Assembly: GCA_036339465.1 (NCBI GenBank)
Contig: JAYZAY010000021.1
Location: forward strand, 7,612-71,611
Length of the DNA: 64,000 nt
Source: Myxococcota bacterium
Lineage (GTDB): Bacteria; Myxococcota; XYA12-FULL-58-9; JABJBS01
Direction of reading: 5' to 3'
Below the pieces are notes generated by a model. It did no database searches, was not told the DNA's origin, and saw only the letters and a list, made by a program, of their open reading frames with translations. Positions 1-64,000 of this stretch are shown in pieces. Position 1 is the first letter of the stretch. Each line of letters starts with the position of its first letter. The position numbers were made by a program, and so were the translations under genes.

Positions 1-9
1 CTCGGACCC

Positions 10-1914
10 TTGGAAAACCTCGCCAAACAATCCCCGAATGATACATCCCTAAACCTAGCCCTTCGCAATGGACGCAAGCTCCTTCAACTCGTTAACCAGC
101 TTCTCGATTTTCATAAATTATCACAAAAAGAAAAAGCAGTAAGCCTACAGCCAGTTCAACTGGAACTCTTTACCAAATCTATTTTGAGTCAATTTCTCCC
201 AGCCTTTGAAGATAAAGACATCCAACTGAGCCTAAATGGACATCCCGCTCAATACCCAACAATTCAGACCAAATCCCCCGCCCCCATCATCCTAGCTGAC
301 GTAGATTTTCTTGATAAATCCATTACCAATCTAGTTTCGAATGCGCTTAAGTTCACCTCGTGTGGTGGATCTGTCGACCTGCGGATCGAGCAGGTTTACA
401 TTCATGGCAAACAGTGCTTCAAATTCACCATCAGCGATACCGGCTGCGGCATCAGTACCGAGGATCAAGAGCGACTCTTTCAACTATTTTCCCGCGTTGG
501 AGAAAATTCCAACCAAATTATAGGCACTGGCCTCGGGTTGGCTCTCGTTAAAGAGTGGGTCACCGCCATGAACGGTGAAGTCGGTGTCGAAAGTGAAATA
601 TCAAAGGGAAGCAATTTTTGGTTTATACTACCGAAAGCGCAAAAAGCGAGTCTCGTTGACCTTATTACTCAGCCTCTTCTTGAATCCGCGCCTACCCCAA
701 TTAGCACTCCCCCTCACGAACTACAGTCCCCTGACCACTCCCATATTCAAAATATTGCCGGTCCCAACATCTTAGTCGTCGACGACACACCCGATATGCA
801 TCGCTTCCTTCAAACGGTATTAAAAGGACACGGATATCGCGTCACAAGCGCAAGCAATGGTCAAGAAGCACTCAATCAAATCAAGCTAAAACAGCCTCAA
901 TTAATCATTTCTGATTGGATGATGCCGGGAATGCACGGGCCAAAGCTCATTCAATTACTCAAAGAAAATCCCAATACCACCACAATTCCAACTTTAATGC
1001 TTACCGCAAGATCCGATGCGCAGAGTCGAGCTCAAAGCGCTGAGTCGGGGGCTGACGCCTTTCTCGGAAAACCATTCGAAGTGCGCGAACTTCTGGCAAT
1101 TATTAGAAACCTACTTGCCCTTAAATCGAAAGAGCATGAATTGAGTAACACCCTCCAAAATCTTCAAAACACTCAAGAAAAACTAGAAGCACAAGCACGC
1201 ATGGCGGCACTTGGAAATCTAATCACAGGGGTTACCCATGAAATCGGCAACCCACTCAATATTATGCGCAACGGCCTATCTGAACTAAATTTACGATTCG
1301 AATTTCTGATTGCTGAACTCCAAGCTCCCCAAAAGAAGATACCTCCCAATGCGGATGTTTTTAATGAAACTCAAAATCTACTGCAGCTCGTTACAGAAGC
1401 CACATCTCGGGTCGATAGAATCGTCATGGACCTGCGCGCCTACACAAAACAAAAATCGGACTCTGAGTATTTTCACCTTCGAAACTCTGTCAACACAACC
1501 CTAAATCTCTTCGGTAGAAACTTTGCAGCAGAAAATATTAAAATAGGTGTTTCCATTCCCACATCGCTCAAAATAAAATTCCCACGGGGTAAGTTCGACC
1601 AAGTGCTAACGAACCTACTTCTAAATAGCCAGGAAGCAATGCCCGAGGGTGGCAAAATAGAAATCAGCACAAAAACAATGAACCGCTCTATCGAATTGCA
1701 TATTATCGATTCTGGTCCTGGGATCCCTTTCGAAATAAAAGACGAAATCTTTGACCCATTTTTCTCCACAAAAAACCTCTCTAAATCCACCGGACTCGGC
1801 CTTGCTATCAGTCGTGAAATCATGCTGCAGCACGGTGGAAATCTATCGATACTCCCCTGTGAAACAGGAGCTCACTTTTCTATAGGGTTCCCCACAATGG
1901 CTCAACCCATCTAA
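10..1914 (+). CDS. Hybrid sensor histidine kinase / response regulator, 5'-truncated by the window edge. The visible domain order is HATPase, receiver, HisKA, HATPase.
   Basis: The ORF is open from the window edge. The first HATPase_c G-boxes are DTGCGIS and GTGLGLALV. The receiver domain carries ILVVDDTPDMHRF...ISDWMMPGMHG...LMLTARSD. A second HisKA H-box is VTHEIGNPLNIM. The second HATPase_c carries NLLLNSQEA, IDSGPGIP and STGLGLAIS. Confidence 0.8.
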   Translation: MENLAKQSPNDTSLNLALRNGRKLLQLVNQLLDFHKLSQKEKAVSLQPVQLELFTKSILSQFLPAFEDKDIQLSLNGHPAQYPTIQTKSPAPIILADVDFLDKSITNLVSNALKFTSCGGSVDLRIEQVYIHGKQCFKFTISDTGCGISTEDQERLFQLFSRVGENSNQIIGTGLGLALVKEWVTAMNGEVGVESEISKGSNFWFILPKAQKASLVDLITQPLLESAPTPISTPPHELQSPDHSHIQNIAGPNILVVDDTPDMHRFLQTVLKGHGYRVTSASNGQEALNQIKLKQPQLIISDWMMPGMHGPKLIQLLKENPNTTTIPTLMLTARSDAQSRAQSAESGADAFLGKPFEVRELLAIIRNLLALKSKEHELSNTLQNLQNTQEKLEAQARMAALGNLITGVTHEIGNPLNIMRNGLSELNLRFEFLIAELQAPQKKIPPNADVFNETQNLLQLVTEATSRVDRIVMDLRAYTKQKSDSEYFHLRNSVNTTLNLFGRNFAAENIKIGVSIPTSLKIKFPRGKFDQVLTNLLLNSQEAMPEGGKIEISTKTMNRSIELHIIDSGPGIPFEIKDEIFDPFFSTKNLSKSTGLGLAISREIMLQHGGNLSILPCETGAHFSIGFPTMAQPI

Positions 1915-2446
1915 AACACAAGCTTTGGCCACTTCAATCCAACATTTTATATAGCCTCTAAAATCTCCCTCCAAACGCAGACAGCCATCAAGTATGGAGC
2001 AACTTCCATGGTGCGTATGGTCACGGATTACCGCTAAATTCGCGTTACATGAACCATTGCCATAGGAGTCGCGAAATTAGAAGTTGCCGATAAACCAGAA
2101 GCCATATGCAATCGCGCAAATAACGCGAGGTCTGCTCACAAGCGTTTGGAGAATTTTCTCGGTCGTAATTTCAAAACAAAAAGTGGGTGTGCGCTAAATC
2201 ACCTTTAAAGATATCTGGCTGTCTAAGTCCGTCAGTTCTGTCGACAATCGACAGTCATCCTGGACTTCTAAATCACACCACTTCGTTCAACCACAAAAAC
2301 CCTTCTCATATTTCAGACACTTAGGCGATCCGTCTGCAGCATCACGCACTTGGCACAACATTTGAAATAGCTATCTCGTCACGGGCTGCGGTCACCAAAT
2401 CAAATAGGGACCAAAACTCTCGACATAATCATCATCTTAATTTGAT

Positions 2447-4474
2447 TTGGAGCAACCAATGAAGAGAGCAAAAACCTCGCAGGTTCGGAATCAATCCTGC
2501 CTAGGTCACCCCCAAGAAACATCCAGCGATTCCCCACTCCAAAGGATTCGAAGGCTCCTAAAAGTAGGGATCTACGTAGGGCTCATTGCCGGGGTAATGG
2601 TTCCTACATCCTCTACGGCAGCCTCGAAAGTGCCATCAAGAAACAAGAGCAACACAACGAGCGTTGTTGCTAATCGGGCGGTGGTCGAGAAACCGACTCA
2701 AGCCATGACATCGGTCAAAAACGGTCCTTGGATCCGAAAGACTTTTCGTGACCATGAGGGTGGAATTTCCCGTGTTTTGGCTGAAATTGCTCCACTCGAG
2801 GTCTCGACAGACCTAGAGACCTTCGCCCCCATCTGGGCTCAAGATTCAAGGCTAATCGTTAGAATCAACAACGATGCTTCTGGCATCACCGAAACCGTTT
2901 TGCCCGAAGTCGCCGACGAAACCGGAATTGAACACATAACCTTTCCGGATCAAACGGTCGTCCACGACTACGCTCCAAGCTGGCTCACCGGAACATTAAA
3001 AAGATGTTTTCGGAACAAAAAATTCAAATTAGCAATTGAGGATATCGAGGCAGACGCCCCCATCAAAAGCGATTCCCTTATTGCTGAGTTCCGAAACAAC
3101 AAAAAACTACGGACAGATATAGATCTCTCCGGTTTTTCTCTGGATGCGAAACTTGTTTTTACTTGGAATCACCGCGACACATGGTGGTGTAATACATTCG
3201 CCAATGACTATAATCTTAGTGCCAACGTCAATGCCTACGATGTCGGTGGCGAACTAGACGTACAGTTCTCCACTTCCGATTCCCGCATTAATATTAGCTC
3301 CATCGATAAGTTTAACCTGAATGTTGATAATATTTCCTTCGATTCCAACTTCCTTAATTCGGTGGTTAATTTGGGATTAACCGTGGTCGATATGTTCGCA
3401 GATGTTGGATGTTCAAGCCTAACCTCCTGTGTAAACATGGTCATCGACGATTTGGTAGAAGATAATGCCAAACTACAAGATAATCTCGTCGCCGCGCTAA
3501 ACGATGCCATAGAGGCACCTGCGGTTGTTTCTGGTGGCATCAGTCAAGACGGTTTCGAGATCGACTACACCGCATCTCTAGATGAGCTCAGCACTTCCAA
3601 ATCTAAAGACCGATTGTCAAGCTATTGGAATATCGAAATCGATAGTGATGCAACTGTAGATAGCTGTGCCAATGCATTAAGGAAAACATCCTATCAACTC
3701 GACCCCTCAAGCTACACCACAAACAGCGACGGAGAAGTTGTCATTCCATATTCATTACTGAGTCAGGTCATCTATAAAATTGGAAAACAAGGCGTATTTT
3801 GCAGTGATTTCGAGTGGGAGATCGACGGCCGAACTCTGAACGCAAGTATCGTCCCCGATGGCGCCTTCAATATTTCCTCTGGCGCGGATTCATCCAGCCT
3901 AGACGAGACTAACATGGTATTGACCTTTCCAATCAAAGTTACGTTGACCGGCTCTCGGGATATCTCCGGAGAAATTACCGGCGAACTAGAAATCACCACC
4001 ACTCTTTCGGTGGATGAGGACGCTTTGGTCCTTAACGTTGATTCAGCAACCTTAGAAGACCTCTCTGGTGCAATTGACATTGACCTCGGAATCACAACCA
4101 TTAGCGTTGACCCATCCGACCTCGATTTTGAAATCCAAGATGCGATCGAGGGTGAGCTAGAAGCAAGAATAACATCCTTTGCACTCCTTCCCAAATTGAC
4201 CGACGTTTCTGACCTCGGTGACCTTTGCCTGGAAATAGATAGCGTTGATTCGGATGGCGTTTCTGTGGCGGTTGGCTTTGGTTTTGAACGAAACAGCAGC
4301 TGCTCCACTTCCAGTGGCGGTGGCGGAGGTGGCGGAGGTGGCGGAGGTGGCGGTTGGAAGCGTCCCCTCCCACATGTTTTTGACCTCTTTCTTCCTGGTG
4401 ACGACGACGAAAGCGATGACGACGATCTAGAAGGTGGTTTCGGTGCCGAGGCAGAAGAAGCCATAGCGCCTTAG
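2447..4474 (+). CDS. Hypothetical signal-anchored or secreted protein (675 aa) with a G13 tract followed by an acidic DDDESDDDDLEGG tail.
   Basis: The ORF is long and uninterrupted. A hydrophobic segment, LLKVGIYVGLIAGVMVPTSS, follows a basic N-terminus. The poly-Gly stretch is encoded by (GGCGGAGGT)x3 at about 4318-4350. I recognise no family. Confidence 0.5.
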   Translation: MEQPMKRAKTSQVRNQSCLGHPQETSSDSPLQRIRRLLKVGIYVGLIAGVMVPTSSTAASKVPSRNKSNTTSVVANRAVVEKPTQAMTSVKNGPWIRKTFRDHEGGISRVLAEIAPLEVSTDLETFAPIWAQDSRLIVRINNDASGITETVLPEVADETGIEHITFPDQTVVHDYAPSWLTGTLKRCFRNKKFKLAIEDIEADAPIKSDSLIAEFRNNKKLRTDIDLSGFSLDAKLVFTWNHRDTWWCNTFANDYNLSANVNAYDVGGELDVQFSTSDSRINISSIDKFNLNVDNISFDSNFLNSVVNLGLTVVDMFADVGCSSLTSCVNMVIDDLVEDNAKLQDNLVAALNDAIEAPAVVSGGISQDGFEIDYTASLDELSTSKSKDRLSSYWNIEIDSDATVDSCANALRKTSYQLDPSSYTTNSDGEVVIPYSLLSQVIYKIGKQGVFCSDFEWEIDGRTLNASIVPDGAFNISSGADSSSLDETNMVLTFPIKVTLTGSRDISGEITGELEITTTLSVDEDALVLNVDSATLEDLSGAIDIDLGITTISVDPSDLDFEIQDAIEGELEARITSFALLPKLTDVSDLGDLCLEIDSVDSDGVSVAVGFGFERNSSCSTSSGGGGGGGGGGGGGWKRPLPHVFDLFLPGDDDESDDDDLEGGFGAEAEEAIAP

Positions 4475-4534
4475 AAAACTTCGGTAAAAGAAAGCACTTC
4501 GTAAACACATGCAAATGCATGAATCAAAATAAAA

Positions 4535-5272
4535 ATGGATGAACAACACATAAAGGAAATGAACATGTTAATACCCAAGAATATCTTTTCAACTCCAAAA
4601 CTCACCAGTGGACTTATCACTGTAGCATTGATGTTCAATGTCGGATGCGGCGAAGAGCTTCAGGTTTCAGAAAAAGACATGGAACCAGAAGAAATCAACA
4701 GTTCCTCAGAAGAACAATCCCTTTACTTTAATGAAGAGGTAGCACAATTTATCTTCGAAGGCTTGGAAGGGCATCGAGATCTCGATGAAACCATCCAATA
4801 CACAATTCAGATTCCCCAAGAAGACGGAACAATTCGAGAAGATACCATCATTCTTGGATTTGAAGAAGTCATCCAAAAGAAGGGGCAAGAAGGTGTGCCT
4901 ACCGGAAGCTTGGCCTTTGGAATGGACTACAGTCTATCCTATTGTGTTTCTGACCGAGAGCATTACGTCTCCAAAACAATTTGGGCCACCTCTTGTAGCA
5001 AGTCCTCAGCTCGTAGCTCGTCGGATTACTGGTCGGGCTACTATGCCAATAATGCATGTGACAGTGTCCTAGACGTCAGTGATTACGATGATGAATGTGA
5101 CCCACACAGGTTCACAAATAACATCTGTGTCGACGAAACCTATGACGACACCATCTCTGAATATCGTTATGGTAGCAAGGTGTGCGGAGTTTGGCCTTTC
5201 CGCTCCAAGAAGTGGAAAGTGACTCACAAAACTTCGGGTTATTGTGGCTTCAGTTGCAGAGCATCCCTCTAA
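4535..5272 (+). CDS. Hypothetical Cys-rich secreted protein, possibly a lipoprotein.
   Basis: The N-terminal hydrophobic segment LITVALMFNVGCGEE suggests a signal peptide ending in Cys. The C-terminal half is Cys/Tyr-rich (at least 10 Cys). The true start is probably Met9 or Met11. Confidence 0.45.
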   Translation: MDEQHIKEMNMLIPKNIFSTPKLTSGLITVALMFNVGCGEELQVSEKDMEPEEINSSSEEQSLYFNEEVAQFIFEGLEGHRDLDETIQYTIQIPQEDGTIREDTIILGFEEVIQKKGQEGVPTGSLAFGMDYSLSYCVSDREHYVSKTIWATSCSKSSARSSSDYWSGYYANNACDSVLDVSDYDDECDPHRFTNNICVDETYDDTISEYRYGSKVCGVWPFRSKKWKVTHKTSGYCGFSCRASL

Positions 5273-5980
5273 TTAATAAGCACGGGGTCGATGATTCGGC
5301 CCCATACCGCCATCTCTCCTTCCCTGGTCCATCCCAATTCCAAATACCGACCTAAAAACTTTCATTTTGGCACGTCGCTCAAACCGCAAAGTAACGCATT
5401 GAAACAAAGACCGATTCAACATTCATGCATTTCTCTTTAGATTTTCTCATGCCAATTCAGAACGGCCGATGACCCGAAACAATCAATGAACCGAACCAGT
5501 AGGGTTTTATACCGAAAAACGAGGCCTGCATCTCAATGTAATTCCGCTTTCTGCCGAAAGTGATAGAGGTAAACAACTGCATTGGCTCTCTTTAAAATGA
5601 GGAAATGGGCGAGGCCGCAGCTGTGGCATGCACTGCTTCCTCCTCACTACAGAAAAGAGTGAAACCGTTCGTAATTCTTTAGACAGTAATTCCCATTCCA
5701 CCCGGCTTCATCAGCCCGTCAAAAAGATCTGCTATCCCATGGTGGTTCCCAAGTCTCACAAGCCCTGAGCAACCCCACGGCCATACCGCAAGACAATCAC
5801 AACAATATCCACCCCTTAAGCCTGCAGGTACTGATAAATCTGCTGCTAAATTAGCGTCCATTTCCACTCAAGCCACCGCCCAATTCGTCGATATCTCTCC
5901 GACGAGACTCAGACACCCATGGAAGAAGCTCAGCGGTTAATTTCTGCCCCCAAGCTTCAACCCAACGGAGAGGATTATCC

Positions 5981-7426
5981 TTGCCAAAGATTTCACCACC
6001 TCTCTCGAACCAAGTTTCGAATGAGCAAGAGTCAGAGGTTCGTCGCCAATATGAAGACTATCCCTTCCCCAGGGTCGTGCCCGATGACGAAAAACGTCGG
6101 TTGGTCGTAACGCCTCAGGATACACTCTCAAAGATCTCTCATTTTTGCTTTGAAGGAAAAGCCAACTTCAATGACAATTTTAGAGTCCTAGTCGCTGGTG
6201 GTGGCACAGGACACGCATTGATTTTCCTCGCCGAGCAACTAAGCGCAACATCCGCCGAAATCGTCTACCTGGATCTGAGCGCACAATCGATGCAAATTGC
6301 ACAAGAGAGGGCCAAGATCCGCAAATTAAGAAACATTCAATGGCACCGCGGTTCTATTCTACAAGCACCCGACTTAAACCTTGGACAATTCGACTACATT
6401 AATTGTACCGGTGTACTTCACCATCTCCCAGACCCCACTGCTGGTTTACAAGCCCTTAAAAATTGCCTCAAACCCAGCGGTGCCATGGGGCTCATGGTTT
6501 ATGGAAAGTATGGTCGAACTGGCATTTATCAAATTCAAGAACTCATGCGGCTAGTTAACAGTGGCCTTACCGACAATTCGAGCAAAGTCGAAAATACCAT
6601 AAATATTCTAAAGGATCTTCCAGTCTCCCACTGGCAGCTTAGAGGAAAAGACAAAGAACAATTCCTCGACTCTCATCTCCAAGACCACCATGACATCTTT
6701 GACCTCTTTCTCCACAGCAAAGATCAAGCCTACAGTGTGCCTGAAGTTTACGACTATATTGAAACATGTGGCCTCAAAGTAAACGCCTTCACCCATTTTC
6801 ACCCAGATCCAACCGAATTACTCAAATACGAACCAAGAACCTTCATTAAGGATAAGCCCCTCTTAGAAAGAATACGTTCGTTTCCTAAGCGCAATCAGAT
6901 GGCTGTGGCCGAATTACTTAGTGCCGATATCTCCTTACACACCTTCTATGTATCCTTCCGCCACACAGCCACAGCCTGCATCAATAACCTCGACAACATT
7001 CCTTATTTGATTCATGCAACAAGTGACTCTTCCCCAGTCTTCTCCACTGAAAGCTTTGACGATTTATCGAAGAGCGTGGCTCAAAACCCCAATAAACCCT
7101 TGATCATTCGAAACCCAATCGCTCCAAGTATACTCGTACCTTACACGAAATATCTGGCTTCGATTCTACAACACCTCGGTGGTGAAAATACCATCGAAGA
7201 AATAATTCAAATGGTACAACGCGAATTTGATGCCCAAAACCGAGAGGCCCACCACCCAACAGACATTCATCGAGAAATTAAACAGCTCTATCACGCTCTC
7301 CATTCAATTGGCTGGATGTTTCTACGGCACCGAAGTATGCCAGGACCTCCTTGTTTGAGGAAGTTGAACAAGATCAAAACCTCTTCCTTTGGCCACACCC
7401 CTCTCAATTCTCAGGAAATCGTATGA
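5981..7426 (+). CDS. Class I SAM-dependent methyltransferase (481 aa).
   Basis: Motif I, VLVAGGGTGHALIFLAEQL, is followed by an acidic motif (VYLDLS), INCTGVLHHL and LKPSGAMG. This is the classic Rossmann MTase order. The gene ends in ATGA, overlapping the next gene's start. Confidence 0.7.
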   Translation: MPKISPPLSNQVSNEQESEVRRQYEDYPFPRVVPDDEKRRLVVTPQDTLSKISHFCFEGKANFNDNFRVLVAGGGTGHALIFLAEQLSATSAEIVYLDLSAQSMQIAQERAKIRKLRNIQWHRGSILQAPDLNLGQFDYINCTGVLHHLPDPTAGLQALKNCLKPSGAMGLMVYGKYGRTGIYQIQELMRLVNSGLTDNSSKVENTINILKDLPVSHWQLRGKDKEQFLDSHLQDHHDIFDLFLHSKDQAYSVPEVYDYIETCGLKVNAFTHFHPDPTELLKYEPRTFIKDKPLLERIRSFPKRNQMAVAELLSADISLHTFYVSFRHTATACINNLDNIPYLIHATSDSSPVFSTESFDDLSKSVAQNPNKPLIIRNPIAPSILVPYTKYLASILQHLGGENTIEEIIQMVQREFDAQNREAHHPTDIHREIKQLYHALHSIGWMFLRHRSMPGPPCLRKLNKIKTSSFGHTPLNSQEIV

Positions 7427-8337
7427 ATCTCAAAGACATATTCAAAGAGGTTAAACCGTATCAAACAAAAAAAGATTGGCCCTCACTTTACGAGTATACC
7501 TCGAATCTAAAAAGCGCCGACCTAGCAGGAAACGACATCACCATTTCATTCGCCCATTATTTTCGTTCTCTTGCGGCCTACAATCTAGGACAACTAGATG
7601 AATCATGGTCCGAAATAAAATTATCCATTCAAGCCATGCCCATCAATCGATATAGCCAGAGACTCCGTGACCGAATCCAAAATGACTACGTAGCGAAGGA
7701 TCCACCCAAGTTGTTTGGAATCGTTTACAGTTGCCAAAAATACCTAGACAGAGCAAAAATTGTTCACGAGAAAATTCGCTCAAGCATTACCTCCAAAATC
7801 ATTGTCGGTAATCCAGATCAACAAGAATTATTCGTAGAAGATGGTGATATTACCTACCTCAAAGTATCCGATAATTACGAATCACTTCCGCTGAAAACGA
7901 CTGCAGCATTGGAATATGCATTCTTGCGCTATCCACAGTCAGCTTGTATCAAAATAGATGACGATCTAGACATCCAAAACCCTGATCAATTATTTAACAG
8001 CGTACAACAAAGCATCGAGAGCAAAAAACATTATTTTGGCCACCTCATGGGAGAAGATCTGCACTGTAAATCGTGGCATTTCGGTAAATGTGAAACCCTG
8101 AAATTTAACCGACAGCTCTATGGTCGCCCCTATCTCGGACAATGGTGCAATGGCCCATTCTATACACTTTCACGCGAAGCCATTGAAGCCTTCAATTACT
8201 TCAACACCAGGTACCCATCCTATATATCAGGGGAGCTCTTCGAGGATAAGTATGTGGGCGACGTCTTGCGTAATCAAGGCATCATGCCCACCCACATAAG
8301 TTTTTCTCAACACATCGAATCAAACCAACATGTCTAA
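7423..8337 (+). CDS. Putative glycosyltransferase, GT31/Fringe-like with a DxD motif.
   Basis: The start is inferred at the ATG of the ATGA overlap (MNLKDIF...), not at the ORF-track start of 7351. The segment YLKVSDNYESLPLKTTAALEYAFLRYPQSACIKIDDDLDI resembles the conserved core of galactosyltransferase/Fringe-type enzymes. This is a family-level guess only. Confidence 0.4.
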   Translation: MNLKDIFKEVKPYQTKKDWPSLYEYTSNLKSADLAGNDITISFAHYFRSLAAYNLGQLDESWSEIKLSIQAMPINRYSQRLRDRIQNDYVAKDPPKLFGIVYSCQKYLDRAKIVHEKIRSSITSKIIVGNPDQQELFVEDGDITYLKVSDNYESLPLKTTAALEYAFLRYPQSACIKIDDDLDIQNPDQLFNSVQQSIESKKHYFGHLMGEDLHCKSWHFGKCETLKFNRQLYGRPYLGQWCNGPFYTLSREAIEAFNYFNTRYPSYISGELFEDKYVGDVLRNQGIMPTHISFSQHIESNQHV

Positions 8338-8372
8338 TATCACAAATTGAAACTTATTGCCGGAGAAATGAA

Positions 8373-9320
8373 ATGAATAACAGTCTGCTGAAAGTTCCAT
8401 TGGTCACGGTGCTACCAACCGACCGAATCGAAATAGGTATTCCTTCCCGAGGTCGAAATCTGAATCTCGTTTCTCTGCTTCAAGCTCTCCGGACCCAAAC
8501 GTTTCAAAACTGGGATTTAACAATCGTCGATGATAATCCCGATGATTCGATGAAAAACTGCTTCTCATTGCATACCACTATCAAATTGCTCGAAATAGAA
8601 GGCCATCGAGTAAGAGTTCTGGAAGGACCCCACACCGGACTCATTTTCGCTCAAAATATCTTACTTACAGCCTGTCGCAAGAAAGTGATGGCACGATTGG
8701 ATGACGATATAATTCCTCAACCAGACTTCATCGAGAAGTTAATGCATCATTTTTATCACGATACCGACCAACGCTTAATTGCCGTTGGCGGTTCAATTCC
8801 CCAAATCGCAACCAACCAAGCAAAAGACTACCAACTGCCACCACAATCCGAACTCCTAGGCTACGCTCCATTTGAATACCCTGAGTTCAGATACGTTCAC
8901 CCAACCGGAGCCCAACCAAAACGTGTAAATTCCTTATATTCAAGTTTCTGCTATAAAACGGAAGTATTCAAATATGCGGGTGGTTTCTCCCACAGTTACT
9001 CCCCCATCGCCGAGAAAGAGGATACCGACATTTGTTTACGTTCGGCTTCTCTTGGCGGGCGACTCATCTTCGAACCCAGGGCTTTAGCATGGCATCTCAA
9101 GGCACCTATGGGTGGTATTCGGAATGTCACAACCGAACAACGTCAAGTATTCTTTCATGAAGATACCTTGAATTTTCGCAAACGTGCCAACCAGATCAGA
9201 CTTAGAGTCTTTGATTATGCCCTAGAGCGAAAAACCAACCTTGAAAATTACGTCAATTGGTTGGGGCTTGAAGACCATCAAAGTGGCTACATTCCCCCCC
9301 CCATTTCATCCGCTGCCTAA
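8373..9320 (+). CDS. Family 2 glycosyltransferase.
   Basis: The N-terminal GT-A signature is IEIGIPSRGRNLNLVSLLQALRTQTFQNWDLTIVDDNPDD, with a later ARLDDD motif. A C9 homopolymer at 9294-9302 lies in the last codons (IPPPI). Confidence 0.7.
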   Translation: MNNSLLKVPLVTVLPTDRIEIGIPSRGRNLNLVSLLQALRTQTFQNWDLTIVDDNPDDSMKNCFSLHTTIKLLEIEGHRVRVLEGPHTGLIFAQNILLTACRKKVMARLDDDIIPQPDFIEKLMHHFYHDTDQRLIAVGGSIPQIATNQAKDYQLPPQSELLGYAPFEYPEFRYVHPTGAQPKRVNSLYSSFCYKTEVFKYAGGFSHSYSPIAEKEDTDICLRSASLGGRLIFEPRALAWHLKAPMGGIRNVTTEQRQVFFHEDTLNFRKRANQIRLRVFDYALERKTNLENYVNWLGLEDHQSGYIPPPISSAA

Positions 9321-9465
9321 TTCTAACCCCGTCTTCAAATACCCAAGCATCGCATGTGCCCTTCAAATACGAGCCCATCAATGTTCTAAGCTTCCCTAGA
9401 CCGTATATCGACATCATCCGATAAATCCTCTAGGTTGGCACTCATTCACAAGCAGAGAGACACCT

Positions 9466-10203
9466 ATGACGATTCTCATCACCCTCCTCACCTTCAGCTA
9501 CCTCACAACTCCTTCGAATCCTCATCCAGACGACGTTCTCAAGAATCTTAACTCAAAAGATGCAATAATCAGAAGCAAAGCCGCATCCATCTATGCAAAA
9601 AATTGTCGCTCCGGGCGCTCGCGCCACCTCTTCCGGAGACACCGAGCCATGAATGCTGCCTTCGCCAAAACCCTCGGGGATCCGGATTCTACGGTTCGGC
9701 TCAATGGCATTGAAATGTCTGTTTGCCTTCAACCGAACAAAGCAATCGAAAAATTAAACCCCAAAGTCAGTGACCACGCGGCACAAGTGAGCCTCGCGGC
9801 AATGACTCGGCTCGCCCACTTAGAAAACCCCCTCGGAAGCGCGGCCGTCATCCTATGGCTTACAAAACACCAAACCCCCTGCCTGAATGGGCAATCTGAC
9901 CTTCTAGAAAGGTGTATTTTTGCGGCCTATACCCTTGGCCAAACTTCGCAACACGAACCCCCAGGCGCCGCCACACGATTAAAGGTAAGCCAAACTCTCA
10001 GAAGATTCATAGCAGCTCCATCCGCGAAATTAAGAGAAGTAAGTGTGGTTGCACTTTCTCTCGCTGGGCACCGAAACGACACCGAATCCATTTTAAGATT
10101 AATCGCTCAAGAAAAAGCAGGCGTCTTCAAAAACCAAAACTCACCAGCGACGATTTCCCAGTTTGAGTCCATTGCTCGACAATTGAAACAATCGAAGGAG
10201 TAG
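9466..10203 (+). CDS. Hypothetical protein (245 aa), possibly an alpha-helical repeat protein.
   Basis: The ORF is clean and runs convergent to the PglX genes. No family was recognised. Confidence 0.4.
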   Translation: MTILITLLTFSYLTTPSNPHPDDVLKNLNSKDAIIRSKAASIYAKNCRSGRSRHLFRRHRAMNAAFAKTLGDPDSTVRLNGIEMSVCLQPNKAIEKLNPKVSDHAAQVSLAAMTRLAHLENPLGSAAVILWLTKHQTPCLNGQSDLLERCIFAAYTLGQTSQHEPPGAATRLKVSQTLRRFIAAPSAKLREVSVVALSLAGHRNDTESILRLIAQEKAGVFKNQNSPATISQFESIARQLKQSKE

Positions 10204-10279
10204 ATTTCCAAACCACCTCTAAACCTCAGCCACGAGACGAGAAAGCCTCCGTTATGGGCACGAACACCATCCTCCTGCA

Positions 10280-13200
10280 TCAAGCCTCACCCAACACTTT
10301 AGAACTGGCGCTCAACAGAGAGCTGAAGCAACGATAATTTTCTATCACGCCCCGATCTAAATCAAAATCACTCATCTTCCATTCATGGGCTTCTAGTTCT
10401 TCACTCATTTTTCGAAGTTCATCTATTTTTTCGTGAACTCCATTTTTCTTAGGCAAACGCTTAGGGGTTTTCTCCAAGTCAGCGTAAAGGGCTAGAATTA
10501 AGGGCTCCACATATCTTTCCCGAATCACCGACAAGGTCTTTGGATTGATCCCGTGCACATAAACCAAACATTCAAAGGACCGCAATTTCCCCGAACTTAC
10601 CTTCCAATAAATCGGTCGTCTCTTATACTTCTGGAGATGGTCCTTATAAAATCCATTCTCCTGAGTGAAATAGCGTTGTATCGTTCTCTGGGGAGATTCT
10701 CCTCCTCTTGGTCCCAGAATTCCTGCAATGAAACTCAAGCACGAAAGGGTGTTCGTATGGCCCCATACAAGGGAGATAAAACCTTCGAGTCTGGACGCGG
10801 CCTCATCTGGAAATTGGCCCTGGCTAAGAGGGATAATCCCATCTTGAACCGAATATCCTAAATCATTACCAGCAAGGTGATCTGGCCCAACACCATCACC
10901 CACAATCATTAACCCTGGTCGCTTCAACGAGTAGCGCCCCATGAAACAACCAATAGCATACGAAATGAAATCTTTAATTGCATCCTGCAGAAATAGCGCC
11001 TTATACTCTTTTTTCTGAAGCCCACGACCATAGCGATAAACCGGATTCATCATGAGCGTAATTTCAGCGAGGGAGACCTCCGTGCCCACTTCACCCTTCA
11101 AACCATAATGCTCCACTAAAGCACAATTATTGGCTATTTCTAAAACACGCAAACGTTCGGTTGTTTCCAAATTATATTGATATTGATGGTGTAATGAAGA
11201 TTCGATGTCTACACCCGCGACTCCATCAACGCCCCGAGGCAACCACGGTAATGTCTCGAAATCCCAGCTTAGCTCCGAGCTGTTCCAGTCCTCTCGAGCA
11301 ATGGCAACCATACTCTTCAAGCGTTCATGACCATCCACATGCAGCCTGCCAACCGGTAGCTTCGAAATCGCACCCTGCTCGAAATTAAGAGTCTGAGAAA
11401 ACACCTGAATACATTCCTGAGCAACACTTGAATTTAGATACCCCAAAAGCCCAAGCAACTGTGACTCATCCTCGTGGAGAATAAACATTCCTGCCTCGCT
11501 AGGAATAGAACCTTCATCGCAAATCCGTACGGCAAAATAGCTCGAAGAAATCTTCGTCCAAGTCAGACCTTGCTTGAAATACACACGCTCGTTTTGTGGG
11601 CGAGATTTTCGACGACCAGAATCATCACGATAACTCTTAACCCGACACCCATTGTCCTCCCAATCCACAACAAAAAGGTGATTTCCGTACCATTTGCGAT
11701 AATCACCTCCCTTTAAATACGGAAACCATCGCGCCGTTTTAGGCCCTGGCTTTCTCCCTGGCCTGTAAATTTTTCGAGAATCCACCTCAAACCAATATCG
11801 GACAAACTTTGGAGTATCTCCCGTTATAAGACCCTGCTTAACTTCAAAGCCATCACTCAAATGTTTTCGCGTTTCGAAAAGAGACTGTAGACCTTTGCCC
11901 AAAAAATACCCGAGACTTTTTTGCGGAAAGCTATTGAAGAAGGATGATTTCCTCCGGAATAGCCAGCCACAATTGGGATTCACAATCGCCTCAAGGGTTC
12001 TCGGGCCTTGTTGATCCACACCTTTAAATCCAGAAAGCCGGACATAGCCTGCTTGATAATGGCTGTCGTGCTTATTTTGGAATGTAAAACAACAAATAGG
12101 GACAGTCGCCCCGGCAAAAGCCGAATACTCCAATTGCACCACACTTGTAATTGTGGCGGAATCTAGGAGCTGATACCGCAATGCCGCATAGGACCCAATA
12201 AACATCCAAACAAAGGGTGTCATAAAACCCAAATGGCCTTCTTCTTTTACAAGCTTTCGACAACGAACAATAAAGGCAGAAAAAAGATCTGCCTGGTAAC
12301 CGGAAAAATATTCCGTTAAGTACCGACGCACGACATCCGGTTGGTGTTTGCGTCCCATAAACGGGGGGTTGGCAATGATAACATCGTGCTCACGACACAG
12401 AACCTGAGCAACCTCGAGAAGAGTCAGAAGCTTCGGGTTTGCTCGCCCAAAAAAGGCCAATTTCCCTTTCTCACATGATTCCCGTAGTTCGGGCAAACAC
12501 CGCTGTAATTTCTGCGGAACTTCAATAAGAGAGCCCAATAATGGCGCGGCCTCAAACACCGCTGCAAGCTCTCCCAACAAAACACCCTCTCGCCCTAGTG
12601 GTGCAAGCATCGACTCTACCACGAGAGTCGATGTATCGGGATAGGCCCACAAACTCAGGCTAGGCTGCCGCTCAAGGATCCCTGGATCATCGAGGTTGGC
12701 ACGCAACAAAAGAACCGTCTCGGCCAATCTAATTGCACGCTCATCGATATCGAGACCGACTAAATTGTTTTCAAGTATGAGGGACGCTGCCTCGATCAAA
12801 TCATAGCCTGCTTTTAAGTAAGCCTCCCTCATCACCTCATAAGCATCCAACAACAAATGGCCTGTGCCGGCAGCGGGGTCCAAAATTGTCATTTCGGTAA
12901 GGTCAAGCTGTCCACACCCAAAGGTATCTGAAGGTGACGGTAAAAGATAATTAAGCCTAAGGCCATCTCTACTAGACGCGACTCTCGTTTTGAGATATCT
13001 CCCCAGGCTATTGTGCACCAGGTATCTCGAGACCCACTTGGGAGTAAAAAGTTGGGTAACCACAGCCAATTCACGCGCACTCGAAACCCTGCCCGAGACT
13101 TGTTTTTTGTCATAATCAACAAAGCCTTGAAAGCACCAACCCAAAATCTCACAATTTCTCCAGAGTTCCTCCGGAAGACCAAAACAAAAGTGGTTAGCCA

Positions 13201-13549
13201 CCTCTAAATTCATCAGACTTTCGACCGTGGACTCTGACTCAAGCTCCTCTAAATGCCGAAACAACGCCGGAAAAACCTGGGAAACCCAACGAAGAGATTT
13301 GCGCAAAGAACTCAAGCACGATTTTGGTGACTCCAAACAAGCATTTTGAAGTCCGGCAATTCTGGCGGGCAATAAGGCATTCACTTCCATGAACCGAAGC
13401 ACACATAGAAAGAGAAAACAATCACATGATAGTTCTCTCCAAAAGCACATTTCCTGGGACCGGCTGAACTGGTTTCCTATAGAGAGACCCGAGCACGAAA
13501 GTAGTTCTCTCCCCTTCTTACTAAAAAGAATAATGCGCGCATGCTCCAT
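10280..13549 (-). CDS. pglX: BREX PglX-like N6-adenine DNA methyltransferase, paralog 1.
   Basis: The motifs are ILGWCFQGF, FTPKWVSRYLVHNSLGRY, DPAAGTGHLLLDAYEV (motif I), IIANPPFMGRK (motif IV, NPPF) and the C-terminal RRPIYWKVSSGKLRSFECLVYVHG. The ORF track starts at 13603. The start given here, Met19 (MEHARII...), is chosen by alignment to paralog 2 and overlaps its stop by a few nucleotides. Confidence 0.75.
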   Translation of the reverse strand: MEHARIILFSKKGRELLSCSGLSIGNQFSRSQEMCFWRELSCDCFLFLCVLRFMEVNALLPARIAGLQNACLESPKSCLSSLRKSLRWVSQVFPALFRHLEELESESTVESLMNLEVANHFCFGLPEELWRNCEILGWCFQGFVDYDKKQVSGRVSSARELAVVTQLFTPKWVSRYLVHNSLGRYLKTRVASSRDGLRLNYLLPSPSDTFGCGQLDLTEMTILDPAAGTGHLLLDAYEVMREAYLKAGYDLIEAASLILENNLVGLDIDERAIRLAETVLLLRANLDDPGILERQPSLSLWAYPDTSTLVVESMLAPLGREGVLLGELAAVFEAAPLLGSLIEVPQKLQRCLPELRESCEKGKLAFFGRANPKLLTLLEVAQVLCREHDVIIANPPFMGRKHQPDVVRRYLTEYFSGYQADLFSAFIVRCRKLVKEEGHLGFMTPFVWMFIGSYAALRYQLLDSATITSVVQLEYSAFAGATVPICCFTFQNKHDSHYQAGYVRLSGFKGVDQQGPRTLEAIVNPNCGWLFRRKSSFFNSFPQKSLGYFLGKGLQSLFETRKHLSDGFEVKQGLITGDTPKFVRYWFEVDSRKIYRPGRKPGPKTARWFPYLKGGDYRKWYGNHLFVVDWEDNGCRVKSYRDDSGRRKSRPQNERVYFKQGLTWTKISSSYFAVRICDEGSIPSEAGMFILHEDESQLLGLLGYLNSSVAQECIQVFSQTLNFEQGAISKLPVGRLHVDGHERLKSMVAIAREDWNSSELSWDFETLPWLPRGVDGVAGVDIESSLHHQYQYNLETTERLRVLEIANNCALVEHYGLKGEVGTEVSLAEITLMMNPVYRYGRGLQKKEYKALFLQDAIKDFISYAIGCFMGRYSLKRPGLMIVGDGVGPDHLAGNDLGYSVQDGIIPLSQGQFPDEAASRLEGFISLVWGHTNTLSCLSFIAGILGPRGGESPQRTIQRYFTQENGFYKDHLQKYKRRPIYWKVSSGKLRSFECLVYVHGINPKTLSVIRERYVEPLILALYADLEKTPKRLPKKNGVHEKIDELRKMSEELEAHEWKMSDFDLDRGVIENYRCFSSLLSASSKVLGEA

Positions 13550-13556
13550 CGGCAGT

Positions 13557-16500
13557 TCACCGCTTCCCCAAAACAATTTTTCGATCAGACGCCAAGGTGC
13601 CAAAGAAATCGTAATTTTTCTTCACCCCGTCACCTAGATCCAGTTGAAATGCATCTTCGGACAAAACTTTAAGACTTTGCTCGAACTCTCGAAGTTCATT
13701 CAGGCGTCCATGGAGTTTTGTCTTTTCGGCCGGAAACTTCGGATCCGGAATCGATGAAGCCGCCTTTGCATATTCTTGTTCAAGGGTGGAGATATAAGGG
13801 ATTACGTAGGATTGTCGTATCATATCCAAGGTTTCAGAATGGAATCGATGAAGGTAAATAAGGCACTCAAACGTTCTATACTTCCCGGAACTTATTTTCC
13901 AATAAATCGGTCGTCGTTTGTATTGAATCAAGTGGTCTCGGTAATACCCGCCAGGCCGGGTTAAATAGGATTGGACCTTTTCCAAGGCATTCTTGCCTCC
14001 TTTAAGCCCGAGACACTTAGCGACAAAATCAATATTTTCCTCCAAGGATTCCGGGGGCCACACTTCCTTGAGAAATCGCTCAAATCTCTTGGCCGCCTCA
14101 TCGGGAAAAACACCCCAAGTAAGTGGGAGGACCCCATGGAGTGCTGTACCAAATTGGCCATAAAGACTGGGGTTGAAATTGTCATTACGATGACCCGCAT
14201 AAACCAACCCCGGCTGCTCCAACGAATATCGCCCGAGAGTGCAACCGATCATATAGGAGATGAGTTCCTTCATGCTTTCCGCTCTGAAACGTTTTTCATA
14301 TTCATCATCGGAAAGATTTGGAGCAAATCGATATCGCGGGTTGGTCTTCAAACTCACATCTTCGAGACCAACATCTATCTTGATTTGGTTCTCTATACCA
14401 AACAAAACCGCGACGTTCGCATTATTCTGCCGTTCCAATTCCTGGAGTTTCTCCGATTGTTTCTTAACATAGCTACGCCAAACACTAAAGCTCTCTGATA
14501 GAGATATCCGCGGTTGATTATGGTCCGCCAGGAAAGGAAGCCTCTGAAAATCCCAACTGGATTCGAAAGAAGCCCAATCCTCACGAGAAATCCGAATACA
14601 CTCGTCAACGACTTCTGAACCTACCTCTTTCGGGCATGGAAGATTTGCCAAAGTTCCCGCTTCAAAATTCAAGGTGGGTGAAATCGCTCCTAGAACGACC
14701 TGGCAGAGCTTTGAGTTAAGTAATCCCAAAAGCGGTTTCATTTTCCCATTGGAGATTGGAAAGAGAGAAATACCCGCATCTGCGAAAATAAATCCCTCTG
14801 GGAAATAACGTGCTGAAAATTCTCCAGAACTAATTTTTGACCAACTCAAGCTGGGTTTGAAATAGTAAGACTGATTCTTTACCACATAGCTTGGTGATGT
14901 CAGATATGGGTATTTAGCTAGAACCGTTTTTTTAATTTGGTCTCCATCGCTCTCCCAATCCACAATGTATTCTTGATGCCCATACCACTTACGATAACGC
15001 CCACCCTTATTGAGTGGAAACCACCTTTGGCGGCTGTCTTTCGCGCTTTGCGCATCTTTACAATGAAAAGCGATATCGTCTATTGAAACCTCGTGCCAAT
15101 AACGCAGGAAGCGTTCATTATCGGAAGTCGCTAAGCCTTGTTTGACATCGCCAAACTGTGAGAGTCGCCCCGGATGCGAGAAAATGTGTTGTAAAACCCC
15201 CTTCGTCCAAAATGCAATGGGTTGCCCCGGGATCTGCTTCAAGTCATCGGGCTTCATCAAATAAAACCATTCGCATTTGGGGACATGGATCGCTTCTAGG
15301 ACTTTAGGGGCTTGGTTTTCGGCGCCTCGAAAATCCGACAGTTTTATAAACGCTCCGGTAAAATTCGGTATGTATCGATTCTGGAAAGTAAACGCGCAAA
15401 TCGGGACGGTGGCATCAGAGAAACCGGAGTATTCCAATTGTACCAGAGTCATAAGAGTCGCTGTTTCTAAAAGATTGAGACGCAGAGGGGTATAAGAACC
15501 TATAAACATCCAAACAAAGGGAGTCATAAAACCAAGAACCCCATCACACTTAGCAAAATCTCGACTCCGAACAATAAAGGAAGAGAAGAGGTCAGTACGA
15601 TAATCGTAGTAATTGGAATATAGAAAATCCTTTAATATCTTTGGTTGGTTTTTTTTCCCAAGGTATGGGGGATTAGCGATAACAACGTCGTATTTCTTTA
15701 GGAGAAGGCGCGCGACATCAACGAGCCTTAGAATGGCGCGTCTGAAGGTCGGTATTTGTTCGGTAGATTCATTGCGGCACCATTTTTCAATCTCCACTAG
15801 TTTATTAGCCACGTTGTCCGGTATCTTAAGTAGCGAGCCAAAAATCGATGCCGAATGAAAAATGTGGCATAATTCAGTCACCGCTTCAGGAAGCGCCTTA
15901 ATCTCGGTGAAACCCCGTGGACTATCAGGAATACAGTAAACCTTTGGGGAAATCCCCTTTTCCATGAAAGTCGCGTCGTCAGATCGGGCTTTCATAATGA
16001 GAGCAAAGTTTGCAACTTGTACCGCTCGTGGCTCGATATCCACGCCAAACAAATGGTTTTCAAGTATACGTTTTGGAATCGTGCTGGCCGCGTGTCCGAG
16101 GGAGAGATAAATATTCCTTAAGGTATCGTAGGCTTCGAGTAGTAGGTGTCCTGTGCCCGCTGCGGGGTCCAAATCCGTTGGCACACCGCGCTTCGTTTCC
16201 GCGCTATTGCGGGTGAGCATTGTCGTATCAATATGATACTTGAAATTATCCGTGAGGGCTGAATCCGATTCACCGTCCATCCAGCGGGTAACAATGCTAT
16301 TATGACATAAGTATTGAGCAATCCATTTTGGTGTAAAAAGTTGGGTTGAAACGGCAAGTTCATGGACCTCAAAGGCCCGACCCGTGGACCTCCGTTTCTC
16401 GGGAGCAACATAGAATTGATACAACCATCCGAGGATTTCCGTTTCAGAACAAGACTCTGCCGTTAGGGTCGAACTTAAATCGGTTAAGAAAGAGTGTTCC

Positions 16501-16829
16501 GCGGCGATTCGGTCTAAGACGCTTAGGAGATGAGAAGTGGGTTCTGGAAAAACTGAGGGTATCATCCGTTGATATTTTCGATATAGAAATGAGAGAGAAG
16601 CGCTGGAAGACGCCAGTTTATGTGTGGATGTGACGCCCTCAGAAGAATCGAGATAGCTTTGGACTTCCATGTAGCGAAGAGCGCACAAAAAGCCAAAAAC
16701 CTTATAGGCGATATCTCTGACTAATTCGCGGTCGGTTGCAGCCCCTAGGGATACCAGAACATCGGTTGTAAGTTCCTCTAAGAACTTTCGAGTGCGTAAC
16801 GCAAAGTTTGTCAGTTGCTGCTTAGTCAC
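13557..16829 (-). CDS. pglX: BREX PglX-like N6-adenine DNA methyltransferase, paralog 2.
   Basis: The motifs are ILGWLYQFYV, FTPKWIAQYLCHNSIV, DPAAGTGHLLLEAYDT, VIANPPYLGKK (NPPY) and the C-terminal KRRPIYWKISSGKYRTFECLIYLHR. It is collinear with paralog 1 across the MTase, TRD-like and C-terminal regions, at roughly 45-50% identity by eye. Confidence 0.78.
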   Translation of the reverse strand: MTKQQLTNFALRTRKFLEELTTDVLVSLGAATDRELVRDIAYKVFGFLCALRYMEVQSYLDSSEGVTSTHKLASSSASLSFLYRKYQRMIPSVFPEPTSHLLSVLDRIAAEHSFLTDLSSTLTAESCSETEILGWLYQFYVAPEKRRSTGRAFEVHELAVSTQLFTPKWIAQYLCHNSIVTRWMDGESDSALTDNFKYHIDTTMLTRNSAETKRGVPTDLDPAAGTGHLLLEAYDTLRNIYLSLGHAASTIPKRILENHLFGVDIEPRAVQVANFALIMKARSDDATFMEKGISPKVYCIPDSPRGFTEIKALPEAVTELCHIFHSASIFGSLLKIPDNVANKLVEIEKWCRNESTEQIPTFRRAILRLVDVARLLLKKYDVVIANPPYLGKKNQPKILKDFLYSNYYDYRTDLFSSFIVRSRDFAKCDGVLGFMTPFVWMFIGSYTPLRLNLLETATLMTLVQLEYSGFSDATVPICAFTFQNRYIPNFTGAFIKLSDFRGAENQAPKVLEAIHVPKCEWFYLMKPDDLKQIPGQPIAFWTKGVLQHIFSHPGRLSQFGDVKQGLATSDNERFLRYWHEVSIDDIAFHCKDAQSAKDSRQRWFPLNKGGRYRKWYGHQEYIVDWESDGDQIKKTVLAKYPYLTSPSYVVKNQSYYFKPSLSWSKISSGEFSARYFPEGFIFADAGISLFPISNGKMKPLLGLLNSKLCQVVLGAISPTLNFEAGTLANLPCPKEVGSEVVDECIRISREDWASFESSWDFQRLPFLADHNQPRISLSESFSVWRSYVKKQSEKLQELERQNNANVAVLFGIENQIKIDVGLEDVSLKTNPRYRFAPNLSDDEYEKRFRAESMKELISYMIGCTLGRYSLEQPGLVYAGHRNDNFNPSLYGQFGTALHGVLPLTWGVFPDEAAKRFERFLKEVWPPESLEENIDFVAKCLGLKGGKNALEKVQSYLTRPGGYYRDHLIQYKRRPIYWKISSGKYRTFECLIYLHRFHSETLDMIRQSYVIPYISTLEQEYAKAASSIPDPKFPAEKTKLHGRLNELREFEQSLKVLSEDAFQLDLGDGVKKNYDFFGTLASDRKIVLGKR

Positions 16830-16887
16830 AAATTACTCGACCAGTGTGATATTTTTTGTTCGGGCGGCGCGGTGATAACCTCGCGAT

Positions 16888-18333
16888 TTAGGATTGAAGG
16901 GTGATTTCGCCCGCGAGGTATTTTTCTTTGAACAACTCCTCGCCCATGGCGGCGACCCTCTTCAACAACGCCTCTTCCAAAAAGGCCGAAACAAATGCTT
17001 TGTTGGGTCGCCCTGCCCTTCCGAGGGAGTGTTTGGCCTGCTCCTTGGCTTCCGCTTCTAGGTTTTTATAATCTCGGTGGGTCAACTCGTCTTCCGCCTT
17101 GGAGATCATCGTGGTCCTATATTCCTGCCATAAGGTCTCAAGGTCTAGAAGTTCGGTCTCTTGTTTTTTCGGATGTCGGGACCGGTTGACGGCACTTCGT
17201 GCCCCATTTTCAAATCCCTTAAGATAAAAGAAACTCTGTATCTCATCTTCGGATTTGAATTTCCTCGCCTGTTCAATTGCATGGTTCAGCATTTCAAGGG
17301 CACTGGGTTCACCGTGTTTGTCAATCCATGCCAAGGCGAGGTCGTGTTCCTTTCGAGTAATCGTGATTCCTTCTGAAGAGCCATGAAGCAGTTCATAAAA
17401 CTTCTCCACCAGGGTATCGGCTGGATCGATTATTTTTGTTCTTGCTTGTTTGGGTACACGTTCGAAAATATACCGAAAATCGTCACGGGATTTATCGACA
17501 GTAAGACTTATCTTTAAGCCGCGAGCTTGTAATCGAATCATGGAAGCCTCCACCTGATCGGTGACATAGCTTGAAGCGGTCCGACCGCCTCGGATAATTT
17601 TTTCGCTGTCCATGGCCAATTTGTATTTAGCGAATCGGCGACAGCTTTTGACTGTTTCCTTGCGTTTGCGAGCCAATTGTCGATCGAGCCAACGAAAGAG
17701 TCTTATGTCGATGGGTCTTTCCAAGCTGAGAAGAAATTTCATATCAAGTCGTTTGGTATAATTCTCCTTAATGGATTGATAAAATAATTCACCCCAGCGA
17801 ATCTCATACACTTTCTTGCGACGGCGACCGCCCCGCTTCTGCGCTTGGATAACCTCATTTTCGATAAAACTGGTTTGGTCGGGTTCTTCTTCATCGTCAT
17901 CGCGTTCCGTGAGATCGACAATGTAATCAATAATGGAGAAATTCGCAGGTCGGTGTGTTTTCAGGGAAGGAACCCACCATTTGTCGTGAATGATTCTGGT
18001 TGCTGCAATGCGTTCCAACTCGCAGGTTGCGCGTTTCAGCTCTTTGCCTGCACGCCGGCTTTTAGAGTGGGGATACATATAATCATCCACAAGTTCTCGA
18101 ATCGCAAATTGAAACTTTGGTGACTGAAATGAGTTTTGTTTATTGTGCATCCAAAGAAGGGCTAGAAGAGTTCGCTCTGCATATGCCGATGGGAGCCCGC
18201 TACCTGAACCGGCTTCTAAGCGATAGCTCTTGTCTTCGGATAAATAGATGATATTGGATTGTCGATTTGGCTTTTTACCACGACCGGGGCGATTGTCTGT
18301 AAGTCGACAAAAGGGAATTTCAACAAGGTTCAT
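16888..18333 (-). CDS. repA: Plasmid-type replication initiator protein (RepA-like), 481 aa.
   Basis: The N-terminus, NLVEIPFCRLTDNRP...IIYL...YRLEA...GLPSAYAERTLLALLWM, resembles the RPA/RepA initiator N-terminal winged-helix region. The protein is basic and Arg/Lys-rich. Iterons and an AT-rich region lie directly upstream, and a parAG operon is next to it. Confidence 0.6.
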   Translation of the reverse strand: MNLVEIPFCRLTDNRPGRGKKPNRQSNIIYLSEDKSYRLEAGSGSGLPSAYAERTLLALLWMHNKQNSFQSPKFQFAIRELVDDYMYPHSKSRRAGKELKRATCELERIAATRIIHDKWWVPSLKTHRPANFSIIDYIVDLTERDDDEEEPDQTSFIENEVIQAQKRGGRRRKKVYEIRWGELFYQSIKENYTKRLDMKFLLSLERPIDIRLFRWLDRQLARKRKETVKSCRRFAKYKLAMDSEKIIRGGRTASSYVTDQVEASMIRLQARGLKISLTVDKSRDDFRYIFERVPKQARTKIIDPADTLVEKFYELLHGSSEGITITRKEHDLALAWIDKHGEPSALEMLNHAIEQARKFKSEDEIQSFFYLKGFENGARSAVNRSRHPKKQETELLDLETLWQEYRTTMISKAEDELTHRDYKNLEAEAKEQAKHSLGRAGRPNKAFVSAFLEEALLKRVAAMGEELFKEKYLAGEITLQS

Positions 18334-18534
18334 TTCATCGATAGCGCGTTCGCCATCGAGAGCGTTGAAAGGCAGGTTAAGTTGATTTTTGGAATCGTAA
18401 TCAATGATGGGTTCGAGATCTTGGAGTTCGCCGTCTTGGTCTTCGGGATTGCCACTGGGTTCTCGGTTGGCGAATTTTTTTTTGATGACTCCCCTCCTTG
18501 TGGTCGTGCCCGTTCGAAGAATGATCCTCTTCTT

Positions 18535-18600
18535 TATTCTTATTTATATATTTAAGAGCTAAAAAGAGAACTAAAATCAAATATTTAGAAAGGAATTTTG
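18535..18600. promoter_or_regulatory. AT-rich tract between repA and the iterons, a candidate DNA-unwinding element and rep promoter region.
   Basis: The sequence TTCTTATTTATATATTTAAGAGCTAAAAAGAGAACTAAAATCAAATATTTAGAAAGG is more than 75% AT. It is immediately followed by the iteron array. Confidence 0.5.
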
Positions 18601-18601
18601 C

Positions 18602-18876
18602 TTTAATGGTTCTCGCTATTTCCTTTAATGGTTCTCGCCTTTTGTTATAAGAGTTCTTGCTTTTCTTTAATGGTTCTCGAGTTTTCTTTAACGGTTCTCA
18701 AGTGCGCAGGAGGTGGACGGTACTTTGGTCGGTTTCTCTAAGTCATTGAGAATACAGGTGTTGTGTTTCGTTGGACGGGTGTCAAGAGAAGTTTTAGTCA
18801 TTAATGGTTCTCGCTTTTGCTTTAAGCATTCTCGAAGTTTCTTTAATGGTTCTCGAAGTTTCTTTAATGGTTCTCG
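18602..18876 (+). repeat. Iteron array. Eight direct copies of a 14-mer, TTTAATGGTTCTCG, sit on a 21-22 bp phase in two clusters of four. This is a candidate oriV / RepA-binding region.
   Basis: Perfect copies lie at 18602, 18624, 18666, 18842 and 18863. Variants lie at 18687 (TTTAACGGTTCTCA), 18800 (ATTAATGGTTCTCG) and 18821 (TTTAAGCATTCTCG). The spacings are 22, 42, 21, 21, 21 and 21 bp. All copies share one orientation. Confidence 0.75.
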
Positions 18877-19078
18877 GATTTTCGGTGGGGAGTTGTTCGC
18901 GTCGGACTCTCCGAATGGTTGGGGTAAGTCATGGATATAGCTTTAGAAAACACAGGGTTTTAGAAGGAACCGGTGGGTGTAATGGGCCGGTCCGCATGGC
19001 TTGGGTGTTTTCCTTGAGAACCCTTATAGAAAAAGGATCTCTAGGCGATCGTTCTCGGAGGCTAGCGATGGATGGGAG

Positions 19079-19429
19079 TTACCGGGTGGGTTCGAGACGA
19101 AGTGCGTGTTCCTTGAATTCCTCTTCGTCGAGACTCTTAAGGGCGTGGATCGCGAGTCGGAAGAGATCGTTGTTTGATAGGCGTAGCCTTAGATCGAAGG
19201 TTGTATCAATAATCTCTTCAAAGAGTACCTGCTCTTTGTGTGGCAGGGCTATATTGTGTCGGGTTTTTGGGCCCTTGGATGGACGTCCTGGCTTTTTCGG
19301 TGTGGTCGATGTGGGTTGTTCCACTACTTGAAGAGCTTTAGAGGCGGATTCTAGCGGGGTGTCTGGGGATTGAATCCTTTGACTGGGTGTTTTTACTTGG
19401 AGGTCTTTTAGGTTAAGTTTACGCGACAT
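19079..19429 (-). CDS. parG: Small partition protein (ParG/ParB-like, putative ribbon-helix-helix centromere-binding protein).
   Basis: The 116-aa ORF lies immediately downstream of parA and overlaps it by 11 bp. The N-terminal half is basic and Pro/Ser/Thr-rich and the C-terminal half is helical. This matches the size and position of type Ib ParG proteins. Confidence 0.5.
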   Translation of the reverse strand: MSRKLNLKDLQVKTPSQRIQSPDTPLESASKALQVVEQPTSTTPKKPGRPSKGPKTRHNIALPHKEQVLFEEIIDTTFDLRLRLSNNDLFRLAIHALKSLDEEEFKEHALRLEPTR

Positions 19430-20240
19430 GTTTCACCTCGTTGGTTTCTTGTTCGTGTATGAATAGTGCGGTTATTTCTTCGGCTGCGTCCCGATAGGCT
19501 GCGCACACTGGCCGGGATGGTTCAATATCGAAAAGGGTCGCCCCCAAAAGGGCCGATTGGTTGATGCGTTCGTCTCTACCTATTCTTGCATCTAGTAAAG
19601 TGAGCCCCATGCCTAGGATGGCTTCTTTGATAGCAGCATTGGTTTTTTTGGTTCGCCCGTCATATTTGGTTTGTAAGCCAACGATGGCGGTGGGGGCTTC
19701 GGTAAATTCGTTAAGTTCCTGAATGGTGCCGTAGAGATCCTGCCATCCTTGAAGAGCCCCATTTTCCGCCGGCATTGGAGCGATGACGAGATCACTCGCA
19801 TAGATTGCGGCTTCGGTATAGGCGCCAATATGCGGTGGGGTATCGATCACGACAAAGTCCCAATGCTCTTGGGCTTTGCGGATTGCGCCGTCTAGGAAAT
19901 AAAGGCGTTGTCCTTGGAGGTAGAGCTCGCGTTCTTTGCGCGCCATCCCGATATGTCCGGGAGCGACTTGTAGATTGTTACGGTTGGTTGGTTGCACAAT
20001 ATCTGGAAGTGAAAATTGTGCTTTGGGCGTTAAGACCTCGGCAATGGAAGCCAGTTTTGCTTGTTCTTCGCTGACTCCCAAAATGGAGGTTGCGTTGCCC
20101 TGGGGATCGAGATCGATCAACAGGGTTTGGTGTCCGGTTTCTGCAAGGGCCGCGGCTAGGTGGCAGGCGGTGGCTGTCTTCCCTACTCCGCCTTTTATTT
20201 GAGAGATACAAATGGTTTTTGGTTTCATTGTTTCCTCCAC
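19419..20240 (-). CDS. parA: ParA-family partition ATPase.
   Basis: The deviant Walker A is KGGVGKTATACHLAAALA. Further motifs are LLIDLDPQGNAT, a Walker B (VVIDTPPH), and the typical ParA/Soj length of 273 aa. Confidence 0.85.
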   Translation of the reverse strand: MEETMKPKTICISQIKGGVGKTATACHLAAALAETGHQTLLIDLDPQGNATSILGVSEEQAKLASIAEVLTPKAQFSLPDIVQPTNRNNLQVAPGHIGMARKERELYLQGQRLYFLDGAIRKAQEHWDFVVIDTPPHIGAYTEAAIYASDLVIAPMPAENGALQGWQDLYGTIQELNEFTEAPTAIVGLQTKYDGRTKKTNAAIKEAILGMGLTLLDARIGRDERINQSALLGATLFDIEPSRPVCAAYRDAAEEITALFIHEQETNEVKHVA

Positions 20241-20259
20241 ACAGGGAAAATGTGTGTAT

Positions 20260-20760
20260 TGCGCATAACCCCAAAGTTAAGTTGGATACATATTTAACAG
20301 GCAACACGGAAGATGCAAAGTTTCTGCTAGAAATGCAGAAAATGGTGAGTAGGCGTAATCTGTTGGCTCTGTTGTATCTGGGCTTTATGGTGAAGCTGTT
20401 TGGTATGTGGAGAGCAGGGAAAATGGTGAATGCGGTAGATGTGTTAGAGGTGTCGGTTATGGGTAATGCGGTGAATCTGGGTTATAGGGTGAATATGCAG
20501 TAATCCCTAAACACAGAGGCAGTGTAGGAGATGTAATGAATGTAGCGGCTGTGGCCTCTGCTGGATGTGTTGGATAAGTAGGACGCGTTGGGTGTGTATG
20601 AGAAGTGGAAGAAGCAGGATAGGGTAGATGAGTTGGCTCTGTTGGATGTGTAAGACTTGGGTGGTATGTTGAAACTGTTTTCTGTGTCAGGTACGGGCGA
20701 TGCGTGAGCCGCAGGAGAAACCTAGTTGACAGGCTCAATGTGGGATATGGTTGAAGCACT
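20260..20760. repeat. Strongly strand-asymmetric G+T-rich, C-poor noncoding region with degenerate direct repeats upstream of parA.
   Basis: The top strand has about 5-10% C and 30-40% G. GGCYCTGYTGGATGTGT-like units recur at about 20357, 20553 and 20637. (A/G)TGGTGAAT-like units recur at about 20386, 20424, 20468 and 20490. The only ORFs are low-complexity artefacts. Confidence 0.5.
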
Positions 20761-21373
20761 ATAAATGCAATAGGTGTGAGTGATGTTTAATCTGTGGACT
20801 GCGCGACGCATGCAGGCTCTGCGAGCCCAGGGTAAAACGCGCGGACTGTGATACCTGTTGAGTCTGTGGAATATGTGGTTTGCGGGTTGTCTGTTTAATG
20901 CGCACGAAATGTTTGTTCTGTTCCAGGGCTTGGTGTGACCGCTTTTGAGTGCGTCTAGTTCCGAATGGCGCACGCGCCATTGACCAAGGCCCTGGTGCAT
21001 ATTACGGGGCCAAATGAAGGGCCTGAGAAGCAAACCGTCCCCATTGGTCGCAGTTGTTTGATCGACTCATTGGATTGTGGCTGCCAAGCCGCGAGATTTG
21101 GGTTATTTCGTGGTTTCACCCGCCAAAACCAACGATGCTCACCTAAGGGCCAAGGGATACAATGTCTGATAATGAACTTAATGAAAAAGGTACTTGTTTT
21201 GATTTGGCCAGACGCCGGCCGTGAGGATTGCCCTGACTGGGGCCCATCAAGAATCCTCCAAGTTGTTTGCGCTCTCTGAACTTTCTAAAATACGACCCAT
21301 CCTTACGAATGAAAATCCCGTTTACGATGAATGCTTCGAGGGCGGCTGAAATCCCAAACCAACCACGGCTGTC

Positions 21374-22024
21374 TCATTTCTGAGAACTGCGCGGGACATC
21401 CCGGAATTGGCGAATGGATTTATCTCTTCCAGAGCCCCTGCGGTAACGCTCGTAATGTTGAGGCTTTTTTGTGTAGTAACTCTGATGGTAGGGCTCCGCA
21501 GGGTAGAAGTGGCCGGCTTTTAGGATTTCGACCACCACCGGCTTTTGAAAGCGCCTGGAATCGTTGAGTTGCTTTTTAGAGGAGATGGCGTCTGTGCGTT
21601 GCACTTCGGTGACCCAGAAGATACCAGGTCGGTATTGGGGGCCCCTGTCCACAAATTGACCCTTCCCGTCGGTTGGATCTATGTTTTTCCAGAAAATTTC
21701 GAGAATCTCTTTGTATTTTACGATATTTGAATCGAACACCACCCTGATCGCTTCCGTATGTCCGGTTTTGCCCATTGCCACCGCTCTATAGTTGGGGTTC
21801 TTTTCCAAGCCACCGGTATATCCGACCGTCGTCTTAATGACGCCTTTAACTTGATCGAAGGTCGATTGCATGCACCAGAAACAGCCCCCCGCAAGGATCG
21901 CAGTTTCTTGCTTAGGGAAAGCCTCGGATGTCGCGGGCGCTAGGGAGAATACCCATATAAATGTTGCCGGCATTCTTAAGAAGAGGAGCTTCAACGTATT
22001 CTTCATGGTTAATGATGTTTCCAA
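21374..22024 (-). CDS. msrA: Peptide methionine sulfoxide reductase MsrA, with an N-terminal signal peptide.
   Basis: The active site GCFWC is in LAGGCFWCMQSTFDQVKGV...GYTGG...YRAVAMGKTGHTEAIRVVFD...YHQSYY. Confidence 0.85.
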   Translation of the reverse strand: METSLTMKNTLKLLFLRMPATFIWVFSLAPATSEAFPKQETAILAGGCFWCMQSTFDQVKGVIKTTVGYTGGLEKNPNYRAVAMGKTGHTEAIRVVFDSNIVKYKEILEIFWKNIDPTDGKGQFVDRGPQYRPGIFWVTEVQRTDAISSKKQLNDSRRFQKPVVVEILKAGHFYPAEPYHQSYYTKKPQHYERYRRGSGRDKSIRQFRDVPRSSQK

Positions 22025-22474
22025 TGAATGTTGTTAATTCGGGGCCTATCGCAAGACAGAGCCTATGGTGATTTAGCCAAATGGCAAGCTCAAGACACGA
22101 TTTGTGAAGGAGGAGGTGATTGAGTAATGAAGAGAAACCCTATTCATACTCAGGTGCGACGATGAATAGGGCGTGGATGCCCGTGAACTACGACCTCTTG
22201 TTGACGAGGCTTATAATTGGACCCGCCCCTGGTTTTGGGTTGGTACCTCCAACCACCGAGAAGACTCTGAATCCTATGAAGTTCAAAAAAGTATTGCCCA
22301 CTGGAAGCCAATCTTAAGCCCAGAACAATTCGCAAATCCTAAGCGCTAACCCCACTGAGCGTGGATTGTGCGGTAGGTCTTGGCAGTAAAAGTCGCTGGC
22401 GCATTATCACGCTTCCATGGAGCGACTCATTCTCCAGTTGTATCTGCCTCCACTGGATTGTTTGTGATTTCTGT

Positions 22475-22661
22475 GTCTTTCCTGTCGTTTGTCTTTCCTG
22501 TCGTTTGTCTTTCCTGTCGTTTGTCTTTCCTGTCGTTTGTCTTTCCTGTCGTTTGTCTTTCCTGTCGTTTGTGTTTTCTTTGTTTTCTTTGTTTTCTTTG
22601 TTTTCTTTGTTTTCTATGTTTTCTATGTTTTCTATGTTTTCTATGTTTTCTATGTTTTCTG
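22475..22661. repeat. Two abutting tandem repeat arrays: (GTCTTTCCTGTCGTTT)x6 followed by (TGTTTTCTT/TGTTTTCTA)x10.
   Basis: The 16-mer array spans 22475-22570 and the 9-mer array spans 22572-22661. Both lie in the intergenic region between msrA and the MCP gene. Confidence 0.9.
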
Positions 22662-23226
22662 TGTTGGATGTGGTTTATGTCGCCATTCGGAAACTCTATT
22701 TTCGGCCCAGAATGAAATATTTACCCCATTTGCGATTTAGACTTTCCGGAATCCATGCCCACCTTTCCAATGCCTAAGAGCACCCCCCTCGTTTGTCTTA
22801 TTGCATTCCTTCTTTGTTTACTCGTTCCCATTTAAAGCGGATTCCGTGCATCTAACTGGCTCGATTTTGTTTTTGTCTGGGATAAGCGTTATGTTTTGAG
22901 AGAGTGTGGTCCTAGAATTTTTCTTTGGACGGGCATTTCGTTTTGAGGTGGATGACTGGTTTCTCGGGGTGAAGGAATCTTTTGTTTTAGCGACGTAGTG
23001 GCGTGTCAAGGCGGGCTTTCAGGTGGGGCTGCTTGTAACGGGTTTAATAAGGTCGACTTGCATTATGCCAGGCAAGGTTGTTCTTTAAGTAAGCGATTGA
23101 AAATTTGACTTGAAGCCAATGCTGGCGAAGCAGGAACTTGGTACGGACATGACGTGTGGATTTAAATTTTAGGGGTGCTATCTCAAAAGCAGACCGGACA
23201 ACTTTTGGAAGTGAGTTAATGAAACC

Positions 23227-25083
23227 ATGAATATATCGACGCGTATCCTAGGAGGTTATGGCCTTATGGTCGTACTGATGCTCGCGGTTGGGGGAGGGTC
23301 TGTAGGGGCACTCAATCAACTCGACGAAAATCTTCGATATCTTTCCGAGAAGGTATCTCACACGGTAGAACTCGTCACCACTACGGTTTTGGATTTGGGT
23401 AAACAGCGTGGACTCGCCACTGGCCTTCAGCAAGGTAGGGCCTCTGAGGGTGAGCTTAAGAGAATCGTGGCTTCCATGGAGACTACTGGGGAGACGCTAA
23501 ACAAAATTGCCGCATTTGGAATGATTGAGGGTTCAGAGTTAGAGCAACTCAAGTTGGCATTTAGTAACTACCTAACCGAGCTTGAAGGGTTGACCCTAGA
23601 ATTTCGTAGCTTAGAGCCAAAGAAAAATTCATACCTGGAAGTTGCTGCCAAGGCTCGAGCTCTTAGTAGGGCTATGTTGGGAGAGAGTAGTGCCATAGCG
23701 CCAATTATTTCTGAATTGGGCCAACAACGTTACCTCGTTAAAGAGATGGAATTAGGCGGTGAACTTACCGATACACAGGGGAAAATACGTCGCTCGGTTT
23801 CAAACATGGACGACGATCTAGGTGATGTTCTTACCAATTATACTACCGACTCCGCCGACAACTTACGAAGAGCGGTTGAATCCTACGGTGAACGTCTTAA
23901 TACCTACCTGGAAGGTTTTAAGGTTTTCTCAGAGAAAACGAACGGCTATTCAGAGCAAGCGGACTCCTTTCGTGAAACGCTCATGCACTTGGAAACAAAC
24001 ATTGCTGAAGAACAACGCACGGTTTTAAGTGAACTTGATGAATCCAGCAAAAATGCTGTGACGGTCGTGAGTTTTGCGGTTGTCGCTTCGGTACTTGTTT
24101 GCTTGTTTGTGGGCTTTGCGGTGGCCAGATCCATTGTCAATCCCATAAGGGAAATGTTGAGTCGTTTAAGGAATATGGCTGAAGGGGAAGGGGATTTGAC
24201 TCAGCGGCTTATGTGTACTTCAAATGATGAAATTGGCGCTACGGCAGAGTGTTTCAATCTTTTTGTGGAGAAAGTTCAGAGGGTTGTTGCCAAGGTTGGA
24301 CAAAATTGTGGGGTTTTTGATGGTGCATCCGCAGATATGTCGAAAGTGAGTAGTAGTATGACCAAGAGTGCGGGCCAGACTTCTGATAAGGCCCGCGCGG
24401 TTTCAGGCTCAGCTCGAAATGTGAGCGACAATATTGCCTCCATTGCGAACGCAACCCAAGAAATGGAAACAACGATCAGTGAAATTGCTAAAACAGTAGC
24501 GGAATCGGCCAAAGTGGCGGGGGCATCGGTTACGACTGCGCGGAGTACGTCGTCAATGGTGATGAAGCTTGTAGATAGCAGTGCGCAAATTGGGAGCATT
24601 GTTCGAATCATTGCTTCTATCGCCGAACAAACCAATCTATTAGCTCTCAATGCGACCATTGAGGCGGCTCGAGCTGGTGAGGCAGGTAAGGGGTTTGCGA
24701 TTGTTGCCAATGAGGTGAAGGAATTGGCTAAGGAAACGGCAAAGGCGACTGAGGATATTGAGCGTCAAGCCTTGCTGATTCAGAATGAGAGTTCAGGGGC
24801 CGGTGAGGCAATTGGGGAAATAACCGAGATTGTGAGTAGTCTTGATGGCTACACGACCTTAGTTGCGGTGGCCATTGAGGAACTGAATGCCACAGTCAAT
24901 CTTGTGTCCAGAAATCTTGCTTCTAGTTCGACCAGCAGCCATGAGATTGCCGACAATTGTAATGCCTTGGTGGAAGTCGCCGTTAATACCACCGAATTTG
25001 CAGCCCAAACTCAGAGTTCTGCTGGTGGTGTAACCAATAGCTCGTGTACCTTGAGGGATTTGGTTGGTCAATTTAGGTATTGA
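23227..25083 (+). CDS. Methyl-accepting chemotaxis protein.
   Basis: An N-terminal TM helix, a HAMP region and the highly conserved MCP signalling domain are present. The signalling domain reads [50 protein letters not shown]. Confidence 0.85.
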
Positions 25084-25154
25084 GATTGTATTTTCTGTTT
25101 GTTATGTGAACATTTATTCTCGTAACTAGAAGTTCAAGCCCCCAAAGACGACCC

Positions 25155-26999
25155 TTGCTGATGAAACAGCCCAACAAAGCACCTCAGCCTAGACCAAAAA
25201 CACAAAGATCCAAAACCGGGAAAATTCCCGTGGAACCCGCAACAAACGAATCTGTACGCCGAAAACCACGACGTTGCCGTCCTTCTTTTAATCGGAAACA
25301 ATCGGTAAGCGCCCGACAAAACTCAGCCACCAAGGAGACTAAGTTGTATAACACGCGCCTTAATGCTGCACCCTCGGTGCCCCCCCAAGCAACTTCAACC
25401 ACAGAGCTTTCGTTGGAAAGTGCCAAAATCGAAGCAAACACCAACCCAGACAGCTGGGTCGCACGCTCCAGTGCCGCAGCCAAAACCCTAGGCTCCGTCA
25501 AGCCATTTATTGAGCCCGGTCTAACCTTTCCCGAAGATGGAACCTCAGACGGTATCACCGACGATGCCAAATTTTACCTATCCTATATCCCCAAACGCGT
25601 GGTCGCATTTTTCAAAGCTGCATTGATAAGCCTGGTCATTGGCGGAAAGAGACTTCAAGCCCACTTAACAATGCTCACTCAGGATGGACCTAAACCCGTA
25701 GAGATTACCACCCATGAAGGGGTGCCAGGCGTTCTAAAGGTCCGTCCGGAAGAAGAAGCCGACTTTCTAAAATATCGTTCACCACTCTACACCAGCATCG
25801 CCACTACCGGCGTTGCCAAACAAGACGCACTCGACAGTTGTGGACGACAAAAAATCAAAGTGGTCAGTGACGAGACTTTCAGAAAGATGATTCTCCACAC
25901 CCCGCTGAGTCATGCATTACCCTTAGACCCAGAAAACCCAAAATTCTATAAACTCGATCTAAGTGCACAATTCGCCATCGACACAAAAAATGGCACCACC
26001 TACCAAGTCAAGACCGTGCGGATCCCTGTTAATCCGATCAATGACGAACGTGCCACCATTGAACTCGATACCGGAAAAGTGGTCGAAGCCCCCGCACCCG
26101 ATGAAAAGAGCCAGACGTGGGATCTCGCAAAACTCTATTTCCAAATGTCTTGGGCCCATGCCGTGGTTGGACTCTTCCACACTTGGGTTCACTTCGGTGT
26201 ACCCGATGTCGCCGCTGCCTCCCTTACCAATGGTGTCCTAGACGGAACCATCAAAGAAGGTTCCACCTTACACAACCTCTTAGCCCCCCATCTTCGCTTT
26301 ACCATGCGAATCAACAATCAAGCTTTAAACGTCGGCCGATTTTCAGCAGAAGAACCTCTTCAAATGGCCCACGAAGCGTTCACCAAAACCATCGCCAAGA
26401 TAGTTGCAAAAGAAGAAATAGTTATACCCCGTGGCCGCCGCTCCGCTTCTCCATATGAGTATTTCTTGCATGAATACAAAAAACCAATTCGAAAATTCGT
26501 TGATACGATTGCCTCTAAGATTGATCCCAACGAATACCAAGCGTGGATCGCCCCCCTTGCCGAACACTATCCTGGCCTAGCCAAACCTTGCTTCCCCCCA
26601 TCCATGGAAGAAGTCCTTACCGATCTGATTTGGCAAGTATCCGTCGTTCACTCCTCCGATCACCATGCCGCTTATAAGTTCAGAAACTATGGTGTTTCCA
26701 CTATTCCCAAGAAATTCTCTGATGCGAGCCCTGACGAACTCGCTGACCCAACCTCATTGGTTGATTCAGCCACCACCACCAACTTCAGAACCGCCGTGGA
26801 CATTTTTGCTCAACACCTAGATCTTCACCCAAACCTCGACAACCGCACCGCCTCTGCAAACTATGATTTTCAAGGCAACTCGGAAAAACGGGCCGCACAA
26901 ACTTTAAAATCTGAAATCCAAGCACTCGATACCCGAATGAAAAAAGAAGGCGTGCAGTTCTGTCCAGCCACAACGATGCTTCAGTCCGTCTGCCTTTAA
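25155..26999 (+). CDS. Hypothetical protein with lipoxygenase-like His motifs (possibly a divergent lipoxygenase).
   Basis: WAHAVVGLFHTWVHF resembles LOX helix-9 HxxxxHWLxTH. LLAPHLRFTMRINNQAL resembles LLHPHFRDTMNINAL. VSVVHSSDHHAAYKFRNYG resembles HAAVNFGQY. The spacings are not canonical. The N-terminal ~120 aa, which is basic and low-complexity, may be an over-extension. Confidence 0.35.
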   Translation: MLMKQPNKAPQPRPKTQRSKTGKIPVEPATNESVRRKPRRCRPSFNRKQSVSARQNSATKETKLYNTRLNAAPSVPPQATSTTELSLESAKIEANTNPDSWVARSSAAAKTLGSVKPFIEPGLTFPEDGTSDGITDDAKFYLSYIPKRVVAFFKAALISLVIGGKRLQAHLTMLTQDGPKPVEITTHEGVPGVLKVRPEEEADFLKYRSPLYTSIATTGVAKQDALDSCGRQKIKVVSDETFRKMILHTPLSHALPLDPENPKFYKLDLSAQFAIDTKNGTTYQVKTVRIPVNPINDERATIELDTGKVVEAPAPDEKSQTWDLAKLYFQMSWAHAVVGLFHTWVHFGVPDVAAASLTNGVLDGTIKEGSTLHNLLAPHLRFTMRINNQALNVGRFSAEEPLQMAHEAFTKTIAKIVAKEEIVIPRGRRSASPYEYFLHEYKKPIRKFVDTIASKIDPNEYQAWIAPLAEHYPGLAKPCFPPSMEEVLTDLIWQVSVVHSSDHHAAYKFRNYGVSTIPKKFSDASPDELADPTSLVDSATTTNFRTAVDIFAQHLDLHPNLDNRTASANYDFQGNSEKRAAQTLKSEIQALDTRMKKEGVQFCPATTMLQSVCL

Positions 27000-27078
27000 G
27001 GTTTGTCTAACGCGGTATTGAAGGTTATCCGGCCTAAACCCTAGTGGCACGAGCTACCCGAGTTCCCTTAATATTCTC

Positions 27079-28415
27079 CTAAAGGCCCCTAACCCGAAGA
27101 CGCATGCCGTTTTGCGACATCATCGTAATGATGGTGTGGGGCTTCGGAACAAATCCAGACATCCGCTCCAAGCGACAGACTTCCAAAACCTTCGAAATAA
27201 TAATCATGGCTTCTGCCATGGCCAATCGGTCACCAATGCATTTGCGCGGAACTCCCACGAAGGGAATAAACCGGTAATTATACCCGTTTTCCTGCATAAG
27301 AAAACGCTCCGGGCGATATTCTTCTGGGCAATCCCAATAACGGGGCGAACGGTGCAATCCATAGATAGGACATAAAACAATGCTATTAGAAGCAACGACA
27401 TAATCACCCAACAACACGTCTCTGATTGACGTTCTCGCCAACACAGGAATAACGGGATAAATCCTGAGAGCTTCATTAAAAGCCACTTCCGTATAACGAA
27501 GCTCCCGGTATTGACTCGGTTTCATTATCTTATCCGGTGCAACTTCAACAATCTCAACCCTTATCTTTTCCTGAACATCCGGATGCCCCGCCAGCAAATA
27601 GAAAAACCAAGTAAAGGCTGCATTGATGGTATCGTGACCCGCGAGAAAAATCGTAATCAACTCATCACGAAGCTGATGCCGGGACATCCCCTCGCCGGTT
27701 TCTTCATCAACAACGCTAAGAAACATCGAGAGAACATGACTCTTCCTTCCTTGAGCGGTGCCTCGATCAATGAGTTCGTACACAATTCGGTCTAGAGTCT
27801 CCACCGCCTCTCGTTCCGCGCGGTGGGTTTTGGTGGGCACCCACCGGGGTAGGGTTATCGGCGGATAAACTCGCCTTAAAAAGGCATCCCCCGCTAAGGA
27901 GGAACCGCGATGCACTTCCTAAGCAACCTCCTTAGAATCTGTCCCCAAAAAACCTGACTGGCAATCTGAGTCGTGAGGAGTGTGACCGCGGGTGACACGT
28001 CAATTTCGTCCCACTCTAATGTTGCCCAATCATGGACCAACGCATTCGAAAATTTTTCAATATCAGCGCAGTAGCCCTCAATGGCTTTGACATGAAAGGA
28101 ATTATTCACAGACTTCCGTTGCCGACGCCACAACTCTCCTTCACTGGTCACCAACCCATTGCCCATGAGGTATTTCATTTCACGATACTTATTGCTTTTG
28201 CGAAAATCTTGATGGTCGGATCGAAGCATCTTCTCAACTAAAGCGGGGGAATTCACCAAATAGGCATCCATGGGGAAGGGAAGATAACTCAACTCCCCAT
28301 AGGTTTCGCAAAGAACTTCAAGCTCTTTTACCGAACCACGACGAAAACACTGTGCCACTCGAATTGCCTGCCACCGATTAGGACCGGCCGGACGTGGTGA
28401 CTTTGATGGAAACAT
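27079..28415 (-). pseudogene. Cytochrome P450 split by a frameshift near 27895-27915.
   Basis: The N-terminal ORF (27894..28415) has the P450 WRRQRK motif. The C-terminal ORF (27079..27915) has the I-helix AGHDT, the ExxR region and the heme loop FVGVPRKCIGDRLA. The two are in different frames and overlap by 22 nt. Confidence 0.7.
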
Positions 28416-28722
28416 TATTCTTCGCGCGCAGGAAACGCTGATTTAGGAATAAAGCCGACAAAACTGGCACACCCGAATTTTCCTCAATTACCACACCTGG
28501 CCCCATCTGACACCCAGCCCCTATAAATGAGTTTGCCCCGACCTTGATTGTCTTTAAGTAAAGTATACGCATTTCTCCCTTTTTGCGAACCACATGGGGA
28601 GAAAGATAAACCTCATTGCCAAAAAACACATTGTCGCCAATATCGATATGACCGCGGTCGGTGACCTTTACCAAGGTCGCCCAAAAAACCTTATCTCCTA
28701 CTTGGCTGCCCCACGCCCTCAA
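28378..28722 (-). CDS. Possible hexapeptide-repeat (left-handed beta-helix) acyltransferase fragment.
   Basis: Repetitive [LIV]-G-x-x-x-x-like spacing is seen in IDIGDNVFFGNEVYLS...IKVGANSFIGAGCQMGPGVVIEENSGV. The ORF is short (114 aa) and could be a remnant. Confidence 0.3.
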   Translation of the reverse strand: MRAWGSQVGDKVFWATLVKVTDRGHIDIGDNVFFGNEVYLSPHVVRKKGEMRILYLKTIKVGANSFIGAGCQMGPGVVIEENSGVPVLSALFLNQRFLRAKNNVSIKVTTSGRS

Positions 28723-29900
28723 CCAAGAGGAGTATAGATGTTTTCAAAAGTCTCTGGGTTCCAATACTTCTCAAAACGTGGGTCGCCGGAAAAAAAACGC
28801 ACCCACTCTGCAATGGGAATATAGAGCGGTTGCTTGTGTCGCTTTCTGATAAACTCAGGATTTCTACTTCGGTGCATCTCTTTTAAAATATCTTTTTCGT
28901 TCATGCCTCGAAGTCTATCCGTCTCAGGAAGCGACAGCGCCACATCCACAAAACCATCATCCAAATACGGCACCCGAAGCTCCAGCCCATGGGCCGAACT
29001 CATTCGACCCGCCATCAATAGAACCCAATTGGGCAAGCTAACTGCCAACTCAAAATCGAGATTTTGATGGAGGTGAGAGTAGGGCGCTAATTTCGGAACC
29101 AAGGAATTCTTAAAATAGTTTTCTTCCTCGTTCTGATATATCGGAAATTCGCCCTTCCAATCATCACCGAAGACATCACTCACATAGGTGTGTAACAAGC
29201 CCCAAGTCGCAATTTTTTGAGGGTAAAAACCGTAGGTCTCACGAATATTATCGGCTTCAGCCTAACGGTGCCCGTCCACATAAAATCGAATCAAGGAAAA
29301 TGCTAAATCAAACCATGAAAATCCTCCGGGTAATTTAAGCGATGGGGAAGGCGACTCAATCCGCCCATTAGTTTCGCGCGTGTCAAAGTGTTACGACGTT
29401 TCATCCAACGAAACCCATCATAACCCGCCAAAAGTTGGTCAGGGCCTTCACCAGAGAGCACCACTCGGTGCCCTGATTCACAGACCCCGAACGCGAGCAA
29501 TCCAGAGTTCCTGTTTTCTGGGGTTCCGCAGGGCAAATGCAAACATTCCATGTAATCGCGTAAGAGCATGGAGTCCAAAGCGCAAAAGGGAAGCCTACAA
29601 AACTTGGGTATCACCTTGGGTATCAAAACGGGTCCCATATTCATGGATTTCTTTTCTTAGATTCTTGTAATTATATATCTCACCATTGTAGACCAATCGC
29701 GGTAGCTCTGGATTGCTCACCTTTGGGGGAAACGGCTGATCCGACCGAGGATCTAAATCAATAACCCGAAGGCGATTGTGCCCTAAAGCAATATTGTTGT
29801 GGATCCCATGCGCAGAAAAATCCGACCCCCGGTGCTCTTTTGAGCGCCCAGCATCCGAGCCATCGCATTCTTGAGTTCATCCTTGTGGATGATGCTAAGG
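28719..29900 (-). pseudogene. asnB: Asparagine synthetase (glutamine-hydrolysing, AsnB-like), disrupted into several frames.
   Basis: ORF 29303..29644 carries VVLSGEGPDQLLAGYDGF (compare LSGEGADELFGGY). ORF 28719..29198 carries the AsnB C-terminal domain (LELRVPYLDDGFVDVALSLP...). The region upstream of 29644 has further in-frame stops. Confidence 0.6.
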
Positions 29901-30181
29901 GGCAGAATGGATGAAATCCCGCACACATCTATGTCCTTCAGTCTTTAGCTAAAGCATAGCCCTAGTATCCCAAGATTCAAAATATGAGGAAAATGACTAT
30001 GGGTTAGAAAAGAACTGGTACAAATTATTCAATTTAGTCGGATTTTGACACAACCCACCCCCACCTTCTGCCGATAACCTAGGAAAGAGCGTGATTTTCG
30101 GCGGTTAACTCAAAAGCCCAGAGGGGCACCTGCGGAAGCCATGTTCAGATAATTCGATAGGGACTGTATGTAAGTCCAATA

Positions 30182-31102
30182 TTGATCACAATATGCCGGA
30201 GACCTAAACCCATGCTGCTAAGAGAAAGTGTTCGAATTCATCACAGGGTTGAACACACGACTACTGTCAGTCACTTAAGTGCCACACCTACTCGAAACCA
30301 TAGAGAAGCCACAGAGAAAGCCACCTCTTCAGTTGTCACCAAATTTACATCTAATATTGAAAGAGTCCAAATTCGAACCATAGAAGCCCCCGAAAGACGG
30401 AATGTCCTCTGCCCCCCCCCGCCCAGTTCGGACTCAATCCTTGGGCGCCGTTCCATTTCCTGCGGAAACTCCGACCTTTTGCGCTATAGAGCTCCTACTT
30501 CCATCGCAGGAGCGCTCAATTGCCCCCCAAAACCAATTCAAGATGGGCCAGCCACAGACAATTCTAATCGTATTAGCGCAATAGAGAATAAGCTAGCTAC
30601 CGATGCGGCTCCACCTGCTCCAAGGATTTTTCAATCCATTAAAGCCACCTTTGAAGGCCTGCAAAAAGCATGGATAAAAAATGACGACGGTAAGCGGGCC
30701 TACGGAAAGTTAGTTCCCGGATTGATCCGTTGTGTTTTGATGTCGCCATTTTGGTTAATCGGCCTCGTTTACGCCGGCCCAAGATCTCTTGCCGATAATA
30801 TCCACCAGTGGGCCATAGACGATCTAAAGAGCGATACTCCAAACCATTCAAAACTCTTTTGGGGAGCCTCTTCGTTGTTGTCGGTCCCAATCAGACTCAC
30901 CATACCCATGGCTATCCTTACGTTGCACTTGACCACAGGCATAGGCGGTCTTGCCGTAACTCTTTTTCTAGAAGCCGTGGTCATTAGCGAAGAAGCTGTA
31001 AAATCAACCGAAGGGCGCTTTCAAAAAATGATGATTTATCGAGCTATAGAAGATTTGGTCTATGGGTTTGAGTTGCTTTCCTCCTGCTTTCCTCGTTCAT
31101 GA
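30182..31102 (+). CDS. Hypothetical membrane protein (306 aa).
   Basis: Several hydrophobic helices are present in the C-terminal half. A C9 homopolymer at 30412-30420 encodes CPPPP. Confidence 0.45.
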   Translation: MITICRRPKPMLLRESVRIHHRVEHTTTVSHLSATPTRNHREATEKATSSVVTKFTSNIERVQIRTIEAPERRNVLCPPPPSSDSILGRRSISCGNSDLLRYRAPTSIAGALNCPPKPIQDGPATDNSNRISAIENKLATDAAPPAPRIFQSIKATFEGLQKAWIKNDDGKRAYGKLVPGLIRCVLMSPFWLIGLVYAGPRSLADNIHQWAIDDLKSDTPNHSKLFWGASSLLSVPIRLTIPMAILTLHLTTGIGGLAVTLFLEAVVISEEAVKSTEGRFQKMMIYRAIEDLVYGFELLSSCFPRS

Positions 31103-31377
31103 AGAAATAGGAAATCCGATTTAAGGAAAAGAGAAGGGTGACCTCAATACCTTAGATAGAAATCAGAGGCCGTAAAACATCGCCTCACACAACGGCTTCA
31201 CAATCTCTATATACCCTCCGGTAATTCAAAGGAACCGGTATTCCTTCAACATTTCTTTTCCCCATACCACGATTGATTTGTGTCGATTTGGCCAACAGCA
31301 CTTCGGGTTACCTATCGAGCCACCTTCGCACGAAAGGCAACTCAGCAAGCGAGCAAACATCATTGCCAAAATCGATA

Positions 31378-31935
31378 TTAATCGTAGGTTTGATCTCCCC
31401 GATCCCATTTTTCTTCTAGTTTTCTGAGTTCCTCTAGATCCTGAATAAATCCATACCGCCCAAGTGTACGTGGCTTAAGTAAACGTGGTGCCTCTAAATT
31501 GTCGTACCGAGCAAAAAATAGCCCATCCTTAATGGCGCCGTAGATCGAATGGACATAGCCAGATTCATCGTTCTTATGGGGTAAGAAAACATCCAAGCTT
31601 TGACCCGCAACCACACTCGCGACAAGTTCCTCTGCCATTTTCCAATTTTGGGGCTTCGAATCATGGTTGCCATTGTCATCTTGAATAATTTCGATCTTCA
31701 AAAACTTTCCATCCCTCACCTCGATCCGAACAATGGCCATCTCTCGCGCCACAAAACCATGATGTCCGTAATACGAACCACTAAGGATGTGCTTCAAAAA
31801 TGAACCATCTTTTAGCATGCCCTCTACCAGCGCTTCATCCCTTTCATAAATCGTGGGTGGCGAAGGCCAAAAAAGAAAATAAGCGACACTTCCTATCACC
31901 CCAATGATAAACAACACAAAAACAGTTCTGTCCAT
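31378..31935 (-). CDS. Membrane-anchored FMN-binding-domain protein.
   Basis: The start is taken at the internal MDRTVFVLFIIGVIG (a TM anchor), because the longer 32253 start overlaps the convergent + strand gene. The FMN_bind-like segment is YGHHGFVAREMAIVRIEVRDGKFLKIEII. Confidence 0.5.
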   Translation of the reverse strand: MDRTVFVLFIIGVIGSVAYFLFWPSPPTIYERDEALVEGMLKDGSFLKHILSGSYYGHHGFVAREMAIVRIEVRDGKFLKIEIIQDDNGNHDSKPQNWKMAEELVASVVAGQSLDVFLPHKNDESGYVHSIYGAIKDGLFFARYDNLEAPRLLKPRTLGRYGFIQDLEELRKLEEKWDRGDQTYD

Positions 31936-32112
31936 AAATCGCCTCAACAACAAGCTATTCAGTAACCAAGCCAAAAGAACCTTCGTGTCTCTACTTATAT
32001 TCCTCAAAGATCCAACGCCACCGTGATCTAGAACACGACATCGAATTATTTTGTAAGCCAAACATTCTGGACAGGTGTACAAATCAAAACAGCTTGCTAT
32101 TGATCTCAACAC

Positions 32113-32619
32113 ATGACTGAAAAAACTTTGGTGGGTAACAATACTATGCAGAACAAACCTCAAGAAGACGAAAAATCCAGTAAACTTACTAAATTCACCC
32201 AATTCGATGTCGACGGTACCGGCTTCGAAGGTGCACAATTTTCGGTAAACCAAGGAAAGGTGGTTTTGGCTGGTGAAAATGTGTTGGTACCCGTCAAGGG
32301 ATACGCTCTAACGGCGCTCTATACAAAATCTGGCCTAAAATCCCTGGAACTAAAACTTTATGTCGACCTCGAAGGCATCGAGCGAATTTATGAAGCGTTC
32401 GGAATCATCATGGACGTGCTTCGTGCCTCAAGCCCAAATCCCTACGACAAATCTGAAGTTACGTTGGTCATTTCCGAAAGTGTTCTTGCAAAATGCAAGG
32501 ATATAGCCGCCACAGGAAACAACCCCGACGACCGACTCCTAGAACTCTTAAAAACAAAGCCAGAATTAATTCAAACCCTCGATTCCTGGACCTTTAGTAA
32601 AGCCAACCCACTCAACTAA
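32113..32619 (+). CDS. Hypothetical protein (168 aa).
   Basis: The ORF is clean and sits immediately upstream of the 1075-aa gene on the same strand. Confidence 0.4.
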   Translation: MTEKTLVGNNTMQNKPQEDEKSSKLTKFTQFDVDGTGFEGAQFSVNQGKVVLAGENVLVPVKGYALTALYTKSGLKSLELKLYVDLEGIERIYEAFGIIMDVLRASSPNPYDKSEVTLVISESVLAKCKDIAATGNNPDDRLLELLKTKPELIQTLDSWTFSKANPLN

Positions 32620-32642
32620 TTAGCTCAAATAGGTGATAAAAG

Positions 32643-35600
32643 ATGTCTAATACCCGCCTCAACCCAACTGGTGACTTTGACGCAAAGCTTCTTCAAAAAC
32701 TTGATGCACGAGATTCCAATACCGATGGCGTCATAAAAGACCTAAACTCTTCTGAAGTGAAAGAAACCCTCGCGAAAGCGGGAATTACGGATACGGCATC
32801 ACTCGACAAGTGGGATGGGAAGTTTGATGGCCAAATTGACCTCACAAAAATACGAAATCCAGAGGGCGCCAAAGATTGGTTTAGTTCGAGCAATACACAT
32901 TTCCAAAATAGGACAAACAAAACCTCTCGAAATCGTGTTTATCAAACGATTGTCGGCGCTCGTGACATGGGTATGGATCGAAGAGGGAGCGAATTGTCTT
33001 CCGAAATCAGTGATTGGAGCAATCTTAGCCGAATCAACTACAATAAATTTTTTAAGAAAGGTCTTGGCTACAATCAAGCCTCCAATCCTCTCACCAAAAA
33101 AGTGGCAGAAATAGACACCGCTCTGCTTGAGATGAAAGACCCTGCGATAAGCGAAGTTCTTAAGAAACAATCGACATTCTTCAAACACATCAATAACTCA
33201 ATTACCAACCGAGCATCGGGACGCACCGACGAAACCGCCAAAGCCATTGAACTTCTTGCTGAAATGAAAACATCAGTATCTAAGCTAGGACCAGAACATG
33301 CAGCACTGAAGCAGCAACTCACCAAGGACATGGCTGACTTCGAGAATCTACTTCTTAACTTTGCCAATGTTGCCCATTTAGCAGAATCAAGAATGGGCCA
33401 AACCGTCAACAGCGCCGATAATCAACTCGCCCCCTATTTCGTGAAAACCCTTTATCGGTATTCCGCTGATATCCGCCGTTCACGACCGCACTTCGGTGCA
33501 ACAGTGCAAGGCGCCATCGATTCCTACCAAAAAGACATCAAGCTTCATCTTCATTGGATGAAGTCCGTCAATGAAATTCGCGCCAATCGAGGCGCCTTTT
33601 CTTCCCTCAAAGACTATCAGGAAGCTATAAGTGCCAAGCTAAAAGGGGGAGGTAAGGGCCTTGTGGAAGCAGCAGTGAAAATGGCCAAAGCTGACTGGCA
33701 AACAGCCAACGCGGGCATCCACCTCCAAGAAGCCGATAAGGCCATCAAACATGGTAGCGGACAAGTAACCCTCGCCAATGCTGAACTCGACAAGACAAAA
33801 TCCTCCTTGGTGGATGGAGAGACCAACATATGGAAAGCTGACCGCGCACTCAAATCAGGAAAAACAGGACCTGCTCAAGAGTTTATAAACCAACTCGGAG
33901 TCCAGCTAAAAGACGTCGACAGACAACTTGCTACGGCCCAACAAAAACTCACCAATGCTAAGCAAAGCGCCGATGCTGCTGATGCACATCTCAAAGACGC
34001 AAGTACTGAGCTAAAGCAAGCTTCAGACATCACCCTATCCGTTAGAAACGGTACGTATGGCAGAAGGCTGAACACCCAACTTTCAAGCATCGAATCCGAA
34101 ATCAAGAGCCTGAGTTCCCTCAAAACCCACCTAACAAATCAACATAAGCGTTTAGTCGAGGATATCAGTGCCACCACAATCCGACATAAAGACCTAAACC
34201 ACGGAGTCGCTGCCGCTCGAAGCGAAGGTCAGACAATCTTCACCGCCGCCCAAAAAATAGAAATCGACAAAGCAGAACAAGCTTACCTGGGTGCACTCGA
34301 CCGAATGATGGATGGTGATACCCTCAAGTTATCCGAAAAGGGTTTGGCCGCACTTATCAATTCTGCAGCGGATGAAAACGGTGAATACAGCCGGGTGGAC
34401 TTTCGGATCGGCGGCGGCGTTGCTGCACGTGGAAATATAGGAATTGTGGGAGGACGTGCTTGGGTACAAGGCATGTTAAGCACTGGTGTCTCTGTCAAAA
34501 GAGGTGACTCCGATGACGTAGAAGTCGCCATCGATTTCGCGGCCCTCATTAATGCTGGTGTGGAAGTTGAAGCACTCTTCGGACTCATCGGTGCCGGTGT
34601 AGAAAGCACTGTGGATTATGAAAAACGAGTTGCATTCCGTTTTGCGAACTCAGAAGATGCGGCTCGATTCTTAATGCAAAAAGTATACGCGCCAATCCTC
34701 CGTCAAGCACGTAACAAAGTTCCCACGAAGGCAAAAGGAAAATTCGACCAAATGGTACAAACTGGCCCCTATTCACTGGAGCCACCTAAGAACCCCATCT
34801 TGCGCGTTAGTAGCCATAAACTCGGTAGCGCTGTGTCGGGTCGGATACGAGGCGGAATCCCGGGAGTGGCATCCGCACGGGCCAAAGGTGGTGTCAGTGC
34901 TTCAAAAACATGGGTCGAACTCACAGACGCTAAAACTGGTCGTAAGGTAAACACTCAGGAAGTCACGAATAAAGCCCTTTTCTTCGAATTCGGTGCCGGC
35001 AGAGCAAATGCAGGAAGCTTTAACGTCAAAGGCGAAATCGCGTGGCAAGATACCGCAAATCACCCTGACCCAAGCTCTGATGGCCGACACCGTGATTGGA
35101 ACTTAACCGTAACTCTCGGTGGCACCACAGCAACGACCATCGCAAAAGGCGGCAAAGCTGCAATAGCCGACTTCGCCGGTGAGATACTGGGTGTCCAACC
35201 TCCATTTTCGCCAGAGAAGCTCAAAGCCGCTGGTGTGACCAGTCAGGTATTTGAAGGTGTTCAGGGTGCAGTTGCAAGCCAACTCGCTCGTATTAAAGGT
35301 GTGGACTCTGACATCGCTCTAACCATCAATATCCACGAACAGGACGTTGGCGGAAAGAGAAGCGGTGAACCAAAATATCAAGTTCAGTTTACACGTGCTT
35401 CCATCAAATACAGCTCCTTCGCAGGTGTCGGTAGTGGCTCATTGAAAGATGCGGGCGGGAAGCTAGCCCCAGGACCAGGCGCAGTTGGAACCCATTTCAC
35501 AGCTGGATTCGGTTATGAACGAGAAGAGGTCATCGCTGAAATTATCAATGGCGGAAATCAGGCGGCAGAAAATTACATTCTTCAAAATGCCGCCAGTTAC

Positions 35601-35870
35601 GAAGAACACGGGAGGTTTGCATCCTGGGCCGGCAGACACAGAACTGCCATCGCTACCACATTTAGAAGCAAAAACTATGATAACAATATCCCTGCCAATG
35701 CATCCGTTACCATCAACGGTGTCAAATGGGATGCTAAAAAGATCAAGGAATTCCGCCAAGAGTTACCCAAACGGCCTGGCGTCTTAATGGGTGGCGATAA
35801 GTTCTTCACCATGACCAAGATCATGTATCAATTAGAGCACCACAAAGCAGCCCAGAGAAAAGCCAGTTAA
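32643..35870 (+). CDS. Large hypothetical protein (1075 aa). The central region is predicted coiled-coil and the C-terminal region is Gly-rich.
   Basis: The ORF is uninterrupted. An N-terminal Asp-rich loop, DARDSNTDGVIKDL, is EF-hand-like but not canonical. The middle has long Ala/Lys/Gln/Leu heptad-like stretches. I recognise no catalytic motif. Confidence 0.55.
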   Translation: MSNTRLNPTGDFDAKLLQKLDARDSNTDGVIKDLNSSEVKETLAKAGITDTASLDKWDGKFDGQIDLTKIRNPEGAKDWFSSSNTHFQNRTNKTSRNRVYQTIVGARDMGMDRRGSELSSEISDWSNLSRINYNKFFKKGLGYNQASNPLTKKVAEIDTALLEMKDPAISEVLKKQSTFFKHINNSITNRASGRTDETAKAIELLAEMKTSVSKLGPEHAALKQQLTKDMADFENLLLNFANVAHLAESRMGQTVNSADNQLAPYFVKTLYRYSADIRRSRPHFGATVQGAIDSYQKDIKLHLHWMKSVNEIRANRGAFSSLKDYQEAISAKLKGGGKGLVEAAVKMAKADWQTANAGIHLQEADKAIKHGSGQVTLANAELDKTKSSLVDGETNIWKADRALKSGKTGPAQEFINQLGVQLKDVDRQLATAQQKLTNAKQSADAADAHLKDASTELKQASDITLSVRNGTYGRRLNTQLSSIESEIKSLSSLKTHLTNQHKRLVEDISATTIRHKDLNHGVAAARSEGQTIFTAAQKIEIDKAEQAYLGALDRMMDGDTLKLSEKGLAALINSAADENGEYSRVDFRIGGGVAARGNIGIVGGRAWVQGMLSTGVSVKRGDSDDVEVAIDFAALINAGVEVEALFGLIGAGVESTVDYEKRVAFRFANSEDAARFLMQKVYAPILRQARNKVPTKAKGKFDQMVQTGPYSLEPPKNPILRVSSHKLGSAVSGRIRGGIPGVASARAKGGVSASKTWVELTDAKTGRKVNTQEVTNKALFFEFGAGRANAGSFNVKGEIAWQDTANHPDPSSDGRHRDWNLTVTLGGTTATTIAKGGKAAIADFAGEILGVQPPFSPEKLKAAGVTSQVFEGVQGAVASQLARIKGVDSDIALTINIHEQDVGGKRSGEPKYQVQFTRASIKYSSFAGVGSGSLKDAGGKLAPGPGAVGTHFTAGFGYEREEVIAEIINGGNQAAENYILQNAASYEEHGRFASWAGRHRTAIATTFRSKNYDNNIPANASVTINGVKWDAKKIKEFRQELPKRPGVLMGGDKFFTMTKIMYQLEHHKAAQRKAS

Positions 35871-36245
35871 TGGAGAGAGATTGTCCGTTCTGCCTACAAG
35901 CTTCCCTGAGACCCGACATTGCGATAACAGGGTTTTAGGTGACGCAACCACCGAATACTACCTCTCAACCCAATACGTCACATCAAAGGAGCGGGGTCAC
36001 TCCAAAACAACAACCGGCTACCGGAGGTAATGGGCCGATTCGGAAGGGGATACCCATTTATCTAAGTTGTCCGTTGATTTCGGCACCATTGGATTGGCCC
36101 GGTGAGGAGGGGCACGCCAAATTGCATTCAATTATAAAAATGGTCTAAAATTCCAAGTATCCGAAGCTAAGAACAGCCGAAGACGTAGACTCGAAATCGT
36201 GGTCTAGCCCCCACGCTTCCTCAACGGTTACCAAGCGGGGAAACC

Positions 36246-37415
36246 ATGTCGTTTGAAATTAAAAATCCAATCACCACCGTAGACGGGCTAAAACAAGTAT
36301 TTGACCAATGCGATTCTGCCGATGAAGCAATCGAGGCCATCGAGCAAGCAACCGCTGAATCAAAAATGGAATTCAACCTAGAAATGGCTGAATTCATGCA
36401 AGCGACCATCGCTAAAAGTAGAACATCAGTGGATCATGGCACCATTGATGCGGTGATCTTATCCCTTGAACCTCAAGCCCCAAAACACCATGCACCGCAT
36501 CCCGTGCAACTTCCCACAGAAGCATCCATTGGCACGATGCGAGACGTCGCCCTGCTACGCCGACCAGCTCCGCGCCCCCCTGAGGTGTCGACGGTCATCG
36601 CTGAAGCCATGGAAATTCGGGCCACCGACAGAAGCACCGGAACCTTTGGCAAAAGGATTGCGGAACTCGAACTTCTTTTCACCCATCCGGAAAACTTTAT
36701 TTTCGGCCTGGCCATCAACCACGGGCATGAACAATGCGATAAAGTCTATCAAACCATGATGGCTTCCGGTACCCACACCCCCTCATGCGGCGACGTCTCA
36801 AGCTTTTTATTTAGAACCCTAGCTGATGCCGATTCCGCAACACTTACCAAATACACGAGTGAAGACGACACCAATGGTGGTTCCATTAAGATTATCAAAG
36901 ACGAACTGAGCAAAGACGGCGACCAGATCCTGAGGGTAACACTGGGCAGCCACAGCTTTCTGATTGAAAAGCGCGGTAGCTTCGATGAAGGGACTTGCCG
37001 CGTCTTTCAATCCAGCGACAGTGGAGGCGGGCCTGGTGGCTACTCATTTGCGACCGCGTTTCGGCGGGACGGTCCCATGGACACCCCCAATTTCCTGCAA
37101 TATCTGGAAGCGATCCTGCATTCTCCTTATCCAAACGGTGACGCACGCTGGGCAGAGTTTCATGATGGGGCCGAAGCTATTTTTCGCGGCACTGTGGATC
37201 CACTACGACTGCCCTCCAACACATATGGACTCTCAAAATGTATCGAGGTGGAGGTTCCACCAAGGCTCAATAGCCTTGATGAATCTTTGGCCGCTTTCAC
37301 TGACCTAGCCCAAGAGCGCGCCAAGGAGTTTCACCAATTTCGTACCAACGACTTGGGTCTCGATGTTCGGACGTATCATCAATCAAAATGGCCAAAAAGC
37401 TGGGGTGGACACTAG
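36246..37415 (+). CDS. Hypothetical protein (389 aa).
   Basis: The ORF is clean. No family was recognised. Confidence 0.45.
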   Translation: MSFEIKNPITTVDGLKQVFDQCDSADEAIEAIEQATAESKMEFNLEMAEFMQATIAKSRTSVDHGTIDAVILSLEPQAPKHHAPHPVQLPTEASIGTMRDVALLRRPAPRPPEVSTVIAEAMEIRATDRSTGTFGKRIAELELLFTHPENFIFGLAINHGHEQCDKVYQTMMASGTHTPSCGDVSSFLFRTLADADSATLTKYTSEDDTNGGSIKIIKDELSKDGDQILRVTLGSHSFLIEKRGSFDEGTCRVFQSSDSGGGPGGYSFATAFRRDGPMDTPNFLQYLEAILHSPYPNGDARWAEFHDGAEAIFRGTVDPLRLPSNTYGLSKCIEVEVPPRLNSLDESLAAFTDLAQERAKEFHQFRTNDLGLDVRTYHQSKWPKSWGGH

Positions 37416-37672
37416 AAGCGTGGATGTCCCTAAATAGGGGTCAAGCAAACGCCCTTCGGCCCCAATGCATCGCGGGGTGGGTATAGTGCCCAAAGCATAG
37501 CCGGAAAATAGCCAGAAAGCACCATTCAGAGATGTGTAACTCACTTCAAAATCTTCAAAATTATGGTCACTTAAAAAAATTTCTGAAAAATCCATTGAAT
37601 TAAACAATTTTCTCTCCACAAAGAGCACCATCGCCGCCCCTACGCCGATATTCCAAGTAGGAGAATTATGCG

Positions 37673-40600
37673 ATGCCAACAACACCTACATTCCTCGCCC
37701 CATCCGAACCGCGTGGCCACGCCCCATTAATCGACAACACAATATCACCTACATCCGTAAGCTATGAGAACGGAAAACTCCTTTTTGGAAAAATTGAAGT
37801 TAGCGGTCTAGAGCTTGATAAACTGGCGTCAGCAACGCTCTCGATGACCATTCCGTTGAACGCTGGAAATTATAGCCTACCTGGCGATTATGATATCGCA
37901 CGGCTCAAGGTAGAAAAAGACACCACCGTCAAGATAGATTTCTCCATTGAACAAAATGCGACAACTCAGCCCACCATTCAGATAGCACAAGTCTCTTTTT
38001 CGAAACCATTTATAATTAAGAATCCATCGGCGTCCATGAAACCCACCGCGACCAAATACGCCTGGCTGAATTGGATTCTAGATGTTCTCAAAGACTTCCT
38101 GGCCAACTTTCACATGAACAATATCCGGCTAGAAAAAGATGGGCTTCTTCAGGTTCACGGATATGCAAAAGCGGCGCACATCCTCAAAATGGATAAGTCA
38201 GAGACGATCACGAAAATCAATCGAACCCTCGCCCTACCCATCAATCCCTCAGAGCGCGTAAATCCATCGAATTCGCCAGAAACACCGCCCGAGTCCAGCA
38301 TCCCTGAAACTTCAGCGTCCGCAATTCGGATCTCAGAGATCAATCCATCCACCCCAAAAGCCAATCCTTCACGCAGTAAATCTCATCTCAAACCCAAACT
38401 CCCTGCGCCCACTATGAACGATGTACCGGATCTACTCAGAGAAATTGGTGCGATGACAGGACGCGCAAAATTTCGATTGGAAGGCTGCGCGAAACCCATG
38501 GCATTGAGCTTAAAAGGACAGGGGCTGGAAGTCCAAGGAGATGAAGGACCTATCCAGGTGACACTGAATGGGGATCTCGAGGTCAAAGCCGATGGTAAAA
38601 TCAACGTCGCCATAATTCCTGCCTCCGTGCCCCTCATAACCACATCCTTTATCACTGCGGACGGTCTCGGTCACATGGATTTGGAATTCGATAAGGAGCA
38701 CGTCCTTAAGGGTTCTGGCGAACTCGCATTCAAAACCAGACTCGAAAATATAACAGGTCGATTTCATCCCCAAAACGCCCTCGAAATCCCCCTGGACCTC
38801 AGTGGAGAAGACACCCTTAGGGGACAAGGCCGAACCGGCATTCGCCTAAGGGAAGGCGACATTAAGCTCAACCATGGTAACTTTAGGATTTCCCTTGATA
38901 ACCGAGTGGCCGAAGACCTCAGGATTAGGGCAGGTAAAACCCATTACGATATTGACACAGGAAGAATCCTCATAACAGCCCATGGCGACTTCGATGCCTG
39001 CGCTGAAGGTGCCTCGATTTGGAATACAACATTTAAAATGACCATCGACGGTGAAGACGGCCTCATTAGTTACCAAGATTATCGAGCCCAAATTGATGGT
39101 ATTTTGAAGACCCAGCTCCGTGCCCACAACATTAGCGCCAGCACGCGCACCGGTGAGGCATCCCTAGGAACTGGAAAGTTGACATACCTCGTCGATCCAC
39201 GAGATGAAGACCATAGGGACAAGCTTCCCTTCGCAACCTTTAACGGGGATCTCGAATTTAAGATCAAGCCCGATGGTAAGTTGACCATCAAACCAGGGAA
39301 AAATGCGGTCGCTGATCTCCTAGCACCCATCATCCATCTCAACGGAAGACAAGAGAATATTGTGGACCCAAAAAGCCCTGCGGTGGGCTCGGTTGGAAGC
39401 CCGGAGATGATGCGTCATATCGAGAAAATAACCGGTGCAAAAATCCACTCAAACAATCGAACCGAACTGCTGGTTGATGGGATTCAATCCTTTCCCAAGC
39501 GACTCGAATTATTAAAAAGAGCAAAAGAATCCATTTGCCTCCAGACATTCATCTTCAAAGATGATGAAACGGGAGGACAAATCGCCCGCCAACTTATAGC
39601 AGCCGCAGAGCGGGGCGTTGAGGTACGCGTCATCGTGGACACCTTAGGAAATGTTCAGAGTATTAATGATTTCTTCGAAGAGAAGCCCCTTTACCTCACC
39701 CTGAAAGAAAATGGTGTTAAAGTCGCTCTCTATAATGACCCCCGAAAATCCGGATTGTCCGATCTCATTGATGCGATGAAAGAAATACCCGCACTGCAGA
39801 AAGTGGACGGCCCCCAAGCATTAAAAAAGCCCAAGATGACACTGCAAATCCTTAATCAGATTCTTAGAGTTTCAACCGGTGTCGAAGATGTTCCCAGACA
39901 CGTCCGCGAAAGGGTAACCAAGGCACTCACGAATTTCGGTCTATCTTCGAAAATCCTTTCGGCTACAGAGATACGAGAGATTTCCACAGGTGCCCTTCTG
40001 AATAAGACACATACTGCCATTCTAATGAAACTCGTAGCCGAAATGAATCACCGATGGCATGAGAAATCCATGATCATCGATGGGCACGAAGCGATCCTAG
40101 GGGGCTTAAATCTCTGTGATGAATACATGTTTGGAGGCACCGGACGAACCATTCGCAGTCTAGGAGAGGAGCGTGAAGCTTGGCGAGACACCGACATCTA
40201 TGTGGCTGGCCCCGCTGTGCAAGAGGCCCATGGCTATTTCGCCCAAAACTGGGAATACCTCACCAGCGAGAGCATAGCCAAACCCAGTACCCAGCCCACA
40301 GAGATCACCGAAAATCAATCCAAGGTCCAAATCGTCTCCCATCACCCCAGACTTGAAGGCGACCACAACATCACCAATGTGATGATTGAAAACCTTAAGG
40401 CACTCAAATCTGGAGAAATCGCCTATATCGAAAATGCCTATTTCCTCCCAACGGGAGCTCTTCAGGCCTATAAAGAAGCAATTATCGACGCCGCCAAACG
40501 CGGTGTGGATGTTCGTATCCTCACGAATTCATCCACCACCACCGATTTAGATGAAATCAACGCAGCTGCAGTATTCCCATATAGGGAGATACTAAAATCT

Positions 40601-40897
40601 GGGGCACGAATCTTTGAACGCACCGGTGAAAGAACCCTTCACAGTAAAATGTGTGTCTTCGGAGACAATACCACAGTGATTGGCTCCTGGAACGCTGATA
40701 ACCGCTCCGCGAGTCTCAATTCAGAAATCGTTGCCATTACCTACGGCCAAGATCTGGCAGCACAGCTAAGGGCCGTCATCGAGAAAGACATGGAAAGCAA
40801 TGTGGCAGTGGAAATCAAGCTCGATAAATTAGAGGCGCTCCCATGGGAAACCGAAATCAGAAACGCCGCTATTTCGGCGCTCAGCTGCTTTATGTAG
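37673..40897 (+). CDS. Large protein (1074 aa) with a C-terminal phospholipase D / cardiolipin-synthase-like domain carrying two HKD motifs.
   Basis: HKD-1 is WHEKSMIIDGHEAILGGLNLCDEY and HKD-2 is LHSKMCVFGDNTTVIGSWNADNRS. A Cls-like N-lobe (LLVDGIQSFPKRLELLKRAKESICLQTFIF...RGVEVRVIVD) precedes them. The N-terminal ~580 aa has no recognisable family and includes a Pro/Ser/Thr-rich linker. Confidence 0.7.
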   Translation: MPTTPTFLAPSEPRGHAPLIDNTISPTSVSYENGKLLFGKIEVSGLELDKLASATLSMTIPLNAGNYSLPGDYDIARLKVEKDTTVKIDFSIEQNATTQPTIQIAQVSFSKPFIIKNPSASMKPTATKYAWLNWILDVLKDFLANFHMNNIRLEKDGLLQVHGYAKAAHILKMDKSETITKINRTLALPINPSERVNPSNSPETPPESSIPETSASAIRISEINPSTPKANPSRSKSHLKPKLPAPTMNDVPDLLREIGAMTGRAKFRLEGCAKPMALSLKGQGLEVQGDEGPIQVTLNGDLEVKADGKINVAIIPASVPLITTSFITADGLGHMDLEFDKEHVLKGSGELAFKTRLENITGRFHPQNALEIPLDLSGEDTLRGQGRTGIRLREGDIKLNHGNFRISLDNRVAEDLRIRAGKTHYDIDTGRILITAHGDFDACAEGASIWNTTFKMTIDGEDGLISYQDYRAQIDGILKTQLRAHNISASTRTGEASLGTGKLTYLVDPRDEDHRDKLPFATFNGDLEFKIKPDGKLTIKPGKNAVADLLAPIIHLNGRQENIVDPKSPAVGSVGSPEMMRHIEKITGAKIHSNNRTELLVDGIQSFPKRLELLKRAKESICLQTFIFKDDETGGQIARQLIAAAERGVEVRVIVDTLGNVQSINDFFEEKPLYLTLKENGVKVALYNDPRKSGLSDLIDAMKEIPALQKVDGPQALKKPKMTLQILNQILRVSTGVEDVPRHVRERVTKALTNFGLSSKILSATEIREISTGALLNKTHTAILMKLVAEMNHRWHEKSMIIDGHEAILGGLNLCDEYMFGGTGRTIRSLGEEREAWRDTDIYVAGPAVQEAHGYFAQNWEYLTSESIAKPSTQPTEITENQSKVQIVSHHPRLEGDHNITNVMIENLKALKSGEIAYIENAYFLPTGALQAYKEAIIDAAKRGVDVRILTNSSTTTDLDEINAAAVFPYREILKSGARIFERTGERTLHSKMCVFGDNTTVIGSWNADNRSASLNSEIVAITYGQDLAAQLRAVIEKDMESNVAVEIKLDKLEALPWETEIRNAAISALSCFM

Positions 40898-41890
40898 AAG
40901 GGACTGTCATCAATGGCAACCTGATTTTTTGGATGGATGCCATAAAACACACGAGAAGCCATAGGCCCCAATCTTATGCGCCCTGCTCAGCGTCGGCGAG
41001 GGCGAGGAACCAATGGGAACCAGCTAAGTACCCAGAACGGAATTCAAGCTTCACCTTCCCAATCACAGCCCCCTACTTCCAAAACAGGTTGCTCAAGATT
41101 AGCGTATCTGCCGATATACCGTCGTGATTACTTCCATCGACCGTTACTCTATCGTCGGTCTCGGAGGTACCAGTCTCAAATTCAGTTCCTAGATGAACTT
41201 CATGGGATCAACTTCGTGGGTAGCATCCGAATCGGGGAGGGGAGTTCATAGGTATGAACGTCGGCACCAATTCCCGCATGGATGAACCTATCCGTACAAG
41301 TACTCGTGTCGGTAAGCAGCCCTGCATCGACAGCAATTTGAATACTAGGGAAACAAGTCGTTGCGCAAATTGGGCCTACCCCTCAGAATCAAGTTCTTCA
41401 ATCTACTCTGCCCCCCTGGGCTTCAATAATAAACTATCCGAAGCGGCGTACTTCTCTCTACTCTTAAACGCCATGCGCAAGAAAATGGTCGAAAACCGTC
41501 TTAGACCCAAGTATCGGCTTTATAGAGAGGACCGCGGCTCCATCGCAACCGGGTAAAGTCTTGGATTCGTAGAATGCAATTCAATTCAATTCAAGCATTG
41601 AAACTTCCCCCCGCCTGAAAATGCAGAAGGTCCATAAGCTTTCGGCGCTACTATCTTCCAACATCCCAAGTAGGGTGGTTTGTCCGGAACCAAGCCTCTC
41701 CTCTAGGATGTCTCATGCCCCCACATAACCCTACCGTGCCCCGTGCCTCCCAACTTTCGGCGGTTTCGCGAATGGTTCCTTGATTGCAATTGCTCTTGTT
41801 CGGCCTGGTATTCAAGTATTCCTTCGTTTAAACTAAATACGTTAAGGACCAACTTTTCAGGGTTATTTATAACCTCTTTAGGAGACAAAG

Positions 41891-42541
41891 TTGCCCAACA
41901 CCCTGGACGAAGAAGATGTAGTGTTACACTTCAACCCCGGCGCCACAATTATCGCAGCAGGGGAACCCGGTGATAAAATGTATGTCATTCAGGAGGGAGA
42001 AGTTCGAATCAGTAAGATTGTCCTCGGAGAAATACATCAGCTCGCTGTTCTGTCCTCCGGAGAATTCTTTGGAGAGATGGGGCTCATCAACAATAAACCC
42101 AGGACCGCGACCGCAACGGCCCTAACTTCCGTGCGCGTCCTCGTCGTCGATTGGAATACCTTCAAGTATCGAATCAACCAATATGGGGCCGTGGCTATCC
42201 ATATGATCAAAACCCTGGCCCAACGACTCGACGAAAGTCTCGATGTAGTGAAAAGTCTTCAAAATCCGAGCACTCTTCCCTTCATCTATGCCCTCGTTGA
42301 TCAGATCGAAAGCTACGAAGGCTACGAAGACGAGTGTGACCTAGAACTAACTTTGCCTCGCAATCTGGATAGGATGAGACAAAAAACCGGCCAAAGCCAC
42401 GATGCTCTGAAAGCAAACTTGATCAAGCTCAGGAATCTTGGCCTTCTGTCTGTTACCAATCATGACCATATCTACATTCCTTCCTCCGACGCAATTTGGA
42501 AGTATATGCGAAACTTAGAACGCATCGAAGACGCGGAGTAG
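41891..42541 (+). CDS. Cyclic-nucleotide-binding domain protein.
   Basis: The cNMP-binding fold motifs are FGEMGLINNKPRTATATALTSVRVLVVD. No clear C-terminal HTH was seen. Confidence 0.6.
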   Translation: MPNTLDEEDVVLHFNPGATIIAAGEPGDKMYVIQEGEVRISKIVLGEIHQLAVLSSGEFFGEMGLINNKPRTATATALTSVRVLVVDWNTFKYRINQYGAVAIHMIKTLAQRLDESLDVVKSLQNPSTLPFIYALVDQIESYEGYEDECDLELTLPRNLDRMRQKTGQSHDALKANLIKLRNLGLLSVTNHDHIYIPSSDAIWKYMRNLERIEDAE

Positions 42542-43475
42542 ACGAACCGAACCCTATTGGGGCATTTCCGAAACCCCACTCTCCTTTGATGGACGTCAGC
42601 AGCCTACACTCGCCCACCCACCAGATAAACGCACCGAGAACCCCACACCACATAAAAAATACCCTTGAGGATATCCTCAACCGTGGTCTACTCCTTGGAG
42701 GTCACCACCCCAAAACACCCACCACGGGTCAATTTGTCGGGCGTTTTGGGGTAAAATTCACTTGTTGATAACACCCTTGGGACTATTCTTCCCACGAGCT
42801 TTGAGCCACCTGTCGGCAGCCAGCCATATCGAACCACCGCGCCCGAGAGAAACCGCTTTTATGGCAACGGTGGTTGGGCCTTCCACAGGATTAAACAAAG
42901 CTGGTGCAACTTCAAAGGGATATTTTGGACAAATTATGTGGCACTATTCGTCAACCGAGCACAGGTGGTTGCTACGATTTACAGTCGCTATTTCTATGGC
43001 GGATGGGTTGACCCATTTCGGGATTCTCGTTCCTTCATACCACCTGCCAACTTTATCCCCGTGGGGGCAGTGGTAGTTTACCTGGACCCTCAACCGTGGC
43101 TATCTTGTAGTTCCTGAACTTTCCCTTAGGGTGCCCCTAATAAATGACGCATGAACAATACCGTTACCTCAAAAGCCGATGTGGTAACCTTCCCTGAAGG
43201 AATTCCGATCGAGAATCGCGTAAAGACGTCCCAGGCTTCATTCTCCATCACTGGACCGCACTGAGACAAAGGTGGGGCCCCGGTAATCAACCTAACGTGG
43301 AGTCATACCATCAATGTCACTAAGGATCGGCGAGTCACCAATCTTCTTCCTCCCTACACTACGCTCAATCAATCGAATCAGTAGCGTCTCCTAACAGCCT
43401 AGACCTTGGTTAAAAATTTACCAAAGAAAACCTGCTTTCAAAATCCCCAAAATACCGACCACTCAAGGGTATTCG

Positions 43476-44198
43476 TTACGCTGCATCGGCGTCTGCATTC
43501 ACAACCACTTCTGAATCGTCAGTCGATGGAGTTTCCGAAGCACTACTCGAAGGTACAACTGAATCGTCAGTCGATGGAGTTTCCGAAGCACTACTCGAAG
43601 GTGCAACTGAATCGTCAGTCGATGGAGTTTCCGAAGCACTACTCGAAGGTGCAACTGGCATCGGCTCCCTAGCGATAAATTCTTCGGTAACCGACTTGAG
43701 GTCTGCAAGCGCCTCCAGCACCGCTTTCAAGGTTGATTTTTCAATCCTTTTACCCACGAATGGTACGTTCACTTCAATCGTAAAATCTGTCCGATACTCT
43801 ATCTTGGGAATCGCATCGACCACTCGACTTACAGTCACTCGGTTTTCAATACGGCTCCGACCTGCCAAAGGACCAGCTACGGGTTCACTGGTGGAAATCC
43901 CTGCTCCAAGGCGACCCGGCGCAGCGCGGGTGTAGCGAAAGACTTCCCTCATCTTGAAGGCATCAGCCCCAAACACAGTCACCGCTAAACGTGGTATCTT
44001 GTCTAAGGGTGGGGTCACAATTGCTTCATACTCATACCCATCGACATTGTATTCTTCGCGGATCATTTCTGCCTTGATTCCCAAATGCTCCCGCGCTACC
44101 CGGTAGTATTCGGGGTTGACTGTCACCCTTTCTTCAAACGTTGAAACGGGAGTAGAGCTGGGGACGGAAAATTGATTCACTTTGGTTTCTTTCATCAA
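43476..44198 (-). CDS. Hypothetical protein with three C-terminal 16-aa tandem repeats (SSSASETPSTDDSVAP).
   Basis: The ORF is clean. The repeats are encoded by 48-bp units at about 43495-43650. Confidence 0.5.
   Translation of the reverse strand: MMKETKVNQFSVPSSTPVSTFEERVTVNPEYYRVAREHLGIKAEMIREEYNVDGYEYEAIVTPPLDKIPRLAVTVFGADAFKMREVFRYTRAAPGRLGAGISTSEPVAGPLAGRSRIENRVTVSRVVDAIPKIEYRTDFTIEVNVPFVGKRIEKSTLKAVLEALADLKSVTEEFIAREPMPVAPSSSASETPSTDDSVAPSSSASETPSTDDSVVPSSSASETPSTDDSEVVVNADADAA
43495..43650. repeat. 48-bp tandem repeat, about 3.2 copies, in-frame within CDS 43476..44198.
   Basis: GAATCGTCAGTCGATGGAGTTTCCGAAGCACTACTCGAAGGT(A/G)CAACT starts at 43503, 43551 and 43599. Confidence 0.9.
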
Positions 44199-45185
44199 AA
44201 ATTACCTATAGTTGGTTGGCAGGTAACTGGTATTATCGCTTCCAACGCCTAGACGTTGCTCAAAACTAGAGCGACCCAGCTTTAAAAATAACGTTGTTTT
44301 AAGAGGGGGGGGGACTGGGGTCTAGAATGCCTACAAGACACATACAACATTAGAATAGACTCCCCCTAGGAAGCATCCATCCTTAGCCACTGACAAGGAT
44401 CGAATTGAATATCAAATCAGGATGTCAAAACCTTTGGGCGTCTCAAAAAGCGCCTCGCGATCGAACATGCAAAGCCCACACTAAGAAAACAAAGCCGCCG
44501 AAAAAAACCATCCCCACCTGTGAGCGCGACGGGAAAAGTAACAATGGCTTCTCACTCAAAGCTTAAAATAAACGCTCGATTATTACCGTTGCACCAAAAG
44601 AAACGACCGTTTATTACCGGTGCACGAACAAAAACCGTCGATTATTATCGGAAGACTCCGGAAAACCATCGTTTATGATGAGAAAGGAGCCCACATGACC
44701 CGCGTTACCGGCGAATATGAGAGCTCCACCCTCGCTGGTGAATCTGTCCAGGCCCTCATCCCATACCCACTTCCCCAAAAAAACCTGCCCTTAGAGCTCC
44801 ACTCGAAACTCAAGGCACTTCTCACCGCGGCGAAGACAAACTCCGCCTCCTAGACCTGGCCGGAGACATGGTACCTTCCATGGATTGGTTTGTTTACGTT
44901 TTTGTCCGAAAAGAAGCGCTGGGAATATGGAGGTGGAAAAAGTAGCTCGATCTGAACCGCCTTCCCATCTTTCGGATATCGCACATGCCTCTCTTGGGGA
45001 GCTTGAGGCAGGTAAGGCGGGGAACGATGCTACCGAGAAAGTCGAATCGATGCCGGAAAAACGGAAAGCACATGGCTAAACATACGTTCAAAATATGACG
45101 AGGCGATAACAAAGGCCGGCAATTCGAAACCTACGAAGTAATTACGCTCCAGCCGCTCAAATCTTTTCCGGTCATTCGCGATCTG

Positions 45186-45524
45186 GTGACCGACGTCTCG
45201 TGGAATTATGGGCAAAACAAGAAACCTGCTCCGTTTAAGCCAAAGTCTTCTCGGCCCGATGGCAAGCCGCGCATGTATCAAGCCGACGTAGACAGGGCTC
45301 AGGAGGATCGGAAATCCATTGAATGCTTTTTGTGCCAGGATGTCTGTCACGTATTGAGAGACCGCGACAGCAAAGAAAAATTCGTGGGACCTCGATTTAT
45401 GCTTCGCCTGGCGGCTTTAGATATGCATCCTCTCGATGACGATGACCACATTCCTGCCATAAAAGAAGAGTTTGGTTCGGGAATGTGCAATATTACCCGT
45501 TGTTGCACTGAGGTATGTCCATAA
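45186..45524 (+). pseudogene. Fragment of a succinate dehydrogenase / fumarate reductase Fe-S subunit (SdhB/FrdB C-terminal half).
   Basis: The Cys spacing, CFLCQDVCHV...FVGPRFMLRLAAL...FGSGMCNITRCCTEVCP, matches the [4Fe-4S]/[3Fe-4S] clusters of SdhB. No N-terminal 2Fe-2S domain is in frame upstream. Confidence 0.5.
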
Positions 45525-45663
45525 AATATAAATATCACAGACAACGGTATCATTCCACTTAAGGAACGTGTGGTGGACCGATATGACGAACCGATTATTA
45601 AAATAGGACGCGCGATTTTTGGGCCTACATCTTAGAAAACAAGCATAAAAGAGAGGAAATATT

Positions 45664-46167
45664 ATGACCACCGAAACCTTTGAATTGAAGAAAATCTCCC
45701 ACGATGGAATTGAGCATGCTCTAGAGAAGTCTAGGCACTACCGACTTTTGAACGAACCAGAACAAGCAGAAAGCCTTTGTTTGGACATCCTGGAGATAGA
45801 ACCAAACAACCAAGCAGCACTGGTAATCGTTGTTTTGGCGCTTACTGACCAATTTGCAAATGATGGCGCAAGTCGAACAATTCGAAGAGCCAACGAATAC
45901 ATAGCCAAACTTTCAAATGAATACCATAAACTCTATTATGCTGGTATTGTTTATGAACGGGAGGGGAGAGCCACACTGAGGCGCCACATGGCACATGCCG
46001 AGGCTTATGCATGCTTCCGAGATGCCATGCATTGTTACGAAAAAGCCAACGAGATTAAGCCCGAACATAACGACGATGCCATTCAACGCTGGAACAGCTG
46101 TGCCCGAACCATTATGAAAGAAAATCTCTGTGCTCCCAAGCAAGAAGAAGAGTCTTTCCTAGAATAG
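45664..46167 (+). CDS. Hypothetical protein (167 aa), helical.
   Basis: The ORF is clean. No family was recognised. Confidence 0.4.
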   Translation: MTTETFELKKISHDGIEHALEKSRHYRLLNEPEQAESLCLDILEIEPNNQAALVIVVLALTDQFANDGASRTIRRANEYIAKLSNEYHKLYYAGIVYEREGRATLRRHMAHAEAYACFRDAMHCYEKANEIKPEHNDDAIQRWNSCARTIMKENLCAPKQEEESFLE

Positions 46168-46698
46168 ACCCTTGGGCATAATCACTCACAACATCCTGGG
46201 GATATAGGGATGTGGGAATGTAAGAAGCCAAAGACGGCATCCGTTCCCGTCTTTTTAAAACTCAGAGCCTATGTTAAAACCCATGTAAAGCGCATCGGTG
46301 TCACCGAAATATTGCCCTGTTCCCACCACCAACAACTTCGGTTCCTGCGAATGTGTCAACCATCAGGATTGCACACCCAACAACCTATGTTCATCCGACT
46401 CTTCTAATTTATCTCAGGAACTCACGATTCGCCCGCCACTCACCCTTTACTTCAGCGACACCACCACCCACGATTGTCTCTGCAATCTGGATAGTCATAC
46501 CTGTTTCACTGTCCCCTTCATTGGCCGTGATGGTCCCGAAGGTTGTAGCCTTGAGTCTATAAGCCAAACGCAAGCAAGGCGGCATCCAAATCACCTAATG
46601 GCGTGTGTGATAAAGAGTCGGGTCTCACATAACAAGGTTTGGTCGATGCCGTAGAAATCGCCTAGACATCGCCACCTCGGTACAAGCGCAGCACCCGC

Positions 46699-47160
46699 CT
46701 AAGAGGAAATGCCTTCGCCGTATTTGTAGTCGGGATATCGAGCTGTGGATTGAGTATCTGCCTCACGCATCATTACTCCCACTAGGTGACCTCGACTGAT
46801 TAACCCTACCAGCTCATCATTTTCAACCACCGGAAGCCCTCGGTAGTAATGGGTCAAGAATCGACTGGTCAGCATACTAAGATCCATATCCGCATCTACG
46901 GTCACCACTTCAGTGGTCATAAAATCACTCACCTTACCGCCAGTCGCATTCCCCATTTGGAAAAGCCATCCAGAAAGCACCTTAAAACAATCCTTTTCGG
47001 AAAAAACACCAATAAGACGGTTGTGCTCAACCACCGGCGCCCCCATGAGCCCGTTATCGACAATCAACCGCATGGCCTCATAAACATCCGTATCAGCTCG
47101 TAAGGATATAAACTTTTTATCCATAACATCTCGTACCCGCATTTCATGAAAAGCCTTCAT
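46699..47160 (-). CDS. CBS-domain pair protein.
   Basis: Two CBS-like modules are present: VRDVMDKKFISLRADTDVYEAMRLIVDNGLMGAPVVE and VSDFMTTEVVTVDADMDLSMLTSRFLTHYYRGLPVVE. Confidence 0.65.
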   Translation of the reverse strand: MKAFHEMRVRDVMDKKFISLRADTDVYEAMRLIVDNGLMGAPVVEHNRLIGVFSEKDCFKVLSGWLFQMGNATGGKVSDFMTTEVVTVDADMDLSMLTSRFLTHYYRGLPVVENDELVGLISRGHLVGVMMREADTQSTARYPDYKYGEGISS

Positions 47161-47956
47161 TATCTCCCCCCAAATTCAAGCTAAAAATGTCCCACTTTTA
47201 CTAACTATAGCACAAATACCAATCTCTTTCCCATGGCATCAGTCCCGATGGTTATTTCATCCCGTATTCTGGGAAAAATCGAGAAAAAATTGATATTCCA
47301 CAGACTGAGCCCCTTCCGCAAGCTCTTTATCCACCAAAAATAGGTTGAAAACTCACGAAGCAGCGGGCCACAGCCACCACGGTTCTTGGCCACCAAGCCA
47401 AAAAGCTGCCAACCCGATGATTCGAAACCCAGCCACAATCGACTTTCTGTTCTTGGGGATCCCAAGGGGCGTTACGCGTCGATGAAAATAAACTTTGTGA
47501 TTATGCCAAACTCGTCACCTACCTCCAAGACCGGCAAGCTTCCCAATAAGCCTTTTCACGCTCCACCCCATCTCAATTCCTTTGAATCGCTAAAAGGCTT
47601 CCCCTGCCCGGAAAACGGAATCGCGGGTCCCGTAGCTCCGACAAAGAAACATACCACACCGTATTCAGTTATCACGCCCAACTCGATTTCACTTCCATAC
47701 AATCGCCCTGAAAATAATTACCCCAAAGCTCCAAGGATTTAGTCACCCCCAGAGGGCGATGGCCCGAATTATCTTTGTCCGCCTAAATCCTCCCAAAATC
47801 GGGAACTTCATTACCCCACCGCAAAAAAGAGCGGAAATTCCCGTCGCCATTTGCAAATTGCATCTTCACGGCTCCTTCGAATCGCGTCCTTCAAGGTCTG
47901 CATAATGTGCATCAAGGCGTTCATGTGCCCCCGCAATACGACAAACAGTTTTTGAA

Positions 47957-48481
47957 TCAGGTTCGCTGCGCCCGTAGCCTAGGTTTTCGTAGCGCTGCAC
48001 ATTCCCATAAGATATCATCTCCGATAAATTTATCGATGATTCCGCCGCACTCAGAAATAATCTCGTTTATCATGAAAAGATAATCGTTTAGAAGGTTTGC
48101 CCTCGTTTTCGCCCCAATACCCCCTGGAAGCGCCGTAAAACCCTGCCTATCTGCGAATAAAACAGTAAAATCCTCCTCTTTCTCTGATTCACCAAGAGAG
48201 ACCTTACCGTAAGCGGTCTCAGAAACGACATCCGGTGCCATATGGAGACTCAAAACGTTCTTGGTGATACAGCTCTTCATGGATTGTGTGTCCTTCTGGG
48301 AATACCTAAGCTTACTCGCTTCCTCTTTCAAGCCAACAGTAAGTCGCTTCAGCGTGCCAAGCGCTTCTTGGTCCTCCGAGTAATCGTGATGCTCATCGAG
48401 GTAGGCACTGAGTTCACCACCATCATCGACCAACTTCGAACGATTCATATGGGCTGCAAAGTTATTTCTGTCATTCCTCAC
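47957..48481 (-). pseudogene. Truncated class III adenylate/guanylate cyclase (CHD) domain.
   Basis: FTVLFADRQGFTAL...KFIGDDILW are the CHD metal-binding and dimer motifs. The domain ends prematurely about 70 aa after the first motif. Confidence 0.4.
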
Positions 48482-48556
48482 CGGAGAAAAATAACTGACT
48501 CAAAACGAGTTCCATTTGTCAAAAACAAACCGACCAAAAAAGGCAGTAACAGGGTC

Positions 48557-49795
48557 TTATTTCGAGACAATATATTCTAAATATTGTCCCCTCAACAATT
48601 CATCCGAGGCTCCAAATAAGGAAATTCCGGAATCATTGACACGACAAATATCCAATTCTTTATTGGGCACGAAGACAGCACCCATCAAAGAAGTCGGCAA
48701 TGAGTTTAAAAACGTATTCTCAGAATTCAGTATTGAGAGGTCATCGCCTATCCTAGCCCTTGCCCTACTCGCCAGCCTCACCATGGACTCTTTACTGGCG
48801 CGGGTACCCAAAACATAACCCCATTCAAAAAAGTTCGAATTTGCCATCATATTAACAATGGCCATCCAAAGCGTTGCGAATCTACCGTCTGACATCATAA
48901 AACAAACATGAACACCATCGACCGGAGCTTGACCAGTAACCATTTCGAGACCCAATTGACGAACAAAACCCAATTCACCAATAAAGCCATAGACATTATC
49001 TCCAATTAAGGAAAAGGATTCGACAGCGAATGCAACAATTCCGGACAACCATCCACAACAAGAACGTCAACCACGGGTCGCGGGTCTGGGAAGAAATTAA
49101 AATCAACCCAAAAGACACTCTCTGTGTCCTCCGGGTCACACACAACACCAACCTCACCCAACATTTCCTCCACCAGCGAATTCACCAAGGCCAATCCGAG
49201 CCCCGTTCCGGCGTGTTTCCGCGTTGCCGAAGATCCGTTCTCACAAAAAATATGAAAGAGTTGGTATTCAACTTTCTTGGGGATGCCGCGGCCGGTGTCG
49301 CGAACAAAGAGGCGTATGCGATCGGCATGATTCGCTAAACACAACTCAATTCCCCCCACCCTCCGGGGTATATTTAAAAGCATTGGCGAGATAATTGAAA
49401 ACCACCTTCTCTAGGGAATCAAGTTCACCCATGAACCATATGGGCATTGAGGCGTTGCTAAGCTCACCACCATCAAGGGTTGCGGAGAAAAAGATATTTT
49501 TCGAAACACAGAAAGCGCGAAAATAGTCACCACAGATCCCCACAAAACGACCCAAATCCACGCGGAGAGGCTCCATCCGTTTTTTAGCTGCTTTCAGGTT
49601 CTCGAAATCAAGAAGTTGATTCGCCAATCGTAGCAAGAGAAGGCAATACTTGGTCGCCATTTGGAGGTTACCAGAATCGGGATCCTTTCGAATGGTTTCT
49701 TCCAAAGCAGTTAATCTCAACATAAGAGGCCTTCGAAGCTCATGGGACATGTTGTGAAAAAAGGTTTTTTTCGCGGTCCAACAACTTAAGCGCAA
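48557..49795 (-). pseudogene. Sensor histidine kinase disrupted by frameshifts (three ORF fragments).
   Basis: Fragment 49346..49795 has the HisKA H-box FFHNMSHELRRPL and an N-box. Fragment 49006..49383 has the HATPase G1/G2 boxes (DTGRGIP, GTGLGLALV). Fragment 48557..49048 follows in another frame. Confidence 0.6.
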
Positions 49796-50852
49796 TAGCG
49801 CGGTTTTCTGGTTCCTGCTCTAAAGAGGCTACATCGTCTTTTGATTACATGGCCTCCTTCGCCACCTGTTCTGTTAAAGCTCGGTGTCGTTGAGTTTCCT
49901 CGTTGACACCATAGGCCTCCGAAATTGATTTATGGATTTCCAGATCCTAAACGCTTGGTTCCGTAGACCGCGCCCTAGAAACACACGCTTTTTCTTGTGA
50001 GCCGAGCGCCATGACCTCTGGGCAAAATGCGAAAGTCTTCTGCATTTTCGACAGGTTTTCGGGGCATGTTCAAATCCGAGAGAACAGTAATCTTTCGTCC
50101 TGTCTCATCTTCATGGGCCTCACACGAGGAGAACGTGATACTCACCTTATAAATGAGCTCATTTCCATCTGCTCTCACAAGGAAAACCTTGCCTGGCTTC
50201 TGAGGTGCTCGTAGGAGCTGAGAACCAAAACATGATGAATGTCTGTTTTTCCCCACAATCGTATAAATACTCTTTCCATTCAGAGCATCGGATGGATAAC
50301 CGAGATCGTTGTAGAGTGGATCTTTGCCATAAACATTCTCCTAATTCGCATCCAACAGCATCACGGGCATTGGCAACTTATTCAAAGCTGTCCAGGCGTC
50401 ACCGAGAGCCTGGTCTGGATGCGCTGTCTGAACCTTGCTCATATTCAGCCTCGTTGCGAATCTGAGCCCATCGTCCAATAAATTGAAGGGTCGAGGTAAA
50501 GTCCCGAACCATGCCCCGGGCTTACCATAACCAGAGATAGCAAAAATGTCCTATTGCCACCTCCAAACCGAGCGAAAAGAGAGTGGTAAAAAAAGCCCCA
50601 CCACAACTCATCCAATTTTTTAGGAGTCTGTGAAGTTGTGGAATATAAGTGCAATACACGCCTGAAACGGGCTCCAGGCTCCCTAGGACGCTGCAGCCTG
50701 CCTGGCTTCGCAAAAACGCAATACCCCAAGGCCCGATACCCAACAAGGACACTCTTCCCCTTGAATATATCCCGCCCACACCCAAAGAGGTTTCCACCTA
50801 AACAACGCCTCTACCTAATCGCCACTTTGACCCTCGTTACAAGTATGTCGCT

Positions 50853-53800
50853 TTAAAGATGAGACTGCTCCCTCGTTGCTCCAGAGCTCATAGAGTCCCC
50901 GTGGAAACACATCCTCAGTTCTTCCTCCAATCTTTGATAGTTCCGCAGCCTTTCATTGGTGGGGATTAGGTCGAGTTGACCGGCCAAGTCCTTCAGCTTG
51001 AGCCAATTGGCCATGAAACCAGCATCGCAATTTCCATCCTTTTTCAAATCCAACCGACACCGAACCGCTCGAAGACAAATCTCCACTTTGAGAAAGGTAT
51101 GATTCGCAAGCAATTCACCTGCTTTCCCAAGGAGTTCTTCGGCTTCCACCTGCCAATCCTGGTCAAGGCAATAAGCAGAAAATCGAGCTAGATCATAAGC
51201 GAGATATTCACGGTCATTCACATCACGATGCAGGTTTATGGCTGTATGAAAGGCTTCACGCACCCGAGGGGCAGGGCGATTTAAGACCCCCATGGTGGTG
51301 GCTCGATACCCAATAGCAACCCCCTGCCAACGACGGTCGCCTATTTGTGTAAAACGCTCAAACGATGCTTCGTAACAATCAAGTGCCTCCTCGAAATATT
51401 GTGACTCAAAATGGATATTACCCAAAACCCCTAAACAATGACCTTCGGTGTCAAGTTGTCTAAATACACGACAAAGATCTAGTGCCCGGTAGATGAGTTC
51501 ACGCGCTTGCGAATAGTTCCCAAGCTCTGCTTGAAGATAACCTTGATTGCATAAAGCCAATGATTTGAAGTGGTTTGCATTTGCGTCAACTTCAATTTTT
51601 GTCACAGCCTCATACTTTTGCAGCGCTTCTTGAATATCACCCTGTTGTTGGACGAAAATTCCTTGTCGATAAAGGAGCTCGATCTGAAGTGATGGTGTTT
51701 TAGCAATGGAAAACGATTGAAGTCGGTCGAGGATCACTCTTCGCTTTTCAAATTGACCATCAATGGCCCGAAGCTTATCCTCCTTAAGTAAAATCTCACA
51801 ATAGCGTTCTTGGTTATCGGCGAGACTGTTTCGGCCGTCATGGTTTTGAAGATAGGTTACCCACTCTAAACCTTCTTTGGACTGATGATTGTTTACACAT
51901 TCGTCCAAGGCCTTTTCCGCCCACGGCCTGGCTCGGTTCCAGTCTTTTGCATCTCGCCAATGACGAGCAACATTTTGGGCATGGGATGCAATAGAAATGA
52001 TCGGTTCTCGCTCCAGCTCTTCTGCAAAAAGTCTGTGAAGAACCTGGCGATTGTGCTGTAACATGGAGTGGTAGGAAACTTCTCGAACTAAGGGATGGCT
52101 AAACTGATAGACACTTCCAAGTGGAGTTTCTTTTCGTTCACAGATTTGTAGCTCAAGGAGATGTGGCAGCAAGTCTCGATAATGCGATTTAGAAGAGATC
52201 GCGGCGATTAAACAAAACTCGGCCAATGAAAATCTGTCTCCTAAAACAGAGGCAAGTTTAATGGTTTCCCTCACGGCATTGGGAAAACCATCAATTCGGG
52301 CAAGGATGAGCTCTCGGAGACTTTGGGGTATCCCCAATTCAGTGTCAGACACTTCACAATGCCTAAAGGGACTATCTGAAAACAGTTCTTCCAAAAGTCG
52401 TGAAAACTCTTCTAAATAAAGAGGGAACCCACGGGAACGGTCGATAATAAGTTGTCTACCCGCATCACTAATGGGAATCGAGGACGTCGTATTTTTTTCT
52501 AATAACACATCCAACACATGGAAAGAGTCACCTTGTGAAAGTGGTTCAAGATGAAGGATAAAATTATCAATCGCATTTAGGGATGCCGTTTTAATGAAAC
52601 CACGACTCCGGTTGGGTTCTTCCGACGTCGCTAGAAGGAGTAGGGGTTGATCATGTGGCCAGTTTCTAATCACATAGGCCAGAGTATCAAAAGATGCCGA
52701 ATCAACATGTTCAAGGGATTCGATCACCAAAAGGAAAAAGCCATTAATCGCCGCCACGCTGAGACAGGCATGGTAGATAGCAAGTGTATATTCACGCCGC
52801 CGTATCTCAGGGCTCATGTTATCCACTCGAGGGTGGACTTCACCGAAGATGAGTGCACGTAAAACTTCTTCAGAGTTTCTTAGTTTTCTTGCTAAAGACG
52901 GCGAATCCAGTTGGCCGAGGAGGTGATTGAGCAAAGACGAGTTTATACGAGCGCCCTTCAACCAAGATTCCAGAAATTCACCGAAGATGCCCGACCATAG
53001 ATTGAATGGTCGCTTCGCAAATTGGGCCGGTTTTCCCCTGAGCGCAATTCCGGAAGGAGGAACGCACCGAGTTAGGAATTGATTAACTAAACTCCGCTTA
53101 CCGATTCCCGCCCCGCCATTAATTTCGATAAAAATTGAGGGTATCTGACGTTCAACAACTGTTTGCTGCCATTTTTCGGTCAGAGCAACCAGCTCGTCGC
53201 ACCGCCCAACAAAGGGCATTTTCTCTTTTACCGAAACATTGGAATCCATCCTTTCGATATTTTTGGAACACGCCAGTAATTCAAAACAAACTACAGATTC
53301 CTTTTTACCTCGGAGTTTTTGATTTCCCCGTTTCCGCCATTCAAAGCCAACTTGAACCACATCCACAACGCTTGCCGTGGTAAAGATTTGCCCAAAAGCC
53401 GCAAGTTGATACAACCGAGACGCGGTATTGACCACATCCCCCAAGGCTGTGATGTGTCCTAGGGGATCAGGGGCAACCGTGACCGGACCGTAATTAATAC
53501 CCGCCCGAACCCTTAACGACCCTGGGGATATTTCCAAAAATCGCTCCACGGTGGAGATAGCCTCCACAATTTCAAGGGTGGATAGAAGGGCGCGCTCTAC
53601 ATCAGACAAAGTCGTTTGTGAGACACCAAATAAAGCCATGATTGTGCATTTTTCGACCTTGTCGACATAGCCTCCTAACGCCTCAATAATATTACATAAA
53701 AGAGTCTGAAGCTGATGTTCAAGTTCGCTCTTGAAGTAAGGCGACTTTTGTTGGGCTGCCCATTCAAGCTCTTCTAGCTCGACGAAAATCGCCACCACGT

Positions 53801-54587
53801 TTCGCCTCTCGCCTTCAATAAGCACGGGTCGTTTTGTGGTGTTGAGCCTAAGGATTTCGCCTAGGCTCCAACAATCTGATTCGAGATGCGTGCTCTGGGA
53901 TTGATTTTCTTCGGCCTGGGCCATGAGCGGCTCTGCGAAAAACCCACTCTCGGCGGATTCAGTCCATCTGAAGTCGAGTTTCGTTTCCGCACGTAGTCTC
54001 GCGGAAACGTGCACACGCCCTGGGGCCCCCTTTTCCTGTAAACACCTGGCATTGAAAAGAGCCGTACCTTCGAATGACCTTTCCCCTTCACCAGATCGGA
54101 TCACTTGGATCTTTCCAACATCAATCCCCACCCGAGCCTCAAGACGGATATTCGCTTTTGAGAGGAGTTGGTTCATTTCTTCGAGGTTGCGTTGTGTTTC
54201 AATCCCCGCCCGGATAGCCGCTTGGCCGGTGGATGAAGTGGAAGACTTGGGAGAGAAAAAAGCAATGAGTAAATCGCCCTCAAAGCGCTCGACCCATCCT
54301 CCGAACCGCTGGATTGTGCGTGTCAGAGTGCTCATCACCTGATAGATGATTCGCGTTAGATATTCATGGTCCAATTCCTCTGACAGAGAGGTAAAACCTC
54401 GAAAATCTAGACATAAAACAGCCCCAGGCGCTAAATGACACGAATCGTCGCCTTCTCTAAGATTCGCCGATTCCCAAAGATGCTCAATGGTTTTGATGCA
54501 CTCTTTGACATGTCGGATGGTAGAGGGATGTGTAAACGTATTTGATTGGGTCAATACCATATCTTTGTGTGCAACGATTCTAGTCAT
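50853..54587 (-). CDS. Multidomain signalling protein (1244 aa): two class III nucleotidyl cyclase domains, an AAA/NB-ARC-like ATPase and TPR repeats.
   Basis: CHD-1 is CLDFRGFTSL...FEGDLLIAFF. CHD-2 is VVAIFVELEE...CTIMALFG...GDVVNTASRL. The P-loop is INGGAGIGKRSLVNQF. The C-terminal third has TPR-like helical repeats. Confidence 0.75.
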   Translation of the reverse strand: MTRIVAHKDMVLTQSNTFTHPSTIRHVKECIKTIEHLWESANLREGDDSCHLAPGAVLCLDFRGFTSLSEELDHEYLTRIIYQVMSTLTRTIQRFGGWVERFEGDLLIAFFSPKSSTSSTGQAAIRAGIETQRNLEEMNQLLSKANIRLEARVGIDVGKIQVIRSGEGERSFEGTALFNARCLQEKGAPGRVHVSARLRAETKLDFRWTESAESGFFAEPLMAQAEENQSQSTHLESDCWSLGEILRLNTTKRPVLIEGERRNVVAIFVELEELEWAAQQKSPYFKSELEHQLQTLLCNIIEALGGYVDKVEKCTIMALFGVSQTTLSDVERALLSTLEIVEAISTVERFLEISPGSLRVRAGINYGPVTVAPDPLGHITALGDVVNTASRLYQLAAFGQIFTTASVVDVVQVGFEWRKRGNQKLRGKKESVVCFELLACSKNIERMDSNVSVKEKMPFVGRCDELVALTEKWQQTVVERQIPSIFIEINGGAGIGKRSLVNQFLTRCVPPSGIALRGKPAQFAKRPFNLWSGIFGEFLESWLKGARINSSLLNHLLGQLDSPSLARKLRNSEEVLRALIFGEVHPRVDNMSPEIRRREYTLAIYHACLSVAAINGFFLLVIESLEHVDSASFDTLAYVIRNWPHDQPLLLLATSEEPNRSRGFIKTASLNAIDNFILHLEPLSQGDSFHVLDVLLEKNTTSSIPISDAGRQLIIDRSRGFPLYLEEFSRLLEELFSDSPFRHCEVSDTELGIPQSLRELILARIDGFPNAVRETIKLASVLGDRFSLAEFCLIAAISSKSHYRDLLPHLLELQICERKETPLGSVYQFSHPLVREVSYHSMLQHNRQVLHRLFAEELEREPIISIASHAQNVARHWRDAKDWNRARPWAEKALDECVNNHQSKEGLEWVTYLQNHDGRNSLADNQERYCEILLKEDKLRAIDGQFEKRRVILDRLQSFSIAKTPSLQIELLYRQGIFVQQQGDIQEALQKYEAVTKIEVDANANHFKSLALCNQGYLQAELGNYSQARELIYRALDLCRVFRQLDTEGHCLGVLGNIHFESQYFEEALDCYEASFERFTQIGDRRWQGVAIGYRATTMGVLNRPAPRVREAFHTAINLHRDVNDREYLAYDLARFSAYCLDQDWQVEAEELLGKAGELLANHTFLKVEICLRAVRCRLDLKKDGNCDAGFMANWLKLKDLAGQLDLIPTNERLRNYQRLEEELRMCFHGDSMSSGATREQSHL

Positions 54588-54752
54588 GGAATGAAATAAA
54601 TTTGGTAAATCTTATTGAATATTGAAGGTTTTCCATAAGTAACTAAAGTATTTACGGTGAGTAAGATCACATCGCAATCCTGAGAATTTGTTTTGTGTAA
54701 AAGCATTGAGATATACACTGATTTCGAATCCTCCCCAAATTAGGACGGTCAT

Positions 54753-55574
54753 ATGACATTAATTACGAATGATAAAGACTCTGTGACCGGTTGCGACGTG
54801 GTCGAAGAAATGGGACATCTTTTACGAGATTTCGGCGCAAACCAAGACCGTCGGATTGTCTTTTTGCACGCGTACTGGATCATTTCCAAGCGCGTCATGG
54901 AAGCCGTTCGATTACCGCCGGATAAAAATCCATTTCTCGACGCCCAATGGGTTGAAAAATTAATGGTGACCTTTGCCGATCTTTATCTACGTACCATCGA
55001 TGAACGTCAGCTCTCCGTAAGACCCTGGAGCTATATCCACCACTTAGCCCAAAGCTCCAAAACCACAGTACTTCAGGATCTTCTTTTGGGCATCAACATC
55101 CATATTAACTTTGATCTGCCTGTTGCACTGATGACTGTGTTGAAGGGTGAACCATGGCAAGAGCATAGCCACTTGATTCGCCGTCGATTCGACCATCGGC
55201 AGATCAACGTCATCCTTGAATCCGCCATCGATCACATTCAGGATGAGTTGGCCAATTACTACGGCGGGGCAATTGGCGCACTCGACAGGCTAATGGCGCG
55301 AAATGATGAACGAATTGCTTCATTGGCCGTTCGATTCTTCCGTGAAGAAACCTGGGATTATGCCATCTCCTTATGTGCAACATCAGACCAAAGAGAACAA
55401 AAGGTTATCCGACATCGCATGGAAGGCGAAACGATGAGCATCGCCCAATCCTTGGGGGAACCAAAAGGTTTTATTCTCTCAATGTTGCTAAAGAGTATGC
55501 GTGCTTTTCGTCGAAAATACTTTACAGGCCCCTTACTACCGGCCTCAGCACTCAAGAGCGAGGTGTTAAATTAA
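54753..55574 (+). CDS. Hypothetical protein (273 aa).
   Basis: The ORF is clean. It is convergent with the ATPase-kinase gene and overlaps it by 4 bp. Confidence 0.4.
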   Translation: MTLITNDKDSVTGCDVVEEMGHLLRDFGANQDRRIVFLHAYWIISKRVMEAVRLPPDKNPFLDAQWVEKLMVTFADLYLRTIDERQLSVRPWSYIHHLAQSSKTTVLQDLLLGINIHINFDLPVALMTVLKGEPWQEHSHLIRRRFDHRQINVILESAIDHIQDELANYYGGAIGALDRLMARNDERIASLAVRFFREETWDYAISLCATSDQREQKVIRHRMEGETMSIAQSLGEPKGFILSMLLKSMRAFRRKYFTGPLLPASALKSEVLN

Positions 55575-58087
55575 GCGCGTTTTTTGATGCGCTTGGCTTG
55601 GAACTCAAGGCCTTCCGGTGATTCAAAAAAAGCCTCCAACATTTCATTGGCGCTGCGATAACGGTCATCCACATCCGCTGCCGTCATCTTATCAATCACT
55701 CCTTTTAAACCCGAAGATACATTCAATTCGGGGAGGGCCACTTGCCCAAAAGCAAGGCGTCGAACAATATCCATGGGTGAGTCTCCGGAAATAGGATGAC
55801 CTCCGTGAAGCATCGAAACCAACACAAGCCCCAAGGAAAATAGGTCGCTACGAATATCCAATAACTCTCCTCGGGCTTGCTCGGGGGACATGTAGTGGGG
55901 CGTTCCGATAAGAACTCCTTCCATGGTGTTAAAGTCTTCTTCCATGTCCCATTTTGCAATACCAAAATCTATCAAAATAGGCTCGCCATTTTCATTCAAA
56001 ATCACGTTATGGGGTTTCAGGTCGAGACGGTACACACCTTTATCTTCGAGATAAACCAATGCCTCAGCAAGCTTTAAGAAAATACTCATGGTCAATTCGA
56101 TTGAAACCACACCGCTCTCGATTAAGTCTGATAGTTTTTCGCCACGCACAAGGTCCATAACAATACCGAGGCGGTCACCATCATGCACGGTATCGTAAAA
56201 CCGTACGATATTGGGATGTCGGAGTTGCATCACTAGACCCATCTCGCGCCGAAATCTAGCCACCGCGTTCGAATCGGAATTTGCATGTCGGTGGCTTATT
56301 TTAACCGCCACTTCAGTATTGAGATTTCTATCCCACGCCTCCCAGACAGAACCCATCCCCCCATGACCAACCAACGCACGGAGTTCATAGCGTCCATCAT
56401 CTAAATATTCAGGTTCTTCGCTGATGGATGGAGATCGGCGCCATTGGCTTTCTGAACTACCCGGTTCGGCCGAAGGGTAAGTCTCAGGTGGAGCCGCAGC
56501 CGCAGGAGCGGGCATCACTTCGAAAGTAATGGGAATACATTCGGGCTGGGGCGCAGGTCCCATTCCCTCACGCTCCATGGATATTTCATGACGAATGTTC
56601 ATGTTCACTTTAAAGATTCTTGCTTGTGCTTCGGGCGCGTCTTCCATGAGGCGGATTGTATCCGTTTGAGACCGAATCTCCTCCAACAACCGGTGACCCA
56701 AGAGATGGTCCAATAATGCCTCTGTTTGTTTTCGAGACAGATGCAATAAAACATCGATGTCACCGCTCTTTTGGCTATCGTCAATGTCTTCAAGCGTAAA
56801 TGGCCGACCCCTGGTCTCAAGCAGCCAGTCAACGAGGTGGTAGGTTCCCAGTCGCCAACGGTCCTGGTCTAGAGCGTTGGGAAAAATAGGTTCCTCTGAA
56901 CCAGAGCTTGAAAAATCGAAAAGAATATTTTGAAGCAAAGCATAGAACTCTATCCTTTCCCAATCCTCATCATTCAATTTAATCTTTGCACGGCCACCGT
57001 CCTCCCAGCATACCAATTGATTTAAATTCTGATAGAGGCGCCGCGGAATGCCCCGGGCTTGATAATCCAAATAATCGGCAAGAATTCTTGAATTTTGACC
57101 CTTGTCAGAAACAACATGATTCAAGAGTGCGTTGGCTGATTCCCACATACATGGCAAATAGACACTCCAAGCAAAAACGCTCTCATAAACGGAATTTCCG
57201 CGCTGACTATCGTTTAGGAATCGTTCGTAAAGGTCGGCTCCAGCCACCACAATAAAATGAACACCACTCACCACAAGAGCATTCTTTATTCCCGTAAGAA
57301 GCGTCTCAAAACAGGCCTCACCTTCTGGGGTGGCCGTCAGTTTATCCAATTCATCGAGTATCACCACCAAGCGCATACTCCGTTCCGAATTTTCGCGAGT
57401 CCTAATCTTGAGTAGAGCCAGGAATGATTCCCAAACGCTTTTCTTAGGGGTCATACCCCGATTGAGAAGTTGAACCATCACCCCAAAATCGTGTTCAATA
57501 TCGCCTTCTGAATAAGCCAGATAGCTCCATTCTTGACCTCGACTCCTGCTTCGATTGGTCCGGCGATTGTAGGAAAAACCGCCAATGGATTGATGGCGAG
57601 GTGCCAGAGAACTTCCTTGTTCGCGACTGTCTACGTCGGCAGAGGAGGTTTTGATGGCAATGGAAGTGCGTAAATAGGCGAGTGCTATACGCTCCTGGGC
57701 TCGCTGATCTATTTTCGCCAAAAGCCCTCGGGTCTTCAGGGTTTCGTAGAGACGGCGAATGATTTCTATGAGGAGCTGCGTCGTGGTCATCGGTCGCGCA
57801 ATGTTAAGATGCACCGGCACCACGATTTCACCCTCTGACTCCAATGCATGAAGCGCCTGGGATACCACCGTGGTTTTACCCACGCCGCGAAAACCTCCCA
57901 CAAGGAAAGCACCACCACGAGAATATCTTAGTCGTTGGATCAGTCGTTTAATCCGAGCATCGCTTCCCAAAAGGGGCAGGGGATCACTACTTTGAACAAT
58001 TGGCTCGTGGACGTAACGGAAATGAGGCACCAGCTCTATCGCCTTGGGGTTACCAGCAGCTGCGATATCGGAATTATATTGAGCCAT
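55571..58087 (-). CDS. N-terminal P-loop NTPase (AAA/STAND-like) fused to a C-terminal Ser/Thr protein kinase (838 aa).
   Basis: The Walker A is FLVGGFRGVGKTTVV and the Walker B is VVILDELDKL. The kinase subdomains are GHGGMGSVW (Gly loop), EVAVKIS (beta3 Lys), YRLDLKPHNVIL (catalytic loop), IDFGIA (DFG) and YMSPEQ (APE). A Pro/Ala-rich linker separates the ATPase and the kinase. Confidence 0.75.
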   Translation of the reverse strand: MAQYNSDIAAAGNPKAIELVPHFRYVHEPIVQSSDPLPLLGSDARIKRLIQRLRYSRGGAFLVGGFRGVGKTTVVSQALHALESEGEIVVPVHLNIARPMTTTQLLIEIIRRLYETLKTRGLLAKIDQRAQERIALAYLRTSIAIKTSSADVDSREQGSSLAPRHQSIGGFSYNRRTNRSRSRGQEWSYLAYSEGDIEHDFGVMVQLLNRGMTPKKSVWESFLALLKIRTRENSERSMRLVVILDELDKLTATPEGEACFETLLTGIKNALVVSGVHFIVVAGADLYERFLNDSQRGNSVYESVFAWSVYLPCMWESANALLNHVVSDKGQNSRILADYLDYQARGIPRRLYQNLNQLVCWEDGGRAKIKLNDEDWERIEFYALLQNILFDFSSSGSEEPIFPNALDQDRWRLGTYHLVDWLLETRGRPFTLEDIDDSQKSGDIDVLLHLSRKQTEALLDHLLGHRLLEEIRSQTDTIRLMEDAPEAQARIFKVNMNIRHEISMEREGMGPAPQPECIPITFEVMPAPAAAAPPETYPSAEPGSSESQWRRSPSISEEPEYLDDGRYELRALVGHGGMGSVWEAWDRNLNTEVAVKISHRHANSDSNAVARFRREMGLVMQLRHPNIVRFYDTVHDGDRLGIVMDLVRGEKLSDLIESGVVSIELTMSIFLKLAEALVYLEDKGVYRLDLKPHNVILNENGEPILIDFGIAKWDMEEDFNTMEGVLIGTPHYMSPEQARGELLDIRSDLFSLGLVLVSMLHGGHPISGDSPMDIVRRLAFGQVALPELNVSSGLKGVIDKMTAADVDDRYRSANEMLEAFFESPEGLEFQAKRIKKRA

Positions 58088-58190
58088 CGAGAGCCTCCTC
58101 GAGGCATAAATACGGATATCGATGAAAAATCAAATTATTCGCGCGAACCGCCGTGGTTGCCATAAAAACACGGGAGATGAATTCGGATGA

Positions 58191-59387
58191 TTATCCCAAA
58201 GAAAGAGCCTCCCGTTTTCTACCCCAATCTCCTGGCACAGACTCAAAATGCCCAGGCACTGGAAGACCACATCCATTGCAAGAATTGTTTTCGATATTCC
58301 ACTCCCCCAAAACATACCAGTTTCGTTCAACTAAGCACTTTCCACACCCCGGGCACCAGGTACTTCCTCCCGCGCTGTCGTGGATATTTCCCGTATAAAC
58401 AAAGTGGAGCCCTGCTTCCAGAGCAATGGAACGCGCACGCGTTAGGGTGTCGCCTGGCGTTCTTATTTTGTCGAGAAGCTTGTAATCCGGATGAAACGCC
58501 GTGAAGTGTAGTGGTATGTCCGGGCCGAGGTGCTCAACCATCCAGCTGCTTAGCTTTTCAATTTCATCGATGGAATCGTTTTCATCGGGAATGAGTAGGG
58601 TTGTTACCTCAAACCAAACGTCGGTCTCTTCCTTCAAATAACAAAGCGTCTCCAACACGGGCTCCAAATGGGCAAAACAAAACTTGTGGTAGAATTGGTC
58701 CGTAAAGGCCTTCAGGTCGATATTGGCCGCATCCAAGCTCCCAAAGAATCGCTTCCGTGCCTTTGGAGAAATATAGCCTGCAGATACCGCCACCGACTTG
58801 ATTCCCAGATCACGACAAGCCTCTGCCGTGTCTACCGCGTATTCAAGGAAAATCACGGGATCGTTGTAGGTAAACGCCACGGAGGTGCATCCCTTGCTCG
58901 CGGCGGCTGCCGCTATATCCCGAGGTCCGGCGCGCGCGGAAAGCCGTTCTATTTCTCGAGCTTTGCTGATATCCCAATTTTGACAAAATCGGCATCCAAG
59001 GTTACAGCCCGCAGTACCGAAGGATAAAACCGGAGAGCCTGGGTAGAAATGATTCAGAGGTTTCTTCTCAATAGGGTCAATGCAAAACCCCGTGGACCGA
59101 CCATACGAAGTCAATACAACTTCACCATCTCGAGCTTCCCTAACAAAACAAAAAGCCCGCTGACCATCGTTCAGAGTGCAATGCCGGGGACAAACATCAC
59201 ATCGGATACGCCCGTTATCAAGTTGAGTATGAAACTCGCCTCGAACGACAAACGGCTCTATTTCCTCACGCATCCTTTCCATAAGTCTATTTACTCCCAT
59301 CAAAGACAGTTCAGCAATCCCCGGCCAAAACCATCGCCTTTCTTCTCGATCGAGTATACCATCATCCACCGATACCAAAACCCACAA
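58191..59387 (-). CDS. AmmeMemoRadiSam-system-type radical SAM enzyme.
   Basis: The N-terminal Cys cluster is CDVCPRHCTLNDGQRAFCFVR. It is followed by the radical SAM CNLGCRFCQNW (CxxxCxxC). The real start is probably an internal Met (MERMREE..., about 59282). Confidence 0.65.
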   Translation of the reverse strand: MWVLVSVDDGILDREERRWFWPGIAELSLMGVNRLMERMREEIEPFVVRGEFHTQLDNGRIRCDVCPRHCTLNDGQRAFCFVREARDGEVVLTSYGRSTGFCIDPIEKKPLNHFYPGSPVLSFGTAGCNLGCRFCQNWDISKAREIERLSARAGPRDIAAAAASKGCTSVAFTYNDPVIFLEYAVDTAEACRDLGIKSVAVSAGYISPKARKRFFGSLDAANIDLKAFTDQFYHKFCFAHLEPVLETLCYLKEETDVWFEVTTLLIPDENDSIDEIEKLSSWMVEHLGPDIPLHFTAFHPDYKLLDKIRTPGDTLTRARSIALEAGLHFVYTGNIHDSAGGSTWCPGCGKCLVERNWYVLGEWNIENNSCNGCGLPVPGHFESVPGDWGRKREALSLG

Positions 59388-59509
59388 ATTAAAAGAGCTA
59401 TGCGCGTCTTTTTATTTGAATTTATCAAAACTATTCGAATACTATTTTTAATGGGGGCTAGAGTCAGAAGCATTGAATTGACCTTAATTTTAAACTGCTA
59501 ATCAAACGG

Positions 59510-59905
59510 TTGGTGAAGAGGTACATCATGGCGACAAAAAAGATTTTGGTGGTAGACGATTCTCCTGAACTGAGAGAGAAACTGCACGAATTACTTGAAA
59601 CTCAAAGTTATGAGGTCGTTAAGGCCGCCGATGGCAAAGAAGGCCTTAGCAAGGCAAAAGAGGACCCCTACGACCTCATCATTGCCGACCTCAAGATGCC
59701 GGGACTCAATGGGCTAGAGATGCTGGCCGAAATACGCAAACAGGAACTCAATTCAAAAACACACAGCTTCCTACTCACCACCGAACCAGTCCAGGGCTAC
59801 ACTGAGCAGTTCCGAGCTGTGGGCAAGGCGACGTGGATCATGAAACCCTACACACCGCAGGTGTTATTGAGATCTATCGAATTGATGTTTGAGAAAGCTG
59901 GATAA
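59510..59905 (+). CDS. Single-domain response regulator (CheY-like receiver).
   Basis: ILVVDDSPELREKL...DLIIADLKMPGLNGLE...ATWIMKPYT carries the conserved DD, D and K positions. Confidence 0.8.
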   Translation: MVKRYIMATKKILVVDDSPELREKLHELLETQSYEVVKAADGKEGLSKAKEDPYDLIIADLKMPGLNGLEMLAEIRKQELNSKTHSFLLTTEPVQGYTEQFRAVGKATWIMKPYTPQVLLRSIELMFEKAG

Positions 59906-60360
59906 TTCAGGTCAGATCTTCTCTTGAGCTTTCCTGGCGCACCCATAACGCACGCCCTTCACATTTCTGGCAAAAACAATGGCGACAACGAATATCACCT
60001 AGGATATGCGCAATATCCTAAAAAGTAGGAAACCGCCCAGAAGCAACATCTTGGTAAAATCCATTGAAAAGGTTGTCGATCAACCAAAATAACGCGCCAT
60101 TTCTTCAATCAGAAGCCTATGTCCCATACAAGCCGTGGTCTCCGCGTTTTCAGAGTCGAAAAACCTTGCCGTTGCGCCATTGATTGCGATAGGCCCCAGG
60201 ATATTGCGGTCGAGGGATTTCATCTGCAGAGTTTCCGGGTGACTGGGTGCACCCAATCCGGAGAACCCATAGAGACTGCATTCTAGCAAAACTATTCCAG
60301 CCCAAAGCAAAACGTACCCTCAATGGGTAACGGAGATTATGGGCGGAAGGAGTATCAAAG

Positions 60361-61248
60361 ATGTGGCGGTGCATTGGGGTATGTTTGGTATTTGGTTGGA
60401 GCCTAGCTTGTTCCGGGGGCGAAAAGAACATTCAGACCGGGAATGATGCGGAAAAGACTGAAAAGGGTGAAGTAGCCCCATCAGAGGAGCAAACGTCTAC
60501 AATAAATCAGGACCGTTCGGGCCAAGATCATTCGACCCCACCCAAAAACACTGATTCCGATCATCCAAGTTGCCCAAATGTGGCGGACAAGCCAGACCCA
60601 GCAGAAAATGCCCAAGAAACAATTTGTAGGCAATATGCCACGCAGTCCCTCTCTCAATTTGACGGAGATCCTGAGGACACAGCCCAGAAATCCTGTGTTT
60701 TCGAGGCAGGGACAAACATCCTCACCTGCGAACTTGCCGGTGATGCAGTCTTTAACGCCACCACCATTACCACCTATCAATCGGTGCGAGCCTTTGTGCT
60801 CGAGGGGCAGACAGTGGGCAGCATTGGCTGGTTGACCCGAGTAAACCAAGAACCTTCAGGCACCGTTAATTACACTGAATCCTTAGAATTCGATGACCAA
60901 GGCAAAGCAACCTCACTTACGACCACCAGGGGAGGGGAAACAAGCCCCTATTGGACCGAAACCTACACCGCCTGGGACTCAGAGCATCGCCCCACCCAAG
61001 GATTGATGCAATTTGAGGGTCGATACGGTCGCTGCACAAACTGGGAAGTTTCAATTGAATACCAACAACCCGAGGGTCGAGTGACCCGAGAAGTGTTCGG
61101 GGGAAGCGGTGATGGATGTTACGATGAAACCGTGACTCGCACCTATGATGCACAAGGACATCTCCTCAAAGAAGTCACCACCAGCGATGGCGAGGACTAT
61201 GTTGAGGCAATAACCATTACGGCCCACGAGGAAATTTGCTCACAGTAA
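60361..61248 (+). CDS. Putative lipoprotein (295 aa).
   Basis: The signal peptide has a Cys at CLVFGWSLACSGG. The mature part is rich in Thr, Glu and Gly. Confidence 0.5.
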   Translation: MWRCIGVCLVFGWSLACSGGEKNIQTGNDAEKTEKGEVAPSEEQTSTINQDRSGQDHSTPPKNTDSDHPSCPNVADKPDPAENAQETICRQYATQSLSQFDGDPEDTAQKSCVFEAGTNILTCELAGDAVFNATTITTYQSVRAFVLEGQTVGSIGWLTRVNQEPSGTVNYTESLEFDDQGKATSLTTTRGGETSPYWTETYTAWDSEHRPTQGLMQFEGRYGRCTNWEVSIEYQQPEGRVTREVFGGSGDGCYDETVTRTYDAQGHLLKEVTTSDGEDYVEAITITAHEEICSQ

Positions 61249-61685
61249 CTCAATCACCCTAAATCAGGCCCTAGAAGCCATCCTGCTTACGTGACACCAC
61301 AATCACGGTAACCTTTTCCTACCTTAGTATCCACTCGCTTGTATTCCCTACTAGAAACCGACAAGTGCATCGTGCCTGAAAGTACATTGTGCCTGGAACA
61401 CCACCCATCGGCCACCAAGTGAATCTGTTCCTCTAGAATGGGGTTCCTAACCTACGATTCTCTACAATCCCCATCCATGCTGGTCTGAAAAATTCTCACG
61501 AATTATCGAGATGCCCCAAAAAAAAACGCCCTGAGTAGCACAGACCTGCATTTCAAACCTGGACACCACTGCTTAACTCGGTCTACACAGAGTCAGCGGC
61601 CGAACCCTGAATTCACGCTCCGAACAAAGGGGCTCCAAACCGTGCCCACGTAGGGCTCTCTGGCGCTTCGGGTAGCTGGTGTCGT

Positions 61686-62348
61686 TTGGTTTCATGGGAA
61701 ATCAGCATGAGAAATCAACACAGGACTTTAAGGGAATTTCATATGCAAAAAATACCCGACCACCCCCCAGGCGATGATGGGAAATCAGCTAGCGACAACG
61801 CCGTTCAAGTCCATGGCCCCGGCACCAAAGAGGGCATCGATGCTCGATGCCAAACCCGCCAAGTCAACCTTATTCAATTCAAGCTTAATGGTGAACCCTG
61901 TAGTGTCGCCGCACCCACCCATTGGACCCTCTTGGAATTGCTTCGCTACTCTTTGGGATTAACCGGCAGCAAACAGGGCTGCGACAAAGGTGATTGCGGC
62001 GCGTGCACAGTGCGATTAGACGGACTTCCGATTCTCTCGTGTATCTATCTGGCGATCCACGCCCACGGCCACGATGTTCAAACCGTAGAAGGACTGGGCG
62101 TCGGCGGTGACCCCCATCCCCTTCAGGATGCATTTGACCAATGCGGTGCAGCTCAATGCGGATTTTGTACCCCCGGTATCCTCATGAGTGCCGCCAACTT
62201 GCTCGACCGTAAACAAGCAGCTTCCACAAGCGACCTAACCCGGCAAGAAGTTGCCGAGGCCTTGGGCGGAAATCTTTGTCGCTGCACGGGCTACACAAAA
62301 ATTCTCGACGCCGTAGAAATGGCCTGGACCAAACTCGCTAAAGAATAA
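61686..62348 (+). CDS. (2Fe-2S)-binding small subunit of a molybdenum hydroxylase (xanthine dehydrogenase / CO dehydrogenase CoxS family).
   Basis: FKLNGEPCSV...LLELLRYSLGLTGSKQGCDKGDCGACTV...QCGFCTPGILMSA...LCRCTGYTKI carries both 2Fe-2S Cys clusters. The true start is probably the internal Met at about 61743 (MQKIPDH...). Confidence 0.8.
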   Translation: MVSWEISMRNQHRTLREFHMQKIPDHPPGDDGKSASDNAVQVHGPGTKEGIDARCQTRQVNLIQFKLNGEPCSVAAPTHWTLLELLRYSLGLTGSKQGCDKGDCGACTVRLDGLPILSCIYLAIHAHGHDVQTVEGLGVGGDPHPLQDAFDQCGAAQCGFCTPGILMSAANLLDRKQAASTSDLTRQEVAEALGGNLCRCTGYTKILDAVEMAWTKLAKE

Positions 62349-62387
62349 TGCATAGAGTCAACAACCGAATCAATCATAGGACTTAGC

Positions 62388-64000
62388 ATGGATACGGAAC
62401 AACAACCTAAGGGCACCAACGAGGATTTCAAAGTCATCGGTAAGCGCCACCGAAAAGTCGACTGCATGGACCGACTCACAGGGGTGGCTCGCTATACTGA
62501 CGATATCGTCCTTCCCCAAATGCTACACGCAAAAATCCTACGTTCGCCCCATGCCCATGCCAAAATTCTCACCATCGACACCAGCCGAGCTGAGGCCCTC
62601 GATGGCGTCTACGAGGTGGTCTTGGGAGATGAAATGCCCACTTCCTACGGTGTCATTCCTTGGACGCCCGATGAACAAGCCCTAGCCACCGATAAAGTCC
62701 GTTATGTCGGAGATGCACTGGCGGCAGTGGTCGCCCGTGATGAAGAAACTGCCAATGTGGCCCGGGACCTTATCGAGGTCGAATACGAGATACTCAAACC
62801 TCTCTGCACGCCAACTGAGGCCCTGGCCAATCCCAACTTAAAAATCCACGAACGCAACAAACGCGGGAATATATCGAAATACGTAAACCTCGCATTCGGA
62901 GAAATCGACGAAAAGCTCGAAGAAGCGAGTTTGGTTATCGAAGACCATTACGAATTTCATGGCACCACCCACACACCCATCGAGCCGCACTGCGCCATCG
63001 GTTACTACGACAACAAGCACATTCTCACAGTTTGGTCCGCCACCCAAGTGCCACACTATCTACACCGCGAACTCTCCAAGGTTCTCGGATTACCCGCCCG
63101 ACAAATCCGGGTCATTCAGCCTCCACTCGGCGGGGCTTTTGGTGGCAAAAGCGAACCCTTTGATCTCGAATTCGTCGTGGCCAAGCTCGCCATGAAAACC
63201 GGGCGCCCCGTTAAATGCCTCTATACCCGTGAAGAAGTGTTTCTCGCCCACCGCGGCCGACACCCATTCAGCATGGATTATAAAACCGGTTTCGACAAAG
63301 ATGGTCGGATCTTGGCTGTGGATGCCAAAACCATCCTCGACGGAGGTGATTATTCCTCCTTCGGCCTAGTCACCACCTACTACAGCGGCCAACTACTATG
63401 CTCTCCCTACCGATTCGACTCCTACCGCTTTGATTCCACCCGAGTTTACACCAATAAACCTGCCTGTGGTCCCAAACGGGGACACGGGTCGGTTCAGCCG
63501 AGATTTGCTATTGAGGTTCAACTGGATAAGGGCGCCCATGCCCTCGGTATCGATCCCATCGAGTTGCGGCGTCGTAATTTCATAGGAGAAAACACCCGCA
63601 CCATCAACGAATTCAACATTGGGTCCAATGGTTTTTTGGAATGTCTCGAGGGGGTAGAAAAAGCTTCCGATTGGAAGAATAGATATGGCAAACTTCCCGA
63701 AGGTCGCGGCCTTGGGGTAGCCGGAAGCACATACATATCAGGCACCAACTACTGCATTTATCCCACAGACCTGCCACAATCGGGCGTTCAAATTTGCCTC
63801 GACCGTTCGGGAAGAGTACGCATTTTTGCCGGCTGTTCCGATATCGGCCAGGGCAGTGATACCATGCTCGCGGTGGTGGCAGCGGAAAACCTCGGAGTCG
63901 AGCTAGACGATGTCCGCGTCATCTCTGCAGATACCGACCTCTGCCCGGTAGACCTTGGCGCCTATTCCTCACGCATCACCCTCATGGCCGGGCAAGCCTG
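62388..64000 (+). CDS. Molybdopterin-binding large subunit of a xanthine-dehydrogenase-family oxidoreductase, 3'-truncated by the window end.
   Basis: It is not in the ORF track because there is no stop in the window. Read by eye from the ATG at 62388: MDTEQQPKGTNEDFKVIGKRHRKVDCMDRLTGVARYTDDIVLPQMLHAKILRSPHAHAKIL...DKVRYVGDALAAVVA... Further on comes PLGGAFGGKSEPF. The frame stays open to 64000. Confidence 0.75.
   Translation, partial: MDTEQQPKGTNEDFKVIGKRHRKVDCMDRLTGVARYTDDIVLPQMLHAKILRSPHAHAKILTIDTSRAEALDGVYEVVLGDEMPTSYGVIPWTPDEQALATDKVRYVGDALAAVVARDEETANVARDLIEVEYEILKPLCTPTEALANPNLKIHERNKRGNISKYVNLAFGEIDEKLEEASLVIEDHYEFHGTTHTPIEPHCAIGYYDNKHILTVWSATQVPHYLHRELSKVLGLPARQIRVIQPPLGGAFGGKSEPFDLEFVVAKLAMKTGRPVKCLYTREEVFLAHRGRHPFSMDYKTGFDKDGRILAVDAKTILDGGDYSSFGLVTTYYSGQLLCSPYRFDSYRFDSTRVYTNKPACGPKRGHGSVQPRFAIEVQLDKGAHALGIDPIELRRRNFIGENTRTINEFNIGSNGFLECLEGVEKASDWKNRYGKLPEGRGLGVAGSTYISGTNYCIYPTDLPQSGVQICLDRSGRVRIFAGCSDIGQGSDTMLAVVAAENLGVELDDVRVISADTDLCPVDLGAYSSRITLMAGQA

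What the first reader, a model, noticed from the sequence alone, without database searches (positions are those of the whole stretch)
10280..16829. Two tandem, full-length PglX-like methyltransferase paralogs with no other BREX components, co-oriented directly behind a plasmid repA
Both ORFs carry the PglX-specific motifs (I)LGW(L/C)(Y/F)Q(F/G)(Y/F), TPKW(I/V)..YL.HNS, DPAAGTGHLL, NPP(Y/F) and the C-terminal (K/R)RRPIYWK.SSGK.R.FECL.Y.H. They are clearly paralogous over their whole length, at roughly 45-50% identity by eye. In characterised BREX type 1 loci, pglX sits between brxA/B/C and pglZ/brxL. Here the upstream neighbour, 58 bp away, is a RepA-like initiator, and the downstream neighbour is a convergent unrelated gene. 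Nothing in the 64 kb window resembles BrxC (a ~1200-aa ATPase), PglZ or BrxL. The pair therefore looks like one of several things. It could be a stripped-down, possibly novel two-methyltransferase module. It could be plasmid-borne orphan MTases serving an anti-restriction or host-range role. It could also be a Type IIL-like system whose partner has not been recognised. The divergence between the two TRD-like regions suggests two different target specificities.
Basis: partly seen in the sequence, partly recalled or inferred. Interest (0 to 1): 0.7.

Follow-up and report, generated by a model that had tools for sequence, protein, structure and literature searches.

The report
Tandem solitary PglX-type DNA methyltransferases
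Two anciently duplicated DNA adenine methyltransferase genes of the BREX "PglX" family sit alone, without any BREX partner gene, directly behind a plasmid-type replication gene. Both carry the same trimmed N-terminal domain that I found only in other partner-less relatives, so they are probably stand-alone methylases and not a phage-defence system.

Summary
Two co-oriented, intact ORFs (13557-16829 and 10280-13549, minus strand, 1090 and 1089 aa, 7 nt apart) both pass NCBI's BREX-1 PglX model (923 and 786 bits, cutoff 500). Their predicted folds match solved PglX/BrxX structures end to end.

Two corrections:
- They are 37-38% identical, not 45-50%.
- The divergence is uniform and is not concentrated in the TRD.

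No BrxA, BrxB, BrxC, PglZ or BrxL is present in the 64 kb, by Pfam and by custom HMMs on all six frames. The upstream gene is an iteron-type RepA, with two arrays of 21-nt iterons and a parA beside it. There is no nuclease domain, so the genes are not MmeI-like.

New finding: both copies lack about 80 residues of the N-terminal domain and the otherwise conserved AY(S/T)WFNR motif. In 139 informative PglX loci, this reduced form never had BREX neighbours (0 of 8), against 122 of 125 for the canonical form.

Best reading: BREX-independent orphan m6A methyltransferases from an old tandem duplication, probably with different specificities. A trans-acting BREX elsewhere in this MAG cannot be excluded. 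This is a new variant of a known kind, of moderate interest.

The parts
13557..16829 (-). pglX-like gene, upstream copy (1090 aa, GTG start): gamma-class N6-adenine DNA methyltransferase with a reduced NTD, then MTD, TRD and CTD
   Evidence: NF033452 scores 923 bits against a cutoff of 500. PADLOC PglX scores 936 bits. Motif I is DPAAGTGH and motif IV is NPPY. The AF2 model has pLDDT 85 and Foldseek TMq 0.91 to Salmonella PglX 8c45. It keeps 99 of 112 columns that are at least 95% conserved in the other, mostly BREX-embedded, PglX.
10280..13549 (-). pglX-like gene, downstream copy (1089 aa from the ATG at 13549; the ORF runs up to the TTG at 13603), the faster-evolving paralog
   Evidence: NF033452 scores 786 bits. 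It is 37% identical to the upstream copy over the full length, with the alignment starting at Met19 of the ORF. Motif IV is NPPF, where 85 of 85 relatives have NPPY. It is 100% identical to NCBI MEE2959755.1, which is annotated from a later Met as 1036 aa. The AF2 model has pLDDT 76 and TMq 0.75-0.76 to PglX/BrxX structures.
16888..18333 (-). repA-like replication initiator gene (481 aa), 58 bp upstream of the first pglX copy and co-oriented with it
   Evidence: The protein itself has no Pfam hit, even at E<=5. It has full-length homologs at 29-37% identity, and 9 of the 22 non-self homologs carry PF10134 (Replication initiator protein A). tblastn gives 24% identity to annotated 'replication initiator protein A' genes of planctomycete plasmids.
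18598..18896 (.). Two arrays of about five 21-nt iterons each (consensus TTTCTTTAATGGTTCTCG...), at 18598-18699 and 18796-18896: the presumed replication origin and RepA binding sites
   Evidence: the repeat finder family D1 has 8 registered copies at 21-nt spacing. Tandem Repeats Finder reports period 21-22 with 4.9 and 4.0 copies. An inverted copy lies at 19013-19033.
19419..20240 (-). parA-type partition ATPase gene (273 aa), same strand as repA and the pglX pair
   Evidence: Pfam AAA_31 at 7e-43, plus CbiA, MipZ and ParA.

Best explanation
The two genes encode solitary, BREX-independent members of the PglX/BrxX family of SAM-dependent N6-adenine DNA methyltransferases.

Origin. They arose by an old tandem duplication inside a lineage that had already trimmed its N-terminal domain.

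Location. They lie immediately downstream of an iteron-type repA on a plasmid-like replicon in a metagenome-assembled genome labelled Myxococcota, and are probably co-transcribed with repA.

Inferred mechanism. Each protein is a single polypeptide that finds its own short asymmetric DNA site with its TRD, flips the target adenine into the NPPY/NPPF pocket, and methylates it. There is no restriction or exclusion arm. The result would be one or two extra m6A marks on the replicon and host DNA. Such marks would serve as protective or epigenetic marks, for example masking sites from restriction-type systems, and not as a self/non-self signal for BREX.

Shown: family membership, intact catalytic motifs, four-domain fold, absence of BREX genes in 64 kb, the reduced NTD and its association with BREX-less context, and the RepA/iteron/ParA module.

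Inferred: catalytic activity without partners, different specificities, co-transcription with repA, and the biological role.
For: 1. Family and fold. HMM scores are above the curated cutoff. Both copies match 8c45, 8q56 and 9ewz over their whole length.

2. Catalytic residues. The equivalents of E. coli T243, L245, N508, P509, P510, Y511 and F592 are kept, with F at the Y511 position in the downstream copy.

3. No partners. No BrxA, BrxB, BrxC, PglZ or BrxL by Pfam or by custom HMMs in six frames. No helicase, DUF499 or DUF1998 partner, and no defence-family hit in the unannotated neighbours.

4. Reduced NTD. Both copies lack E. coli BrxX residues ~30-73 (the beta-sheet segment) and ~115-147, and they lack the AY(S/T)WFNR motif.

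5. Association with context. The same reduction occurs in solitary genes of Thermoguttaceae, Planctomycetia, Marinisporobacter, Clostridiaceae and others. Across the loci I fetched, reduced-NTD genes had BREX neighbours in 0 of 8 informative loci, against 122 of 125 for the canonical NTD (Fisher p about 1e-10; about 2e-7 when counting five lineages).

6. Literature. BrxX alone is inactive and needs BrxB, BrxC and BrxZ, and its NTD is proposed to be the interface with BREX partners (PMC11842806, PMC12839542 section 17). S. coelicolor PglX, which lacks the BrxX-type NTD and CTD, is active alone in vitro (PMC11842806 discussion).

7. Long-term constraint. Both ORFs remain intact after divergence to 37% identity, and they keep 99 and 95 of 112 family-conserved columns.

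8. Duplication. The two copies are sisters in 94-98% of NJ bootstraps.

9. Not a recent import. GC and GC3 of both genes lie within 1 sd of the window's genes.
Against: Every PglX/BrxX of this four-domain type tested so far is inactive without BrxB, BrxC and PglZ. Both copies keep the complete CTD, which is the other domain suspected of auto-inhibition.

Only 64 of 78.9 kb of the contig is visible, and none of the rest of the MAG, so BREX genes could act in trans.

The link between a reduced NTD and BREX-less context is a correlation. It comes from a motif-biased sample with few independent lineages.

No methylome or expression data exist. The downstream copy evolves faster, has NPPF and gave a lower-confidence model, so it could be losing function.
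Confidence: 0.55

Rival explanations
1. Split or trans-acting BREX. The pair supplies one or two specificity subunits to BrxA/B/C, PglZ and BrxL encoded elsewhere in the genome or on the unseen part of the contig. The plasmid would then add or switch BREX specificities.
For: Both proteins score as BREX-1 PglX above the curated cutoff. They retain the CTD and the TRD/spacer architecture of BrxX. Canonical BrxX is inactive alone (PMC11842806). The source is a MAG contig of 78,879 bp of which 15 kb is unseen. Multiple pglX copies per BREX system are known.
Against: No BREX gene lies in 64 kb. In 122 of 125 informative canonical loci the partners are adjacent. Both copies have lost the NTD segments and the WFNR motif that are near-universal in BREX-embedded PglX. 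Every other reduced-NTD relative with readable flanks is also solitary, among housekeeping genes.
Confidence: 0.2
2. Relics. The genes are leftovers of a degraded BREX locus. They are catalytically silent on their own, either decaying or retained only as DNA-binding proteins.
For: BrxX binds DNA but does not methylate without partners (PMC11842806). The downstream copy has the longest branch, NPPF instead of the family-invariant NPPY, and keeps the second-fewest conserved columns, 95 of 112. The window contains other pseudogenes, a split P450 and an Asn synthase fragment.
Against: Two ORFs of ~1090 codons stay open after divergence to 37% identity, with all SAM-binding and catalytic motifs kept. 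This implies long purifying selection on both. The same reduced-NTD architecture persists in several unrelated lineages. NPPF is a working motif IV in other N6-adenine methyltransferases (general knowledge).
Confidence: 0.12
3. A new defence or exclusion module. The two methyltransferases would work with an unrecognised partner nearby, such as the RepA-like protein, the 245-aa convergent gene, or other unannotated ORFs.
For: Several neighbouring ORFs have no family hit: 9466-10203, 2447-4474, 4535-5272 and 18804-19331. PglX-like enzymes are reused in DISARM, ARMADA and MANTIS (PMC12458937; bioRxiv 10.64898/2026.09.23.753747).
Against: The RepA-like protein has full-length homologs carrying PF10134 and sits next to iterons and parA. 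No helicase, ATPase of the DUF499/BrxC type, or nuclease was found near the pair. Solitary relatives share no conserved neighbour.
Confidence: 0.08
4. MmeI-type (Type IIL/IIG) bifunctional restriction-modification enzymes with an N-terminal nuclease.
For: There are weak Pfam MmeI_Mtase hits at 1e-7 and a strong PADLOC 'REase_MTase_IIG' PDLC03600 hit. Distant structural similarity to MmeI 5hr4 is also seen.
Against: No MmeI_N or other nuclease domain was found. Residues 1-125 are predicted to be all-helical, with no beta-sheet core. TMq to MmeI is only 0.33-0.39, against 0.75-0.91 to PglX. The PDLC03600 model matches over the same region as PglX and scores lower than the PglX model.
Confidence: 0.02

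Closest known systems
BREX type 1 PglX/BrxX (E. coli HS BrxX, PDB 9ewz; Salmonella PglX, PDB 8c45/8q56)
   Same: Same family by curated HMM. Same NTD-MTD-TRD-spacer-CTD order and the same catalytic and SAM motifs. The predicted folds match over the whole length, with TMq 0.91 and 0.75.
   Different: Sequence identity is 28-33%. The window proteins lack about 80 NTD residues (E. coli 30-73 and 115-147) and the AY(S/T)WFNR motif. They are not flanked by brxA, brxB, brxC, pglZ or brxL.
Tandem pglX pairs inside complete BREX-1 loci (L016 Gemmataceae MAG, L069 Tissierellales MAG, metagenome loci L142/L167). Duplication and phase variation of pglX were noted by Goldfarb et al. as cited in PMC11842806, and a second methyltransferase occurs in the L. 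casei Zhang BREX as cited in PMC12707154.
   Same: Two full-length, co-oriented, adjacent pglX genes.
   Different: The L016 and L069 pairs are recent mosaics: 74-76% identical overall, 91-100% at both ends, and 33-55% only in the TRD. Those pairs, and L142/L167, sit between brxC and pglZ. The window pair is uniformly 22-54% identical along its length and has no BREX context.
Solitary reduced-NTD PglX-like genes found here: L029 Thermoguttaceae MAG, L022 Planctomycetia MAG, L030/L040/L043 Marinisporobacter, L047 Clostridiaceae, P0225 (L086), P0266 (L090), P0268 (L091)
   Same: Compact proteins of about 1065-1115 aa in most of these genes. They share the position of the NTD deletion, and most have lost the WFNR motif. 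None has a BREX neighbour.
   Different: All are single genes, embedded among housekeeping genes or beside a serine recombinase. None is a tandem pair and none is next to a replication module. They are only 30-38% identical to the window proteins.
Orphan adenine methyltransferases such as CamA of Clostridioides difficile (PDB 7lni)
   Same: A gamma-class N6-adenine MTase core with no cognate nuclease. CamA chains are the next-best structural matches after PglX/BrxX.
   Different: CamA is about 580 aa and lacks the BrxX-type NTD, spacer helices and CTD. TMq is only 0.33-0.36.
Streptomyces coelicolor PglX (BREX type 2 / Pgl)
   Same: A PglX-type enzyme reported to methylate DNA on its own in vitro. 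It lacks the BrxX-type NTD, which gives a precedent for activity when flanking domains are missing (PMC11842806 discussion; PMC12707154).
   Different: It is part of a pglW/X/Y/Z system and lacks the CTD as well. The window proteins keep the CTD and score at E=5.7e-6 or not at all on the BREX-2 model.

Membership tests
BREX type 1 PglX/BrxX | Whole-protein score above the curated cutoff of NCBIfam NF033452 (500 bits) | tested here: met
   923 bits (upstream) and 786 bits (downstream). The match covers profile positions ~165-1209 of 1210.
BREX type 1 PglX/BrxX | Gamma-class N6-adenine MTase motifs (motif I GxG, motif IV NPPY) and adenine-pocket residues | tested here: met
   DPAAGTGH in both copies. 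NPPY in the upstream copy and NPPF in the downstream copy. Equivalents of T243, L245, N508 and F592 are conserved.
BREX type 1 PglX/BrxX | Four-domain architecture (NTD, MTD, TRD plus spacer helices, CTD) as in the solved structures | tested here: met
   Foldseek TMq is 0.91 (8c45) for the upstream copy and 0.76 (9ewz) for the downstream copy, over the full length. MTD, TRD and CTD lengths fall within the canonical range.
BREX type 1 PglX/BrxX | Full-size NTD (~200-240 aa) with the near-invariant AY(S/T)WFNR helix motif | tested here: not met
   The NTD is ~130 aa in both copies, against a canonical median of 214. The motif reads AYKVFGF in one copy and SCDCFLF in the other. E. coli residues 30-73 and ~115-147 are absent.
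BREX type 1 PglX/BrxX | Encoded within a brxA-brxB-brxC-pglX-pglZ-brxL cluster (pglZ is the defining BREX gene) | tested here: not met
   None of the five is present in the 64 kb, by Pfam or by custom six-frame HMMs. The rest of the contig and genome is not visible.
BREX type 1 PglX/BrxX | Methylation and defence depend on the BrxB-BrxC-PglZ complex | not testable with these tools
   This needs genetics or biochemistry.
Type IIL / MmeI-like bifunctional RM enzymes | N-terminal PD-(D/E)xK nuclease domain (~150 aa) fused to the MTase and TRD | tested here: not met
   No MmeI_N or other nuclease family was found. Residues 1-125 are predicted to be helices only.
DISARM class 1 (DrmMI), ARMADA (ArmB), MANTIS/Gao_RL (MtsC) | PglX-like MTase adjacent to its signature partners (DrmA/DrmB/DrmD helicases and DUF1998; YprA/BrxHII helicases; DUF499 ATPase plus helicase-nuclease) | tested here: not met
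   No helicase, DUF1998 or DUF499 domain occurs in any ORF of at least 150 aa. The PADLOC DrmMI score (451 and 328 bits) is far below the PglX score.
Iteron-type plasmid replication module (RepA of the PF10134 'RPA' kind) | Initiator of the RPA family, with arrays of directly repeated iterons nearby and a partition ATPase | tested here: met
   The protein itself misses Pfam, but 9 of 22 full-length homologs carry PF10134. Two arrays of 21-nt iterons lie 265-563 bp upstream of repA. parA is at 19419-20240.
Orphan (solitary) DNA methyltransferases | No cognate restriction or effector gene linked to the MTase; methylation activity on its own | tested here: inconclusive
   No nuclease or effector was recognised next to the pair or next to its solitary relatives. 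Activity cannot be tested here.

The most novel reading that the evidence does not exclude
The reduced-NTD solitary PglX proteins, including this pair, may be natural 'liberated' versions of BrxX that methylate DNA without BrxB, BrxC and PglZ. On this reading, the lost pieces (E. coli BrxX ~30-73, ~115-147 and the WFNR helix motif) mark the docking or auto-inhibitory surface that couples canonical BrxX to the BREX complex. The tandem pair on an iteron plasmid would then act as a two-enzyme protective methylation module. It would either mark two different sites, or mark the two strands of one asymmetric site as the paired methylases of Type IIS systems do. Either way it would keep the replicon marked through replication and transfer.
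Probability: 0.2. Interest if true: 0.65.

Novelty: new variant of a known kind. Interest (0 to 1): 0.4.

Why it matters
An open question in BREX biology is why BrxX/PglX binds its site but cannot methylate without BrxB, BrxC and PglZ, and which surfaces couple it to the complex. Solitary homologs that keep the whole catalytic, TRD and CTD apparatus, but have repeatedly lost the same NTD segments and a near-invariant NTD motif, offer a comparative handle on that question.

They point to specific residues to delete or graft in E. coli BrxX. They also provide candidate enzymes that may be active alone.

For annotation, the case shows that the NCBIfam and PADLOC 'BREX-1 PglX' labels also capture partner-less methyltransferases. 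A PglX hit alone should therefore not be counted as a BREX system.

The pair itself, two old paralogs behind a plasmid repA, is a modest curiosity unless methylome data show an unusual division of labour between them.

Tried and rejected
1. Source genome. Exact-product look-ups for both window proteins found nothing. Peptide scans of GTDB genomes and JGI metagenomes with the upstream copy also found nothing. Only a 3-kb ENA scaffold (L084) and a 3-kb JGI contig carrying the RepA at 99% identity (P0372) belong to the same population. The remaining 15 kb of the contig and the rest of the MAG could not be inspected.

2. Apparent frameshift. The upstream copy appears split on L084, but this is an artefact of a 10-N scaffold gap.

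3. Conserved partner gene next to solitary relatives. The genes upstream of L029/L022 (357 aa) and L086 (369 aa, with a signal-peptide-like N-terminus) are unrelated to each other and to anything in the window.

4. MTD insert as a second orphan-specific loss. The insert (E. coli 390-500) is 79-84 aa here, at or just below the canonical 10th percentile of 81.6. The same gap occurs in the BREX-embedded L001, so it is not distinctive.

5. Shufflon or phase variation. There are no long direct or inverted repeats between the copies, no simple-sequence tract, and no recombinase nearby.

6. Other large ORFs as hidden BrxC, PglZ or PglW. The 1075-aa, 1074-aa, 1244-aa and 838-aa ORFs are, respectively, a coiled-coil protein, a PLD/cardiolipin-synthase-like protein, a cyclase-AAA-TPR protein and an NTPase-kinase protein.

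7. Promoter and terminator scans were at background level and are uninformative.

8. Plasmid database. Megablast of the region against PLSDB gave no match.

Full report
**What is there.** On the minus strand there are two adjacent long ORFs, 13557-16829 (1090 aa, GTG start) and 10280-13603. The paralog alignment starts at Met19 of the second ORF. Its likely start is therefore the ATG at 13549, 7 nt after the first gene's TGA, giving 1089 aa.

Both proteins exceed the curated cutoff of NCBIfam NF033452 (BREX-1 PglX, 500 bits) with 923 and 786 bits, and PADLOC's best model for both is PglX. Pfam finds only the Eco57I, N6_Mtase and MmeI_Mtase methylase domains and no nuclease domain.

AlphaFold2 models have pLDDT 85 and 76. 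They match the solved Salmonella PglX and E. coli BrxX structures over the whole length, with query-normalised TM of 0.91 and 0.75-0.76. CamA and MmeI are far behind at 0.33-0.39. The first ~125 residues are helices only in both models, which rules out an MmeI-like PD-(D/E)xK domain.

**Corrections to the observation.** The two proteins are 37% (BLASTP) to 38% (MAFFT) identical, not 45-50%. The divergence is uniform along the protein:

| Region | Identity |
|---|---|
| NTD | 24% |
| MTD | 39-48% |
| TRD | 39% |
| CTD | 41.5% |

So the TRDs are not specially diverged. Even so, the copies differ at three of the five positions that contact bases in E. coli BrxX. Those five positions (E. coli K681, D684, R751, Q784, N823) read Q,A,K,D,N in one copy and Q,I,Q,E,N in the other (residues from PMC11842806 section 9). 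Different specificities are therefore plausible but not shown.

**Surroundings.** The upstream gene (16888-18333, 58 bp away) has no Pfam hit of its own. It does have full-length homologs at 29-37% identity, of which 9 of 22 carry PF10134, Replication initiator protein A. It also resembles annotated RepA genes of planctomycete plasmids.

Between 265 and 563 bp upstream of its start lie two arrays of about five 21-nt iterons each (18598-18699 and 18796-18896), plus an inverted copy. A parA gene follows at 19419-20240. The 'plasmid repA' claim is therefore well supported as a replication and partition module.

The sequence comes from a MAG. The downstream copy is 100% identical to NCBI MEE2959755.1 ('MAG... 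Myxococcota bacterium'), on a contig of 78,879 bp. A 3-kb scaffold from an independent ENA assembly is about 99.7-99.8% identical outside an N-gap and spans the junction of the two genes, so the tandem arrangement is real. GC and GC3 of both genes are typical of the window.

**Absence of BREX partners.** Pfam on all ORFs of at least 150 aa found no BrxA, BrxB, BrxC, PglZ or BrxL. PADLOC found nothing relevant in the unannotated ORFs.

I built HMMs for the five partners from 60-68 BREX loci each and searched every six-frame ORF of at least 40 aa with the filters off. The best E-value was 0.6, while the PglX HMM recovered both copies at 1107 and 937 bits. No helicase, DUF499 or DUF1998 gene is present either, which excludes DISARM, ARMADA and MANTIS contexts.

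**Relatives.** Apart from records of the same population (the NCBI protein MEE2959755.1 that is 100% identical to the downstream copy, and a 293-aa, 99%-identical fragment of the upstream copy from the ENA scaffold), nothing in 5.8 billion clustered proteins, 1.84 billion representatives, GTDB genomes or JGI metagenomes exceeds 42% identity to either copy. The best hits (P0001, P0002) sit in textbook brxA-brxB-brxC-pglX-pglZ-brxL operons.

Among about 170 fetched PglX loci:
- Tandem full-length pglX pairs do occur, but inside complete BREX loci (L016, L069, L142, L167).
- The two pairs I compared (L016, L069) are recent mosaics: 74-76% identical overall, 91-100% at both ends, and 33-55% only in the TRD.
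- The window pair is a different thing, an old duplication. The two copies are sisters in 94-98% of NJ bootstraps, and the downstream copy's most identical relative is the upstream copy.

**The distinguishing feature.** I aligned both copies with E. coli BrxX, fetched as L089. Both lack E. coli residues ~30-73. That segment forms the three-stranded sheet after the first helix, according to PMC11842806. They also lack residues ~115-147. The helix motif AY(S/T)WFNR, near-invariant in canonical PglX, reads AYKVFGF in one copy and SCDCFLF in the other.

Domain by domain, only the NTD is out of range, at ~130 aa against a canonical median of 214. The MTD, TRD and CTD are normal. The same reduction is seen in solitary genes of a Thermoguttaceae MAG, a Planctomycetia MAG, Marinisporobacter spp., a Clostridiaceae genome and several metagenomic proteins. 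Where flanks are readable, these genes sit among housekeeping genes or next to a serine recombinase.

Context was counted on loci with at least 4 kb of flank on both sides, with the window and L047 added to the reduced-NTD group:

| NTD form | Loci with BREX neighbours |
|---|---|
| Canonical | 122 of 125 |
| Reduced | 0 of 8 |

Fisher's test gives p of about 8e-11, or about 2e-7 if the reduced forms are collapsed to five lineages. The Clostridial solitary genes group with Firmicutes BREX enzymes, away from the window pair, so the reduction probably arose more than once. The NJ tree is not strong enough to be sure of this. The solitary genes also keep the fewest of the 112 columns that are at least 95% conserved in the other, mostly BREX-embedded PglX sequences: 95-103, against 104 or more for all other complete sequences.

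**Interpretation.** The published work says the following:
- BrxX binds its site but does not methylate alone.
- BrxB, BrxC and BrxZ are required for methylation.
- The NTD and/or CTD may hold BrxX in an incompetent state or dock it to the complex.
- S. coelicolor PglX, which lacks these flanking domains, is active alone in vitro (PMC11842806; PMC12839542 section 17; PMC12707154).

Against that background, the loss of the same NTD pieces in partner-less genes fits enzymes that no longer talk to a BREX complex. Both window genes have stayed open, with intact SAM and catalytic motifs, across divergence to 37% identity. That fits proteins that still work.

I therefore favour BREX-independent orphan m6A methyltransferases, probably co-transcribed with repA, since the gap is 58 bp and no terminator-like site was found in it (a weak scan). 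Their role would be to mark the replicon and host DNA. I put this at about 0.55.

The main rival, at about 0.2, is that BREX partners lie elsewhere in this incompletely seen genome. The smaller rivals are silent relics (0.12), an unrecognised new partner (0.08) and an MmeI-type enzyme (0.02, effectively refuted).

**Novelty and interest.** PglX family membership, pglX duplication and PglX-like enzymes outside BREX are all known. Three things appear not to be described in the searchable literature: the reduced-NTD solitary form, its strict association with BREX-less context, and an old tandem pair of such genes attached to an iteron replicon. This is a new variant of a known kind. It is of moderate interest, mainly because it nominates specific NTD elements of BrxX for experiments on how BREX licenses methylation.

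Noticed in passing
window 32643-40897 (+): Three co-oriented genes. The first is a 1075-aa coiled-coil protein with only weak SMC, Rad50 and LmuB-like hits. The second is a 389-aa protein with no hit. The third is a 1074-aa protein whose C-terminal third carries two PLD/HKD domains (PLDc_2 at 1e-34, cardiolipin-synthase-like, with weak DrmC hits). This could be a defence or lipid-related cluster.
   Followed up: partly
window 27079-29198 (-): A cytochrome P450 is split into two overlapping ORFs (278 and 173 aa). An isolated 159-aa asparagine-synthase fragment lies next to it. Both are probable pseudogenes, so this replicon carries decaying genes.
   Followed up: no
window 50853-58087 (-): Two large signalling-type proteins. 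One is a 1244-aa adenylate/guanylate cyclase with AAA_16 and TPR domains, with weak Pycsar-cyclase hits. The other is an 838-aa AAA/KAP-type NTPase fused to a Ser/Thr kinase, with PADLOC PD-T4-6-like kinase hits. A DUF5995 gene lies between them.
   Followed up: no
window 5981-9320 (+): A 481-aa class I SAM methyltransferase (Methyltransf_12, with a PADLOC mad2 hit at 5e-16) is followed by two glycosyltransferase genes. It lies just beyond the convergent neighbour of the pglX pair and is probably unrelated to DNA methylation.
   Followed up: no
L016 6153-13447; L069 9338-16611; L142 and L167 ~6260-13320: Complete BREX-1 loci carry two tandem full-length pglX genes. In the two pairs I aligned (L016 and L069), the N- and C-terminal parts are 91-100% identical and only the TRD region differs (33-55%). 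This looks like a natural specificity-doubling arrangement.
   Followed up: partly
L023, L072, L134 (PglX at ~4.7-13.5 kb of each locus): Three PglX genes have a canonical full-size NTD but no BREX gene within at least 4 kb on either side. These are exceptions to the association. They may be recent orphans or loci with distant partners.
   Followed up: no
window 13557-16829 versus public protein records: The upstream copy has no full-length entry in the protein collections, only a 293-aa fragment from a gapped scaffold. NCBI starts the downstream copy at an internal Met, giving 1036 aa. The public annotation of this pair is therefore incomplete.
   Followed up: partly
window 16888-18333 and 10280-16829: The contig is labelled Myxococcota. 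However, the RepA's only PLSDB matches are planctomycete plasmids. The PglX pair also groups weakly (43% bootstrap) with solitary genes from two Planctomycetota MAGs (plus the unplaced protein P0230). The taxonomic bin of this contig may deserve a check.
   Followed up: no
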